A program made the translations under genes and the position numbers. 64,000 nt of DNA from assembly GCA_030390025.1 (NCBI GenBank), contig CM059432.1, forward strand, positions 84,260,001 to 84,324,000. The letters run 5' to 3'. How positions within the stretch are numbered: the first letter of the stretch is position 1; each line of letters opens with the position of its first letter. This DNA is from Squalus acanthias. Lineage: Eukaryota. Below are positions 1 through 64,000 of this stretch, in pieces. A model generated the notes under the pieces. The model had not been told where the DNA came from and searched no databases. It saw nothing but the letters and a program-made list of their open reading frames with translations.

Positions 1-975
1 ATTAAACGGCACGAAGAACCCCTCCCCCCACCAGCGCTACTTAAATGAATCATGAATTACTTATAGGTTAGTTGCTGGATTATTTCTTCTGGCTGCTGGT
101 GCAATTCTATGTGTTTTTGGAGTTTTCCTGTACTTGTCTAAAGTTTGGATAGTCTACAGGGAGTGGTCTGGCTGGTAATTTTTTGGTGGTTTAAAGGCTT
201 GTGCTGAAACAAGTTGCTTGCAGACATGGGTGGTCTGGTAGGCCTTCCTGTTGGAATTGAGCATGACTGGGAGAATGAAGAGAGGCCTCGCAGAGCAGGA
301 CAAGCTGCTAGAAGAAGGAGGAGGAGGGGAAGAAGGGCTCTCAGCAGGAGGCCATATCCGTAGAGAGTCTTTAGGGAGCAATTCTCTTACCTCAACTTCA
401 GCGACAACCAATACTGGGTTGGGTCTGGGCTGGCTAGCTGGCAGGCAATAGCAAGGGTACTGGTGTAGTGGTAAGGGTGGGAGCACGAATGTTCTCATCC
501 TGAGAGAGGACAGCAGGTGCGTAATCCATGGAGCCACTGCCACTTTCCTGGGGCGTGCCTCAGCAATCCTTGTATTCCATTGGAGAACAGATTGCTGGAC
601 TGACATGATGCCCTGGAAGCCTCTTTGCACACTGGTATCCACAGCCATAATGGAAGCAGTCTGAGCTTGCATGGCAGCAAGCTGAGATTGCATGACAGCA
701 GTCTGAGCTTCCATTGCAGCACTCAGACGTTGGGTGTGTGCTGCTTGTGCTGCAATGGAAGCTGAGACATCGGTCATCAGACACTGCACTATGGTTGGCT
801 CTACAGGTGTGTTGATGGAGGTGGCTACTTGTTCCATGTTGGAAAGGATGGCTCCAAGCTCTGCGCAATGACCTGTGACAAGTTGGTTCTGGACTCCTCC
901 ATGCTCCTTGACAATGAATGCAGGCTTTCTGGCAGGCTTCCCAGTGCACCAAGCATTTTGTTGTGTACACCCATC

Positions 976-1203
976 TTGTCTCTTAATCTCTCCTGCCTTC
1001 CATCCTATCACAGACCTTCTCTTTTGTTCTTTCCTCCCCTCCCCCCTTTCCCTGCCCCTGCACTTGCTTAAAAACCTGTTCCATCTCCAGCTTTTTCCAG
1101 TTCTGACGAAGAGTCATCGACTTGAAACGTTAACTCTGTTTCTCTCTCCAGAGATGCTGCCTGACCTGCTGAGTATTTCCAGCATTTTCTGTTTTTATTT
1201 CAG
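976..1203 (+). mobile_element. Short Penelope-derived insertion (3' pseudo-LTR segment)
   Basis: Closely similar to 38865-39093, the tail of the Penelope element. Interrupts the Harbinger Myb gene between CCCATC and AGCCTTC, judged against the copy near 14380. Confidence 0.85.
1099..1135 (+). ncRNA. Minimal type I hammerhead ribozyme motif
   Basis: AGTT-CTGACGA-AGAGTC ATC GACTT-GAAA-CGTT-AACT: CUGANGA and GAAA cores, stem II hairpin, stem I AGTT/AACT. Confidence 0.75.
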
Positions 1204-2442
1204 CCTTCTTCTGTAGCCTGGTCCATCGAAGTCCTCATCTGAATCCTCTGCAGCAGAAGTGTGTGACCTCGCCCTCCGGTGAGCTTGCGTCTGCAATAAC
1301 CTTTCACCCAGCCCTGGCTCCATCGCACTTGTGCTCGGTGTCTCACCACGTGCAGATCTCGCCTCTATCCTATCCTCTAAATTACATGCAGTGTCAGTAT
1401 CTGAGCTGGTGGCTGTGAGTGTGAAATCAAGTGACAGTGTCCCTTCATCTTCATTTTCTTCTTGCTCTTCTTCCAATGCCTGGTAGGTTGCAGTTCTTGA
1501 ATATCTGAAATGAAAAACAGACAAGGGTTGGGTGGTGAGGGGAGAGGAGAAAGTAAGAAGTGCATCCTTACACCATCTGCAGTTTGTAAGACAGAAAAGA
1601 TTGAGGGATGAGGGAGAAGTGGGATGAGAGAAGGAGGATTAGGTATGTAGAAACCCTCATCTTCAATTCCTTCAGCCCCGCCGGTGGCTACGGCCTCAGC
1701 AATGGCCCTTCCTACAATGGCCAGCACTGTCTTCTCCATGGGGGTTAAAACATGCAGACGCGCCGCTCCCCCTCCCATTAATTCCAGCTGCCTCCTGTTG
1801 TGTACTACCTTCTCCTGCAAAAAAGAGGGAAGTATGTCAGTGACTGTTGTTCAGTATGTTTGTGTGTTGTGTCTGTCATGGTTGAATAGTGGTAGTGTGT
1901 GCAAGCTGTGAGATGTGGGTGTGAGGCTTGTAACAGTGCGTGAGGATGAGGTAAAGCATATGAATGTTAGGTATGAGTCCTGACTGATAGAGATTGTTGG
2001 TTGGTGAATGATGAGGGTGCCGTGAATTGAGCAGTGGATGAGGCTAGTGGTGCAGTTGGTAGGATATGGCATTTGAATATGCACTTACTGACTTTGACAA
2101 CTCGTGTGAGATCATTAAATTTCTTCCTGCACGGCATCCAGATTCTTCGGGCTAGACTCCTGGCATTAACCTCTGCCACTATCTCTTCCCACTGCCTTCT
2201 CCGGCCCCCGATGATACAGAACATCGCTCCTTCTTTTCTCCTCTTCCACCAAGACCTCCAGTGCAGCATCCAAAAACTGTGATGCACGCTCTCTCCCATG
2301 GTCAGCCATAGTTGATTCTTTCACAACACAATATTCAGAATGATCTCAGCACCACCAGCAGCCACAATGCACCTCCCCTTTAAGAGGTGCAGGCTAGCTT
2401 TAAGTAATCCTAGGCACTCACGTTATTGGGCCCCCTGCTGAT

Positions 2443-2576
2443 CAATGTTCCCCTTAATTTTTTTTATGGGTGCACGTCCCCTTTAAGGGACTGTGTGGCC
2501 CATTCACAGTTTTGCACTTATCAACATTGAAAAAGCCGGTCCTGGGCTGTGCGGGACCGGCAAATAGGGAATGTTG
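2443..2576. mobile_element. hAT-type MITE
   Basis: Termini CAATGTTCCC...GGGAATGTTG with a perfect 8-bp TSD CTGCTGAT (2435-2442 / 2577-2584). Confidence 0.85.
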
Positions 2577-3096
2577 CTGCTGATGTGTGCAGCCAATGAA
2601 CAGCGTGGGGAGCGCTGGCTGCATGCAGCAAACATGGAAATGAGCAGGCAGCATGAAGTTGGCGTCCTGCCTGCATTGCAATCAACGGGCACGGGTTAAT
2701 TGCGATCCCGGTGCCCGTTTTCAGGGGTTATTCAATTTAAACCCCCTAGTATCCACAGTGGAATTTAAATTTCAAAGGTACAGTTTTACTAATGCAGTCG
2801 ATCACAGCATAATCGATTGCATTAAGGAAACAACCATATTTGAAAATGGGCAGGATATTCACTTTTTAAAAAATCTTGGGCTTGGTCTGCGAGCTAAACT
2901 ATGCTGCGGCAAAGCATCACCGTGATTTTTATCCCCACCTCCATCTGAGGTAAATGGGTCAGGGTAAGAGCACAACCAATGGGTGGAATTCCCATCCACT
3001 GTGTTTCTGCTGCCATTGCAGCTTCCTGGGAATTTCTAGGCCAGAGTAAGGTATTTTTTGCCTCCTACCAGCACTGATGCTGAGGGTGTAAAATCA

Positions 3097-4478
3097 CATA
3101 GAATCATAGAATAGTACAGCACAGAAAGAGGCCATTCATCCCATCGAGTCTGTGCTGGCTCTTTCAGAAAGCAATCCAGTTAATCTCACTCCCCCGCTCT
3201 TTCCCCATATCCCTGCAATTATTTCTCCTTCAAGTAATTATCCAATTCCCCTTTGAAGACTACTATTGAATCTGTATCCATCATGCTGCTACTGCTCCTT
3301 TTATCCCATGGGTTTCAATTTTGCAAACAAGCCTAGTATGTGGTGCTGCCTTTTGAAAGTCCATATACACAACATCAACTACACTGCCCTCATCCACCTT
3401 CCCCGTTACCTCATTAAAAAACTCAATCAAGTTAGTCAAACACGATTTGCCCTTAACAAATCCAGGCTGGCTCTCCTTTATTAGTCCATGCTTGTCCAAG
3501 TGGCTGTTAATTTTCTCCCAGATTATTGTTTCTAAAAGCTTCCCCACCACCGGCGCTAAACTGACTGGCCTGTAATTGCCAGGTTTATCCTTCTCCCTTT
3601 TTTGAACAAGGGTGTAATATTTGCAATCCTCCAGTCCTTTGGCACCATCCCTGTATCTAAGGAAGATTGGAAGACTGGAAGATTGTGGCCAGCACCTCCA
3701 TAATTTCTACCCTTGGATGCATCCCATCTGGACCGGGTGACTTATCCACTTTAATTACTACCAGCCTTTCCAGTACCTTCTCTTTATCTATTTTTATCTC
3801 ATCCAATATCCTTGTTTACCATAGCTTTGGCAAAGTCTTCTTCCTTGGTAAACACCGATGCAAAGTACTCATTTAGTACCTCAGCTATGCCTTCTGCCTC
3901 TACCAATAGTTCTCCATTTGGTCCCTAATCTGCCCCACCACTCCTCTGACAACTCTTTTACTGTTAATATGCCTATAAAAGACCTTTGGATTCCCCTTTA
4001 TGTTAGTCACCAATCTATTCTCATACTGCCTCTTTGCCCCTCTTATTTCCTTTTTCACTTCTCCTCTGTACTTTTTATATTCAGCCTGATACTCCCTTGT
4101 ATTATCAAGCTGATATCTGTCATATGCCCCTTGTTCTGGTTCATCCTACTCTCTAACTTCTTCATCATCCAGGGAGCTCTGGCTTTCCCTTTCCCCCTTG
4201 TAGAAATGTACCTAGACTGTACCCGAACCAGCTCCTCTTTAAAGGCTGCCCCTTGCTCCATTACATTTTTGCCTGCTAGTCTTTGACTCCAATTTACCCG
4301 GGCTAGATCCCTCCTCAATTTGCTGAAATTTGCCCTCCTCCAGTTTTTTTATTCTAGATGCTCCTTGTCTTCTCCATAACTAATCTTAACATTACGATAT
4401 TATGATCACTGTTCCTGAAATGCTCTCCAACTGTGACATTCTCCACTTGACCCACTTCATTCCGCAGGACTAGATCCA
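3097..4478 (-). mobile_element. CR1 LINE fragment, internally deleted
   Basis: ORF2 remnants (VGKLLETII...KSCLTNLIEFF..VDVVYMDFQKA; DLARVNW) and a 3' microsatellite tail (CATAGAAT)n on the + strand. Confidence 0.85.
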
Positions 4479-5078
4479 CGTATGGATCAACATGTATGTT
4501 GAAGCGGAAATACTAGGCAAGAACAAAGTTAGACTAGCATTACTGTGTCCCTTTTAAACATTGTATACTTTCTATGCAGTGCATTGCACCATACATTTAA
4601 GTTGCATGCTCATAATACAAGCATTATTCCAAAAATGCTGTTCTTGATTTTCTATTCGAGTTATGCCAGCTCCCAGACTTTGGCAGTTAATTCTTCGGGA
4701 ACCACTTCAATCCCTCCCTGCATACCCCACCAATTTTTTAAAAATTCATTCTCGGGATTTGGGTGTTGCCGGCATTTATTGCCTATCGTTAGTTTCCCTT
4801 TTGGGATTTCCTGCCAGATGTGACAGAGGTTGTATAGTACATCCAACCAATATTGACAGGCGTATTATAATGGAATTCAAATTATGCAAATATGTAATTT
4901 TCTTCATTTGTGCCAGAGCAACACTGAGCACAAGGAATGCCTGTTGTCCAATGTTGCTATGGGCGGCAGAGGGGCTATTTAAACTTTAATGGAGCAAAAA
5001 GCCTTTGTAATCGATCACAATGCAGAAATCGCGCATGCGCGGGGCTGCGCGGCAACAAAAAAATTAGAGGGAACATTG

Positions 5079-5353
5079 GTTGTAGGGCTGGAGGAGGTTA
5101 CAGAGATAGGGAGGGACGAGGCCATGGAGGGATTTGAACACAAGGATGAGAATTTTAAATTCGGGCATTGCCGGACTGGGAGCCAATGTACGTCAGTGAG
5201 CACAGGGGTGAAAGGCGAACGGGACTTGGTGCGAGTTAGGATACGGGCAGCAGAGTTTTGGATGAGCTGAAGTTTACGGAGGGTGAAAGATGGGAGGCTG
5301 GCCAGAAGATCACTGGAATAGTCAAATCTGGAGGTAACAAAAGCATGGTCCAT
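5079..5353 (-). mobile_element. L2 LINE 3' fragment
   Basis: HAFVTSRFDYS..LQLIQNSAARILT..PVL..HWLPV, typical of the L2 ORF2 C-terminus. Confidence 0.85.
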
Positions 5354-6825
5354 AAAAGCACACTATAATCAATCAGGGTAAATAATGCTGCCTATACCTC
5401 GTTGCATTATGGAAGCTTGATATTTTGATTTTTCACAGGCTTTCCCTAAAAGCTTTGCATTTTGACAAATATTGTTCTCATTAAACTCAACTGCATCTTA
5501 AATAGTGCAAAGATTACACTTGCGCAGAGGCGACCACTGTGGAAATGTGTGCAGCCAATGTCAACAGTTTACTTCATGTGTTTTAATACAACCAGCTGTT
5601 TGAATATGTGTGATCTAATCCAGCTTACTTGTAAAAGCTTCATAAACCTGTTGCTCTCTTCTTAGCAGTAACAAAACACATAGTGCATAGAGTTTATTTT
5701 CTTTCATAGTAAGTTTTCAAGGTCATTGTTCTGCTTAAGGAGCCATGTTTGTTGGTTTTGGCCCACACCATCCCACACCCCTCCCCCACCTCCGCTTCCC
5801 TGAAGCTAAGTTATCCTCAGGCACTAATACATGTGCATTAACTGACTGCAATGCAGTTCATTCAGCACTTTAGCTCTGGTGAAATTTGGCTGTGTAACTT
5901 CCTGGCTGGAGGTTGCATCTGTCCTAGTTGACTTAGAATAAGCAACAAAAGAATATGCTTCTTCATTATAAATTTAAACCATAGCACATGCCTATTTAAC
6001 AATGCAATGTTGATCTAGGTTTTCCCATGTGTAAAAGCAAACTCTGACCTTTTGAGTACTTTGAGTATTTTATTAGCAGTTTTCAAAATATAATAGACCC
6101 ACTGTATCATATTGTTTTTAGTAACCATACAAAAAGCTATTATGGGACAGAAAGTAATAGACAAGATGCTTATATACTTTCTGTTAATGAGGGCTGTAAA
6201 CTGTGTCCTATTAAACATCATGGTTTATCAAAAAGTCATGGTGTGGTCTTCTAAAATCTAATTTTCTGTGATAACATGACTACACTGGTCCATAAAATTC
6301 TAATGTTTAATATTATGAAGGACAATTGGAGGAATTTGTGTGATTATAGTATGTCTATTCTGTTACTTTGTTGCTTGATAATTATAAAATTGTAGGTTTG
6401 TTATATTTTATTTTGTGGCAAAGTTACTTTTTACAAGGTTTGAGTCTCTGGTGGACTATATACTAAGGGGGAAAAATTAGGTCGCGCCCCGTTTGGGGCG
6501 CAAATATCGTCTGGACGCAAATATTAGCGCCTGGCGCTAATTATCGCCACTGACTGGAAACTTCACTTTTAGCGCCCCGGGAGGTGAGTGGAGCGCTAAA
6601 TCAGGCGCTGCACACGTGTCTTAAGGCGCAAAGGCCGAGCAGTGAGGCGCTAACTCAGAGCGCGAGCGCAGCGCAGCTGCTGCCAGTTAGCGAGGGAACA
6701 CAGACACACTGGCGCCGGCCACTTCTTAAAGCGGGGGGGGCCAACTTGCTCCCCAGCCACACCCTGCTCATTGCAGCCTTGAATCTCGGCCTGGAGAGAC
6801 CTGTGAATCCATTTTGCTGCCAAGG

Positions 6826-8591
6826 ATGGAGAGGGTGAGAGAACGAGCTCATCGCTTCACCGAGCGGGCCTTGGATGCTCTGGTTGGCGCGGTGGAGCGC
6901 AGAAGATCTATACTCTTCCCTGAGAGTGGCAGGAGGCCTTTGCCACGCGAGTACAGAAGAGTGTGGAGGGAGGTGGCTCAGAGCGTCTCCTCCAGGAGCA
7001 TGGTGCCCAGGACCCATGTTCAATGCCGCAAAAAGTTCAACGACCTCACTCGGGTCGTCAGGGTGAGTGGCTTTTTCTCAATACCTCTCCATCCCTCCAT
7101 CTCAACCTCACTCTATGGCCAGAGGGTCTTAAAACCCCAATGCACAACACTCATCCAACATCTATGGCCCTTTCATGAAACACACACACACATTCCACAC
7201 TTTGCATACAGTAAGGGCTATTCACCTATGGGAGGCACATCAGGCAAGACCATGGCTGTATATTTACTCAGATGCTGTCCTTTTTCTTACAGGCCAAGCT
7301 GGCGCATAATCGGAGACAGCAGCAACGGACAGGTGGAGGGCGGCCTCAGCTGCAACCCCTCAGCGATCTTGAGGAGCGCGTCCACAGGATTGTGGCAAGC
7401 CGGGTGATCGGTCCCGTCGCCACTGGAGACGCCGACCCCGTTCTGGACAGCAATGGTAAGGTCATCACCTTTTTGTCCTCTGTCCTTCCACTTGTCCCTC
7501 ACAACACCAGCCTTTGACACTTTCAATCCAACTTGCTAACTCGCTGCACTTATTCCTCCCTTACTGCCACCCTGTCCTCACGCTAAAGCCACTCTTGTAC
7601 CTCCCTGCTTTCAGATGGTGATTCACCAGCTGAGAAGACGGGCCCTGAAGCTGCCACTGGGAGTGAAGCTGCAGCCGAGGAGGAAGAGGAAGCCGGAGCA
7701 TCAGTGCCACCCTCTCCCGAGGAAGCCCATGCCCACACTGGGAACACGCCTTCCCTGGAGGGGAGCAGGGGGGAAGGGTCTGATGAGGGTGAAGCTCCAG
7801 GACCCAGCGGGCTGCAGCAACGCCATGGGGGTAGGGAAGAACGGGGGCCTTCTCCCCAGAGGGAGAGTATGCCAGAGACTCCTACTGCAATGGACGCAGA
7901 GGAGGAGCGGCTGAACGCAGAAATGAACACCCAGGCAGTGGGCATGCACACTGAGCTCATGGGTGCAGTGGGAAGGGTGCCCGAATGCACTGAATCACTG
8001 GCAAGGAGTGTGGAGCACTTCGCTGTAGCACAGGCGGATGCCACACTAACGCTTAGTGCTGCAATTCAGTCACTGGCTGCCGTGATCCCATCTCTGACTG
8101 CTCTCATGCAGACTCAGATTGAGGCCACGCGAGCACAGACTGCTGCCAACCTCGATGGTTCGTTCACATGTCCCCGGGGCTCTCACCGCGCCGCAGCAGG
8201 CCAGCAATCTGTTCTCCAGCAGATTGCTCCGGATGCTGAAGTGCTGCCCCGTGGGAGTGCCAGTGTGTCGGGCGAGCAGGGAGTTGCTGTCCTCTCTCAC
8301 GATGACAGCATTCCTGCTGCCAACACTGTCACTTCTCCACTGCACTTGCCACCGCCTGTAGGACAGACTGCTGCCGCCCATGCAGAGTTGGTGCAGTCTG
8401 CAGCTGGGCCCTCCAGGCCCAGAACTGGTCGAGGCCGTCCTTCAGGGGCATCTGCAGTGTCAGGGTCTGACGATCAGCAGCCTTCCACCAGCCTTGCTGC
8501 AGCCACTGAGGTCCCATTACGGAGGAGCAGTAGGGTTAGAAGGGGGGAAGTGCGCAAGGGAAGGAGATCACCCTCGAAGGGCAAAAAGTAG
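6826..8591 (+). CDS. Myb/SANT-like (trihelix, NAIF1-like) DNA-binding protein of Harbinger; exons 6826-7062, 7293-7455, 7615-8591; 458 aa
   Basis: RFTERALDALV...WREVA..V..RT..QCRKKFNDL motif. Canonical splice sites GTGAGT/TTACAG (phase 0) and GTAAG/TTTCAG (phase 1) join into one open frame to the TAG at 8589-8591. Confidence 0.88.
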
Positions 8592-8903
8592 GAGGTGTGA
8601 CAAAATGCTGGTCATTTTTTTATTAAAGGTCGAGGTTCATGGTCCAACTTTTGTTTAGTGTTTTGGACATTATCTCCAGGTTGTGAGAACCAGTTATGTT
8701 ATTGACTGTTTTTTTGTGTTTATTTCTATGAGTTTGTCATGAGGAATTGACACACACAGAGTTTGTAAAATAAATAAGTTTCTGTATTCAAAATATACAT
8801 GGTTGGTGTTTGGAATCATTGGTGCCTTGGCCGGCTTAGGGGTTGCGTGCTGGGTTCATTGATGTTGTTAGCAATGGCAGAAGCCATTTCCACAGCAGGG
8901 GCC

Positions 8904-10054
8904 CTAGAAGCGGCTTGCTATTAGCCGTTGACGGACGGCCCTTGCAGTTTCACCATTGTGGGCCGCCCTCCCGCCTTGGTGCTGCTGATGATCATCCTCC
9001 TCGTCCTCTTCCTCCTCCTCCTCTGGTGGTGCTCCAAGGCCTGGTGGCATTGGCTGGGTCCTGACGATTGCCATGTTATGCAACATGCAGCACACAACTA
9101 CGAAGTTGGATACTCGCTCAGGCGAGTACTGCAGGGCTCCTCCAGAATGGTCGAGACAGCGGAACCGTTGCTTCAGCACACCGATTGTGCGCTCAATGAT
9201 GTTCCTGGTAGCTTGATGGCTCTCATTGTACCGCAGCTCAGCAGGGGTGTTGGGCGTACGGAGCGGTGTCATCAGCCAGGTGCTCAATGGATACCCCTTG
9301 TCCCCGAGAAGCCAACCAACTGGCTGATGCGGTGCCTCGAAAAGTTCTGCCACAGTAGTCTGGCGCAGGATAAAAGCATCGTGGCAGCTGCCAGGATAGT
9401 GGGCATTGACAGCGAGTATCAGCTGTCTGTGGTCACAGACCAACTGAACATTCAAGGAATGGAACCCCTTTCTGTTCCGGAATTCCTCGGCATTCTCATG
9501 TGGAGCACGCAAAGCCACATGCGTGCAGTCAATGGCGCCCTGCACCATGGGGAAGCCCGCTATCTTCGCAAAGCCCAGAGCGCGATCACGCTGCTTGTCC
9601 GGGGTCATGGGGAAAGAGATGAACTCTCGTCTCCTTTTAAAGAGGGCATTGTGACCTGCCGGATGCAGCAATGCACCGCGAACTGGGAGATATTGGCGAG
9701 GTCCCCAGCAGCAGCTTGAAATGAGCCAGTAGCATAGAAGTTGAGAGCCACTGTGACCTTCACTGCCACCGACAGAGACGTCCTGGACCTCAGTTGAGGC
9801 TGCAGATCTGGCTGCAGCAGGTGGCAGAGCTCAGTGACCACCTCCTTGCTGAATCGCAGCCTTCGCAAACACAGCTCCTCAGACATATGAATGTAGGAGA
9901 GCTGTTCACGATATACCCTGGGAGGGTAAGCTCTCCTGTACATACGCCTGTTGGCCCTCCTCCGTCTGGCCATCATTGCCACTCTCTCTCTGCGTCTCTG
10001 TGTCCTCCGATTCAGCTGGAGCAGGACGACGCCCCCAATCAGTGCAGCCCCCAT
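8904..10054 (-). pseudogene. Harbinger DDE transposase (HARBI1-like) with a single 1-bp frameshift near 9650
   Basis: GAIDCTHV, HDAFI, GDKGY and IERTIGVLKQRF motifs are intact. Restoring one G (ACA[G]ATGCC = T-D-A) joins ORFs 9605-10123 and 8904-9671. Confidence 0.92.
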
Positions 10055-11765
10055 AGTCTCTTTGCAAGCAAAGTAATGAAGGACAGCAACCAAAGTAGCA
10101 GCGAAGTTAGGATCAGTAGGCAAAACTACCTCACAAAGCGTTGAGTCAATGCAGAAGTCTCTCTTTCTCTCTCTCCGAATCTCTCTCTCTCTCTCTCAGA
10201 ACGAGTGGTGCAAAAATGTCAACCACAGAAAAAGACAGGAAGAGGCCCCCTTTAAATAGCGCCCCCCCCAGCCCCACAGCGATTGATAGCGTTCCAGTCT
10301 TCCGGTCGTTGGATGCGCCAGGCGGTAAGGCAAGGGGCGCCACTCAATTTCCGCTCCGGGGCGCCACAAGGGCGTTGCACCATGGAATGACGTCACAATC
10401 TGCGCGCGCAGGTGGTCGCAGCGGTAAAGTTTAGCGCCGCCGCACAATGTCTAGTTAAGTTCCCGAGCGGCGCAAACATCGCTGCGCCCGGGCGCTAGCG
10501 GCTTTGCGCCCCATTAGCGCCCTCTTAAGGCGCTAACGGGAGGCGCAACCAACTGAATTTTTACCCCTAAGACTTTCAAAACAAATGTTAAAATTATGCC
10601 ATTTGAACGTGCACTAAGCAGAAGTGTCACTTATAGCATTAAACTCTTTAATAAAGGATTTTTTTTCTTGCATTTGCTAAGATGCACTTCTAGAAAAATT
10701 AGGGAAAAAATTACTCTTAGTTGAATATTTGATGATTTTATTTAACTGGTACAATGGTATTAAAAAAGCAGACATTATAAATTTTGTTTCTTTAGGTGTG
10801 TGTAGAGATTTGTATATCTGTAGTGAAACTAATTTGCTGTCAGACACTGGAGCCTTTTGGAAGTCAGGCAGGCTCCAGAAATTAATTTATCCAAATAACC
10901 AGCCTTTTATAGGCCAACCGTTTAGGGACACCAAAATAGTCTAAGCAGGCAAAGCCCTCTTTTGAAGTCTGGAATGTTTTGACTGACTTAAAACAGGCGG
11001 TAGGAATGAAAGGATAATTTTCAGTGACCCATGGGATTTTTCACAATTTTCAAATATGAGGTATAAAAAAAGAGAAATTGACTGATCTAATTAAAAAAAA
11101 AGATTTAGCTACAAAGGAGACATATAGACTTCGAGCATTAAACCTTATTAGGACAAATGCTAAAATTACTCTCGAAATTTTCACTGTTAACATATCTACA
11201 GGAAACTGCACTCTGTGAACTTCAGAAAAGAACAAGTGACATTCCCCATGCAACTTTAAGCATTTGTTTAAGGTCATGGTTAAGTGCTTGTATGATAGCT
11301 AAAACAATTGAATGTATTGTTTTATTTTAGATTTATAATATTGTAGAGATTTGATTAAAATATAAGCCTTATTATTGTACCTTCAATTTTTAGAAGTATC
11401 AAGGCAAAATGTTGCTGCTAAGGCACTAATATCTTTATCGCTTACATCTTTTCTCCTTCAATTCTATTCATAACATTGGTTTTATATATTGACTAGCATG
11501 AAATAATGAACAAAAAATATTTTAATATGTTATTTTCTGCATAATGTGTGATTTTTATAAAGAAAACATTTGTTGTTCGCATAAGAAATAAAACAAGAGA
11601 TAAAAGCATAAACTCAGCTTAGAGGCATGATTGGAAGCTAAATATTCCAGGCTGTAGGATCTTTAGAAATGATGGGAAAATTGGGAAAGGAGTGGAAATA
11701 GCAATATTCATAAAGGCACAATTGTAGCAGTAGAAAGAAAGGGGATCAGGCAATGGAAACACTAT

Positions 11766-12004
11766 GGGCTGGATTTTGATACTGGGGCGGGTTGGGGTCG
11801 ACTGCAATTGGATGTGGGAGATTGATGCAATTTTCACTTAATTGGGCAATTGAGTTCCAGCATGTGGGAACCCATGAACCAATTAGTGGTTTCAGTCTGA
11901 AAGTCGCCTCTGATGATGTCATCATTGCTGCTGCATTGCAGGTCAGAGACTGCCTGGCTTTTGCTGTGAGAGGACCTGGATGAAAAATGAGCAGCAGCTC
12001 TAAG

Positions 12005-12035
<31 letters not shown>

Positions 12036-12494
12036 TTTTTTGCATCCAGGTCCTCTCACAGCAAAGGCCAGGCAGTCTGTGAAGACCTTCAATGCAGCAG
12101 CATCAGAGGCGACTTTCAGACCTAATACTACTACTACCTTCATCACATCTCCGTTGTAATAGTGGATCTGCAGCTGATAGTCAGCTATCCAAATGTGCTC
12201 CCGCCAGGTTTCACAATCGTGGTTCAGAACAGGCGTGCTTCACGTAGATCAAGGGTTAAAATCACAAAGGCCTTTCAAAATGGCATTATAGAGCCAATTT
12301 AGTGCTTGTTAAGGGCCTTAACAGCCTATCCCGTCTCTTAAAGGCGGGACGGAGTCGGGACCAGCAGACACGATTTAATGAAAATTGCGTAGAGGCAGGA
12401 TGGAGGCGGACTTGTGCCCGCCCACCAGTTTTCGCAATTTTAACCCCCCACACACCTCCAAACCCACCTCCACGGGTCAATGAAAATCCAGCCC
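11766..12494. mobile_element. Harbinger-type MITE with internal hairpin
   Basis: TIR GGGCTGGATTTT / AAAATCCAGCCC and a 3-bp TSD TAT. Confidence 0.85.
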
Positions 12495-12697
12495 TATGGG
12501 TACAGTAAAGGAACAGCAAAAGGATGCAAGACTCAGGTAGAAGTTGTCTACAAACCTCCTGATAGTAGTGATGTAGTGTGGGATGTATAAATATAGCGAT
12601 CAGGAAAGCATGTAGCAAAACTAATGTGGTTATAATGCGAGACTTTAATGTTCACATTGACTGGAAGATGCAAAACAGCTCAAGTAATAAAAACAAT

Positions 12698-15600
12698 GGC
12701 CTGGATTTTGCAGTCAGCGATGAAGGAATGGTGCTCAACATTCGCCTCACTGACAGCTGCCCACAAAGTTTTTGTGGGCTAGTGAGCAGAGACTTGCTCT
12801 AAATGGGTGTCTGATCTAGCGCGGTGCACTTTACCAGGCATTAGTGGCGTCTGTGAGCAGGTCAAGAATCAGCGAGACTCTTCAATCAATCAGATTGAAA
12901 AATACTCACTGAGATACCCAGGGGGCTAAATTGGATAGCCCATGAAAATGGGCGCGGGGATCGCAATGCGTGATTAACCCACGGCCGTTGATTGAAATGC
13001 AGGCAGCGCGTCAACTTCATGCTGCCTGCTCATTCGAATGATTTCTGCATGCAGCCAGCGCTAACTCCACTGTTCATTGGCTGCACGCATCAGCAGGGGG
13101 CTCAAAATCGTAACTTCCTAGCACCACTTAAACCTAGCCTGCACTGCTGAAAGCCAGCCTGTAGCTCTTAAAAGGGAGGTGCATTGTGACTGGAGCAGGT
13201 ACTGAGAGTCGTGCAGGAAATGAATGTCCTGGGAAGCAGTGAGGAATGGCACAACATGGGTGAGAGTGGGCTCCAAAGTTTTCGGATGCTGCACTGGAGG
13301 TCTTGGTGGAGGAGGTGGACAGGAGGAGAGATGTCCTGTATCCACAGGGGGCAGGAGGCCCTACAGACACAAGGTCAAAAGGCAGGGGAGGAGGTAGCCA
13401 TGGAGGTCAATGCCAGGTGCCAAGCCCCGAGGACCTGGATGCAGTTCCGCAAGAAGTTCAATGACCTCACACAAATGGTCAAGGTCAGTGAATACATCTT
13501 CAAATGGCATATCCTACTAGCTGCACCATTAGCATCAGCCACTGCTCAATTCACCACACTCCCATCACTCATCTACCAACAAGCTCCATCAATCAGCACT
13601 CATACCTAACATTCATAACTTCACCTAACCTTCACACACTTAGCACTGCTGCAAGCCTCACACTCACATCTCACAGCTTGCACACACTGCCAGCTATTTG
13701 ACCATGACAGCCACATCACCCAAACAGATTGCACAACACTCACTGACACACTTTCCTCTCTCTTGCAGGACAAGGTGGTGCACAACTGGAGGCAGCAGGA
13801 GCTAACCGGAGGGGGACAGGCATGCCTGCATGTCCTAACCCCCATGGAGGAGATGGTGCTATCCATTATTGGAATGGCCATTGTTGAGGCCATGGCCATC
13901 GGCGGGACTGAAACCATCGAAGATGACGGTTTCCTCATACATAATCCTCCTTTCCACATCCCATTTTCCCCCTCATCCCTCAATCTCTTGTCTTACAAAC
14001 TGCAGATGGTGTAAGGATGCACTTCTTACTTTCTCCTCTCCCCTCACAACCCAACGCTTGTCCCTTTTTCCTTTCAGATACCCCAGAGGTGCAACCTACC
14101 AGGCAGTGGAGGACCCCCCACATGAGTGTAATGATGAAGACACAGCACCGTCATTTGATTTCACACTTGCAGCCACCAGCTCAGATGCTGACACTGCATG
14201 TATCTTAGAGGATAGATTAGAGGCGGGATATGCACATGATGAGACACCGGGCACGAGTGCACTGCAGCCAGGGCAGGGGGCAAGGATAGCACAGGTGCCA
14301 GCTCACCAGAGGGTGTTGTGGCACACGAGTTCTGCTGCAGAGGACTCAGATGAGGAATTCGATATGGCAGCTTACAAAAGAACGCTGATGGGTATGCACA
14401 AGGAAATGCTTGGTGCATTGGGAAGCCTGCACAGAGCCTGGAGCCCATCCTTTCCAGCATGGAAGTGGTGACCAACTCCGTTCACAAGCTTGTGGACCCA
14501 ACCATGCTGCAATGTCTGATGGCCGATGTCGTAACTTCCATTGCAGTACAAGCAGCAGCCACCCAATGTCTGAGTGCTGCAGGGGAAGATCAGAGTGTTG
14601 TCATCATGGCTGTGGATTACAGTGTTCAAAGGAGCTTGTAGGGTGTCACAGCAGTCCACCAATATGGCCTCCAACAGATTACTACTGTTGCTGAGGCGCA
14701 GACCTGCGGGAGTTACTCCATGGAGCACGAACCTGCTGTCCTCTCTAAGGATGACAGCAGTCGTCCATCCATCCCTGCCACTCTGCCAGTGTCCTTGCTG
14801 TTGCTGTCAGTCTGCCAGCCCAGACTGCTGCCGCCCAAAATGGTGTAGTCTGCAGCCGAGCCTTCTAGGCCCAGAGCTCCCCAAGGTCATGCTCCAAGGC
14901 CAGCTGCAGTGTCCTCCACTGAAAGTCAGCAACCTTCCACCAGCCATGCTGCAGCCACTGGGGTAGAACTGCATAGGCACACTTGGACAGGTAAAGACAC
15001 ACGGAAGACAGGCACTAAGGGAATGCACAAGGGTGATTAGTTTACATTTGTATGCAATATGGCATGATTTCAGTTATAAATTTAGTTTGGAATTTTTATT
15101 TTGTGGTGGTTTTTGTTTTTGCACTGCATCCAAGCAGACGCTGTGATGGTCAATGACAGAGGGAAGGTAAGGAGTGTGGGACTGTTGGTGAATGGGGAAT
15201 TGGAGTTGCGGTTACTGGCATCCATTCGAATTAGTTCTTCATGGACAGCCCAGGCGGAAAGGGGCTTTCTAGGTTGCTTCTCCTCCTCAACCACTTCATG
15301 CTCCTGCTCCTCAGCTGCTCGCCGTATAGCTGGTGGCAGGGGCTGTCCCCTCATGATGGTGAAGTTGTGCAGCATGCAGCAGACCACCATGAATTTTGGC
15401 ACCCGCTCTGCCGAGTATTACAGGGCTCCGCCAGAGCGGTCCAGGCAACGGAAGTGTTGTTTCAGCACGCCAATAGTCTGCTCTATCACAATTCGGGTGG
15501 CAGCATGGCTTTCATTGTATGTATGCTGCGCACATGTGTGTGAGTTTCACACCGGAGTCATTGGCCATGTTGTCAGCAGATAGCCCTTGTCACCCAGTAG

Positions 15601-17406
15601 CCACCCTTTGGTTTGCCGTGGTGGCTCAAATGCAGCTGGGACAGCAGACTACTGCAGAGTGAAGGCATCATGACTGCTGCCAGGATACCAGGCACTGACC
15701 TGCATGATTCGCTGCCTATGGTCACACACCAGCTGGACATTGAGGCAGTAGAATCCCTTTTGGTTCTGGTAAATGGCAGAGATAACATGCGGCGCCCGCA
15801 AAGCGATGTGTGTGTAATCAATGACACCCTGCACCATAGGGAAGCCTGAAATCCTAGCAAAGTCTTGTGCTCGCTCCGCCTGCTGGACTCTGGCAAGAGG
15901 GAATGAAATGTAGTTTGCTCTCTTTGAATAGGGAGCCTCAGTGACCTCCCTTACGTAACAGTGGATGGCAAACTGTGAGATGTTGCAAATATCTCTAGCT
16001 CCAGCCTGGAAGGATCCAGACACAAAAAAGTTGATTACCACGGTCACCTTCACAGCCACTGGCAATACGGTCCTTGTCCTACTCTGAGGTTGCAGTTGTG
16101 GCTGCAGCAGGTGGCAGATTTCAGTGAGAACATCCTTATTGAAGTGCAGACGTCTCACACATTGTTCCTCGCTGAGGTTCAGGTAGGAGAATTGCTCCCT
16201 GAACAGCCTGGGCAGATATGGCCTCCTGCTAAGAGCCCTTCTCCCCCTCCTCCTCCCGCTTCTAGCCGCTTGTCCTGCTCTGGATGACTTCTGCTCATTC
16301 TCCTAGTCTACTGTAATCCAAGGGGAATTCCGACTACTGCACCCATGTCTGGGAGCAACTGGTTTGTGCAGAATCCTTGAAGTCAGGAAAAATTCCTTCA
16401 GCACCTGCCACACCACTCCCTGTAGACTTTGGCAACTTCAAAGAACTATGGAAAGCATGAAACCCTTATACAATTGTAGCAACAGCCAGAAGAAATCAAT
16501 CAACAACTAACCTGTAAGTAGTTGATGATCCCTTTTAATAGCACTGGTGGGGGGTCCTTCCTGCTGCTTAACGCATGTTCAGCTGTGCGAGGATAAGAGT
16601 GGGCGTTGAACTCCAAAATGGCACCCCTGTCATCAAATCAGCATTACACGCTGATTGATGTCATGATCTGCCGACTCTGCATACTTCTGGAGTACGTTAG
16701 CTGTGAGTGTGCTAACGCCCTCACCAATATGGCGTCTGGCACAATTCATGGCAGAAGTGTGCATGTGCACATCATACATCATTTTGGTCCCCGAACGGCA
16801 CCCGTAGCACCCAAATAACAGGTGCTTCTGAGCCCAATTTCCCACCACCAGAGTTTAAACCAGGAAGTATAAAGCAGGAAGTATAAATTAGATTTAAATC
16901 ATGAACAGAAAGAAAAATAAAGATTGAGAAAGATAGATGGGAGTAAGTGAGAGAGATAAAAGAGTCAGGCAGAAAAAGTAAAAAAAAGTAATTTTAATTT
17001 TAAAAAAAATCTCCAACACTAATTAACTTCTGAAGGAATTAATCTCCGCACTTGCAAAATTTAATTTTCAGGGCCAGAGAGGTTGTTTGGCAGTAATTAT
17101 CACTTACCCCCCGTTAAAAATTCACTTAATACTGAATGCACCAACCCTAACTTTTTCTGGCATGTTTAGTCGGTAACTAGTGGATCCGTACTCCAACTTC
17201 ACGCTGTTGCATGTATTTAAATGCTGAGTCAATCGACTAGGTTCTGTTATAGCATAGCCTGTGGAGGAGCAGGGTAACTCAGAATACAACTTCTGGATTT
17301 CCACGTTTAACTGCACATGTGCGTACTCCGGAAGTTGCTGTCCAATTTACTCCATAGTAACGGTGAGCACTGTTACCCTCACCGTTATTAATACAAAATC
17401 CAGGCC
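12698..17406. mobile_element. Harbinger-type MITE (~790 bp) hosting a nested Harbinger
   Basis: TIR GGCCTGGATTTTG / CAAAATCCAGGCC, TSD AAT (12695-12697 / 17407-17409). Sister copy at 17786-18437. Confidence 0.85.
12921..16846. mobile_element. Full-length but decayed Harbinger (Myb-like gene + at ~13246-15039; transposase - at ~15212-16346)
   Basis: Ends GGGGGCTAAATTGG / CCAATTTCCCACC. Motifs FRKKFNDLT, GVIDYTHIALRAP and SHDAFTL are present, with multiple frameshifts. Confidence 0.9.
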
Positions 17407-17785
17407 AATGAATTTCTAGGGAATTAGCCATACTAGATTTTGCAATGAGTAATGAACCAGAATTAGTTAATAATCTGGCAGTCAGAGAACATCTTGCAAA
17501 TAGTGACCATAATGTGATTGAATTTGATATTTTCTTTGAGAGGAATAATGAGTCACAAACCAAAGTTTTAAATTTAAATAGGGAAAACATCAAAGGGATG
17601 TGAAATGTAGTAAACTGGGTAAACTGTTAATTGGTAAACCTACAAAGAGTAGGAAGTATTCATAAAATATTTGGTACGATACAAAATATTTGGTACAATT
17701 CAAAACCAGTACATACCCCTAAAAGAAAAAGGCTCCATTTGTGTAGTTTAGCAACCATCATCAACAAATGAGATAAGAGACAGTT

Positions 17786-18437
17786 GGCCCGGATTTTGTG
17801 GTAAAAATAACAGTGAGGCTATCAACCGTTCACCGTTATTAAAGAGTAAATCAGACAGCAACTTTCAGTGACAGCACATGCGCAGTTAAATACGGAAATC
17901 AGGAAGTTGCTGTCCGAGTTGCCCTGCTCCTCCAGAAGCTGAGAGATTCTCATTCAAATACATGGAAGGTGTGAAGTTGTGGTACTTATGTGATAGCTAC
18001 CCACTAAACACGCCAGAAAAAGTTAGGACTTGTCCATTCCAGTGTAAGTACATTTTTAATGCTGTGCTAAGTCTTAATTACTGCCAAACAACCTCTCTGG
18101 GACTGAAAAGTGTGGAGTATCATTCCTTTAGATTTTAATTATTGTTGAAAATTTTTAAAAATTTAAAAAATATATTTTACATTTTTTTCTGTCTCTTTTA
18201 TCTCTCTCTTTTAATCCAATCTTTATTTCCCTCTCTTTATTTTGCTTTCTATACATGTTGCTTGTCCTGTTCACACAGGTTCCAAATCCCCGGATCACCC
18301 GTAGAGGGAACTGCGCTGAAATGGATTACTAATCACCGCAAGTTCCAGTGCAAAAGCCAATAGAAAGTCTGTGGGTAAGTGTAAGTGCAACGAATGGCTG
18401 GTGCCATTCGTTTGCCGCTGACTGCAAAATCCAGGCT
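17786..18437. mobile_element. Harbinger-type MITE, inverted sister of 12698-17406
   Basis: GGCCCGGATTTTG...CAAAATCCAGGCT termini. Internal sequence is the reverse-complement homolog of 16850-17406 and 12698-12780. Confidence 0.8.
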
Positions 18438-18465
18438 AGTATCAACCAGATTGCGATAGGTGTAA

Positions 18466-21400
18466 TTTGTTTTTATTCGCTTATGGGATCTGGGTGTCGC
18501 TGGCAAGGCCAGCATTTATTGCCTATCCCTAGCTGCCCTTGAGAAGGTGGTGGTGAGCCGCCTTCTTGAACCGCTGCAGTCCATGTGGTGAAGGTACTCC
18601 CACAGTGCTGTTAGGTAAGGAGTTCCAGGATTTTGACCCAGCGACGATGAAGGATCGGTGATATACTTCTAAGTCAGGATGGTGTGTGACTTGGAGGGGA
18701 ACTTGGAGGTGGTGGTGTTCCCATGTGTCTGCTGCCCTTGTCCTTCTAGGTGGAAGAGGTCGCGGGTTTGGGAGGTGCTGTCGAAGAAACCTTGGCGAGT
18801 TGCTGCAGTGCATCTTGTTGATGGAACACACTGCAGCCATGGTACACCGGTGGAGGGAGTGAATGTTTAAGGTGGTGGATGGGGTGCCAATCAAGTGGGC
18901 TGCTTTGTCTGGGATGGTGTCGAGCTTCTTGAGTTCCTGACTTGTGCATTGTAGATGGTGGAAAGGCTTTGGGGAGTCAGGAGGTGAGACACTCGCTGCA
19001 GAATACCTAGCCTCTGACCTGCTCTTGTTGCCACAGTATTTATATGGCTGGTCCAGTTAAGTTTCTGGTCAATGGTGACCCCCAGGATGTTGATGGTGGG
19101 GGATTCAGCGATGGTAATGCCATTGAATGTCAAGGGAAGGTGGTTAGACTCTCGTTTGTTGGAGGTAGTCATTGCCTGGCACTTCTGTGGCATGAATGTT
19201 ACCTGCCACTTAATCAGCCCTAAGCCTGAACGTCGTCCAGGTCTTGTTGCATGCATGCATGGACTGCTTCATTATCTGAGGAGTTGTGAATGGTGCTGAA
19301 CACTGTGCAGTCATCAGCGAACATCCCCATTTCTGACCTTATGTTGGGGGTAAGGTCATTGATGAAGCAGCTGAAGATGGTTGGGCCTAGGACACTGCCC
19401 TGAGGAACTACTGCAGCGATGTTTGACCTTCAGCCACCACAACCATCTTCCTTTGTGCTAGGTATGACTCAAGCCAGTGGAGCGTTTTCCCCGATTCCCA
19501 TTGACTTCAGTTTTACTAGGGCTCCTTGATGCCAGACTCGGTCAAATGCTGCCTTGATGTCAAGGACAGTCACTCTCACCTCACCTCTGGAATTCAGCTC
19601 CTTTGTCCATGTTTGGACCAAGGCTGTAATGAGGTCGGGAGCCGAGTGATCTTGGCGGAACCCAAACTGGGTATCACTGAGCAGGTGCCGCTTGATATCA
19701 CTGTCGATGACACCTTCCATCATTTTGTTGATGATTCAGAGTAGACTGATGGGGTGGTAATTGGCCAGGTTGGATTTGTCCTGCTTTTTGTGGACAGGAC
19801 TTACCTGGGCAGTTTTCCACATTGTCGAATAGATGCCAGTGTTGTAGCTGTACTGGAATAGCTTGGCTGGAGACACGGCTAGTTCTGGAGCACAAGTCTT
19901 CAGCACGATAGCAGGGATGTTGTCGGGGCCCATAGCCTTTGCTGTCTCCAGTGCGCTCAGCTGTTTCTTGTTATCACGTGGAGTGAATTGAATTGGCTGA
20001 AGACTGGCTTCTGTGATGGTGGGGACCTCAGGAGGAGGCCGATAGGGATCATCCACTTGGCACTTCTGGCTGAAGATGCTTCAGCCTTGTCTTTTACACT
20101 CACGTGATGGGCTCCACCATCATTGGGGATATTCATGGCGCCTCCTCCTCCGGTTAGTTGTTTAATGGTCCACCACCATTCACGACTGCAGAGCTTTGAT
20201 CTGATCCGTTGATTGTGGGATCGCTTAGCCTTGTCTATAGCATGCTGCTTCCGCTTTTTCGCATGCATGCATGTAGTCCTGTGTTGCAGCTTCCCCAGGT
20301 TGGCACCTCAGTTTTAGGTACACCTGGTGCTGCTCCTGGCATGATCTTCTACACTCCTTATTGAACCAGGGTTGGTCCCCTGGCTTGGTGGTAATGGTAA
20401 AGTGAGGGATATGCCGGGCCATGAGGTTACAGACTGTGGTGGAATACAATTCTGCTGCCCCACAGCACCTCATGGACGGCCAGTTTTGAGCTGCTAGATC
20501 TGTTCTGAATCTATCCACTCAACACGATGGAGGGTGTCTTCAGTGTGAAGACAGGACTTCATCTCCACAATGACTGTGCGGTGGTCACTGCTACCAATGC
20601 TGTCATGGACAGATGCATCTGCGACAGGTAGATTGGTGAGGACGAGGTCAAGTAGGTTTTCCCTCATGTTGGTTGTCGCAGGCACCAGACTTACAGTTAT
20701 GTCCTTCATAGTGGTGCTACCAAGCCACTTTTTGAAGTCTCCCACCCAGAGTACATTCTGTGCCCTTGCTACTCTCGGTGCTTCTTCCAAGTGGTGTTCA
20801 ACATGGAGGAGTACTGATGCATCAGCTGAGGGAGGGCAGTAGGTGGTAATCAGCAGGAGGTTTCCTTGCCCATTCTTGACCTGAAGCCATGAGACCTCAT
20901 GGGGTCCGGAGTCAATGTTGAGGACTCCCAGGGCCACTCCTTCCCAACTGTATACCACTGTGCCACCACCCCTGGTGATGGTGAGTTTGGGAACATTGGC
21001 TGAAAGGTATGATTCTGTCTATGTCAGGCTGTTGCTTGACTAGTCTGTGGGACAATTCTTGTGCACAAGTCCCCAGATGTTGGTGAGGAGGACTTTACAG
21101 TGTTGACTGGGCTGGGCATGCGTTGCCATGTCCATAGCCAGGTTGTCCATCCAGTTTCAATGTTACAACTGAGTGGCTTGCTAGGCCATTTCAGAGGGCA
21201 GTTAAGAGTCACCCACATTGCTGTGGGTCTGGAGTCACATATAGGTCAGACCAGGTAAGGACAGCAGATTTCCCTTTAGGACATTAGTGAACCAGATGGG
21301 TTTTTACGACAATCTGATAGTTTTATGGTTACTAGCTTTTTATTCCAGATTTATTTAATTAACTGTATTTAAATTTCCCGGCTGCCATGGTTGGGATTTG

Positions 21401-21478
21401 AACTCATATCTCTAGATCATTAAGTCAAGGCCTCTGGATTACTAGCCCAGTGACATTACCACTACACTACCGTACCCA
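18466..21478 (-). mobile_element. Full-length tRNA-headed single-ORF LINE (APE endonuclease + RT; CR1/L2/Jockey-like group), decayed copy
   Basis: tRNA-like head, then EN (KVLLTNIWGL..WVGDF..DLVLTN..SDH) and RT (QFGFR..LDIKAAFDRVWH..PQGSVLGP..FADD), and a 3' tail with AATAAA and GAATAAAAA. No ORF1. Confidence 0.9.
21394..21478 (-). promoter_or_regulatory. tRNA-derived internal Pol III promoter
   Basis: A box TAGTGTAGTGG (21469-21459) and B box GTTCAAATCC (21403-21394) on the - strand. Confidence 0.85.
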
Positions 21479-21599
21479 CTCTGTAAGCTAACACCCGTAG
21501 CAACTGTGACAAACCTTAAGGGTTACCAGTGAAAATACAAGTTTAAGTCTAATTCCAATAGTAGGAGATAAACAAAATAAAAATGTTAATAAAGTAAAT

Positions 21600-23952
21600 G
21601 AGAAATTGGGAGGTTTAGCGCTGGCCGTTAAGGTCGGTTTTACTGCATGGCAGCAGCCATGCTACCAGCGCAGAATGTAGCGGCCGCCGTTGTCTGCGCT
21701 CGATGCCCACAGGTAAATTATGCACATCATGAGGTTAATCAGCGTGCAACGCCTGAATTGATGCACAAATGTGATTTTGGACATCAACGCTCTTGATACC
21801 GCCCTCGCCAAACCATGCACAGAAGAACATGTGTGCAGCAGTACTACAGAGACGGTGCCAGTACTTCTTAAAGGGACACACACATCTTTCAGGTAAGTTT
21901 AGATTTTAGCTTTTGGACTAATTTTTATGCATTTTATTGGAGTAGTGGCTCAGTGCAGTACATTAAAAAAGTTGTTGAAGTGTGCAGTGAGTGCAGGGCA
22001 AGCTGCTGGACATTTGCAAGGTAATGGCTGTTAAAGGAAGGCCGCTGAGAACAGCACTTGCTTACAGGCCTGGGGGCTGTAGTTACAGACCCTCTTGGGC
22101 TGCAACACCACATGGAGATGAAGCAGAGGCAGCAAAGGGGACAAGTTGCTCACAGAGGGAACAGGAAGAAGCAGAAGAGGAAGAAGCAAAAGAGGAAAAA
22201 GCAGAAGAGGAAGCAGAAGGAAGGAGGCAACAAACGTTCCCTTTAAGCTGCGCGGTTGCATGGCCATGCAGCTCTAGGGGACCCACGCAGTCGGTGAGCT
22301 GGCTTTTAAATAGAATAACCGCACATGCGCAGAATTTTGAATGGCCTGCACAGTCCATTTTAAAGATTAGGGGGAACATTGCAGCAACCCAGACACCCTC
22401 TTTCTGGTCGGGATATCCGAGATCGAATCATCCATTTGTGGTACCAGTGAACACAACTCCAATTCCCCTTTCAACATTTGTCCCACATCTTACCTTCCCT
22501 CTGTTACTGACCATCACAGCGTCCTCTTGGCCATAATGCTGTAATAAAAGCCACCACAAAACAAACTTTCCAATCCAACTTTATCCATAAATGCATCCAA
22601 TATTACACCAAAAAATCAACTAATCACCCTTGTACATTCCCTTAGTGACTGTCCTGTGTCTGCTTTTGCCTATCCTAGTGATGTTACGCAGTGCTAACCC
22701 AGTGGCTGCAGCATAACTGGTGGAAGGCTGCTGACTTTCAGTGGGGAACACAGCAGATAGCCTTGCAGGACGACCTCGAGGAGCTGGTGGCTTAGAGGTC
22801 AAATCGAGTGACGGTGTTTCTTCTTCTTCACTCTCCTCTCTGTCTTCTTGGTCAACGATTGACTGGGCAGGCTAGGTTTCTTGGGTGTCTGAAATGAGGA
22901 AGGCACAAGGGTAGGGTTGTGGTGAGGGAAGGGTGGGAAAGTAAGAGGTGCATGCTTACATCATGTGCAGCTTATACATCAGAAGATATTGTGGGATGAG
23001 GAGCAAGTGGGATGTGAGAAGGAGGATAACATATGAGGATACCAGCATCTTGTATTCTTTCAGCCCTGCTGCTGGCCAAGAGCTCAGCCATGCCCCTGCC
23101 AAGAATGGCCAGCACCGTCTCCTCCAAGGGGGTGAGGTGAAGCTAGGAATGTGAGGTGTGCCTCGTGTTTGGTAGAGATTGTTGTTAGGTGAGTGATGGG
23201 GGGAGGGGGGTGTCATGCATTGAGAAGTGTGTGAGGCTAGTGATTCAGTTGATAGGAGATGGCTTTTGAAGATGCATTCACTGACCTTGACCACTCATCT
23301 GAGGTCATGAAACTTCTTTGGTCACTGGAACCAGGTCCTCGGGCGACACTGCTGGCAGTGATGGTCTTGGCAATCTGGTCACACATGCTTTTTTCTGGAG
23401 GGCCTCCTGGCCCCCTGTGGGTAGAGGACCTCTCTTCCAGTGTTGATCCCCTGCACAAAGCTAGAGTGCTGCATCCAAAAGCCTGGATGCCCTTTCTCTG
23501 GCCTGTTGAACCATTTGTGTTAGTGCTGAAGCACTTTTAGCATTTTTAATGTGCAGAAGGCAGTTCAGCTTTAAGAGCTGCAGACTGCTTAGTTCGGAAG
23601 GATTTTTAATGTTTTTGAAGAAGGCAGTTCAACTTTCAGAGCTGCAGATTGCCCAGTTCTGAAGGATTTTTTTTTCAGAAGGCAGTTCAGCTTTAAGGGC
23701 TAGAGACCGCATTGAAAAGGAACAGGCTAGCTTTAAGTAAAGGCAACCTCGCTCCAGCAACACAAACTTGGGCCCTCTGCTGAGCGCACAGCCTGTCAGA
23801 AGCGCTTTAGTCGTTAGGCTGTGCGCTACAATCATGTCAAGTAGCAGGCAGCACCAAATTGACTTGCTGCCTGAGCTTTCTGAATGGGCATGGGCATATT
23901 TCGCATCGCGGTGCCCATGCCCATTTTTTGAGCTTAATCGAATTTCACCCCC
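21600..23952. mobile_element. Internally deleted, decayed Harbinger
   Basis: Right end AATTTCACCCCC. Myb-like remnants on - (FHDLR..VKVSE at ~23280-23310; KGMYKGD end at 22620). Acidic transposase tail remnant on +. Confidence 0.7.
22231..22381. mobile_element. hAT-type MITE (CAATGTTCCC-type termini)
   Basis: Termini AACGTTCCC...GGGAACATTG; TSD degraded. Confidence 0.65.
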
Positions 23953-24079
23953 GATATCTTTAGTGTCACAGAGACATGATGGAATGATTCCACAATGGGA
24001 TACATATCTGGAAGTATTTAAATTGTTTTGAAGAAACCGTATCAGGAGAAAAGTAGGCAGTGTGACAATATATATAAAC

Positions 24080-25326
24080 ATCAGTGAAGAGCCCCACCTC
24101 TGACCTTATGATGGAGGAAAGGTCACTGATGAAACAGGTGAAGATAGTTGGGTCTAAGACGCTGCCCTGAGGAACTCCTGAAGCGATGTCCTGGCAGTGA
24201 AATGAATGGCCTCCAATGATCAAAACCATCTTCCTTTGTGTTAGGTATGACTCCAGCCAGTGGAGAGTTTTCCCCCCGATTCCCATTGACTTCAATTTTA
24301 CTAGGGCTCTTTAATGCCACACTCGGTCAAATGCTGTCTTGATGTCAAGGGCAGTCACTCTCACCTCACCTCTGGAATTCAGCTCTTTTATCCATGTTTG
24401 GACCAAGGCTGTAATGAGGTCTGGAGCCGAGTGATCCTGGCAGAACCCAAACTGAGCATCGGTGAGCTGGTTATTGGTAAGTGCCTCTTGATAGCACTGT
24501 CGCTGACACCTTCCATCACTTTGCTGGTGATTGAGAGTAGAGTGATGGGGCGGTAATTGGCCGAATTGGATTTGTCCTATTTTTTGTGGACAGGATACAC
24601 CTGGGCAATTTTCCACATTGTCGGGTAAATGCCAGTGTTTTTGCTGTACTGCAACAGCTTGGCTAAAGGTGCAGCTAGTTCTGGAGCACAAGTCTTCACC
24701 ACGACAGCCGGGATATTGTCAACGCCCATAGCCTTTGCTGTATGCAGTGCACTCAGCCGTTTCTTGATATCACGTGGAGTGAATCGAATTGGCTGAAGAC
24801 TGGCTTCTGTGATGGTGGGGACCTCAGGAGGAGGCCGAGATGGATCATCCACTTGGCACTTCTGGCTGGAAATGGTTGCAAACGCTTCAGCCTTGTCTTT
24901 TGAACTCACATGCTGGGCTCTGCCATCATTGAGGATGAGGATGTTCATGGAGCCTCCTCCTCCAGTTAGTTGTTTAATTGTCCACCACGATTCACAACTG
25001 GATGTGGCAGGACTGCAGCGCTTTGATCTGATCCGTTGATTGTGGGATCACTTAGCTCTGTCTATAGCACGCTATTTCCGCTGTTTAGCATGTATGTAGT
25101 CCTGTGTTGTAGCTTCACCAGGTCGACACTTCATTTTTAGGTACACCTGGTGCTGCTCCTGGCATGATCTTTTACACTCCTCATTGAACCAGGGTTGGTC
25201 CCCTGGCTTGATGGTAATGGTAGAGTGAGGGATATGCCGGGGCATGAGGTTACAGATTGTGGTGGAATACAACTCTGCTGCTGCTGCTGCCCCACTGCGC
25301 CTCATGGATGCCCAGTTTTGAACTGC
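24080..25326 (-). mobile_element. Internal fragment of the tRNA-headed LINE family
   Basis: Collinear with ~19310-20490 (TCAPELAAPLAKL; GVPQGSVLDP). Confidence 0.9.
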
Positions 25327-25328
25327 AA

Positions 25329-25820
25329 TTAAATGAGGAAGAGGAAGGGGCCAAGGATTGACCGTTGGGTGATTCTGGAGATCACGATGCGGGGGCAGGA
25401 ACAGAACACATTGCTAAAGTTGCTTTGTCTACAATCAGATAAGTGAGAGTGGAACCAAGTGAGGATAGTCAATGACAACAAGAAGTTGCATTTATATAGC
25501 ACCTTTATAAAAAATGTTCCCACTAAGCTAGACAATGGAGGAGAGTAATTGAAGAAAGATGGTGTGGTTAGAGCATATCAAAGGCTAAAGAGAGGTCAAG
25601 GAGGATGAGGAGGAATAATGCACTATGGTAACACTCACAGAGGATATAATTTGTGACATTGATTAGGGGCATTTTGGTGTCTTGGCAGGGATGGAAAACT
25701 GATTAGAGAGATTCAAGCAGAGAGTTGTGGGAAAGATGGGAACAGATTTAGGAGACATCAACACATTCGAGGACTTTGGAGAGGAAATAAAAGTTGCAGA
25801 TGGGGCAGTACTTTGTAAAG
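25329..25820 (-). mobile_element. L2 LINE RT fragment, degraded
   Basis: WFHSHLSD.RQ...QRSILGPFLFLI and NQFSIPAKTPKCP remnants. Confidence 0.65.
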
Positions 25821-28612
25821 ATAGAGGGACTGAGGATGCTGAACACAAAACTATCCACTATCATCATCAGTGAAGGAATGAGTAGTTGTTATGGATCTTT
25901 CCGTGGAACATTGTGTTCTTTGATCATCCTGTCAGATCTTGGGAAAGCCCAATCAATCTTCATCTGCTGAAATATTGGAGACTTGCTGAGAAGCCACTGA
26001 CAGCTGGGATATCATGGACAGTTTTACTTTAGAAACCACAATTGGTTGCCATCATTGGACAAAGATACTGTTCCACTATGATTCAGATAGCCTTCTGTAG
26101 ATGTCTGATGGCAAAAAAAGATTTTTGTAGCATTGCTAAAAAATGTTATGTGCTGCTAAGACTTCAACTGGGATTTCTCATAATTCACTAGGAAAACAAG
26201 CTCTTCAAATGTGATGATGGTTTGCTGGACTGCTGCCTGAACTGCCTCTTGACAGGGAACTCTAATGAGCCAACTGTGTAAATAAGAATGCACTTACAAG
26301 ATCTGTAACCTAAGTGGGCTGGAATAATGAGCAGATATTTTGTGAATACTCTGAAGGCTGATGAAAGGCCACAGAGAAGTATTCTGTACTGGCAATTGTG
26401 TACTTGGAAGACTATTGATGATCAGGTCAAATGACTACGTGAAAATAGTTAAACACTGAGATCTCCCCTGGCTAGTCAGTCTCATAGACAAATGCTTGAT
26501 TGATCTGAGGACATGCTACAATTTTGAATTTCTCTTCTGATAAATTTGTTTGAAGGTTCTGGGTTGCAAGATAGGGTGGAAACCCTGATGGTAACTTTCC
26601 TCGGAGTTTCTCTTACTGGCTCCGTAACTTCCGTGGAAACCCCGTTTAAGCACGTAAAAAAAATTACCCTTTAAATGTAAGTAAAATCCACTATTTCCTG
26701 ATCAATGTAAACCTCCTCTATTGTTGTGACTTCCTCTGTAATAAGGATACCTACTTAGGGCCTGTCAGAATACAAAATTCCATTGAAGGGTTTAGTTGAT
26801 GATTCCTGCTGTTGGTTTTCTTAATCAAAGCAATTGATGTGGTCTCCTCTCATTTTGCCATAAGAATAAAGGATGTGCTCCTGTACATTCACATGGGAAC
26901 TTGGTGGTGATTGGGTTGAGATTAGAAGAAGCCATGAAAAAGCTGCTGACTCTGACAATGGTGGTAGATGGTGTGTACTACCTTATAGTGAGCAAATTTG
27001 CCCCAGCGTGCCATTGCAGGGATGGCTCAAAAGCTGTGTTGATGCTATTTGAAACCCTGAAGCTCTATTACTCAATTCCTGAAGAGGCTTATTTAATCAA
27101 ACAAGAGCTTTAAAAATTGAACTTGCAGATCTCGAGGGAAGCTCAAAATACAAAGCTATGCACCTGGGTCAGAGGTCTTGCCAAGTCTTGACTGCATTGG
27201 TACACTACTGTTGACAACGGCAGGAAATGCTTACGGGATTTCTGCTGAAGTACAATTGACCCAGGAGATACAGTATAAATGGCTTGAACCAGGATTTGCT
27301 TGGGAACATCCCCAAATTCCTTTGATTATTATCAATAGGGAAGAGAAGAGGATGATAAACTTGCAAACATTGACAAAGTCAACCTCTGGTAGATCTAGAG
27401 CAAAGATTCATCCCCAAGGATGCAATCAGATAGAGGGCGAGCAGCCTGCGGTTGCAATTGCTCCATATTCAGGTAAGTATTTTTTATAAACTTACATTTT
27501 TGCTAGTAGCCTCCTGCAGTCCCTTTAAGGACCACTGGTTAGGCCGCATATAGACCAGGTAATCCTGAACGCAGTGGCCTGGCATCTGTTGCGTTCAGGG
27601 AAAACCAGTTTCCGGTTTGGATCCTAAAACAGGCATTGGCCCCTTATTATCATATTCAAGACGCCTAACATCTGTTTTAGGTGGCCACCGGGGACGTATC
27701 TACAATGCCCAAAAGAATGCCAATTTTCACAGGAGCTCGAGGATCCTAAGTGCAAGAACAGAATCCTGTGGCAGTTGCCAAGACACGGCAAAATTAATAA
27801 TGCAGGTTAGTTTTGACCCATCCCAAAGACAGGATGATTTTTGTCTGTGTACCGTCTTATTCACATGGGGCAATAGGCAGATGAAATTTAAAAAAATAAC
27901 CTACTGCCTAAGCCTGAGGCTCCCCGGCTCAACTTTTGAGCGGGCCTCAAAATCGTCAGCCAACGCTCCTGCCTGAACAGCAGGGAGGCTTATAAAAATA
28001 TTTAAATTGGGGTCCCACGTCAGTTGTAGGACCCCAATGCAATTTTCATGTTCCACCTAGACAGAGCGCTTGCTCTGCGCACTCTGCCCATGTGGGACTG
28101 AATGCCGAGCAGCCTAACCAGCACTTCTTAAAAGGACCATTGCAGGCCTCTCCATGAAAAAACTAAAGAGACACCTGTGGCACTGATTTCTGTCTGGTCA
28201 GAAGGTGCATTCATGCCCCTCTTGGTACCACAAAAATCTTTCAGCCCACTGCCGATTCCAACCTCCCACCCCTCCTCACACCAGGATTTTCTCCTCCCCT
28301 CTTTAAGCGATGACTTCCATATTGGCTTCAAGGAGGAGCTGTCGGATTTCCCATCTCATTGAGCATTGGCAGCTTGCCCAATAAATGAGACCCAACCATG
28401 ATTCATGTCATTGGACAGGCATTGCTCTACATACTGTACACCCAATGTGCACTATATCTGAAAATTGGCCTCAGTGTTTCATAGATGAATCCTCAGGTTG
28501 TCCCAAAACATTTGACAATCAGTGAATTTCTTTGTTATGTACGTGAACGCAGAAGCCAATTTGCATTCAAGATTCAACAAACAGCAAATGAAATGAATGG
28601 CTAGATAATCTA

Positions 28613-31600
28613 AGGCCGGAATTTTGCTGTTGCCGCGCGTACGGGGTTGGGGGCAGGTCGGCAGTTAAATTTGTGGAAATTGCCAATGCGTTAGGAACCC
28701 GGCGACTTCCGCATTTAACTCGGGCGCGTTTTGAGGTGCGCTACAGACCTGCTCGGGAGAGGCGGAAAACCTCATTCAAGTACTTAAATGCTTGTTGAGA
28801 GACCCTTAAGAGGGTTTTTAACAGCAGCTTTGGCTTTAACTTCTGGAGCACGGGATTCATGCACCTCGGGAACCTCGCCTGTGAAGGGGAGGAGGAAGCT
28901 CAGTGGTCATTGTGTGAGTACATTAATTGAGAGCTGGGAAAAACACAAGAATACTCCGACAATACAACTGATTACTTGGCAATGGAAAGGCTCTTGCTGA
29001 CTCTATTTTGTGCAGAGATTTAGCAGTCAGCAGTTTGCAGGTCATTTCTGCAACCTTGGAAGCCACTCTCACCACATTGCTAGTCATTATCACAACATTG
29101 AGGAATTGGCCCTCTGATCTCCACTTTACCTGCCATCTATTACATTAGCATGGGTGCCCCTTATGTTGTCTTACCTAGGACCTCAGAATCAGACCAAGAT
29201 GAGCCACACCACCAACAACATCAGCCACACCAGCAGCAGCAGCCACAACAGCAGCCTTCTCCTCAACGACCTGATGCTCCACAGGAGAGAGGGGGTCAGC
29301 ACAGAGCTGCATCGCGCCGGAAGTGATACTCCCAACACCAGGTATATAGGCAGAGGATGAGCTTCCTGGACATGACTGAACTGCAATGCTTCAGGAGGCT
29401 CAGGCTATCATGCCAGGTCAGGCAGACATTTGTAGCTTGTTGGAACAAGACCTGCTGCCCAGAGGACCTGGTGGACATGCCTTACCAGTGGCTGTCAAAG
29501 TCACCACTGCCCTCAACTTCTTCGCCTCAGGCTCTTTCCAGGGATCTGCAGCAGACATTTGCAGGATCTTGCAGTTGGCCACCCACAGATGCATCACCCA
29601 GGTGACTGATGCCATGTTTGACAAGTCAGCCACTTATGTCAACTTTGCCACTGATGAAGCCAGTGTTACTGAGCGGACACCCAGCTTTGCAGCTCTGGCT
29701 GGCTTCTCATAGGTGCAGGGTGTCATCAACAGCACACATGCGGCCATCAAGGCTTCCACTCCCTCAATGTGCTGCTCGTCTGCAACCATAAAAAGATCAT
29801 CATGCATGTGTGCGCCAGGTTCCCTGGCAGCTGTCATGACTCTTTCGTGCTGCGCCAGGCCACCCTCCCTCAGCTCTTCCTCCAAACTACCTTATCGGCT
29901 GGCTGCTTGGAGACGAGGGCTATCCACTGAAGACGTGGCTCTTGATACCCTTGAGGATGCCAAGTACTGAGGCCCAGGAGTGCTTTAATGAGAGCCACGT
30001 GTCCACCAGATGTGTCATAGAGCAAGCATAGATATGCTGAAGATGCACTTCAGATGCCTTGACAGATCTGGAGGAGCCCTTCTGTATGCACCAGCCAGGG
30101 TCTCCAGAATCATCGGCATTTGCTGCGCGCTGCACAATATAGCGCAGCAGCGAGGATTGGAGCTTCAGGAGGAGCAAAGCGCAGAACCTCTTCAGAGGAG
30201 GAGGAGAACGAACCTGACATGGAGATGGCACCAGCAGCGGCGCACATTGCTGCCCGGGAGTCCCGGGATGGCCTCATAATGGCCAGATTTACTTAACTTG
30301 CTCCAGTGCGCCACATGGCTACCACATGCTGTACTAAGTCCCCCCACCCAACAACACCATAAAGCAGCCCTACAATGACCAAGCCATTCTTGTCACCCAA
30401 ACCCCCATTGCTCGAGGTTAAGTAACGTTTCACCATTCATTCCAAATGACAAAGCCACTTCCCAGGTAGCAGGCAAAAATGGACAAGACTGGAAAGTGGT
30501 GCAAAGAAATACATTTATCTGTGTCCTAAAAATAACTGAAACTTATGACTAACATTTGTTCATACACCCATGTGCATCTAGAATTGTGTCTTTTTTCTAT
30601 TCCGAGTGCTTCTACAAGGTGCAACTCCTGTGGCTTCAGCAGAAGTAGAGGCAGGCTGCACACCTCCCTGCTGCGACTGCTTCGATACGTTTGGGATCGT
30701 CCTCTGGATTTTGGAGCCTGTGAGGACCCTGCTAAAGACTGCTCCTCCTGCAACTGTGCAAGGGCAGATTTGGCGATCGGCATCTGAGGATGCATGTGGG
30801 GCTCTGACTGAGCGGGAGGCAAGGGGGGAGAAGTGGGAGTGCTTTGAGAAGAGCCCCACTTCCATATCACCTCTTACCATCATCCCTCTCATGAGCCACC
30901 AGCACTTCCCTGATAGCAAGGAGCTGGAGAGCACCTTGCTGCAAAGCAGTGGGGCGATGAACCCCCAAGTCTACGTTTATATCCCTCCTCGAGATGAGGT
31001 CTATGAGCGTCTGCCATCTGTTGTCCTCAGCAAGCATGTGCTTGTGTGACTGGCACATTTGCTGCTCCATGCGGGTGCTCATCCTTTCCATGGAACAGCA
31101 CATCATCACACAAAAGCTGCCATAGCCTTATGCAATTGTTGCTGCCCCTCCAAGACCACCCTCTTTTTCGATGGCCCACGAGGCTCAGCATCTGCCTCCT
31201 GCACCCTCCACAAAGGAGTGTCCACTGCTGTCCCACTCAACACCATCTGCCCTTGCTCACTTGTGATGCGAGAGACACTAGGTGACAACACTACTCTATG
31301 TCGCACAGAACCCACCGAGGTGTGCGTATCTGCGCTGGTACTGGCAACGCTGCACCCTCAGAGGCTGGGGCTTCCTCTGAGGAGTCGTCTTCCTCCTCCG
31401 GCTGGATGGTGGGGGGGGAGGGCACTTGATGGACCTGTGGGAGAGTAGAGATGAATTAGAAGTGTTATATTAAGAATGGGTAACGTTACCATTATGCACA
31501 TGATGAAAATTCACTGGCTACTGATGTCAGTCACCATATGAGTGACTGCTGTATGCCATGTGACTGTATGAGATGTAATTCTGTCACCAGGTTGCTGGGA

Positions 31601-32325
31601 TGTCCCCCTCGCTCCGTCTCTCACTGCCAGCAGCTCTGCAACTCCCGAGATCTCCAGGGCCTCCTCCTCTGCTGGAGTCAACTGAGTGAAGACTGGAGGG
31701 CCACCTCCGGTTCTCTGCCTCTCCCTATTGTTGTGGGCTCACTTCTGCAAGGAGGGAAAGAAGAGAACTTTGAGTGAGATTGCTGGAATTAGTGTAAGGA
31801 ATGGATGGGCTATATCTGTAGAGGGTGACTATGAGGGAATGGCGTGACATTGCCAAATGGCCTCCTTCTGTGGAGTTCCTTGCTATGATTGCATTAGCAT
31901 GAGGGTGAGTGTCAGTGCTGGTAAGTCAGATGGGGATGAGAGTATGTACATAGACAGAGAGGGATGGATGGACCTGCAAGGTATGTTGGTGTGAGGAATG
32001 ATGTGCTGGAGTAGCCTTGGGAAGGCAGAGTGATGGGGTTGTGGTGACAGGCAAATCAGGATGTAGGTAAGTGTGGCATTGAACTCACCTTTCCTGACCT
32101 CATGAGATCATTGAATATTTCCCTGCACTGGATCCACGCCCTCCTGACCATATCCCTGCTGCTGACCTCCTCTGCGATCTCCAACCGTGCCCTTTTTGTG
32201 TCATTGGGTGGTCTTTTGCGCATATCTCCAGGGAAGAGGACTCCCTGCGTGCTTTTACTGCCTGCACTCGAAGGAGGTATCGATAAATCTTGGTGCAGCC
32301 CTCTGCCTTTGTATATCCATGACCC
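28613..32325. mobile_element. Decayed Harbinger (transposase + at ~29150-30296; Myb-like - at ~30578-32320), truncated on the right by CR1
   Basis: Left end AGGCCGGAATTTTGC. Motifs [20 protein letters not shown] and HFRCLDRSGGALLY, with stop and frameshifts. Myb start MDIQRQRAAPRF on -. Confidence 0.88.
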
Positions 32326-32329
32326 ACAC

Positions 32330-34970
32330 TTTTATGTGGCCGCAGACGTGACTCCAGGATGGTATGCTGCCTCCCTGGTGCCAAGGTCAAGGATGTCATT
32401 GAGCGGCTGCAGGACATTCTGAAGGGGGAGGGTGAACAGCCAGAGGTCGTGGTCCATATCAGTACCAACGACATAGGTAGAAAGAGGGATGAGGTCACAG
32501 AATCACAGAAATCACAGAATCCCCACAGTGCAGATAGAGGCCATTTCGGCCCATCGAGCCTGCACCGACACATATCCCACCCTATCCCCGTAACCCCATG
32601 TATTTAATCCCCCTAACACTAAGGGTCAATTTATCATAGCCAAATCAACCTAACCCGCACATCTTTGGACTGTGGGAGGAAACCGGAGCACCCGGAGGAA
32701 ACCCACACAGACACGGGGAGAATGTGCAAACTCCACACAGACAGTCACCCGTGGCCGGATTCGAACCCGGGTCCTTGGCGCTGTGAGGCAACAGTGCTAA
32801 CCACTATGCCAACGTGTTGTCCTGCAAGAAGAATATAGGGAGCTAGGAAATAAATTAAAAAGCAGGACGTTAAAGGTAGTAATCTCAGGATTACTCCCAG
32901 TGCCACGTGCTAGTGAGAGCAGAAATAGGAGAATAGACCAGATGAATGCGTGGCTGGAGAGATGTTGTAGGAGGGAGGGATTTAAATTCCTGAGGCATTG
33001 GGACCGATTCTGGGGAAGGTGGGACCTGTACAAGCTGGACGGATTACACCTCGGCAGAACCAGGACCAATATCCTCGCAGGGGGGGTTTGCTAATGCTGT
33101 TGGGAAGGATTGACTGGGAACCTAAGTGTGGGCCCAGAATGGAGAGAAACAAAGCTGGAAGTGCAAGTTAGAAAAGTAGTCAGCAAAACTAGTAGGGAGC
33201 AGAAACAAAGGCCAACAGTAAAGAGGGTCAAAATGCAGAAAAATATTAAACAGGCAAAGTTGAAGGCACTTTATCTAAATGCACGTAGCATTCGCAACAA
33301 GGTGGATGAATTTATGGCACAAATAGAAGTAAATGGGTATGATGTAATTGCCATTACAGACACATGGTTGCAGGGTAACCAAAGCTGGGAACTGAATGTT
33401 CCAGGGTACTCAACATTTAGGAAGGACAGACAAAAAGGAAAAGGAGGTGGCATAGCGCTGTTAATAAGGGATGAGATCGGTACGGTAGAGATAAAAGATC
33501 TTGGCTCGGCAGATCGTGATGTAGAACTGGAATCAGTTTGGGTGGAGCTAAGAAACAGCAAAGGGCGGAAAACATTGGTGAGAGTTGTGTATTGGCCACC
33601 AAACAGTAGTGGTAACGTAGGGCACAGTATCAATCAAGAAATTAGAAGTGCATGTAACAAGGGCAATACGGTAATCATGGGGGACTTTAATCTACATTTT
33701 GACTGGGCAAATCAAATTACCACTAATGGTGTAGAGGACGAATTCTTGGAATGCATGCGAGATGGTTTCCTGGATCAGTATGTGGAGGAACCACCAGGGA
33801 ACAGGCTATTCTGGATCTGGTACTGTGTAATGAGAAAGGTCTAATCAATAATCTTGTGGTAAAGGGGCCTTTAGGGACAAGTGACCATAATATGATTGAA
33901 TTTTACATTAAGTTTGAGAGTGATGGAGTCCAATCTGAAACTAAGGTCTTCAATCTAAACTGAGGAAACTACAAGGGTATGAGGGACAAGTTGGCCATGG
34001 TAGATTGGGAGACTACACTAAAAGGTATGAAGGTGGACATACAATGGCTAACATTCAAGGAAATAATGCATAAGTTGCAACAAACATATATTCCTCCACG
34101 GCATAAAAACCCAAAAGGAAAGGTGATCCAACTATGGCTAACAAAAGAAATTAAAGCTAGTATTAAGTCAAAGGAGGAAGCTTATAAAGTTGCCAGAAAA
34201 AGTGGTCAACCTGAGGATTGGGATCTTTTTAGAAATCAGCAAAGGGGGAACCAAGAAATTGATAAAGAAAGGGAAAATGGAATATGAGCACAAGCTAGCG
34301 AAAAATATAAAAACGGATTGTAAAAGCTTCTATAGGTATGTGAAAAGGAAAAGACTGGCGAAGGTAAATGCAGGTCCTTTAAAGTCAGAGACGGGAGCAT
34401 TTATAATGGGGAATGAGGAAATGGCAGAGAAATTAAATAAATACTTTGTTTCTGTCTTTACGGAGGAAGACACAATAAACCACCCAGAAATACGAGAAAA
34501 CTAAGGGTGTGGCGAGAATGAGGAACTTAAAGAAATTATTATTAGTTAAAAAAAAACAGTACTAGCAAAATTAATGGGACTAAAAGTCGATAAATCCCAA
34601 GGACCGGATGACCTACATCCTACGGTTTTGAAAGAGGTGTCCATTGGGATAGTGGACACATTGGTTGTTATCTTCCAAAATTCTATAGATTCTGGAACGG
34701 TTCCTGCAGATTGGAGGACAGCAAATGTAACCCCGCTATTTAAGAAAGGAGGGAGAGAGAAAATGGGGAACTACAGACCTGTTAGCCTCACATCAGTAGT
34801 TGGGAAAATGCTGGAATCTATTAGAAAGGATGCAATAACTGGGCACTTAGAAACTAATAGTAAGATTGGGCAGAGTCAACATGGATTTATGAAAAGGAAA
34901 TCCTGTTTGACAAACCTATTGGAGTTCTTTAAGGATGTAACTAGTGGAGTAGACAAAGGGGAACCAGTGG
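32330..34970 (+). mobile_element. CR1 LINE (ORF1 esterase part, EN, N-terminal RT), 3'-truncated
   Basis: VCCLPGAKVKDV..GTND-like and DGLHL (SGNH esterase); YLNARSI..DTW..MGDFN..SDHN; RT up to GEPV. Confidence 0.92.
32497..32818 (-). mobile_element. HE1-type tRNA-derived V-SINE inserted in CR1 ORF1
   Basis: tRNA head with B box GGTTCGAATCC, V-domain TGTGGGTTTCCTCCGGGTGCTCCGGTTTCCTCCCACA and a (TTCTGTGA)-like tail. GTC is duplicated at the flanks. Confidence 0.88.
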
Positions 34971-37563
34971 GAGTGGTCTACAGGCCCCCAAACAGTATCC
35001 ACACTGTAAGACAGGGAATAAATCAAGAAATAATAGAGGCTTGTAAGAAAGGTACAGCTATAATCATGGGAGATTTTAATTTTCATATTGATTAGACAAA
35101 GCAAAGGTAGACTTGAGGAAGAGTTCTTAGAGTGTATACGGGATGGTTTCTTGGAACAATATGTTGTGGAACCAACCAGGGAGAAGACTATTTTAGATCT
35201 GGTAATGTGTAACGAGGCTGGATTAATTAATGATCTCGAAGTGAAGGATCCACTTGGGAAGAGTGATCATAGCATGGTAGAATTTCAAATTCAGTTTGAG
35301 GGTGAGAAAGCTAGGTCTCAAACTAGTGTCCTGAACTTAAACAAAGGTAATTACAAAGGTATGAAGGCAGACTTGGTTAAAGTGGACTGGGAAAATATAT
35401 TAAAGGGTAAGACTGTAGAAAAGCAGTGGCAAACATTTAAGGAGATATTTCATAACTCTCAGCAAAGATATATTCCAGTGAGAAAGAAAGACTCTAAGAG
35501 AAGGATAAACCATCCGTGGCTAACTAAGGAAGTAAAGGATGGTATCAAATTGAAAACAAAAGCATACAATGTTGCGAAGAATAGTGAAAGGCCAGAGGAT
35601 TGGGAAATTTTTAAAAACCAGCAAAGGACGACTAAAAAAATGATAAAGGGAGAGAAGACAGCTTCTGAGAGTAAGCTAGCAAGAAATATAAAAACAGACA
35701 GTAAGAGCTTCTACAGGTATATAAAAAGGAAGAGAGTAGCTAAAGTAAACGTTGGTCCCCTGGAGGATGAGTCTGGGGAATTAATAATGGGAAACAGGGA
35801 AATGGCGGAGACTTTGAACAAATATTTTGTATCGGTCTTCACGGTAGAAGACACTAAAAGCATCCCAATAATGGATAATCAAGGGGCTATTGGGGGTGCG
35901 GGGCGGGGGGAGATCTTAAAACAATCACTATCACTAGAGAAAAAGTACTAGGCAAACTAATGGGACTAAAGGTGGACAAGTCCCCTGGACCCGATGGCCT
36001 GCATCCTAGAGTCTTAAAAGAGGTGGCTGCAGAGATAGTGGATGCATTGGTTGTAATCTACCAAAATTCCCTGGATTCTGGAGAGGTCCCAGCGGACTGG
36101 AAAACCGCAAATGTAACGCCCCTATTTAAGAAAGGAGGGAGACAGAAAGCAGGCAACTATCGACCAGTTAGCCTAACATCTGTCAATGGGAAAATGCTGG
36201 AGTCCATCATTAAGGAAGTGATAGCAGGACATTTAGAAAATCATAATATAGTCAAGCAGAGCTAGCACGGTTTTATGAAAGGGAAATGATGTTTGACAAA
36301 TTTGCTGGAGATCTTTGAGGATGTAACGAGCAGGGTGGATAAAGGGAAACCAGTAGATGTTGTGTATTTGGATTTCCAGAAGGCATTTGATAAGGTGCCA
36401 CATAAAAGGTTACTACACAGGATAAGAGCTCACGGGGTTGGGGGTAGTATATTAGCATGGATAGAGGATTGGCTAACTAACAGAAAACAGAGAATCGGGA
36501 TAAATGGGTCATTTTCAGGTTGGCAAACTATAACTAGTGGGGTGCCGCAGGGATCAGTGCTGGGGCCTCAACTATTTACAATCTATATTAATGACTTGGA
36601 TGAAGGGACTGAATGTAATGTAGCCAAATTTGCTGATGATACAAAGATAGGTGGGAAAGCAAATTGTGTGGAGGACGCAAAGAATTGCCAAAGGAATATA
36701 GATAGGCTAAGTGAGTGGGCAAAAATCTGGCAGATGGAGTTTAATGTGGGAAAATGTGAGGTTATCCACTTTGGTAGGAAAAATACAAAAGCAAATTATT
36801 ATTTAAATGGGGAGAGATTACAAAATGCTGAGGTACAGAGGGATCTGGGGATCCTTGTACATGAATCACAAAAGGTTAGCATGCAGGTACAGCAAGTAAT
36901 TAGGAAGGCAAATGGAATGTTAGCCTTTATTGCAAAGGGAATGGAGTATAAAAGTAGGGAAGTCCTGTTACAACTGTACAGGGCGTTGGTGAGACCACAC
37001 CTGGAGTACTGTGTACAGTTTTGGTCTCCTTATTTAAGGAAGGATATACTTGCATTGGAGGCAGTTCAGAGAAGGCTCATGAGGTTGATTCCGGAGATGA
37101 AGGGGTTGTCTTATGAAGAAAGGTTGAGCAGGTTGGGCCTATACTCATTGGAGTTTAGAAGAATGAGAGTGGATCTTATTGAAACATATAAGATTCTAAA
37201 GGGGCTTGACAGGGTAGATGCAGAGAGGATGTTTCCCCTCGTGGGGGAATCTAGAACTAGGGGGCATAATTTCAGAATAAGGGGAAACCCTTTTAAATCG
37301 GAAATGAGGAGCAATTTCTTCTCTCAGAGGGTCGTGAAACTTTGGGATTCTCTTCCCCAGAGAGCTGTGGAGGCTGGGTCATTGAATATATTTAAGGTGG
37401 AGATAAACAGATTTTTGAACGATAAGGGAGTCAAGGGTTATGGGGAGCGGGCAGGGAAGTGGAGTTGAGGCCAAGATCAGATCAGCCATGATCTTATTGA
37501 ATGGTGGAGCAGGCTCGAGGGGCCAAATGACCTACTCCTGCTCCTACATCTTATGTTCTTATG
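34970..37563 (+). mobile_element. Second CR1 LINE, 5'-truncated in EN, complete RT and 3' tail
   Basis: ORFs 35088-35951, 35960-36265 and 36293-37468 (FADD motif); 3' UTR ending TCTTATGTTCTTATG. Confidence 0.95.
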
Positions 37564-37598
37564 GCCTCAGCACACAGATTTACCAATGTCTGAGGCAA

Positions 37599-39125
37599 AC
37601 TGGTATGGAAGGTGGCATCGTCAGAGCAGATGCGGCGGAGATGGAGAAACTGGGAGAATGGAATAGAGTCCTTACAGGAAGTGGGGTGGGAGGAAGTGTA
37701 GTCCAGGTAGCTGTGGGAGTCAGTGAGCTTGTAGTGAATGTTTGTCAATCACCTATCCCCAGGGATGGAGACGGAGAAGTCGAGGAAGGGAAGGGAAGAG
37801 TCGGAGATGGACCATGTGAAGGTGAGGGAAGGGTGGAAAGGACGCTTCCTGTAAGGACTCTATTCCATTCTCCCAGTTTCTCCGTCTCCGCCGCATCTGC
37901 TCTGACGATGCCACCTTCCATACCAGTGCTTCCGACATGTCTTCCTTTTTCCTCAACCGAGGATTCCCCTCTACTGTGGTTGACACAGCCCTTGACCGTG
38001 TCCGTTCTATCTCCCGCACTTCTGCCCTCACCCCTGCCCCTCCCTCCTGGAACCACGATAGGGTTCCCCTTGTCCTCACCTTTCACCCCACCAGCCTCCA
38101 CATTCAACGGATCATCCTCCGCCAATTCCACCACCTCCAGCATGATCCCACCACCAAACACATCTTCCCCTCACCTCCCCTTTCAGCATTCCGAAGGGAC
38201 CGCTCCCTCCGCGACACCCTGGTCCACTCCTCTATCACCCCCAACACCCCTTCCCCCTGCAGCTTCCCGTGCAAGCGCAGGAGATGCAACACATGCCCTT
38301 ATACCTCCCCCCTTCCCACTGTCCAGGGCCCCAAACACCCCTTCCAAGTGAAACAGCGACTTACTTGTACTTCTTGCAATTTAGCATACTGCTCACAATG
38401 CGGTCTCCTCTACACTGGGGAGACCAAACGCAGATTGGGTGACAGCTTTGCGGAACACCTCCATTCAGTCCGTAAGGGGGACCCTGAGCTTCCGGTCGCC
38501 TGTCACTTTAATTCTCTGCTCCACTCCCACTCAGACCTCACCGTCCTAGGCCTCTTACATTGTTCCACTGAAGCTCGACGTAAGCTCGAGAAACAGCACC
38601 TCATCTTACGATTAGGCACTTTACAGCCTTCTGGACTCAACATAGAGTTCAACAATTTCAGATCATAACCTCAGCCCCTATCATATACATTTTTTTCCAC
38701 ACTTTTTTGTTTTGTTTTTTTTGTTTGTGTCTTTTCTTCTCTCCCACATGGCAGCTGTCTTTCATTCTGCCAGCGCAATTTACACTTCATCTAGAGCCAT
38801 CTTTTGTTTCTTAACCTGTCCCTTTACCATCTCCTTTTGCCTTGAATATCCGTTAATGTCTTTTAATGTCTCTTAACCTCTCCTGCCTTCTAACCTATCA
38901 CAGACCTTCCCTTTTGTTCTTTCATCCCCTCTCCCCTTTCCCAGCTCCTACACTTGCTTAAAAATCTGTTCTGTTTCCTGCTTTTTTCCAGTTCTGACGA
39001 AAGGTCATCGACCTGAAACGTTAACTCTGTTTCTCTCTTCACAGATGCTGCCTGACCTGCTGAGTATTTCCAGCATTTTCTGTTTTTATTTCAGATTTCC
39101 AGCATCTGCAGTATTTTCTTTTTGT
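37599..39125 (+). mobile_element. Penelope-like element, 5'-truncated with inverted 5' segment; GIY-YIG endonuclease ORF 37937-38668
   Basis: CKRRRCNTC..CSQCGLLYTGETKRRLGDSFAEH..HF..GLN motifs; 83-bp inverted repeat 37599-37681 / 37845-37927. Confidence 0.92.
38990..39026 (+). ncRNA. Minimal type I hammerhead ribozyme motif in Penelope 3' region
   Basis: AGTT-CTGACGA-AAGGTC ATC GACCT-GAAA-CGTT-AACT. Confidence 0.78.
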
Positions 39126-40044
39126 ACCCAATTTTATTGCTCTGCTGCATTTTCCAAGTACAAGAGTCATTGTTAGACAGGTAGCCTTCCAGCAAGCAGA
39201 TTTCTGCTATTCCTCTGCCTCCAGCACTTGCTCTTCCTCACCTGTGCTATCTCTTCAAGATCATTAAATGTGCATAACTGTGCTGATGCTTGGAAACTTT
39301 AGTGAGAAAGATACAGGATGTTGTAAGATGCTGTCTTATTCTCGTTCTGAACCATTGGCAGTGGTAGCAGGCTGCTCTTTCTGGGTCTACAATAGCAGAA
39401 AAAGAACAAATGGTTCCAAGACACATGTTCATACAGAGCTTGTATTGGAAGATACTGGTCTAGAAATTTGTTGACACCACTCGGTTCCCTCACGATAGCC
39501 CCCTCTCTCCGTCCCTTATTTTCGTCAAAGCAGAGAACTAATCTTGAGGTGTTATAAATTGAAGGAGCATATACACAGTAACACACATGTGCCCAACCTG
39601 CAGGCCAATTTGTGTGTTGCTGAATGACCATGTTTCACACAGCTAGGTTACTGTGATATTAAATATGAAACAATTGGAAGGTGTTAGTGTGCAAAGTCTA
39701 TCAACTGCAAGTCGCAGTTTGAATATACACCCTGCTAAAGCATGAGTAAGCCTGGAATGCAATGAAAGAGCTGTAAGGCTGAGTGAGGGGTAGCAAGTGT
39801 CAGCAGTAAATGTGGAACAGGTTGACAGGCAACACTTCGTGGCAGGTAATCTTGGACTATCTACCTGGAAAATAGTATTTTTGACCTTACCAGATTCCTT
39901 AAGGTGTGTCATCTATTTATTTATCTGTTCTCAGGTTCTACAGGTAATGTACACAGGATTGACGCTGGTCACTTGCCCTGCCAGCTATACTGCACTGTTG
40001 TGCTCTGGGGACAGTGCACTGGAATGCAAAACAGGATGTCCAAC

Positions 40045-40217
40045 AGTAATTTCTGTGGGGGTTCTCCCAATCGTCCACTATAATTTTGGTGGAAGATCAG
40101 CGGAAACCCTAGAGAAATTATGTAAACAGGCAGTTACTTTATTTCTCTGGGGTTTCCATTGACCTAATGCTAAAATTACAGCAGTAGATTGGAGAGCTCC
40201 CACGGAAATTCTACCCC
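40045..40217. mobile_element. Palindromic (foldback) MITE remnant
   Basis: The two halves are imperfect reverse complements. Right end GAAATTCTACCCC resembles Harbinger TIRs. Confidence 0.6.
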
Positions 40218-40652
40218 ATTGCATTTTGTGCCTTTTTTTGAAATTTCTTCAGAGAGAGGATTTGAAAAAGAGTTACTATTCAAACATTGGCGTTTAAAGC
40301 AAAGTATATTCATATAAAGACATTTTTAAAAATCTTTGAGACAATAGGTGGTTAAAATACTAATGGTCTAGGCATTGAAGTTGTTTCCCCAAATAATGAA
40401 AACAATTAGCAATTTGTTAGCCTGTCTTAGTAATCGATAAGTATCTTACACCCATTGTATTGGACAGTCCCTGGTCCCAGGTGCTCAGCAGAGGTTGTCT
40501 GGCATAGGCCCTGCCCTTGAGTTGTGAATGCAGGAAGACAAAAACAGAGACAGAAACACTCACTAGCAGTCAGGTTTTTCAACAGATGCAGCAAGGACAA
40601 GCTTTCACCAGGCTCAGAAGTTTAGAAAGAAGGAGTGCAGTTAGAAGTTATT

Positions 40653-41222
40653 GAGGTAAAAATTTGTCGAGTCCAGACTCGGCGCTGCGCAAGACTAAGA
40701 GGCCCAAGATCTATGAAATTTGGTCCTCAGGTCTCATCAACATACTTGAGGCGAGCTGCCAGCGCTGGTTGCAGTTCCACAGCAGTTTGCCTGAGAGAAA
40801 ACTTCAATTTTGGCAGCGACCCTCAGGTAAGTCCTGAGAAGGAAAGTTGGAGTGGGCTACGGGGCAGAGGGGTGGGGGAGTGATTGAGATGACTATGAAG
40901 TCAGAAGAGCACTTCACAGGAAGCACTAAAAATATATTTTTTTGAAGCTTACCTTTCGTTGGCGGCCGCTGTTGAAGAATCCTGAGTGAGGCAGGCCCGA
41001 CACCTGCCCTGATCATCACTGACTAACTTCACCAAGAGGTCCTTTAACCAGCATTAGGTCCAGAATTAGCATATTCAAGGTGCATAGGACGCCTAAAAGA
41101 TAAGCCCTACGAACTTAGCAGTGGGACCAGCACCTGCGCAGATTGGGCACATGCCATCTCACTGCTATATTAGTATGTTTTGCGCCCAAAAAACATGCCC
41201 AATGCATACCAATTTCTACCCC
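40653..41222. mobile_element. Harbinger-type MITE
   Basis: GAGGTAAAAATTTG / CCAATTTCTACCCC termini, TSD ATT. Confidence 0.75.
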
Positions 41223-43626
41223 ATTTAGTTTAAGTCAAGCAAGACAACCCACTGATGTTTGGGAAGTGTCATGGAGGCTTCCTGCTTACCCGTTTTGTGG
41301 CCTGAGTTAAAATTGGGGTTTATATGCGGCTATTTATCTTAAATTGGCCACATCCCTTTAAGGGCTGCAATCTCATGTAATTCTACCTCTCTCCCCTTGA
41401 AGTACATACAGGCACAAGGATGGGAGTTTGCAGAATTTATGTAAATTGTATAACCTCACAATGAGTGCATCACTTACTGCAATCCAGTCCTGGCTCCTTT
41501 GCACCAGGACTAGAAAGCTTAGCCTTATATATCAAAAGAAATAAACTTAGAAATTGCTGTTGGCCAGATTAATGGCCAAATGTTTAACACATTTGTATGA
41601 CATCCCTCTTCCATTACTGTAGCATAGGTGTTAACCTATTTAAAATAAATTGATTAATATCTGTGTTAACTTAGCAAGCAGAGGAATGTCAGACAAATGC
41701 ATTAAGTATTCGTCCTCTAAAATTGTCAACAGTAATTTCAAACCAATTGGTTAGATATTTACGTCTGACTTCCCAATGTGCACCCTATGAAGATGCAATG
41801 AAAGGAAAGTTATGAAAATGGGTGATTTCCTTAAAATTACTGAGCTTTAAAGTTTAATCTGTTCTTCTGAATATTTATTGCTCTAATACAAATTCTCAAC
41901 CGCAAGGTAAGAAAGCTTAAAATTTGCAGACTAACATTTACAATAAACTCCTTTGTTTTCAACAGGATATTTAAGTTTGTTACAAATGCACTAAATGCTC
42001 TTAGCCCCAGGTAAGAGGTTAACTGCTCTCCATTTCATAGGCTTTGTTTGTCTCACATGTACAAAATGTAGTAATAAGTATATTGCTTTAAATTATATAA
42101 ACCACTAACTAAAGATTTGCTCAATGATTTTGCTAAGTTCCCTTTCTATTTTTCTCAGGTACTGATACAGTATCAGGAACTGTACCATTAGGAAACTACG
42201 CATATAATTCATCTCAATTATTAAAATAGGCTGGAATGTGCTAACCTCTCAAAACATCTTTGATGTCTAAAAGTGCCAACTGCCTGACAGAGGGCTAACA
42301 AGTTGGTGGAACAGGGTTTTACTTTCTTGGCCTCCCCATTTGGCTCTATATATATATATAAAACGTATTATCTCTGTGTTCAGTTAATAGCCAGCTTTGC
42401 TAGAAGTGCTAAAAGTTAAAATGCAACATGTGTCTTTGGTGCTCAGTGGAATTCAAAAATCCTTCACTAATGAGCCTGCATGGGATTTACATTTGATTCA
42501 ACAGTCTAGACTATCTAACAGATGCTTAACTGAGAAGTTAAAAGTGTATCCCAAGGTTGGATCCTTTTTTAGTGATTTAATTGGGCAAAATATGCAGTCA
42601 TCTTTGTTTTTATTCCAGTAATTTGAATTGTGGTTATCATTCCCAGTACCTTTTAAATAGTACATAGTTAATTTCTTTAAAAATCACATAATAAAATATT
42701 TTCTAACTTAAGATCAGTTTTGGCAAAATAAAAACTGCAATGGAAAGGAAACTGTCTGTTTAAATTTATACCAGATGAAGTTTGTTTTAACTTATTACAT
42801 TTTGTTATATTAAATTTAATAGACTACAACAGACTATACTACCTTTGGAGATATTTGAAACTATCCTGTTCCAATTCACTGACGGACATTTTGGCTTTGC
42901 TTTGTTTATTCAGAGATTATGTATTATGTAAACTACAAAACTATGTTTTAGTACTTAATAACAGCTATAATACACCAAGGCAATTCCACAGCTTGACTCA
43001 TTTCAGTAAGGGCAGACATGGGGAAGTGGGGTGGGGAATTCTCCTTCATTATCCCATCTGAAATCAAGCAGGACTGCAGTGGAAAAAAAGAAAAAATTGG
43101 GTCATGAGACCTACTGCACCTCTCCGCCCCAACCAGGATTTAACTCCTCTTACCCCAGCAGGACTGCTGTTGGCTACCCCTTCCCCATCTGCCGCATGCA
43201 AATGGCAATAGGAGGTGGGGCTCGCCGCTTTCTGGGAGTGCTATGGGGAAGGTGACAAAAAATAAAAATTATTATGGGCAGTGAACATCCAAATTTCCAT
43301 GGCTCACCAATGGCAGGGCAGACTTGCAAAATTACCTCTTATATATTTATGTTAATAGTGTCTAAATCAGCAAGGTCATCCAACAATGGGACCTTGTGTA
43401 TATTCTGATTAATTTATCTGTTGTGGACAATTTAACATTTACACAAATATAATTATATTGTGTGATATTAGCACATTAATTCTTAATGAGTTCATTAAAA
43501 ATTCTTTGTCTGCAATCCTGTTAATTTTAAGGAGTTAATACCTTTGTTAAAATAAACAATTGTTAGTTCAAATAACATTTAGTACTGATAGCCCAGAATG
43601 AGAATTATTCAAAACAAGGCCAAATC

Positions 43627-43745
43627 GGGGGTGAAATTGGTCTTCCGTGGTCACGCCAATGAAAAAGAAAATTGGGCAGTTTATAAAACGGTCGGCTGAT
43701 TCAGTGTTGCCATTTTACGCTACTGCTGAAGACCAATTTCACCCC
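43627..43745. mobile_element. Small Harbinger-type MITE (119 bp)
   Basis: TIR GGGGTGAAATTGGTCTTC, flanked by ATC on both sides. Confidence 0.85.
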
Positions 43746-44249
43746 ATCATCTTTAAATAGCTCCCAAAACTGCAAAACAGACAATTTCAAATAGATTTCT
43801 TGGTAAACACACATTGCAAAATCAGTTATATAAAGTTAGGTCCAGTATTTTTATTATATTAGAACAGTTGTCCAACTTACTGTGTTTATTTCTTTGAGTC
43901 CTTTCATTGAATATTTAAAAAAAAATCAGTATCAGTTATTGAACTCCAACAGAGTAAAGAAGTCAATGCCTGTAAATAACAGAAAATATACACAGATATA
44001 GTCACTCATGCAGAAAAAAACATTGGCAGCTACAACTCATACAGACAACAGTTTTATTTAACAAATTGGAACTTTTCTTAGTCACTCACTAGTTTTTTAA
44101 TAAACATTTGGCTTCTGTTTCCTTGCATTGTCACTGCACTTTGAAGTAATTCATTGCATTAGAAGTATTTCGAAACATTTCTGAGCTGTGATAAGGTGTT
44201 GTATATAAATACAAGTTTTTCTTTTTCAGCATCACAGCTTTGATCTAGA

Positions 44250-45060
44250 TATGAGTGCAAAAACTGAATGCCAGACCAGAGATGAGTAGCTGCCCATGAT
44301 CTCAATACTTCATTTGACCAAGTATGGCACCAAGGAGCTATAGCCAAACTGAGGTCAATGGGGGCGGGTCAAAGGGAATTCCCTCTAATGTTTGGAGTCA
44401 TACCTAACACAAAGGAAGATTATTGTGGTTGTCAAGAGGTCATTCATTGCAGCCCAGGACATCACTGCAGGGGTTTCTCAGGGAAGCAGCTCCAGCCCAA
44501 TCATTTTCAGTTGCTTCATACTTAACCTTCCCTTCTTAATGCGATCAGAAGGCTGTTCACTGATGATTCCACAGCATTCAGCTCCATTCACAACTTCTCT
44601 GATAATGAAGCAGCCTTGCCAGCCTACAGCAGGACCTGGATAATATCCAGGGTTGGGCTGTCAAGTGACAGGTAACATTCATACCATATGTGTGCCAGGT
44701 AATTACGATCTCAAACAAGTAAAAGCCCAGGCACCTCCCCCGATCTTCAACATGTCACCATTATCTTTCCCTCATCTAGGTGGTCACCATTGACCAAAAG
44801 CTTAACTGGATTACCTATATCATGACTGTGTCTACAGGAGCAGGGCAGTAGCTGGACAGTCTGCAGCAAGTGGCTCACCTCCTCAACCCTGAAAGATTAT
44901 CCACTATCTATAAGGCTCAAGCCAGGAACTGTGATGGAATACTCATCACTCACCCAGATGAGTGCAGCTACAACACTCAAAAACTTCAACATCATCCAGG
45001 ATAGAGCTTGCTTGGCACTCCTGCCAACAGGCTCAATATCCACCGTCTCAATCACTAACA
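44250..45060 (+). mobile_element. Old diverged RT fragment of the tRNA-headed LINE family
   Basis: FDQVWHQGA..ESYLTQRK..AGVSQGS..FSCFI remnants. Confidence 0.8.
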
Positions 45061-45497
45061 TACTGGCCCCAATATTAACGTGAAGGCGGTGTCTGAGCCT
45101 AGCGGGGGGGGGGGGGGGGGGGGGTTATAGGTAGAATTGCGAGGGCAAAACCCCGAAGTCAAGTCAGTGCGTCAGATTCTCCGATTTGAGCTTGATTGAG
45201 GCAATAAATTTTGGCATCCAGGTTTCGCGTCTCCAAGCTGCGCAGCGGGCGAGATGCACTGCCGGATGTCAAGATCTCAACTCTATTTAAAGGGACAGTG
45301 TAGGAATGGAATTTGGAGGAGCCAGGAGGTGTTCAGGATGGATGCACAGAGAGCAAGGGCAGCACCCAGATTTAATGACGCATCCTGGAATTACTGCTGG
45401 GTGCAGTCAGGAACAGGAGGGACATACTTTTCCCCAGCAGTGAGAGGAAGAAACCTGCAGCTCTCACCAAGAAGGTGTGGTTGGAGGTAGCTGAAGA

Positions 45498-48120
45498 GAA
45501 CATAACATAAGAACATAAGAAGTAAGAGCAAGAGTAGGCCATACGGCCCCTCGAGCCTGCTCCACCATTCGATAAGATCATGGCTGATCATCGACCTCAA
45601 CTCCACTTTCCCGCCCGATCTCCAGATCCCTTGATTCCCCTAGAGTCCAAAAATCTATCTGTCTCAGCCTTGAATATACTCAAAGACTCAGCATTCACAG
45701 CCCTCTGAGACAGAGAATTCCAAAGATTCACAACCCTCTGAGTGAAGAAATACTTCCTCATCTCAGTCTAAAATGGCCTACCCCTTATCCTGAGACTTTG
45801 CCCCCTAGTTCTAGATACTCCAGCCAGGGGAAACAACCTCTCAGCATCTACCCTGTCAATCCCCTTCAGAATATTGTATATTTCAATGAGATCACCTCTC
45901 ATTCTTCTAAACTCCAAAGAGTATAGGCCCATTCTACACAATCTCTCATCATAGGACAGCCCTCTCATCCCAGGAATCAATCTAGTGAACCTTCGTTGCA
46001 CCGCCTCCAAGGCAAGTATATCCTTCCTTAGATAAGGAGACCAAAACTGTGCACAGTACTCCAGGTGTGGTCTCACCAAGGCCCTGTACAATTGTAACAA
46101 GACTTCTTACTCTTATACTCCAACCCCCTTGCAATAAAGGCCAACATGCCATTTGCCTTCCTTATTGCTTGCTGTACCTGCATGCTAGCTTTCTGTGTTT
46201 CTTGCACGAGGACACCCAAATCTCTCTGAACACCAACATTTGAAAGTTTCTCACCATTTAAAAAATATTCTGTTTTTCTATTCTTCCTACCGAAGTGAAT
46301 AACCTCACATTTCCATACATTATATTCCATCTGCCACCTTACTGCCCACTCACTTAGTCTATCTATATCCCTTTGCAGACTCTTTGTGTTCTCCTCACAG
46401 CTTACTGTCCCATCTAGCTTTGTATCATCAGAAAACGTAGATACATTACACTCGGTCCCTTCATCTAGGTCATTAATATAGATTGTAAATAGCTGAGGCC
46501 CCAACACTGATCCTTGCGGCACCCCACTAGTTACAGCCTGCCAACCTGAAAAAGATCCGTTTATCCCTACTCTCTGTTTTCTGTCCGTTAACCAATCCTC
46601 TATCCATGCTACTATATTACCCCCAACCCCATGAGCCTTAATCTTGTGTAATAACCTTTTATGTGGCACCTTATCGAATGCCTTTTGGAAATCCAAATAT
46701 ACTACATCCACTGGTTCCCCTTTATCTACCCTGCTAGTTACATCCTCAAAAAACTCTAATAAATTTGTCAAACACGATTTCCCTTTCATAAAACCATGTT
46801 GCCTCTGCCTAATCATGTTATGATTTTCGAAGTGACTTGATACCACTTCCTTAAAAATGGATTCCAGCATTTTCCCGACGACTGATGTCAGGCTAACTGG
46901 CCTGTAGTTCCCCGTTTTATCTCTCCCTCCTTTCTTGAATAGCGGTGTTACATTTGCGACCTTCCAATCCGCTGGGAACATTCCAGAATCTAGGGAATTT
47001 TGGAAGATCAAAAGCAATGCATCCACTATCTCTTCGCCACCTCTTTTAGAACCCTAGGATGTAGGCCGTCAGGTCCTGGGGATTTGTCGGCTTTTAGTCC
47101 CATTAGTTTCTCTAGTACTTTTTCTCTACTTATATTAATTACGTTAAGCACCTGGTAGGCAACACAGCCTTCGGGATTCTCTTTCGCGGCTGCAGAGAAC
47201 AGTATCTATCCCCCTGACTATACTGTCCCCTACTACTACAACATTCCTTCCTTCTACCCCCACTTGGATGGCCCCCTGTACCACAGTGCCACGGTCAGTT
47301 TGCCCATTCTCCCTGCAGTCCTTTTCCTCATCCATACAGGTAGAAAGTACCTTGTACCTGTTGGACAAGGTCCAGGGCTGAGGCTCCTCCATCACTACAT
47401 CCTGGTTCCCCATACCTTCCTGACTCGCAGTCACACTCTCCTGTCCCTGACCACTGACAAACTCTAAAGTACTACTTAACCTAAAGGGTGTGACTGCCTC
47501 CTGGAACAAAGTGTCCAGGTAACTCTCCCCCTCCCTGATGCATCGCAATGTCTGCAGCTCGTACTCCAGCTCAACAATTCTGAGCTGAAGTTCCTCGAGG
47601 TGCAGACACTTACTGCAGATGTGGTTGCTCGGGAACGTGATGCTCTCCATAGACTCCCACATGCTGCAGTTACGACACACCACCTGCCCTGCCATCTCTA
47701 ACCTTGTTTTATTTATTAATTAATTAGTTAAAGATTTTATTCAATCGATATTTTAGGTTTATTGTTTGATTATTTTTAGTTTAAGTTATTAATTTAATAA
47801 GTACTAGCAAATTACGGTTTCTCAGCTCTTAATTTAACCCCCTTTCCTAATTTGGAGAGCAAAAAGAGCTGTAATACTCACCTACCAATCACCTACCTGC
47901 TCTCCTGTGACGTTACTCTTTGATGTTGTTTTTGAATCGTTGCCTCCCACTGCTGCTGCTTTAATTCAGGTCCGCTCCCAGGCCGCTCTTTATCCTCTCG
48001 CCGCTGCCGCTGCTTTAATTCAGGGCTACTCTCGGGCCGCTCTTTATCCTCTCGCCACTGCCACTGCTTTAATTCAGCTCTGCTCCTGGGCTGCTCTTTA
48101 TCCTCTCACCGCTGCCGCTG
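45498..48120 (-). mobile_element. CR1 LINE with intact 5' end and large internal deletion
   Basis: 5' tandem repeats; ORF1 47144-47695 (CxxC..CxxC zinc finger/leucine zipper, VVGDS) joined directly to the RT region; 3' tail (TTCTTATG)n. Confidence 0.92.
47947..48120. repeat. 54-bp tandem repeat, ~3.2 copies, in CR1 5' UTR
   Basis: TTAATTCAG recurs at 47961, 48015 and 48069. Confidence 0.9.
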
Positions 48121-49474
48121 AAGCATTGGTGAGCAGCAGAAGCATTGTGCCCCAGTCTTGGATGCAGTGCAGGATGTGATTTAATGACCTAATTTGGTCA
48201 GGAAAAGTGACTACATTTGATGATGCACCTACAATTCAATCCCTTCTAGAGGGATTGAATTGAAAAGTAGAGAAGTTATGCTAAACTTGTATCGAACCTT
48301 TGTTAGACTACACTTCCAGAGCACTGCGTACAATTCCAGTCACCATATTATAAAGGCACTGGAGAGGGTGAAAACAAGGATGATACCAGAAATAAAAGGC
48401 TATACCTATCAGGAAAGGATGAACAGGCTGGGTCTCTTTTCTCTTGAAAAGAGAAGGCTGAGGGGTGACCTAATAGAGGTCTTTAAAATTATGACTGGAG
48501 GTGGGCGGCCACAAATAATCTAGCTCACAGATGCACAGGAGGATGCCAGGGAGAAAAGTAGCACATTTGCATCCCTCTCAATTGGAGATGGAAAGGCAAG
48601 GAACTCACAGACAACTGGAGAAAGAATTACAAATATCTCTGACACACATGCTGACCTTATTTCATCAATAACTGAACTATGAGAAGACGGAGTAAGGTGA
48701 ATGTCAAGATTGTTACTTTGCCGCGACTAATTTATATCCCTTTCTTTCGTCTTCCAGGGCCTTCACGCATACAGCAAGTGTCGCTGGACATGCATGAGGA
48801 CAATTTCTCAGAGGACCTCATTCCTTCGAGGCTTCACCGACACAGGACATACAGGCATGCACTAATGCAAATACTCACACTTTGGTGGGTCCAGTTAGAG
48901 TTAGTTGGATATTTACCCGGTAATCCACAAGTGAGCACGAGCAGACACTGGTGACAGGGACTGTTGTGGAGAGTCCGCGGCAATGGGGGCAATGCAATCC
49001 TCTCCAAGTGCTGCTCAGCTGGACACTTATGCTGAACCACTAGGGCTATTGTTGAGAAGGAGAATGCTGGATGTGCATCAGCAACTTAGCCAGGTACTGA
49101 CAGATGTGCCACGCACACTCTCCACAATGACAGAGAGGATGGAGGAGCCAACTCGATCACTAGTGGATTGGTGGTGCAGGTAATTGCAAAAATGTCTGCT
49201 ATGGAGAGTGGCCGCCTCCATGGAGCTTCAAGCACGGCTATCATATAAGATTCTGAGAGGGCTTAACGGGGTAGATGCTGAGAGGCTGTTTCCCCTGGCT
49301 GGAGAGTTTAGAACTAGGGGGCATAGTCTCAGGATAAGAGGTTAACCATTTAGGACTAATATGAGGAAAATTTCTTCACTCAGAGAATCTTTGGAATTCT
49401 CTATCCCAGAGGGCTGTGGATGCTCAGTTGTAGAGTATATTCAAGGCTGAGACAGATAGATTTTTAGACTCTAA

Positions 49475-49724
49475 GGGGGAAAAATTTGGTTGCTTTGCGC
49501 CTCCCGTTAGCGTCCTAAGCAACTCGCGCCCGGGCACGGCGCCAACGCCTCCCGCGAAATTCAACGTTGTGCCGCGATATTGGGCTGGAGTGCCCCAAGA
49601 GGAAGGGGGAGTGCTTCCAGTAGCACCCTGCCTCCTGCTTGGGGCGCTACCATCGAATTTTGGGCGCAGTAGCGCTAACTTTTTTGGCGCGCTAAAAGTA
49701 GCTCCCCGGCAAAGTTAGCGCCCC
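49475..49724. mobile_element. Harbinger terminal fragment/MITE related to 6467-10567
   Basis: TAA-GGGGGAAAAATT...GCGCCTCCCGTTAGCG matches the reverse complement of ~10530-10567. Inserted in a CR1 3' fragment (49240-49474). Confidence 0.75.
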
Positions 49725-49726
49725 TA

Positions 49727-50016
49727 GAGTCTTGGACTAATGATCTGGAGACATGAGTTCAAATCCAACCACAGCAGCTGGGAAATTTAAATTCAGTTAA
49801 TTAAATAAATCTGGAACCCATCCGGTTTACTCATGTCCTTTAAGGAAGGAAATCTGCTGTCCTTACCTGGTCTGGCCTATATGTGACTCGATACTCACAG
49901 CAATATTGTTTAATCTTAACTGCCCTCTGGAATGGCCCAGCAAGCCACTCAGATATATCAAAGGGCAATTAGGGATGGGCAAAACGCCCACATCCTGTGA
50001 ATGAATAAAAGAAAAG
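49727..50016 (+). mobile_element. tRNA-derived SINE composed of the head and tail of the tRNA-headed LINE
   Basis: B box GAGTTCAAATCC (49755-49766). Body homologous to 21170-21440 and tail homologous to 18470-18540. Confidence 0.88.
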
Positions 50017-50020
50017 CAAT

Positions 50021-50763
50021 GGCCCAGAAATTAAAGACTGAGTGTTGACGCGGGGGTAAGGCTTCCCCGCGATCTCTCACTCCGCGTTGGCTTTTTCAGT
50101 TCCAGCTCGCACGAACTTGATGTTCTGGACAGCTGCTGTGCTGGGCTTGCGTATCCCACCGGCGTAGTGAATTCGTGCGAGCTGTGGGATCACGTGACTC
50201 AGTTAGAGCCAATGGCAGCACACCATCTTCCATTCATAAGTTTCACATAAGTGCTGTGAAAGCTATGAATCTTACACCCCCCCAAAATAACAGCTAAACC
50301 TCAATTAAATTTTAAAAAAACCCATCACATTAATAAAATAAGTACAGTTAAATAAATTAACCATTTTAAATAAAAAATTAAATTTTTGAAAAAATTTAAA
50401 ATCTTTTAAAAAGTTATAAAAATAAACTTACCTGTCTTTAAAGTCTCTAAAAAAGATATACCTGTTAAAAAAAATTCAAAATAATACTTAATTCACTACT
50501 TAGCTTGTTAAAAGTGGGTCTTACTCCTCCTTTTTTCATTTCTAAAATCTTCCGTCCTTACCTGCGCGTCCAAAGCACTAAGTACACAGCGTGCGCGCAG
50601 CCTGTAGCGCGCATGCGGTGCACCGAGGACCCGCCCCCTTTTCCATTCACCAAGTGCCGGTTTTCAGCGCATGCGCAGTGCATGCAGAAAACCGGCAATT
50701 GGAGACAGAATACGCGAGAGTATGCAGTGCGTACTCTCGCGTCGCGGGACTAATTTTTGGGCC
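50021..50763. mobile_element. Harbinger-type MITE, CpG-rich ends and AT-rich core
   Basis: GGCCCAGAAATTA / TAATTTTTGGGCC termini; flanks AAT/ATT. Confidence 0.75.
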
Positions 50764-51096
50764 ATTATCAGTCAGAAAATAACTTTAGAAATGTTTGTTG
50801 CCTGCTCCTAAACAAATAATGGCCTCAGTGATAAAGTCTCACTCTCCTCAGCACCCACTTTATAGGGGCAACTACTTCATACTTACACACATTGACCAAA
50901 ATTTTTACATTGAACAGAGTGCGGGTTCACGAGCGGGTCAGCAGTTAAAAGCGCTGAAATTGACAGCTCGTCAGGAGCCCGCATTCATCCCGCCGACTTC
51001 CGCCTTTAACTCAGACACCTTTCCCAGCATGCCACAGACCCACTCAGGAAAGGCGGGCGACCTCATTAAAGTATTTAACAGCTCATTGACAGATCC

Positions 51097-53848
51097 TTAG
51101 GGAGGGAGTTCCAGGATTTTGACCCAGCGACGATGAACGAACTGTAATATATTTCCAAGTCAGGATGATGTGTGATCTGGAGGGGAACTTGAAGGTGATG
51201 GTGTTGCCATGCGCCTACTGCCCTTGTCCATCTTGGCAGTAGAGGTCGCGGGTTTGGGAGGTGCTGTCGAAGAAGCCTTGGCGAGTTGCTGCAGTGCATC
51301 TTGTAGATGGTGCAAACTGCAGCCCCGGTGAGCCAGTGGTGGAAGGAGTCAACATTTAACATGGTGGATGGGGTGCCAATCAAGCGGGCTGCTTTGTCCT
51401 GGATGGTGTCGAGCTTCTTGAGTGTTGTTGGAGCTGCACTCATCCAAGCAAGTGGAGAGTATTCCATCACACTCCTGACTTGTGTCTTGTAGATGGTGGA
51501 AAGGCTTTGGGGAGACAGGAGGTGAGACACTCGCCGCAGAATACCCAGCCCCTGACCTGCTCTTGTAGCCACAGTATTTATGTGGCTGGTCCAGTTAAAT
51601 TTTTGGTTAATGGTTACCCCCAGGATGTTGATGGTGGGGATTCGGCGATGGTAATGCCGTTGAAAATCAAGGGGCAGTGGTTAGATTCTCTCTCGTTGGA
51701 GATAGTAATTGCTGGCACTTGTGTGGCACAAATGTTACTTGCCACTTAGCAGCCCAAGCCTGAATGTTGTCCAGGTCTTGCTGCAAGCGGGCATGAACTG
51801 CTTCATTATCTGGGGAGTTGCAAATGGAACTGAACACTGTGCAATCATCAGCAAATGTCCCTACTTCTGACCTTATGATGGAGGGAAAGTCATTGATGAA
51901 GCAGCTGAAGATGGTTGGGCCTAGAATACTGCCCTGAGGAAGTCCTGCAGTGATGATCTGAGGCATAGATGATTGGCCTCCAACAACCATAACCATCTTC
52001 CTTTGTGCTAGGTATGATTCCAGCTAGTGGAGAGTTTTCCCCGATTCCAATTGACTTCATTTTTATTAGGGCTCCTTGATGCCACAGTTGATCAAATGCT
52101 GCCTTGATCTCAAGGGCAGTCACTCTCACTTCACCTCTGGAATTCAGCTCTTTTTTCCATGTTTGGACCAAGGCTGTAATGAGGTCTGAAGCAGAGCGGA
52201 TCTGGCAGAAACCAAACTGAGCATTAGTGAGCAGGTTATTGGTAAGTGCCACTTGATAGCACTGTTGACGACACCTTCCATCACTTTGCTGATGATTGAG
52301 AGTAGACTGATGGGGCGGCAATTGGCTGGATTGGATTTGTCCTGCTTTTTGTGGACAGGACATACCTGGGCAATTTTCCACTTTGTTGGGTAGATATAAG
52401 TGTTGTCACTGTACTGGAACAGCTTGGCTAGAGGTGAAACTAGTTCTAGAGCACAAATCTTCAGCACAGCAGCCAGGATGTTGTCGGGCCCATAGCCTTT
52501 GCTGTATGCAGTGCGATCAGCTTTTTCTTGATGTCAGGTGGAGTGAATCAAATTGGCTGAAGACTGGTTTCTGTGATGGTGAGGACCTCAGGAGGAAGCT
52601 GAGATGGATCATCCACTCGGCACTTCTGGCTGAAGATGGCTGTGAACGCTTCAGCCTTGTCTTTTGCACTCATGGGCTCTGCCATCATGGAGGATGGAGA
52701 GGTTCATGGAGCCTCCTCCTCCCGTTCGTTGTTTAATTGTCCACCACCATTCACGACTGGATGTGGTACGACTGCAGAGCTTTGATCTGATCCGTTGGTT
52801 GTGGGATTGCTTAGTTCTGTCTATAGCATGCTGCTTCCGCTATTTAGCATGTATGTAGTCCTGTTTTGTAGCTTCAGCAGGTTGACAACTCATTTTTAGG
52901 TATGCCTGGTGCTGCTCCTGGCATGCTCTTCTACACTTCTCATTGAAACAGGATTGGTACCCTTGCTTGATGATAATGGTAGAGATGAGGATATGCTGGC
53001 CCATGAGGTTACAGATTATGCTAGAATACAATTCTGCTGCTGGTGATGGCCCACAGCGCCTCATGGATGCCCAGTTTTGAGCTGCTAAACCTGTTATGAA
53101 TCTATCCCATTTAGCACCGTGGTAGTGCCACACAACACGATGGAGAGTGTCCTCAGTGTGAAGACAGGAATTCATCTCCACAAGGACCGTGCGGTGGTCA
53201 CTCCTACCAATACTGTCATGGACAGATGCACCTGCGACAGGTAGATTGGTGAGAATGAGGTGGAGTAGGTTTTTCGCTTGTGTTGTTTCTCCCACCACCT
53301 GCCGCAGGCCCAGTCTGGCAGCTATGTCCTTCAGGACTCAGCCAGCTTGGTCAGTAGTGGTGCTACCAAGCCACTCTTGGTATTGGACATTGAAGTCCCC
53401 CACCCAGAGTACGTTCTGTACCCTTGCTACCTTCAGTGCTTCTTCCAAGTGGTGTTCAACATGGAGGAGTACTGATTCATCAGCTGAGGGAAGGTGGTAG
53501 CAGGAGTTTCCTTGCCCATGTTTGACCTGATGCCATGAGACTTCCGGAGTCAATGTTGAGGACTCCCAGGCAATGTTCCCCCTAATTTTTTTTTGGGTGC
53601 AACTTTTTAAGGGGCTGTGCGGCTCATTCAGTTTTACGTATGCACGAAACTAAACATTGAAAAAGCCGGTCCTGGGCTGTGCGGGACTGGCAGAGAGCTG
53701 CGCGGCTGCGCGGCACAGCTTAGAGGGAATGTTGCTTCCCAGGCCACTCCATCCAGACTGTATACCACTGTGCCGCCACCTCTGGTGGGTCTGTCCTGCC
53801 AGCAGGTCAGGACATACCCAGGGATTGTGATGGAGGAGTCTGGGACAG
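51097..53848 (-). mobile_element. Long copy of the tRNA-headed LINE family, both ends missing
   Basis: EN (VPDSSITIPGY..WVGDFN..SDH) through RT (GTFADD) and C-terminus. Confidence 0.92.
53571..53734. mobile_element. hAT-type MITE, same family as 2443-2576
   Basis: CAATGTTCCC...GGGAATGTTG; near-perfect TSD CTCCCAGG / CTTCCCAGG. Confidence 0.85.
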
Positions 53849-53849
53849 T

Positions 53850-54260
53850 GGGCATTGAATCTGCTTCCACCACCCTTTCAGGCAGTGCATTCCAGATCAC
53901 AACAACTCGCAGTGTTAAAAATGTTTCCTCATGTCTCCTCTGGTTCTTTTGCCAATCACCTGAAATCTGTGCCTTCTGGTTATTGACCCTTCTACCACTG
54001 GAAACAATTTCTCCTTATTTACTCTATCAAAACCATTCATGAACTTGAGCGCCTCTATCAAATCTCCTCTTAACCTTTTCTGTTCAAAGCTTCTCCAGTC
54101 TCTCCATATAACTGAAGTCCCTCATCCCTAGTAACATTCTAGTAAATCTCTTCTGCACCCTCTCTAAGGTCTTGATATACTTACAAAAATATGGTATCCA
54201 GAATTGGCCACAATACTCCAACAGAGGCTCAACTAGTGTTTTATAAAAGTTTAGCATAAC
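53850..54260 (-). mobile_element. CR1 3' fragment
   Basis: LEYCGQFW..LERVQKRFTRM and IWNALPERVVEA. Confidence 0.8.
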
Positions 54261-54440
54261 CACCTTCTTTTGTATTCTAAGCCTATCCAATCTACTCCAA
54301 TCCAATCTCCCAGGTCTTCCACTATTTCCTTTTATGTTCTTGCTTTTCAAATGCTTATCTAATTCCCATTCAAGCCTTTCAGAGAGCCTGTGTAATGGAC
54401 CAAATGGCTTCCTTCTGTAAAATAATGATTCTAAATGTGT

Positions 54441-56980
54441 CTTTTTTTAAATTCATTCATGGGATGTGGGCGTCGCTGGCAAGGCTAGCATTTATTGCCC
54501 ACCCCTAATTGCCCTTGAGAAGGTGGTGGTGACCTGCCTTCATGAACCGCTGCAGTCTGAGAGGTGAAGGTACTCCCACAGTGCTGTTAGGGAGGGAGTT
54601 CCAGGATTTTGACCCAGTGACGATGAAGGAATGGCGATATATTTCCAAGTCAGGACGGTGTGTGACTTGGAGGGGAACTTGCAAGTGGTGGTGTTCCCAT
54701 GCGCCTGCTGCCCTTGTCCTTCTAGATGGTTTGGAAGGCGCTGTCGAAGAAGTCTTGGCGAGTTGCTGCAGTGCATCTTGTAGATGGTACACACTGCAGA
54801 CATGGTGTGCCAGTGGTGGAGAGGGTGAATGTTTAAGGTGGTAGATGAGGTGCCAATCAAGCAAGCTGCTTCATCCTGGATGGTGTCGAGCTTCTTGAGT
54901 GTTGTTGGAGCTGCACTCATCCAGGCAAGTGGAGAGTGTACCATCACACTCTTGACTTGTGTCTTGTGAAAAGACTTTGGGGAGTCAGGAGGTGAGTAAC
55001 TCGCTGCAGAATATCCAGCCTCTGACCTGCTCTTGTAGCCACAGTATTTATGTGGCTGGTCCAGTTAAGTTTCTGGTCAATGGTGACCCCCCCAGGATGT
55101 TGATGGTGGGGGTTTCGGCAATGGTAATCTCATTGAATGTCAAGGAGCAGTGGCTAGACTCTCTCTTGTTGGAGATGGTCATTGCCTGGCACTTGTATGG
55201 CGCGAATGTTACTTGCCCAAGCCTGAATGTTTTCCAAGTCTTGCTGCATGCGGGCATGAACTGCTTCATTATCTGAGGAGTTGCAAATGGAACTGAACAC
55301 TGCAATCATCAGCGTGGCAGGCAGTGACTAGTGGGGTACCGCAGGGATCGGTGCTCGGACCCCCGTTATTCACAATATATATTAATGATCTAAACGAGGG
55401 AACTAGATGTAATATCTCCAAGTTTACAGACAACACAAAGCTGGGTGGGCGTGTGTGCTGTGAGGAGGATGCAGAGAAACTCCAGTATGATTTGGACAGG
55501 TTGGGTGATTGGGCAGATGCATGGCAGATGCAGTATAATGTGGATAAATGCGAGGTTATCCACTTTGGTGGCAAAAACAGGAAGGCAGATTATTATCTGA
55601 ACGGCAATAGATTGGGAAAAGGGGAAGTGCAACGAGACCTGGGTGTCCTTGTGCACCAGTCGCTGAAGGTAAGCATGCAGGTGCAGCAGGCGGTTAAGAA
55701 GGCAAATGGTATGTTGGCCTTCATAGCGAGAGGATTCGAGTACAGGATCAAGGATGTCTTGCTGCAGTTGTACAGGGCCTTGGTGAGACCACACCTTGAG
55801 TATTGTGTGCAGTTTTGGTCGCCTTATCTGAGGAAGGATGTTTTTGTCATGGAGAGAGTGCAGCGAAGATTCACCAGACTGATACCTGGGATGGCAGGAA
55901 TGACGTATGAAGAGAGATTGGGTCGATTGGGCTTGTATTCGCTAGAGTTTAGAAGAATGAGAGGGGATCTCATTGAAACTTATAAAATTCTAACAGGACT
56001 AGACAGACTAGATGCAGGAAGGATGTTCCCGATGGTGGGAGAGTCCAGAACCAGGGGTCACAGTCTAAGGATAAGGGGTAAGCCATTTAGGACTAAGATG
56101 AGGAGGAATTTCTTCACCCAGAGAGTGGTGAACCTGTGGAATTCTCTACCACAGAAGACAGTTGAGTCCAATTTATTAAATATATTCAAGAAGGAGTTAG
56201 ATATATTTCTTAAGGCTAACGGGATCAAGGGATATGGGGAGAAAGTAGGTACTGAATTTGGATGATCAGCCATGATCGCATTGAATGGCAGAGCAGGCTC
56301 AAGGGGCCGAATGGCCTACTCCTGCTCCTATCTTCTATGTTTCTATGAACATCCCCACTTCTGACCTTATGATGGAGGGAAGGTCATTGATGAAGCAGGT
56401 TGAAGATGGTTGGGCCTAGGACACTGCCCTGAGGCACTCCTGCAGCAATGTCCTGGGGCGTTGGTCCAAACATGGACAAAAGAGCTGAATTCCAGAGGTG
56501 AGGTGAGAGTGACTGCCCTTGAAAACAAGACAGCATTTGACCGAGTGTGGCATCAAGGAGCCCTAGTAAAAATGAAGTCAATTGGAATCAGGGGGAAAAC
56601 TCTCCACTGACTGGAGCCATACCTAGCACAAAGGAAGATAGTTGTGGTTGCCCAACCTCTGGAATTCAGCTCTTTTGTCCATGTTTGGACCAACGCTATA
56701 ATGAGGTCTGGTGCAGAATGGTCCTAGCGGAACCCAAACTTAGCACAGTGAGTAGGTTTTTGATGAGTATGTGCTGTTTAATAGCACTGTCGCCGACACC
56801 TTCCTTCACTTTGCTAATGATTGAGAGTAGGCTGATGGGATGGTAATTGGCCGGATTGGATTTGTCCAGCTTTCTGTGGACAGGACATACCTGGACAATT
56901 TTACACTTTGTCGGGTAGATGCTCGTGTAGTAGTTGTACTGGAACAGCTTGGCTAGAAGTGTGGCTAGTTCTGGAGCACT
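54441..56980 (-). mobile_element. 5'-truncated copy of the tRNA-headed LINE family, with CR1 insertion and internal inversion
   Basis: Intact 3' tail at 54441-54520. RT split at FADD by a CR1, and segment 56458-56650 is inverted. Confidence 0.9.
55315..56346 (+). mobile_element. Young 5'-truncated CR1, open RT C-terminal frame 55324-56265
   Basis: GVPQGSVLGP..RPHLEYCVQFW; tail TTCTATGTTTCTAT. Confidence 0.95.
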
Positions 56981-57932
56981 AGTTCTGGATGCAGGGTTTT
57001 TATACTACATGGGTTGGTGTTACCCATCAGAAACATCTTAAACGGCTCCGTTACATGTTTCCTCAGGGTATGACCCAGATCTGGTAACTCAATAATGACA
57101 AAGGATTGAATCTGAACCTTCCTGGTCTGTGCAACATTGAGTAATACATTTACTCAATGAGCTATAGGGGAGCAGGTAAAAGCTTTGACTTGATATTTTT
57201 AATAACAGTTAACAATAAATATACTTGTCACTGAAATAATAAGGAAACCTCAAACACAAAGGAGAAATATTAAACATAGATCAATTTACAATCCAGTCAG
57301 TGTTGCTTTTTTCAACTGTATCTTTCCTTTATCCAGGTGAAAATATCAGGCATTTGACAAAAGAGGCCTATTTTGCATTTTTAAAAAGCACCATTAATCT
57401 ATAATTCAATAGGCAATTACATACACTGTCATAGGGCAGGCCATTTGAGGTAATACTGAATCATGATTGAGAGTCAACTGCATTTTTTGCCTGACTTGGG
57501 AGAAACAGAATAAAATCTTGATGCACAGCTTGTGATGGAGTTATACACTGTGTTGGCCAAGGTTCTCTGCAAGAGAACAATTCAGTATGAATAGCTCGTC
57601 ACGGAGGATGCAAGGTGGATGGAAGGATACTCCTTCCAAAGCAACATTTATTTTTATTCACAAGAGTTCCTGTGCAATAATTTTGTTAACTGTCAAAACA
57701 GTTCATTTCCTCAATATTTTAATGTAAGATTAATTCTTACTTCCGTGAAGGCTTTACAGTTTACCCAACACAAATTAAGAATTAGATTAAACAATTTATT
57801 CTACTGCTGCTGTAGCAAGAGTATCAGTAGTCTTATCATCACCACGAAACGGTTCGCATTTCGGATCTCTTCTTCCTCGCCCTTCGTTTATTTGTTCTCT
57901 TCCAATATATCGTTCAATTAAAAATCAGACCA

Positions 57933-58603
57933 TTATTGTTTCAGATTTAAGTCTAACAGGTGTATCCTATAATCCTTCATTTTATAATGTGCTGAGATGG
58001 ATGCTATCCCAGATGTAGTAAGGTAAACCGGTGTGATCACAGGTAGTTTCTCACCACACAAGGGTGGGGAAAGTTCATTGGCAGAAACCCGCCGATTGTA
58101 CAATGGGACAAAGTCACTCTGGTCACCAGGGTGAGTACAACTATGAGAGTTAAAGTAACCAAGGATCCCCAGACAGACCACAGCAAGATCCTCCTCTATT
58201 AAACGGGAAAGTTTGACCTGCAAAATACCTCGATGGACAACACCTCGGCCGCGCCCTTTCACTTTAGTCACCGAGGGTGAAAAGCGCGCAACTAATTCTC
58301 TGACCCGCTTCCTGCTCAAATCTCCGCCGCTGCGAGTGGGCAAGGAATACGAGTTTGGCCCGAAATAATCACGCTTTCCCCAGCACGAGCCTCCGTATCC
58401 CCAGGGGCTGCTTTCATCTTCACGTGAGGGAAATATTTATAAACTCTGATGGGGAAGGACAAAACTCGGCCTCCGACGTTGGAGCCGGATTGAGTTTCAC
58501 AACAGCACACTCGCTGCAGCGTGTTCGTGAGGCTCCTCGTGAAAACAGTGACTGGGTCAACGCAAATATACAGCAAGTGTACTTTTATACTTACTTCGCC
58601 CAT
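57933..58603 (-). other. Candidate two-exon transcript from the CpG island (possible 97-aa sORF or lncRNA)
   Basis: AAGATGG Kozak at 58603, donor GAA/GTAAGT at 58594, acceptor TTTTGCAG at 58218, in-frame to TAA at 57933, AATAAA at 57800-57795. Protein not recognised. Confidence 0.25.
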
Positions 58604-59420
58604 CTTCACAGGAACAGAGTGCCACAGAGAGGGGAAAGGGCCTTAAAAATAAGGAACAGAATTAGAGTAAGCAGCTGAGTATAGGGATGGGTTTTTTCAG
58701 GTTTGGAAATACTTGCTGAGAACGCGCACACCGGCGCGCGCCCACTGCCGGGCTTCACTCGTCATGCGCAGGCGCCAGCCGCGCGCTCAACTGACGAGGC
58801 TCGCGCGAGCGAGATCGATCCCGCCAGAACCTCGCACTCGGTTGCCAGGATGTGTGTCCCTCAGTGGCAGGGTTCATGCGTGAGCGCCATTGCTCCAGCT
58901 GACAAGATTGACCGTGACAAGCCACAGCCGGAGGTGACAGCTGCGCACTCAAGTGACAGCTCTCGCATATACGGATCATTGCCATCCGCTGAGAAGAGTT
59001 CACACACGTTTCACACCCAAGCAGGAACCATTGCCCAAGCCGTCTGCCCACCTACCAGGGTTCATCACCCCTGCCACGTTCCTTACTAGCAGGGGTCACA
59101 CTGCCAAAGCCACACGCCCAATAACAGGGTTGACAGGCGCCGCGAACCAGTTCTCGAACAACGGGCCCAATTGGCAGGATTCCTGCGCGTGAACGATCCG
59201 TCATTGCGGGTTCGCGGAAGGAAACCAGGATTGGAGCGCGTTCATGGGTGGGCACGCGCGCAGTGTGCCGATTTAACTTGCACAATGTGGGTGGTTGCAC
59301 ACAAAGCTGTGTGAGGCGCGCACCCAGTCGCGCACAGAAACTGTCCACAGCCGCGTGTGGGCGCACTGTCGGCATGGGGATCGTTCCTTCAGAGCGAGCC
59401 TTACTTGCAATACATTCGCT
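58230..59420. promoter_or_regulatory. CpG island / probable promoter
   Basis: Dense CpG and CGCG, non-repetitive, GC-rich relative to the flanks, CCAAT motifs near 59118 and 59167. Confidence 0.7.
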
Positions 59421-62400
59421 GTTGGGACGTATACATAAACATAAAACTGTTACTATCACAATCACACTACTACCGATATTAACAAGCATTTAAAAAAAAG
59501 ATTTACACAGAAAGTGTATTTTTACGAGTGTTCTTTATAGGTTTATGCGTGTGTTTGTTCGGAGACTGCGCCTACACACGTGATAAAATCGTCAGCCTCT
59601 GACCCAGATTGCGGCACCACAGGCTTTTTTGCGGAATGTACGGCGTAAGTACATTTTCTGTTCATTCGCCCAATCAGCCATCAAAAGAAATGGTTTGGCG
59701 TCCCACTTTGGATAAAAGTCCTCTAGAGTTTGTTTTCTCATGCCTTCTATATTGCAGTCAAAATAATGCGCTCGGAGTTCATACGTAAACTTTCTGAATT
59801 GTTCAAAATTCAGCGTAAACTCATTAAAAATCAGCAAGAAAAATATATTTTAAAAATGCAGTCTTGCTGTACTTGTTTGTTAAAAACATCGCCAGCTGCT
59901 TTCTTGGCAGCCATCTGCCATTGCCAGTAGATTCAAAGGAGCAGATGAAACGGAATAAAGATTTAACGTTGTGCGTGTGAATTGTTTGAATAATCACACA
60001 GTAAGAATGTATTAAAGTATAGGATATACTTACTTGAATTAACAATTCTAAATATCCATATGAATTATTGTGCAGATCGGAAGCGCCTGAACAAATCCAG
60101 CCGTCTGTTTCTTTCACTCCTTGCAACATTTCAATATTACGCGGTGGTGTTAGAATCAGCATTATATCGTCTACTTATAATTCAAAAATGTTTAATGGTT
60201 TGGATTTTATTTTGACAGTATACTGTACAATAGATGATTCATTCACGCATTCAATCTTACAAACTATGTGAAGTAAACACAAGCGCGTTTGTAATTCCAA
60301 TAGGTCCATGTTATTTATGGACATATGCCCAGTGTAATTCTTAAATATTGAGGGGAATGTTTTTAGATTTTAATACATGACTATTAGCCTGCGTTTTTGT
60401 GTCCATTTCCGAAGAGACGAAGAACGTGTCTCTGGTTTTCAGCATCCTGACCTGTTTAGTTGCTGCAGCATCAATTCGCAAAGAAATAATTTCAACTCGG
60501 AAAAACAGTTTCATTGGCAACTGACATATTCAGAAAGTAAAGAAATACAAAAAAAATATTCAAACGGTATATCTTATTTTATACACGAACGCAGCCCGGT
60601 CTCACTGGATATATTGCTTTATTTAGTGGGCATCTTTATAACATTGACAACATTCTGCTGCAATAAGCCTGTTCTTTGAGTCCTGGTAGTTCTGAAAGCA
60701 TAAAAAGTGAAGTTACAGAGTGAGCGGTTTTTAATTTAGAGAATAAACACGGGTTCTGCGCGCAGTGAATACACACAAACTTCGTGAAACAAACTTGCCT
60801 TTGTTTCACGACGCCAACCAATTTAATTAAAAACAGTGCGAAGTGGAAGTGGCATCTACAAATAATCGGCTGCCGATCTCCAACCACTGATTGTGAATTA
60901 CAGTAATATTTACTTCGATTGTTTACAAGTATATAAAATCTCATCGATAAGCACCTTTGTGTTCGCAGTTATTCATACTACCCATCATGGTTACCGTTTG
61001 CTGTGCGAAAGTAACAAACTCAAGTTTGATAGATCATTGTTATATCTAATATCAGCACTTTCCACTGTTAAAACAATCATGTAGCCATTACAGCAATAAA
61101 ATTGCGTTTTAATTATTTAAATATTTTCAAATCACTTAAACTAAGTTTATATTGTAGGCTGAAATATCTATTCGTGTTTCATGTGTCTGCTGCTAACTTT
61201 TAGTATCGATTGTTAAAACAGAAATGTGTGCTTTTCAGGTGCGTGCGTGTGGCGGAGGCTCACTAATCTGTATTTGAATGCGTCATGTCAGAGTATAATC
61301 CTGGTTTTTACAATGATATATATGTCGGTTTTGATTTGTTTCTTCTGTCCCCCCAAGGTCTCATGTTCTTACACTCTATCGCCTAGAGCGCCAGTATACT
61401 CTGGATGGTTTTGCAGTGTGTAGAATACAGTAAAATGTTCAATAATAGGAAACAGCACAATTACGGCGTTATTACTTACATGTGGCCAATCTGTATAAAA
61501 CATGTTTGAAAAGCACAGTTCATTACATAAATAATCAACCCCCTCAGGGTAGAATGTTTATAATTTGTGTTCACAGATTTCGTTGAGACACTCGCCACAG
61601 TGATGGTGGAGGATGCTCATTCAGATCATCATTTCTACCAGAACCCTATTGCGAATTATACTCTCTCTAGTTTTCGGAAGCAGTTGGTGGCCTCAATCTG
61701 ATAGAATTACACAATTTAATTATAAGTTATTCTAATGTTCGTTCTATAGCGTCAACACAATAAGAAAACGTCGATGGTACAACTTACAATAAACTATAGC
61801 TTGTTTGCTGTAATGTAGCGATGTTTCGCTGCATCTGTGGTTATTAATCTGATCGCTTTTTGCAGTTTGATGCGCGCATAGTTGAACAATGTTTATATTG
61901 ATAAGATAGCTGATAACTCTGCATGGAAAAGCATCATTAGTGATTTTATGAGATAGTTTCTCATTCTAGTTAAGATTTGTAGTCGTTAATAGACAATCTA
62001 AATTTGTCCTTTAAGACTTAATAAATACATTTATTTTCTACAGTTTAGAGGAGAGATTGTAAAATACGGTGCATTCTAGTTCATACTTTAAATTTTCATC
62101 TTAGCAAGCCAAAATATGTAAGGAATTTTCAGTAAAATATTTTTCATTTTGGGAGGCAAATGCCACACACAACCAGATCACGACATACAATGGCAGAAAA
62201 AATGTCTTAACGGTTTTAACACCGGGTAAGGATCTTCTGATGTCTGATAGGTTACTCTTGTTAATTAGAAAATTTTAGTTGTTACTGTTGTAGTTATTTT
62301 CAAATATTTTAAGAGTGTAAGATTCACCCAATAAAATGGATTATACGGCTCACCAAATGCTGCCAGCTGATTACATAACTGACTTAGTCCTATAAAATGC

Positions 62401-64000
62401 AATAACATACATATAACATTATTTAATATTGCATTTGCCTTATTTAGAATTGAAAGACAATATTTTCAGTACAAATCTTTCATTAGGTCGATCAGAAAGT
62501 CTTCATAATAGTTTCAGTATTATTCAGATTTATCCCCAATTCAGAATACATGGCAAAATACACCTGGCCGCGACTACAAAAGGACAAATGAATGATGAAT
62601 TTCTGACCATACCGTTACACTAACTAGCCAATTAAACGTCTCAGGCAAAGGATTCCCAGCTGATTGAAACTTTTCCCCCTATTCATATTTTGGAGTGAAA
62701 TACATTACTTAAAATGCCACTAATTGCTGACGATTATTTTCATAATGAATAAAATGTGTCATTTAATTGAACGTAGGTCGTTCGTGCATGCACATATCTT
62801 TAAAATTGTTACAGTAGAAATGTTTTAATCTTAATGAGAACAGTCTCGTGAAAAGAAACACTTCCTGTAATCCAATTATTATTAGGTAAACGTACTGGAG
62901 TGTGCAGATTATATTAGAATGTATAGTTGAGTCCTGCTTTCGGATTTCCATGTAAATAAATTATATTAATTCGATGTTTATTAAATGATTCTATTGTATT
63001 CGATAATTTTACTAAACTTGATAACATGTTTATTCCGAAATAACCGAGGAACGGTCGAATGCAATATAGGTTTACCGCTTAACCGAATGATGCTGCAAAG
63101 AAAATCGATACATGGAGAAGACATACATTTCCAATGATATAAAGTCGCAATAGAGCTATATAGAGTAGCACTGAATATTGCTTCACGCGGAAATTACTCA
63201 AATATATCTAAGATGGATATATTCCTTAAAATTATACAGAAAATATTGCAGTACTCAGCGAGTTAAACATCTACAGTAATATTACCTTAATTTCTTCCGG
63301 AAACAGATTTAAACTTGCAATAACAGTATCAAAATGGTTAATTATTTTTAAAAAGCGTAATATTTCGAAGCAAACTGCTATTTCGTGCCACATTTGTAGG
63401 CGACTGAGCTGTATTAGCAACGTAAGAACACTTTTATGAAGCTTTGTTAGCAACAGCAAAGACAATCTTTGGTATTTTGAATAAATATGCCACGGCTGTT
63501 TTTTTTGGTACAAAATGCATCTTCGGGCGCAGTGGATATGCTTTGCAAGTTGATTTTGATCACTTTATCCTTTTAAAGATTTATGCCATAGTTTATCCAG
63601 AGAGATCAGTACTTTGTGGGTAATTTGGGATGAGGCAGTCAATTTGTATGGAATGGTTAAGGTTTGCGGGAGTCAACTTTTGATGTGTCAAAAAACGTTA
63701 TTCACTGTTTTAATGTTTCTCTCCATCCTATAAATTAAATTAGAATGCTCTTATATTTATTGATGATTAAAATCAATTTGTAGGAACTATCGCTGTAATT
63801 ATGACAAGGAATTTGCTTTGTTGAAAATAAATTGATTTAATAAAATTACCTCTGTCAACAGCACTGCATCCGATTTTGTGTCAACTTGTTTTGTTAGTTC
63901 AGACCTTAGAGGGAAAAAAGTCACCGTATAGGATTATCTTGTTTATAAAGATAATTCGCACTTTGCATTTCTTTCTGATTGACAACAAAGCCATCACATA

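Follow-up and report, generated by a model that had tools for sequence, protein, structure and literature searches.

A tRNA-Thr-like head and a sense strand depleted in clustered T mark elasmobranch Zenon LINEs as candidate Pol III-transcribed retrotransposons

Introduction

The working divide between LINEs and SINEs sets elements that use Pol II and encode protein against elements that use Pol III and are non-coding. The closest described relatives of the element analysed here are the Zenon elements, which have been reported from elasmobranchs, coelacanth and hagfish, lack an ORF1 and end in a poly(A) tail that is stated to be unique to Zenon among CR1-group elements (Stuart et al. 2026, PMC13343379). 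According to the same paper, elasmobranch Zenon is so far absent from repeat repositories. Lepidopteran Zenon and its internal-deletion derivative Persaeus are described as single-ORF, poly(A)-tailed elements with short forms that join a 5' end to a 3' end, as in the present family, but Persaeus, unlike the SINE-sized shark forms, is stated to have no homology to tRNA, 5S or 7S and no Pol III promoter (PMC6740152).

Bov-tA, CoeSINE4 and SINE2-1_ACar, tRNA-SINEs on bipartite RTE or Vingi LINEs, also combine a tRNA head and a Pol III promoter with LINE parts; in SINEs of the Bov-tA type, however, the head sits on a non-coding deletion product, and SINEs are stated to be unable to encode protein, whereas in shark Zenon the head sits on a coding LINE (PMC5786205). 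SacSINE1 and the CmiSINEs of cartilaginous fish are tRNA-headed SINEs of the same animals, and their description, with Deu or CORE bodies and L2 tails, may set them apart from the Zenon SINE form (PMC5499810). Another parallel is offered by R2 and L1Tc, single-ORF non-LTR elements whose uncapped RNA is described as translated via the leader, in R2 supposedly through an IRES-like one, as we propose for Zenon. An HDV-like ribozyme releases their RNAs from Pol I or polycistronic transcripts, whereas in Zenon we found no such ribozyme and an internal promoter of tRNA type (PMC6765202).

Here, we analysed a window of 64,000 nucleotides from Squalus acanthias (GCA_030390025.1, contig CM059432.1, positions 84,260,001 to 84,324,000), in which a sequence-only reading had proposed a LINE with a tRNA-derived head as a candidate autonomous retrotransposon transcribed by Pol III. 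The literature searched, which excludes Repbase, Dfam and most subscription journals, yielded no description of a coding LINE with a Pol III head, and a literature search with four DNA motifs found no paper.

Results

The window holds one full-length copy of the family, several partial ones and a SINE-sized form, with the following features (positions are those of the window; T4 stands for a run of four or more T):

18466..21477, minus strand: decayed full-length elasmobranch Zenon LINE, aligned to nt 1-3284 of the family majority sequence
21381..21477, minus strand: head, tRNA-Thr(AGT)-derived as judged by ARAGORN and alignment to host tRNA-Thr, in which an anticodon-like arm is duplicated between the A and B boxes
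21459..21469, minus strand: A box TAGTGTAGTGG, from the sequence; aligns with the A-box region of host tRNA-Thr
21394..21403, minus strand: B box GTTCAAATCC, from the sequence; aligns with the T-loop of host tRNA-Thr
21163..21293, minus strand: conserved non-coding leader domain (majority nt ~195-330)
20589..21096, minus strand: APE endonuclease (EN) domain, broken in this copy (motif mapping; weak PF14529)
19085..19939, minus strand: reverse transcriptase (RT) domain, broken in this copy (Pfam RVT_1 on two pieces; motifs QGSVLGP and FADD)
18466..18531, minus strand: short 3' UTR stem-loop and A tail of ~10 nt, common to LINE and SINE forms
24079..25326, minus strand: internal family fragment (blastn 90%; 1 sense T4)
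51097..53851, minus strand: 5'-truncated family copy (blastn 89%; 2 sense T4)
54442..55314, minus strand: 3' family fragment (blastn 88%; 1 sense T4)
49726..50012, plus strand: SINE form, made of partial head and leader fused directly to the 3' tail of the LINE
32330-37563: CR1, with 15 sense T4 runs

The order of parts in the full-length copy is tRNA-like head, leader, APE, RT, 3' stem-loop and A tail. As the earlier reading had described, the head on the minus strand carries both boxes, and the leader runs straight into the EN, whose first motif, KVLLTNIWGL, begins ~380 nt from the start of the copy with no ORF1 and no SINE tail in between. The family element measures ~3.28 kb, ends in an A-rich tract of ~10 nt and has a 3' stem-loop with a folding z of -2.87 against dinucleotide shuffles. 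Its single EN-RT frame retains intact catalytic motifs in the majority, and both PF03372 and PF14529 exceed the Pfam cut-off in a better-preserved copy. The window copy itself differs from the majority by 127 mismatches, 22 deletions (282 nt) and 7 small insertions. Because of these deletions and insertions it is dead and cannot be autonomous; the proposal of an autonomous element fails for this copy, and what follows applies to the family. Decay of family copies genome-wide, this one included, is unusually rich in deletions relative to substitutions.

Other sequences in the window include an older relative of the family at 44230-45060 (+), 73% identical over the RT, with ordinary numbers of T-rich windows (6 against 6.3 expected) and no closer family among its top matches, which reach only 72-74%. 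Rearranged family fragments lie at 56347-56983, with an inverted piece at 56458-56648. Frames with DDE_Tnp_4 and Myb/SANT matches, typical of Harbinger-type transposons, occur at 15652-16302 (-) and 6730-7404 (+). The frame at 37419-38665 (+), directly after the CR1, has no Pfam match, and we presume from its resemblance that it is related to the C-terminal part of a Penelope-like element.

The family has the features of Zenon: no ORF1, a poly(A) tail, and APE and RT in one frame. It departs from canonical vertebrate CR1 in having no esterase-type ORF1 and an RT only 28-29% identical to the CR1 frames of the window, and in a quick RT tree of 70 rows, none of them a named Zenon, it falls in a 53-row clade (support 98) apart from those CR1s. 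A feature of Vingi elements is a C-terminal zinc finger; the majority protein has no CxxC, and thus no zinc finger of this type. Like a tRNA-derived SINE (SINE2), the element has a head with A and B boxes, but at 3.28 kb and with an EN-RT frame it is neither short nor non-coding, which only its short deletion forms are. Protein relatives are 33-45% identical and mostly 900-1000 residues long on contigs of 3-4.5 kb, the few named ones being from amphioxus and crab. We take the labels SquAca, CarCar, ScyCan, RhiTyp and HypSab of the published Zenon-1 consensus sequences to stand for dogfish, white shark, catshark, whale shark and stingray, respectively.

Compared by eye, the leader majority of our family agrees with the first 400 nt of SquAca_Zenon-1, and the same head begins the first 400 nt of CarCar, ScyCan, RhiTyp and HypSab Zenon-1 (PMC13343379, supplement). 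By these 400 nt, the window element is assigned to the catalogued elasmobranch Zenon, with which it shares the leader start, a length of 3.2-3.3 kb, the lack of ORF1, the A tail and invertebrate nearest relatives (PMC13343379). The LINE itself is therefore already catalogued, and what is added here is its Pol III-type anatomy: in the parts of that paper considered, the head, terminator avoidance, AUG-less frame and SINE forms are undescribed, and its main text contains no occurrence of tRNA, Pol III or polymerase III. By eye, the A-box core is present in all five elasmobranch starts and a canonical B box in three, TTTT occurs in none of them (first 400 nt), and in the extra arm dogfish differs from white shark or catshark on both sides; the corresponding first 400 nt of two hagfish and one coelacanth Zenon have T runs and no head (PMC13343379).

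The head is not private to the window copy. A search of the assembly (3.7 Gb) gave 35,941 family candidates at first look. With the whole element as query, 30 loci were recovered, and the 25 of them that span head to tail were aligned; they share a common start point with unrelated flanks. Since such a query selects for the head, copies were also picked with an EN-only query, and the head begins 26 of these 29 other copies: in 23 the alignment comes to within 16 nt of the start and in three more the head start lies beyond a small deletion, while the remaining three are cut inside the leader and have unrelated flanks. Conversely, all 29 other top loci found with head plus leader continue into the LINE body, although two of them duplicate each other and this query favours a young subfamily. 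The 300 nt upstream of 63 head-start copies hold no common sequence, with only 8 pairwise repeat matches, and thus no shared upstream ORF1 or promoter sequence; no convincing target-site duplications were seen among the 25 aligned copies. The prediction that full-length copies start at the tRNA-like head is borne out by these counts, and together with the five published starts they indicate that the head is a real, family-wide feature conserved across sharks and rays. Among 80 loci of metagenome relatives (up to 900 nt upstream, many with little upstream DNA and few of them close), neither a B-box regular expression nor ARAGORN gave a match.

Several comparisons indicate that the family head is derived from tRNA-Thr(AGT). 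ARAGORN calls tRNA-Thr(agt) at 21383-21476 on the minus strand, the majority head is identical to a host tRNA-Thr(AGT) gene at 49 of 73 aligned bases, and the alignment score of 50.6 compares with 37 for the highest of 300 shuffles. The Rfam tRNA match to the window head is weak (19.9 bits, below the gathering score of 29). The acceptor stem is gone and the T stem imperfect, a 20-nt insert repeats the anticodon arm, and frequent family variants in the D, anticodon and extra arms preserve pairing. The box starts are 65 nt apart, and the A-B gap quoted for SINEs, 30-40 bp, is shorter (PMC7279448).

The absence of TTTT from the sense strand and the roughly 15 runs on the antisense strand, first noticed by eye, were confirmed by counting: 18466-21478 has no sense run of T>=4 and 16 sense runs of A>=4. 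This contrast is mostly base composition (A 28-29%, T about 19-21%), and the absence of TTTT taken alone is weak because it is not significant against dinucleotide or codon nulls. In the window copy, 4.5 T4 runs are expected under base shuffling (P=0.007) and 1.8 under dinucleotide shuffling (P=0.13); in the family majority, which has none either, as the earlier reading anticipated, the values are 3.9 (P=0.018) and 1.4 (P=0.22), and 1.6 for its frame under synonymous-codon shuffling (P=0.16). Terminators cited for SINEs are T>=4 and TCT>=3 (PMC10572872), and the majority has neither.

Clustered T gives a stronger result. The family majority has a single 5-nt window with at least four T against 11.65 expected, a value reached in none of 2000 shuffles, and the same measure gives observed/expected numbers of 40/39 for A, 51/44 for C and 23/21 for G; pyrimidine runs in the majority are not depleted. 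TT stands at ~0.70-0.71 of expectation and TTT is the most depleted trinucleotide, with 5 in the EN-RT frame against 11.2 under synonymous-codon shuffling (P=0.004). Control frames came from 60 of the 80 metagenome relatives, those with frames of at least 500 codons, and none was as depleted for TT, TTT or T-rich windows: their lowest ratios are 0.86, 0.70 and 0.71, against 0.70, 0.31 and 0.11 in the family. One of the 60 (L109, frame of 912 codons) has no T4 against 6.9 expected and normal T-rich windows; it is a distant relative on the 2A side, and its contig lacks the 5' end of the element. The neighbouring CR1 does have many sense TTTT runs, as had been claimed, and the four CR1 frames of the window are at or above expectation in T-run measures. 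None of 88 non-family 2-kb windows falls below 0.38 of the T-rich expectation (window copy, 1/13.2), and Phe makes up 1.9% of the family protein, below all 84 full-length relatives.

The depletion is also seen within the family, where none of 41 non-CpG subfamily variants creates a T4 or T-rich window and four older-type copies (92-96% ungapped identity) have one T4 in total. Inserted copies regain T runs, at 0.4 T4 per element length over 114 pieces. The other copies in the window had been said to carry about one T4 each, which is correct for 24079-25326 and 54442-55314 and not for 51097-53851, which has two, along with 9 T-rich windows against 14.5 expected. The depletion of clustered T thus strongly exceeds composition and is specific to T, unlike A, C, G, the 60 relatives and the neighbouring CR1; of the original claim of depletion beyond composition, the part that relied on TTTT is partly accounted for by composition and the part that concerns T-rich windows stands.

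Between the head and the EN, nt ~195-330 of the leader are nearly invariant by eye across the five shark and ray starts and nt 95-190 vary (PMC13343379), which makes this 135-nt domain a candidate translation-entry or RNP element. Its folding energy is no better than that of shuffles (z = -0.06), and a search for an HDV-like ribozyme in the leader gave no Rfam match up to E 5 and no match to a loose descriptor. A small pseudoknot considered at the leader end is unsupported, its pairs hardly varying within the genome. From nt 330, where the conserved leader ends, the EN-RT frame runs open for 963 codons, and its first in-frame Met is codon 284. All 9 leader AUGs of the majority are out of frame, and an in-frame AUG is absent from 48 of 54 anchored leaders (14 of 68, without an anchor, were left out). 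In most relatives, a Met stands 7-30 residues before the EN, or a 2A-like peptide is present, although these Met positions are gene-caller starts, some of which could be GTG or TTG. A 2A-like peptide lies just before the endonuclease in many CR1-group frames from marine metagenomes (L061-L140). The 38 codons ahead of the EN are Arg-rich and resemble the basic N-termini of close relatives, and in the young subfamily the end of the leader coincides with a stop codon.

By eye, all five published starts have an out-of-frame AUG at nt 358, and its distance from the leader end is 31 nt in the majority and three of these starts and 30 and 27 in the other two (PMC13343379); with the 31-nt spacer the EN frame stays in register with the leader end. 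We prefer internal non-AUG entry as the probable route of EN-RT translation. Initiation at an AUG followed by a frameshift may be an alternative, since AUG 358 is found in all five published starts. This AUG is altered in two of three older copies, and the idea that it is dispensable is weakened by the same five starts.

For the SINE-sized forms, 20 regions were examined out of 40 scored matches to the short copy of the window. Leader and LINE tail are joined in 15, four are older LINEs with the head and one is ambiguous. The leader breakpoint lies at nt 322-335, the 3' end of the conserved leader domain, and there are at least 5 different tail junctions, the commonest in 7 copies, including that of the window, at a four-base microhomology. 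Between the SINE and LINE leaders, 294 of 312 positions are identical. Like joints occur in contigs of three of four other organisms, and leader-to-EN bridges in two. Repeated deletion of the headed LINE would fit these forms best, although the head itself may have come from an older SINE. The amniote relic MER131 presumably resembles the Zenon leader and tail; it is only called a probable SINE in its description (PMC5753468).

A T>=4 run comes first in the tail in 5 of 36 LINE tails and 5 of 14 SINE tails. Tail T and A lengths are inversely related (Spearman -0.78, n=35) and add up to a nearly constant 10-11, and T(n)A(m) tails occur in many copies (e.g. L172, L182, L051) as well as in unrelated tracts of this genome. 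Pol III termination followed by polyadenylation was rejected as the source of the T runs before the A tail, unrelated T(n)A(m) tracts showing the same spread; given this and the constant sum, the tails are most likely mutational drift after insertion.

Discussion

The results are consistent with a retrotransposon family that combines the promoter type of a SINE with the coding capacity of a LINE. In the mechanism we propose, an elasmobranch Zenon LINE of the CR1 group, with one EN-RT frame and no ORF1, would have gained a tRNA-Thr-derived head with working A and B boxes, and Pol III would transcribe all 3.3 kb starting at this internal promoter, with selection removing oligo-T terminators from the sense strand. 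The uncapped RNA would be translated by internal non-AUG entry near the leader end (majority nt ~330), and the EN-RT protein would bind the 3' stem-loop and use target-primed reverse transcription to insert the RNA. SINE-sized, non-autonomous forms would arise repeatedly through deletions that run from the end of the leader into the 3' tail. Head and T depletion together suggest that Pol III probably makes the full-length family RNA; that the same Pol III-type RNA is translated without a cap seems an even call. As for the combined reading, in which the head drives a full-length Pol III RNA that is translated uncapped through non-AUG entry, we lean modestly towards it. Somewhat more tentative, at a little under even chances, is the fullest version, an autonomous shark and ray LINE that runs on Pol III from end to end and is translated uncapped via the 135-nt leader as a new vertebrate entry element.

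Some precedents bear on these steps. In a human assay, retroelement RNAs made by Pol III were independent of ORF1p (PMC2666806); absence of ORF1 is not special to the headed family, because all Zenons lack it (PMC13343379). A human preprint describes frequent read-through of terminators by Pol III, so strict avoidance of T runs would be less needed (10.1101/2025.10.17.683076). The long A-B spacing, the lost acceptor stem, the T4-free relative L109 and the non-significance of TTTT absence alone are points against the Pol III reading. The unremarkable folding of the leader, its lack of an HDV-like ribozyme in our searches and the stop codon in the young subfamily also weigh against the proposed mechanism.

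One alternative, that a SINE happened to insert ahead of one truncated LINE copy, draws on the fact that a SINE with the same head exists in the S. acanthias genome, but it is refuted by the shared head-LINE junction: head and EN meet without a SINE tail at 63 distinct loci with unrelated flanks, and the same junction is found in older-type copies and the five published starts, which leaves it a negligible probability. An ordinary Pol II LINE deserves more attention. Keno-type LINEs capture U2 pieces, and the head could likewise be a passenger picked up from a SINE or from a tRNA target, or it could serve as a Pol II promoter or insulator; the T-poor strand would then have another cause, such as mutation bias or escape from U-rich RNA surveillance. 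A Pol II promoter is what is expected at the 5' end of a LINE (PMC5786205), and low T content could be compositional. However, the depletion is specific to clustered T and absent from 60 related frames and from CR1 of the same genome, sharks and a ray have retained the A and B boxes, and a capped RNA scanned from nt 1 would first meet the 9 out-of-frame AUGs. We consider this explanation unlikely.

A division of labour explains head and T-run depletion as well as the proposed mechanism does. Pol III would make only the template RNA and the EN-RT would be supplied in trans by capped Pol II RNAs (spliced RNAs or host read-through), so that the element would be a giant SINE carrying an ORF. The great abundance of the family fits this possibility, as does the report that 39% of CR1-Zenon-like LINEs of the whale shark are intronic (10.1101/443036). 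Nevertheless, the EN-RT frame is kept open with its catalytic motifs intact, and the shared differences of older-type copies are most frequent at third codon positions (35 of 74), a sign of selection acting on the very copy that is replicated; a scanning ribosome would also find no in-frame AUG, and no pyrimidine tract precedes the EN. We regard such a division as rather improbable, and uncapped translation of the Pol III RNA remains our preferred reading.

If this reading is true, a tRNA promoter and an EN-RT frame kept as a single unit in sharks and rays alike would break down the divide between LINEs and SINEs, and the family would be an 'autonomous SINE' that breeds its own SINEs, illustrating one route for SINE origin with the head first and the deletion after. 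It would also offer a natural experiment on whether a functional 3-kb mRNA can come from Pol III and how such an RNA is translated. In the search for compact cap-independent translation elements, the conserved leader offers a concrete candidate, and the Pol III and cap-independence predictions are cheap to test in cell lines.

What the first reader, a model, noticed from the sequence alone, without database searches (positions are those of the whole stretch)
49727..50016. SINE that is an internal-deletion derivative of the tRNA-headed LINE
Seen: the SINE matches the LINE 5' region (B box, AATTTAAA..AATAAATCTGGAA, CCTTACCTGGTCTG, GCAAGCCACTCAG). At ~49960 it jumps to the LINE 3' tail (AAGGGCAATTAGGGATGGGCAA..CCCACATCC..GAATGAATAAAA), with TCAA at the junction also present in the LINE tail (TTCTCAAGGGC). 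Established: SINEs usually share only the 3' tail with their partner LINE, and some have bipartite LINE-derived bodies. Inference: here head, body and tail all derive from one autonomous element, so the SINE was born by simple deletion; alternatively the LINE captured the SINE head as its promoter.
Basis: partly seen in the sequence, partly recalled or inferred. Interest (0 to 1): 0.75.

Follow-up and report, generated by a model that had tools for sequence, protein, structure and literature searches.

The report
SINE cut from a tRNA-headed LINE
This short repeat is a protein-coding jumping gene (LINE) with its coding middle missing: the LINE itself begins with a tRNA-like promoter head, so one deletion yields a complete SINE, and several different deletion points exist, which offers a one-step, repeatable route for SINE birth.

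Summary
Observation confirmed. 49726-50016 matches the 5' 270 nt of a LINE copy at 21476-18466 (-), at K2P 0.12, the same distance as between LINE copies (0.115-0.138), then jumps at TCAA to the LINE's last codons and 3' UTR. The LINE copy is tRNA head + 140-nt body + one EN-RT frame, no ORF1. The junction is not unique to this locus: contigs from 4 of 4 runs (3 organisms) carry it. It is not fixed either: it accounts for 22 of 192 contigs among 10 listed head-to-tail joints (tails 74-145 nt). Two whale-shark gene models run body into endonuclease. No tRNA head was found in 18 distant relatives, so the head is a lineage-specific gain. The body is not Deu, Meta, CORE or UCON3 and the head is not SacSINE1's; my recalled label failed. 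Best reading: the LINE gained a head, then repeatedly shed SINE-like deletion derivatives (0.6). SINE-first capture stays open (0.25). Pol III transcription is inferred from A/B boxes and T-run depletion only. Ten paper searches found no report; Repbase and Dfam could not be checked. This scan noted the same LINE family before on other DNA of this genome.

The parts
49726..50016 (+). SINE-like bipartite derivative, 5'-truncated and decayed (whole element)
49726..49814 (+). 3' part of the tRNA-derived head plus AT-rich linker; B box at 49755-49766, A box missing
   Evidence: 89.9% to LINE A 21435-21345; box scan
49815..49957 (+). body module shared with the LINE 5' region; preceded by a 42-nt gap relative to LINE A; matches none of the SINE domains tested
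   Evidence: 88.2% to 21302-21164; motif tests
49958..49962 (+). junction: TCAA microhomology plus one A
   Evidence: joint 18539/21164 in 4 of 4 runs
49963..50016 (+). LINE-derived tail: last ORF codons, stop, 3' UTR basal stem (20-nt inner hairpin lost), A-rich end
18466..21476 (-). LINE copy A: tRNA head, body, single broken EN-RT frame, 3' tail; no ORF1; no T4 run on the sense strand
21383..21476 (-). tRNA-like head of LINE A (anticodon AGT, long variable arm); A box 21469-21459, B box 21405-21394
   Evidence: ARAGORN; Rfam tRNA 19.9 bits, below the gathering score of 29
21164..21302 (-). body module in LINE A; contains an ATG at 21218
20497..21100 (-). endonuclease region, starting about 65 nt after the body
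   Evidence: Pfam PF14529 E 2e-4, below cut-off; homologues
18466..18542 (-). LINE A 3' tail retained by this SINE class
51097..53570 (-). LINE copy B, no head or tail in place (a 5' piece lies at 53737-53873)
24076..25326 (-). LINE copy C, internal fragment
54441..55314 (-). LINE copy D, 3' fragment with tail; closest in-window match to the SINE tail

Best explanation
Two steps. (1) An ORF1-less, single-frame EN-RT LINE of the CR1 group gained a tRNA-derived head in the shark lineage; head plus a 140-nt body became its 5' region. (2) During reverse transcription the enzyme, having copied 74-145 nt from the 3' end, jumped at short microhomologies (here TCAA) to the end of the body, dropping about 2.6 kb of coding sequence. 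The product has a Pol III internal promoter, a body and the 3' stem-loop, so it is a complete SINE without any head capture, and it was copied in trans by the LINE enzyme. 49726-50016 is an old, 5'-truncated, dead copy of the short-tailed class. Shown: the homologies, equal divergence, recurrence and variety of joints, absence of a head in distant relatives. Inferred: the template jump, Pol III transcription, amplification in trans, and the order of events.
For: SINE head to LINE head K2P 0.121 against 0.115-0.138 for five LINE-LINE pairs. The tail starts inside the last codons of the LINE frame, so it is LINE-derived. Of 15 joints listed (of 4,534), 10 skip 2,553-2,639 nt from body end to tail; ours is in 4 of 4 runs, 8+8+3+3 contigs, 3 organisms. 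Four further joints (18564-18571) cluster at a second TCAA in the tail and one has a 3-nt overlap. 2 of 46 endonuclease homologues, both whale-shark gene models, run body-derived peptide into endonuclease (E 9e-6 and 1.5e-5; 0 of 1,840 shuffled proteins reach that). The body matches no tested SINE domain, so no older SINE superfamily explains it. Sense-strand T4 runs: 0 in copy A against 4.4 expected from base content; the 3 runs in copies B-D are each private to one copy; five relatives of similar T content show 7/6.5, 4/2.3, 8/6.7, 10/9.8 and 3/2.0.
Against: No listed contig bridges body to endonuclease (32 of 512,785 pieces shown), and the two gene models may contain predicted introns. Only one headed LINE copy is in the window. 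Our joint is marked 'between: not known', and copy A differs from other copies just after 21164, so clustering at 21164 is partly set by the reference. No target-site duplication at the SINE or at LINE A. T-run depletion is weak against dinucleotide shuffles (pooled 3 against 7.8, P 0.04; copy A alone P 0.14) and absent against trinucleotide shuffles (P 0.21), and the four copies overlap. Nesting of the LINE among headless relatives is not significant (p-AU 0.124). Template switching from a pre-existing SINE would give the same products.
Confidence: 0.6

Rival explanations
1. SINE first. An unnamed tRNA SINE (head + body) existed and was repeatedly fused by template switching to LINE 3' parts of different lengths; the longest fusion, taking the whole frame, made the headed LINE. 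The SINE is then a sister or parent of the LINE head, not its deletion product.
For: No tRNA gene by ARAGORN in 18 of 18 relative loci, no B box in 18 of 18 upstream regions, no head similarity in 17 of 17 scored (highest z 2.4); L009 and L012 share a 5' boundary 702 nt upstream without a tRNA. 7 of 10 joints end at the same head position while tails vary. Loose ends after the body are A-rich. Tail exchange is common among SINEs (PMC5499810, PMC7245038, PMC3747384).
Against: No tested SINE domain matches the body. Head divergence equals family divergence. All 10 listed head joints lead to this LINE's own tail, though this reference could show no other. The A-rich consensus has agreement of about 0.5 and may be a blurred linker.
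Confidence: 0.25
2. The short forms are not an amplified SINE family but one-off products: aborted LINE insertions or later microhomology-mediated DNA deletions in headed LINE copies.
For: Many different joints; each in 0-27 contigs per run out of 10,734-337,897 laid; this copy has no A box and no target-site duplication.
Against: The same joint appears in 8 contigs in each DNA run and in 3 organisms; random deletions would not concentrate at body end and last 145 nt, as 10 of the 15 listed joints do.
Confidence: 0.11
3. The head on LINE A is a local accident: an independent SINE inserted next to a 5'-truncated LINE, and the two share only the usual 3' tail.
For: Only 1 of 4 close copies in the window has the head; the others are fragments. 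No duplication brackets copy A.
Against: The head at 21476-21164 has no tail of its own and stops about 65 nt before the endonuclease; two whale-shark models show the same order; the T-free sense strand spans the whole copy.
Confidence: 0.04

Closest known systems
Bipartite non-autonomous LINEs and SINEs built on them (Bov-A/Bov-tA from Bov-B, RIME from Ingi, SINE2-1_ACar from Vingi; Kojima 2018, PMC5786205)
   Same: 5' and 3' parts of one LINE joined by loss of the coding middle; moved by the parent enzyme.
   Different: That paper lists only RTE, Ingi, Vingi and R2 as sources of ORF-less bipartite elements, treats them as Pol II transcripts and needs a second event to add the tRNA head. Here the parent is in the CR1 group by relatives and tree, and already carries the head.
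SacSINE1 / SacSINE1-CM / LmeSINE1 Deu-SINEs with L2-2_CM or CR1-4_DR-like tail (PMC5499810, PMC3747384)
   Same: tRNA head, body and CR1/L2-group tail in cartilaginous fishes.
   Different: The printed SacSINE1 head (positions 2-78) and Deu alignments do not resemble this head or body by eye, and their motifs are absent from the window. Only tail sharing with the LINE was reported. The SacSINE1 tail was not visible to me, so a shared partner LINE is untested.
HE1 SINE / HER1 LINE pair of sharks and rays (listed in PMC3747384; sequence identity recalled)
   Same: Shark tRNA SINE with a CR1-group partner.
   Different: A SINE of apparently that type lies at about 32500-32817 (-) and shows no BLASTN match to this SINE; the window's other CR1 copies are about 28% identical to this LINE in the RT region.
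RTE-1_DAn and relatives (one sentence in PMC5786205)
   Same: A LINE that contains a tRNA-like sequence.
   Different: RTE clade; the paper removed these hits as accidental and does not describe position, promoter use or derived SINEs in the parts read.
CR1-Zenon-like LINEs (label recalled; the class is named for whale shark and bivalves)
   Same: EN-RT frame; 37-46% RT identity to most single-frame metagenome relatives.
   Different: No named reference was available to test the label; the relatives have no tRNA head.

Membership tests
tRNA-derived SINE (SINE2) | tRNA-derived head with A and B boxes | tested here: met
   B box at 49755; A box only in the LINE A head, lost by truncation in this copy
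tRNA-derived SINE (SINE2) | 3' tail shared with a partner LINE, A-rich end, no coding capacity | tested here: met
tRNA-derived SINE (SINE2) | many dispersed copies with the same structure and target-site duplications | tested here: inconclusive
   same joint in 22 contigs of 4 runs; loci not resolved; no duplication at this copy
tRNA-derived SINE (SINE2) | transcribed by RNA polymerase III | not testable with these tools
   only contigs were offered, which show no starts or strand
Bipartite (internally deleted) LINE derivative | 5' part homologous to the 5' region of the same LINE as the tail | tested here: met
   88.9% over 225 sites; body-to-endonuclease order also in 2 whale-shark models
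Bipartite (internally deleted) LINE derivative | derived from the LINE rather than the reverse | tested here: inconclusive
   tail polarity clear; head polarity not resolved
Deu-SINE / SacSINE1 | Deu domain in the body | tested here: not met
   two 17-letter Deu motifs: 0 matches at up to 3 mismatches; a 15-letter one: 1 chance match at 11029, outside the element; comparison by eye with printed alignments
Deu-SINE / SacSINE1 | SacSINE1 tRNA head | tested here: not met
   motif absent at up to 3 mismatches; printed head differs
CORE-, Meta- and UCON3-SINEs | respective central domain | tested here: not met
   one motif each: Meta 0, UCON3 0, CORE 1 chance match at 55206; single motifs, so a very diverged domain could be missed
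V-SINE (HE1) | V domain and HER1-type tail | tested here: inconclusive
   no match to the window's own HE1-like copy, but that label is recalled and no reference V domain was seen
CR1-group LINE (parent) | apurinic endonuclease plus reverse transcriptase in one frame | tested here: met
   collinear TBLASTN of the 962-aa EN-RT protein P0034 over 20970-18541, E 8e-98
CR1-group LINE (parent) | ORF1 upstream | tested here: not met
   only about 380 nt precede the endonuclease in copy A; longest upstream frame 23-122 codons in 10 relatives checked
CR1-group LINE (parent) | clade placement against named references (CR1, Zenon, L2) | not testable with these tools
   no Repbase or Dfam; tree has unnamed rows only

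The most novel reading that the evidence does not exclude
An autonomous, protein-coding retrotransposon transcribed by RNA polymerase III from its own tRNA head, purged of T4 terminators over 3 kb, that acts as a SINE factory: each microhomology jump from tail to body end yields a finished SINE in one step, and this has happened several times independently in sharks.
Probability: 0.35. Interest if true: 0.85.

Novelty: new variant of a known kind. Interest (0 to 1): 0.66.

Why it matters
The published model for LINE-derived SINE bodies needs two events (deletion, then capture of a small-RNA head) and is documented for RTE, Ingi, Vingi and R2 only. A CR1-group LINE that already carries the head gives a one-step route and a source for an otherwise anonymous SINE body. 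Several junction classes in one family make the birth process countable and datable in existing shark genomes. If the LINE is really made by Pol III, it raises the question of how an uncapped Pol III RNA is translated into a protein of about 1,000 residues.

Tried and rejected
Recalled label 'SacSINE1 / Deu-SINE': held until, then rejected on printed sequences and motif tests. With it fell two arguments: that the great age of the Deu domain proves SINE-first, and that the 458-nt joint class equals the 463-bp SacSINE1. No whole genome is held. DNA patterns for the body found nothing in viral, metagenome or prokaryote genome contigs; protein scans of viral contigs found no relative. Rfam: nothing at gathering score in the window; no ribozyme match in 14 of 18 relative loci searched. 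The idea that the ATG at 21218 inside the body starts the LINE frame got no support from a search with that 64-residue peptide (weak search); it stays untested. Contig depth along the LINE was not used, since it cannot rank parts. No RNA holder was listed; X16 and X18 are only guessed to be RNA, so nothing is concluded on expression. ESM Atlas calls gave only generic EN-RT clusters. A head-tail RNA duplex was computed without a control and not used. Rows dropped from the tree: L002, L013, L016, L017, L018 (under 150 residues in the RT region); P0034 was labelled headless although its DNA was not seen. A recalled precedent of Bov-B carrying captured SINEs was not confirmed.

Full report
Observation. 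The element at 49726-50016 (+) has one long match in the window: the 5' end of a LINE copy (copy A) at 21476-18466 on the minus strand. SINE 49726-49957 aligns to 21435-21164 at 88.9% over 225 sites, with one 42-nt gap; the score is 307.5 against at most 59 in 300 block shuffles. After TCAA plus one A (49958-49962) the SINE continues as the LINE tail, matching copy A (75% over 52 sites) and copy D at 54519-54441 (88.5%), with a 20-nt gap that removes the inner hairpin and keeps the basal stem. The tail begins inside the last codons of the LINE frame, so it is LINE-derived. This copy lacks the first 41 nt of the head with the A box and has no adjacent target-site duplication: it is a dead copy.

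The LINE. Copy A reads tRNA-like head (ARAGORN 21383-21476; Rfam tRNA 19.9 bits, below the gathering score) with A and B boxes, an AT-rich linker, a 140-nt body, about 65 nt, and then one broken endonuclease-reverse transcriptase frame, collinear with a 962-residue single-frame relative (P0034; E 8e-98). There is no room for ORF1. Three other close copies in the window (B, C, D) are fragments without a 5' end. K2P distances between LINE copies are 0.115-0.138 for five pairs; SINE head to LINE head is 0.121. The heads are therefore not merely distantly similar.

Is the head part of the family? Among 46 endonuclease homologues from three searches, two have body-derived peptide directly upstream of the endonuclease match: P0007 (E 1.5e-5) and P0028 (E 9e-6); none of 1,840 shuffled proteins reached that level. 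Both are whale-shark gene models and may contain predicted introns. Laid contigs did not show a piece bridging body to endonuclease among the 32 pieces listed of 512,785. Earlier notes of this scan describe the same headed LINE at other places in this genome (75 notes fit the look-up, 8 shown); they are unchecked leads and are not counted as support.

Is the junction fixed? Contigs of four runs (X5 and X16 organism A, X13 organism E, X18 organism F) were laid on 18420-21560 at 80% likeness. Of 4,534 joints, 15 are listed; 10 of these skip 2,553-2,639 nt from the body end to the tail. The joint that matches this SINE (18539/21164) is in all four runs (8, 8, 3, 3 contigs), 22 of the 192 contigs in those 10 rows. 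Tails kept range from 74 to 145 nt. Four joints (18564, 18567, 18570, 18571) cluster at a second TCAA in the tail, one (18559/21185) has a 3-nt overlap, and others lie at 18556, 18576, 18579 and 18610. Loose ends at 21164 show that other copies continue with TCAA after the body (850 records in X13, 47 in X18; agreement about 0.5), which supplies the head side of the microhomology that copy A lacks. Caveats: several joints, ours included, are marked 'between: not known'; sides are 18-57 letters; contigs are not loci; copy A differs from other copies right after 21164. The junction is thus recurrent but one of at least five classes.

What the body is not. I first took the element for SacSINE1, a shark Deu-SINE, from recall. 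The SacSINE1 head printed in the supplement of PMC5786205 and the Deu, Meta and UCON3 alignments in the supplement of PMC7245038 do not resemble it by eye. Seven motifs from these prints give no match in the element; two give one chance match each elsewhere in the window. A different SINE with a CR1-type tail at about 32500-32817 does not match it either. The body is an unnamed module as far as these tests reach, which removes the argument that an ancient SINE domain must have been captured.

Direction. A scan of metagenome contigs gave 18 loci of relatives, 26-57% identical to P0034. None of 18 has a tRNA gene or a B box upstream, and none of 17 scored resembles the head. Several are 5'-incomplete, but L009 and L012 share a 5' boundary 702 nt upstream with different flanks. 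In an RT tree the window LINE groups with these relatives to the exclusion of the window's CR1 copies (100/99), but its nesting among them is not significant (p-AU 0.124). The head is therefore a derived gain; its donor, bare tRNA or lost SINE, is not resolved.

Promoter. Copy A has no T4 run on its sense strand (4.4 expected from base content, P 0.012); the three runs in copies B, C and D are each absent from the two other copies covering the site. Five relatives of similar T content are at or above expectation, and the window's CR1 copies show 26 against 23.7. The signal is weak against dinucleotide shuffles (P 0.04 pooled, 0.14 for copy A) and absent against trinucleotide shuffles. It fits Pol III transcription of the whole LINE, which stops at T runs (established knowledge), but does not show it.

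Mechanism. Most likely the LINE gained the head and then shed its coding middle several times by microhomology jumps during reverse transcription, each product being a complete SINE moved by the parent enzyme (0.6). Rivals: SINE first with repeated template switches (0.25); one-off deletions without amplification (0.11); chance adjacency at copy A (0.04). The first two make the same molecules and differ only in genealogy, which whole genomes can settle.

Literature. [quoted passage not shown] PMC5499810 (parts 1-4 of 6; supplement not available, and it may show the L2-2_CM tail) reports only tail sharing for shark SINEs. Passages only were read of PMC7245038 (plus supplement file 1 whole), PMC4824008 (one supplement file not searchable), PMC3747384, PMC2746220, PMC11481361 and bioRxiv 443036. 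Nishihara 2006 was not held; Ogiwara 1999 is recalled. Ten searches listed no paper describing a tRNA-headed shark LINE or SINEs deleted from it; three of them used Deu or Nin terms that turned out to be beside the point, the library lacks most subscription journals, and Repbase and Dfam were not available. The labels CR1-Zenon-like and HE1-like are recalled.

Verdict. Real, not locus-specific, and a new variant of bipartite LINE derivatives: the parent carries the tRNA head, belongs to a group not known for such derivatives, and appears to have produced several junction classes. Interest 0.66; 0.85 if Pol III transcription and repeated one-step birth hold (probability 0.35).

Noticed in passing
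window 21218 (-) and junction 49958-49962: An ATG inside the body opens a frame that, read through the TCAA overlap without this copy's extra A, would be in phase with the last codons and stop of the LINE frame. The 3' body may encode the protein's N-terminus; the ATG is mutated in this SINE copy.
   Followed up: partly
window 32500-32817 (-): A second, unrelated tRNA SINE with a CR1-type tail (HE1-like by recall), useful as an internal control.
   Followed up: partly
window 49477-49725 and 50021-50950: GC-rich, inverted-repeat-rich flanks; 49470-49519 matches 10572-10524, close to a DDE_Tnp_4 (Harbinger-type) transposase gene at 8904-10195. The SINE sits among DNA-transposon remnants, which may explain the lost 5' end.
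   Followed up: partly
window 44230-45037 (+): A more diverged relative of the LINE (K2P 0.30 to copy A), possibly an older subfamily; its 5' end is absent, so head status is unknown.
   Followed up: partly
L003/L004 and L009/L012, 5' regions: Conserved 450-700 nt 5' regions without ORF1 in single-frame relatives; motifs resemble HDV-like ribozymes by recall, but Rfam gave no match.
   Followed up: partly
window 56346-56983: Rearranged LINE fragments in both orientations with a 42-nt perfect inverted repeat (56458-56499 and 56655-56696), possibly a 5' inversion product.
   Followed up: no
window 8904-10195, 15281-16302, 29482-30080: Several Harbinger-type transposon copies; the first has a DDE_Tnp_4 frame (E 2e-40) and an oppositely oriented second gene at about 6730-8591.
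   Followed up: no
window 33095-37563, 45506-47719, 55297-56347: CR1-type LINE copies of a second family, one nested in another at about 34967; normal T-run content.
   Followed up: partly
window 37826-38668 (+): A 280-codon frame resembling the C-terminal part of a Penelope-like element (by recall), not tested.
   Followed up: no
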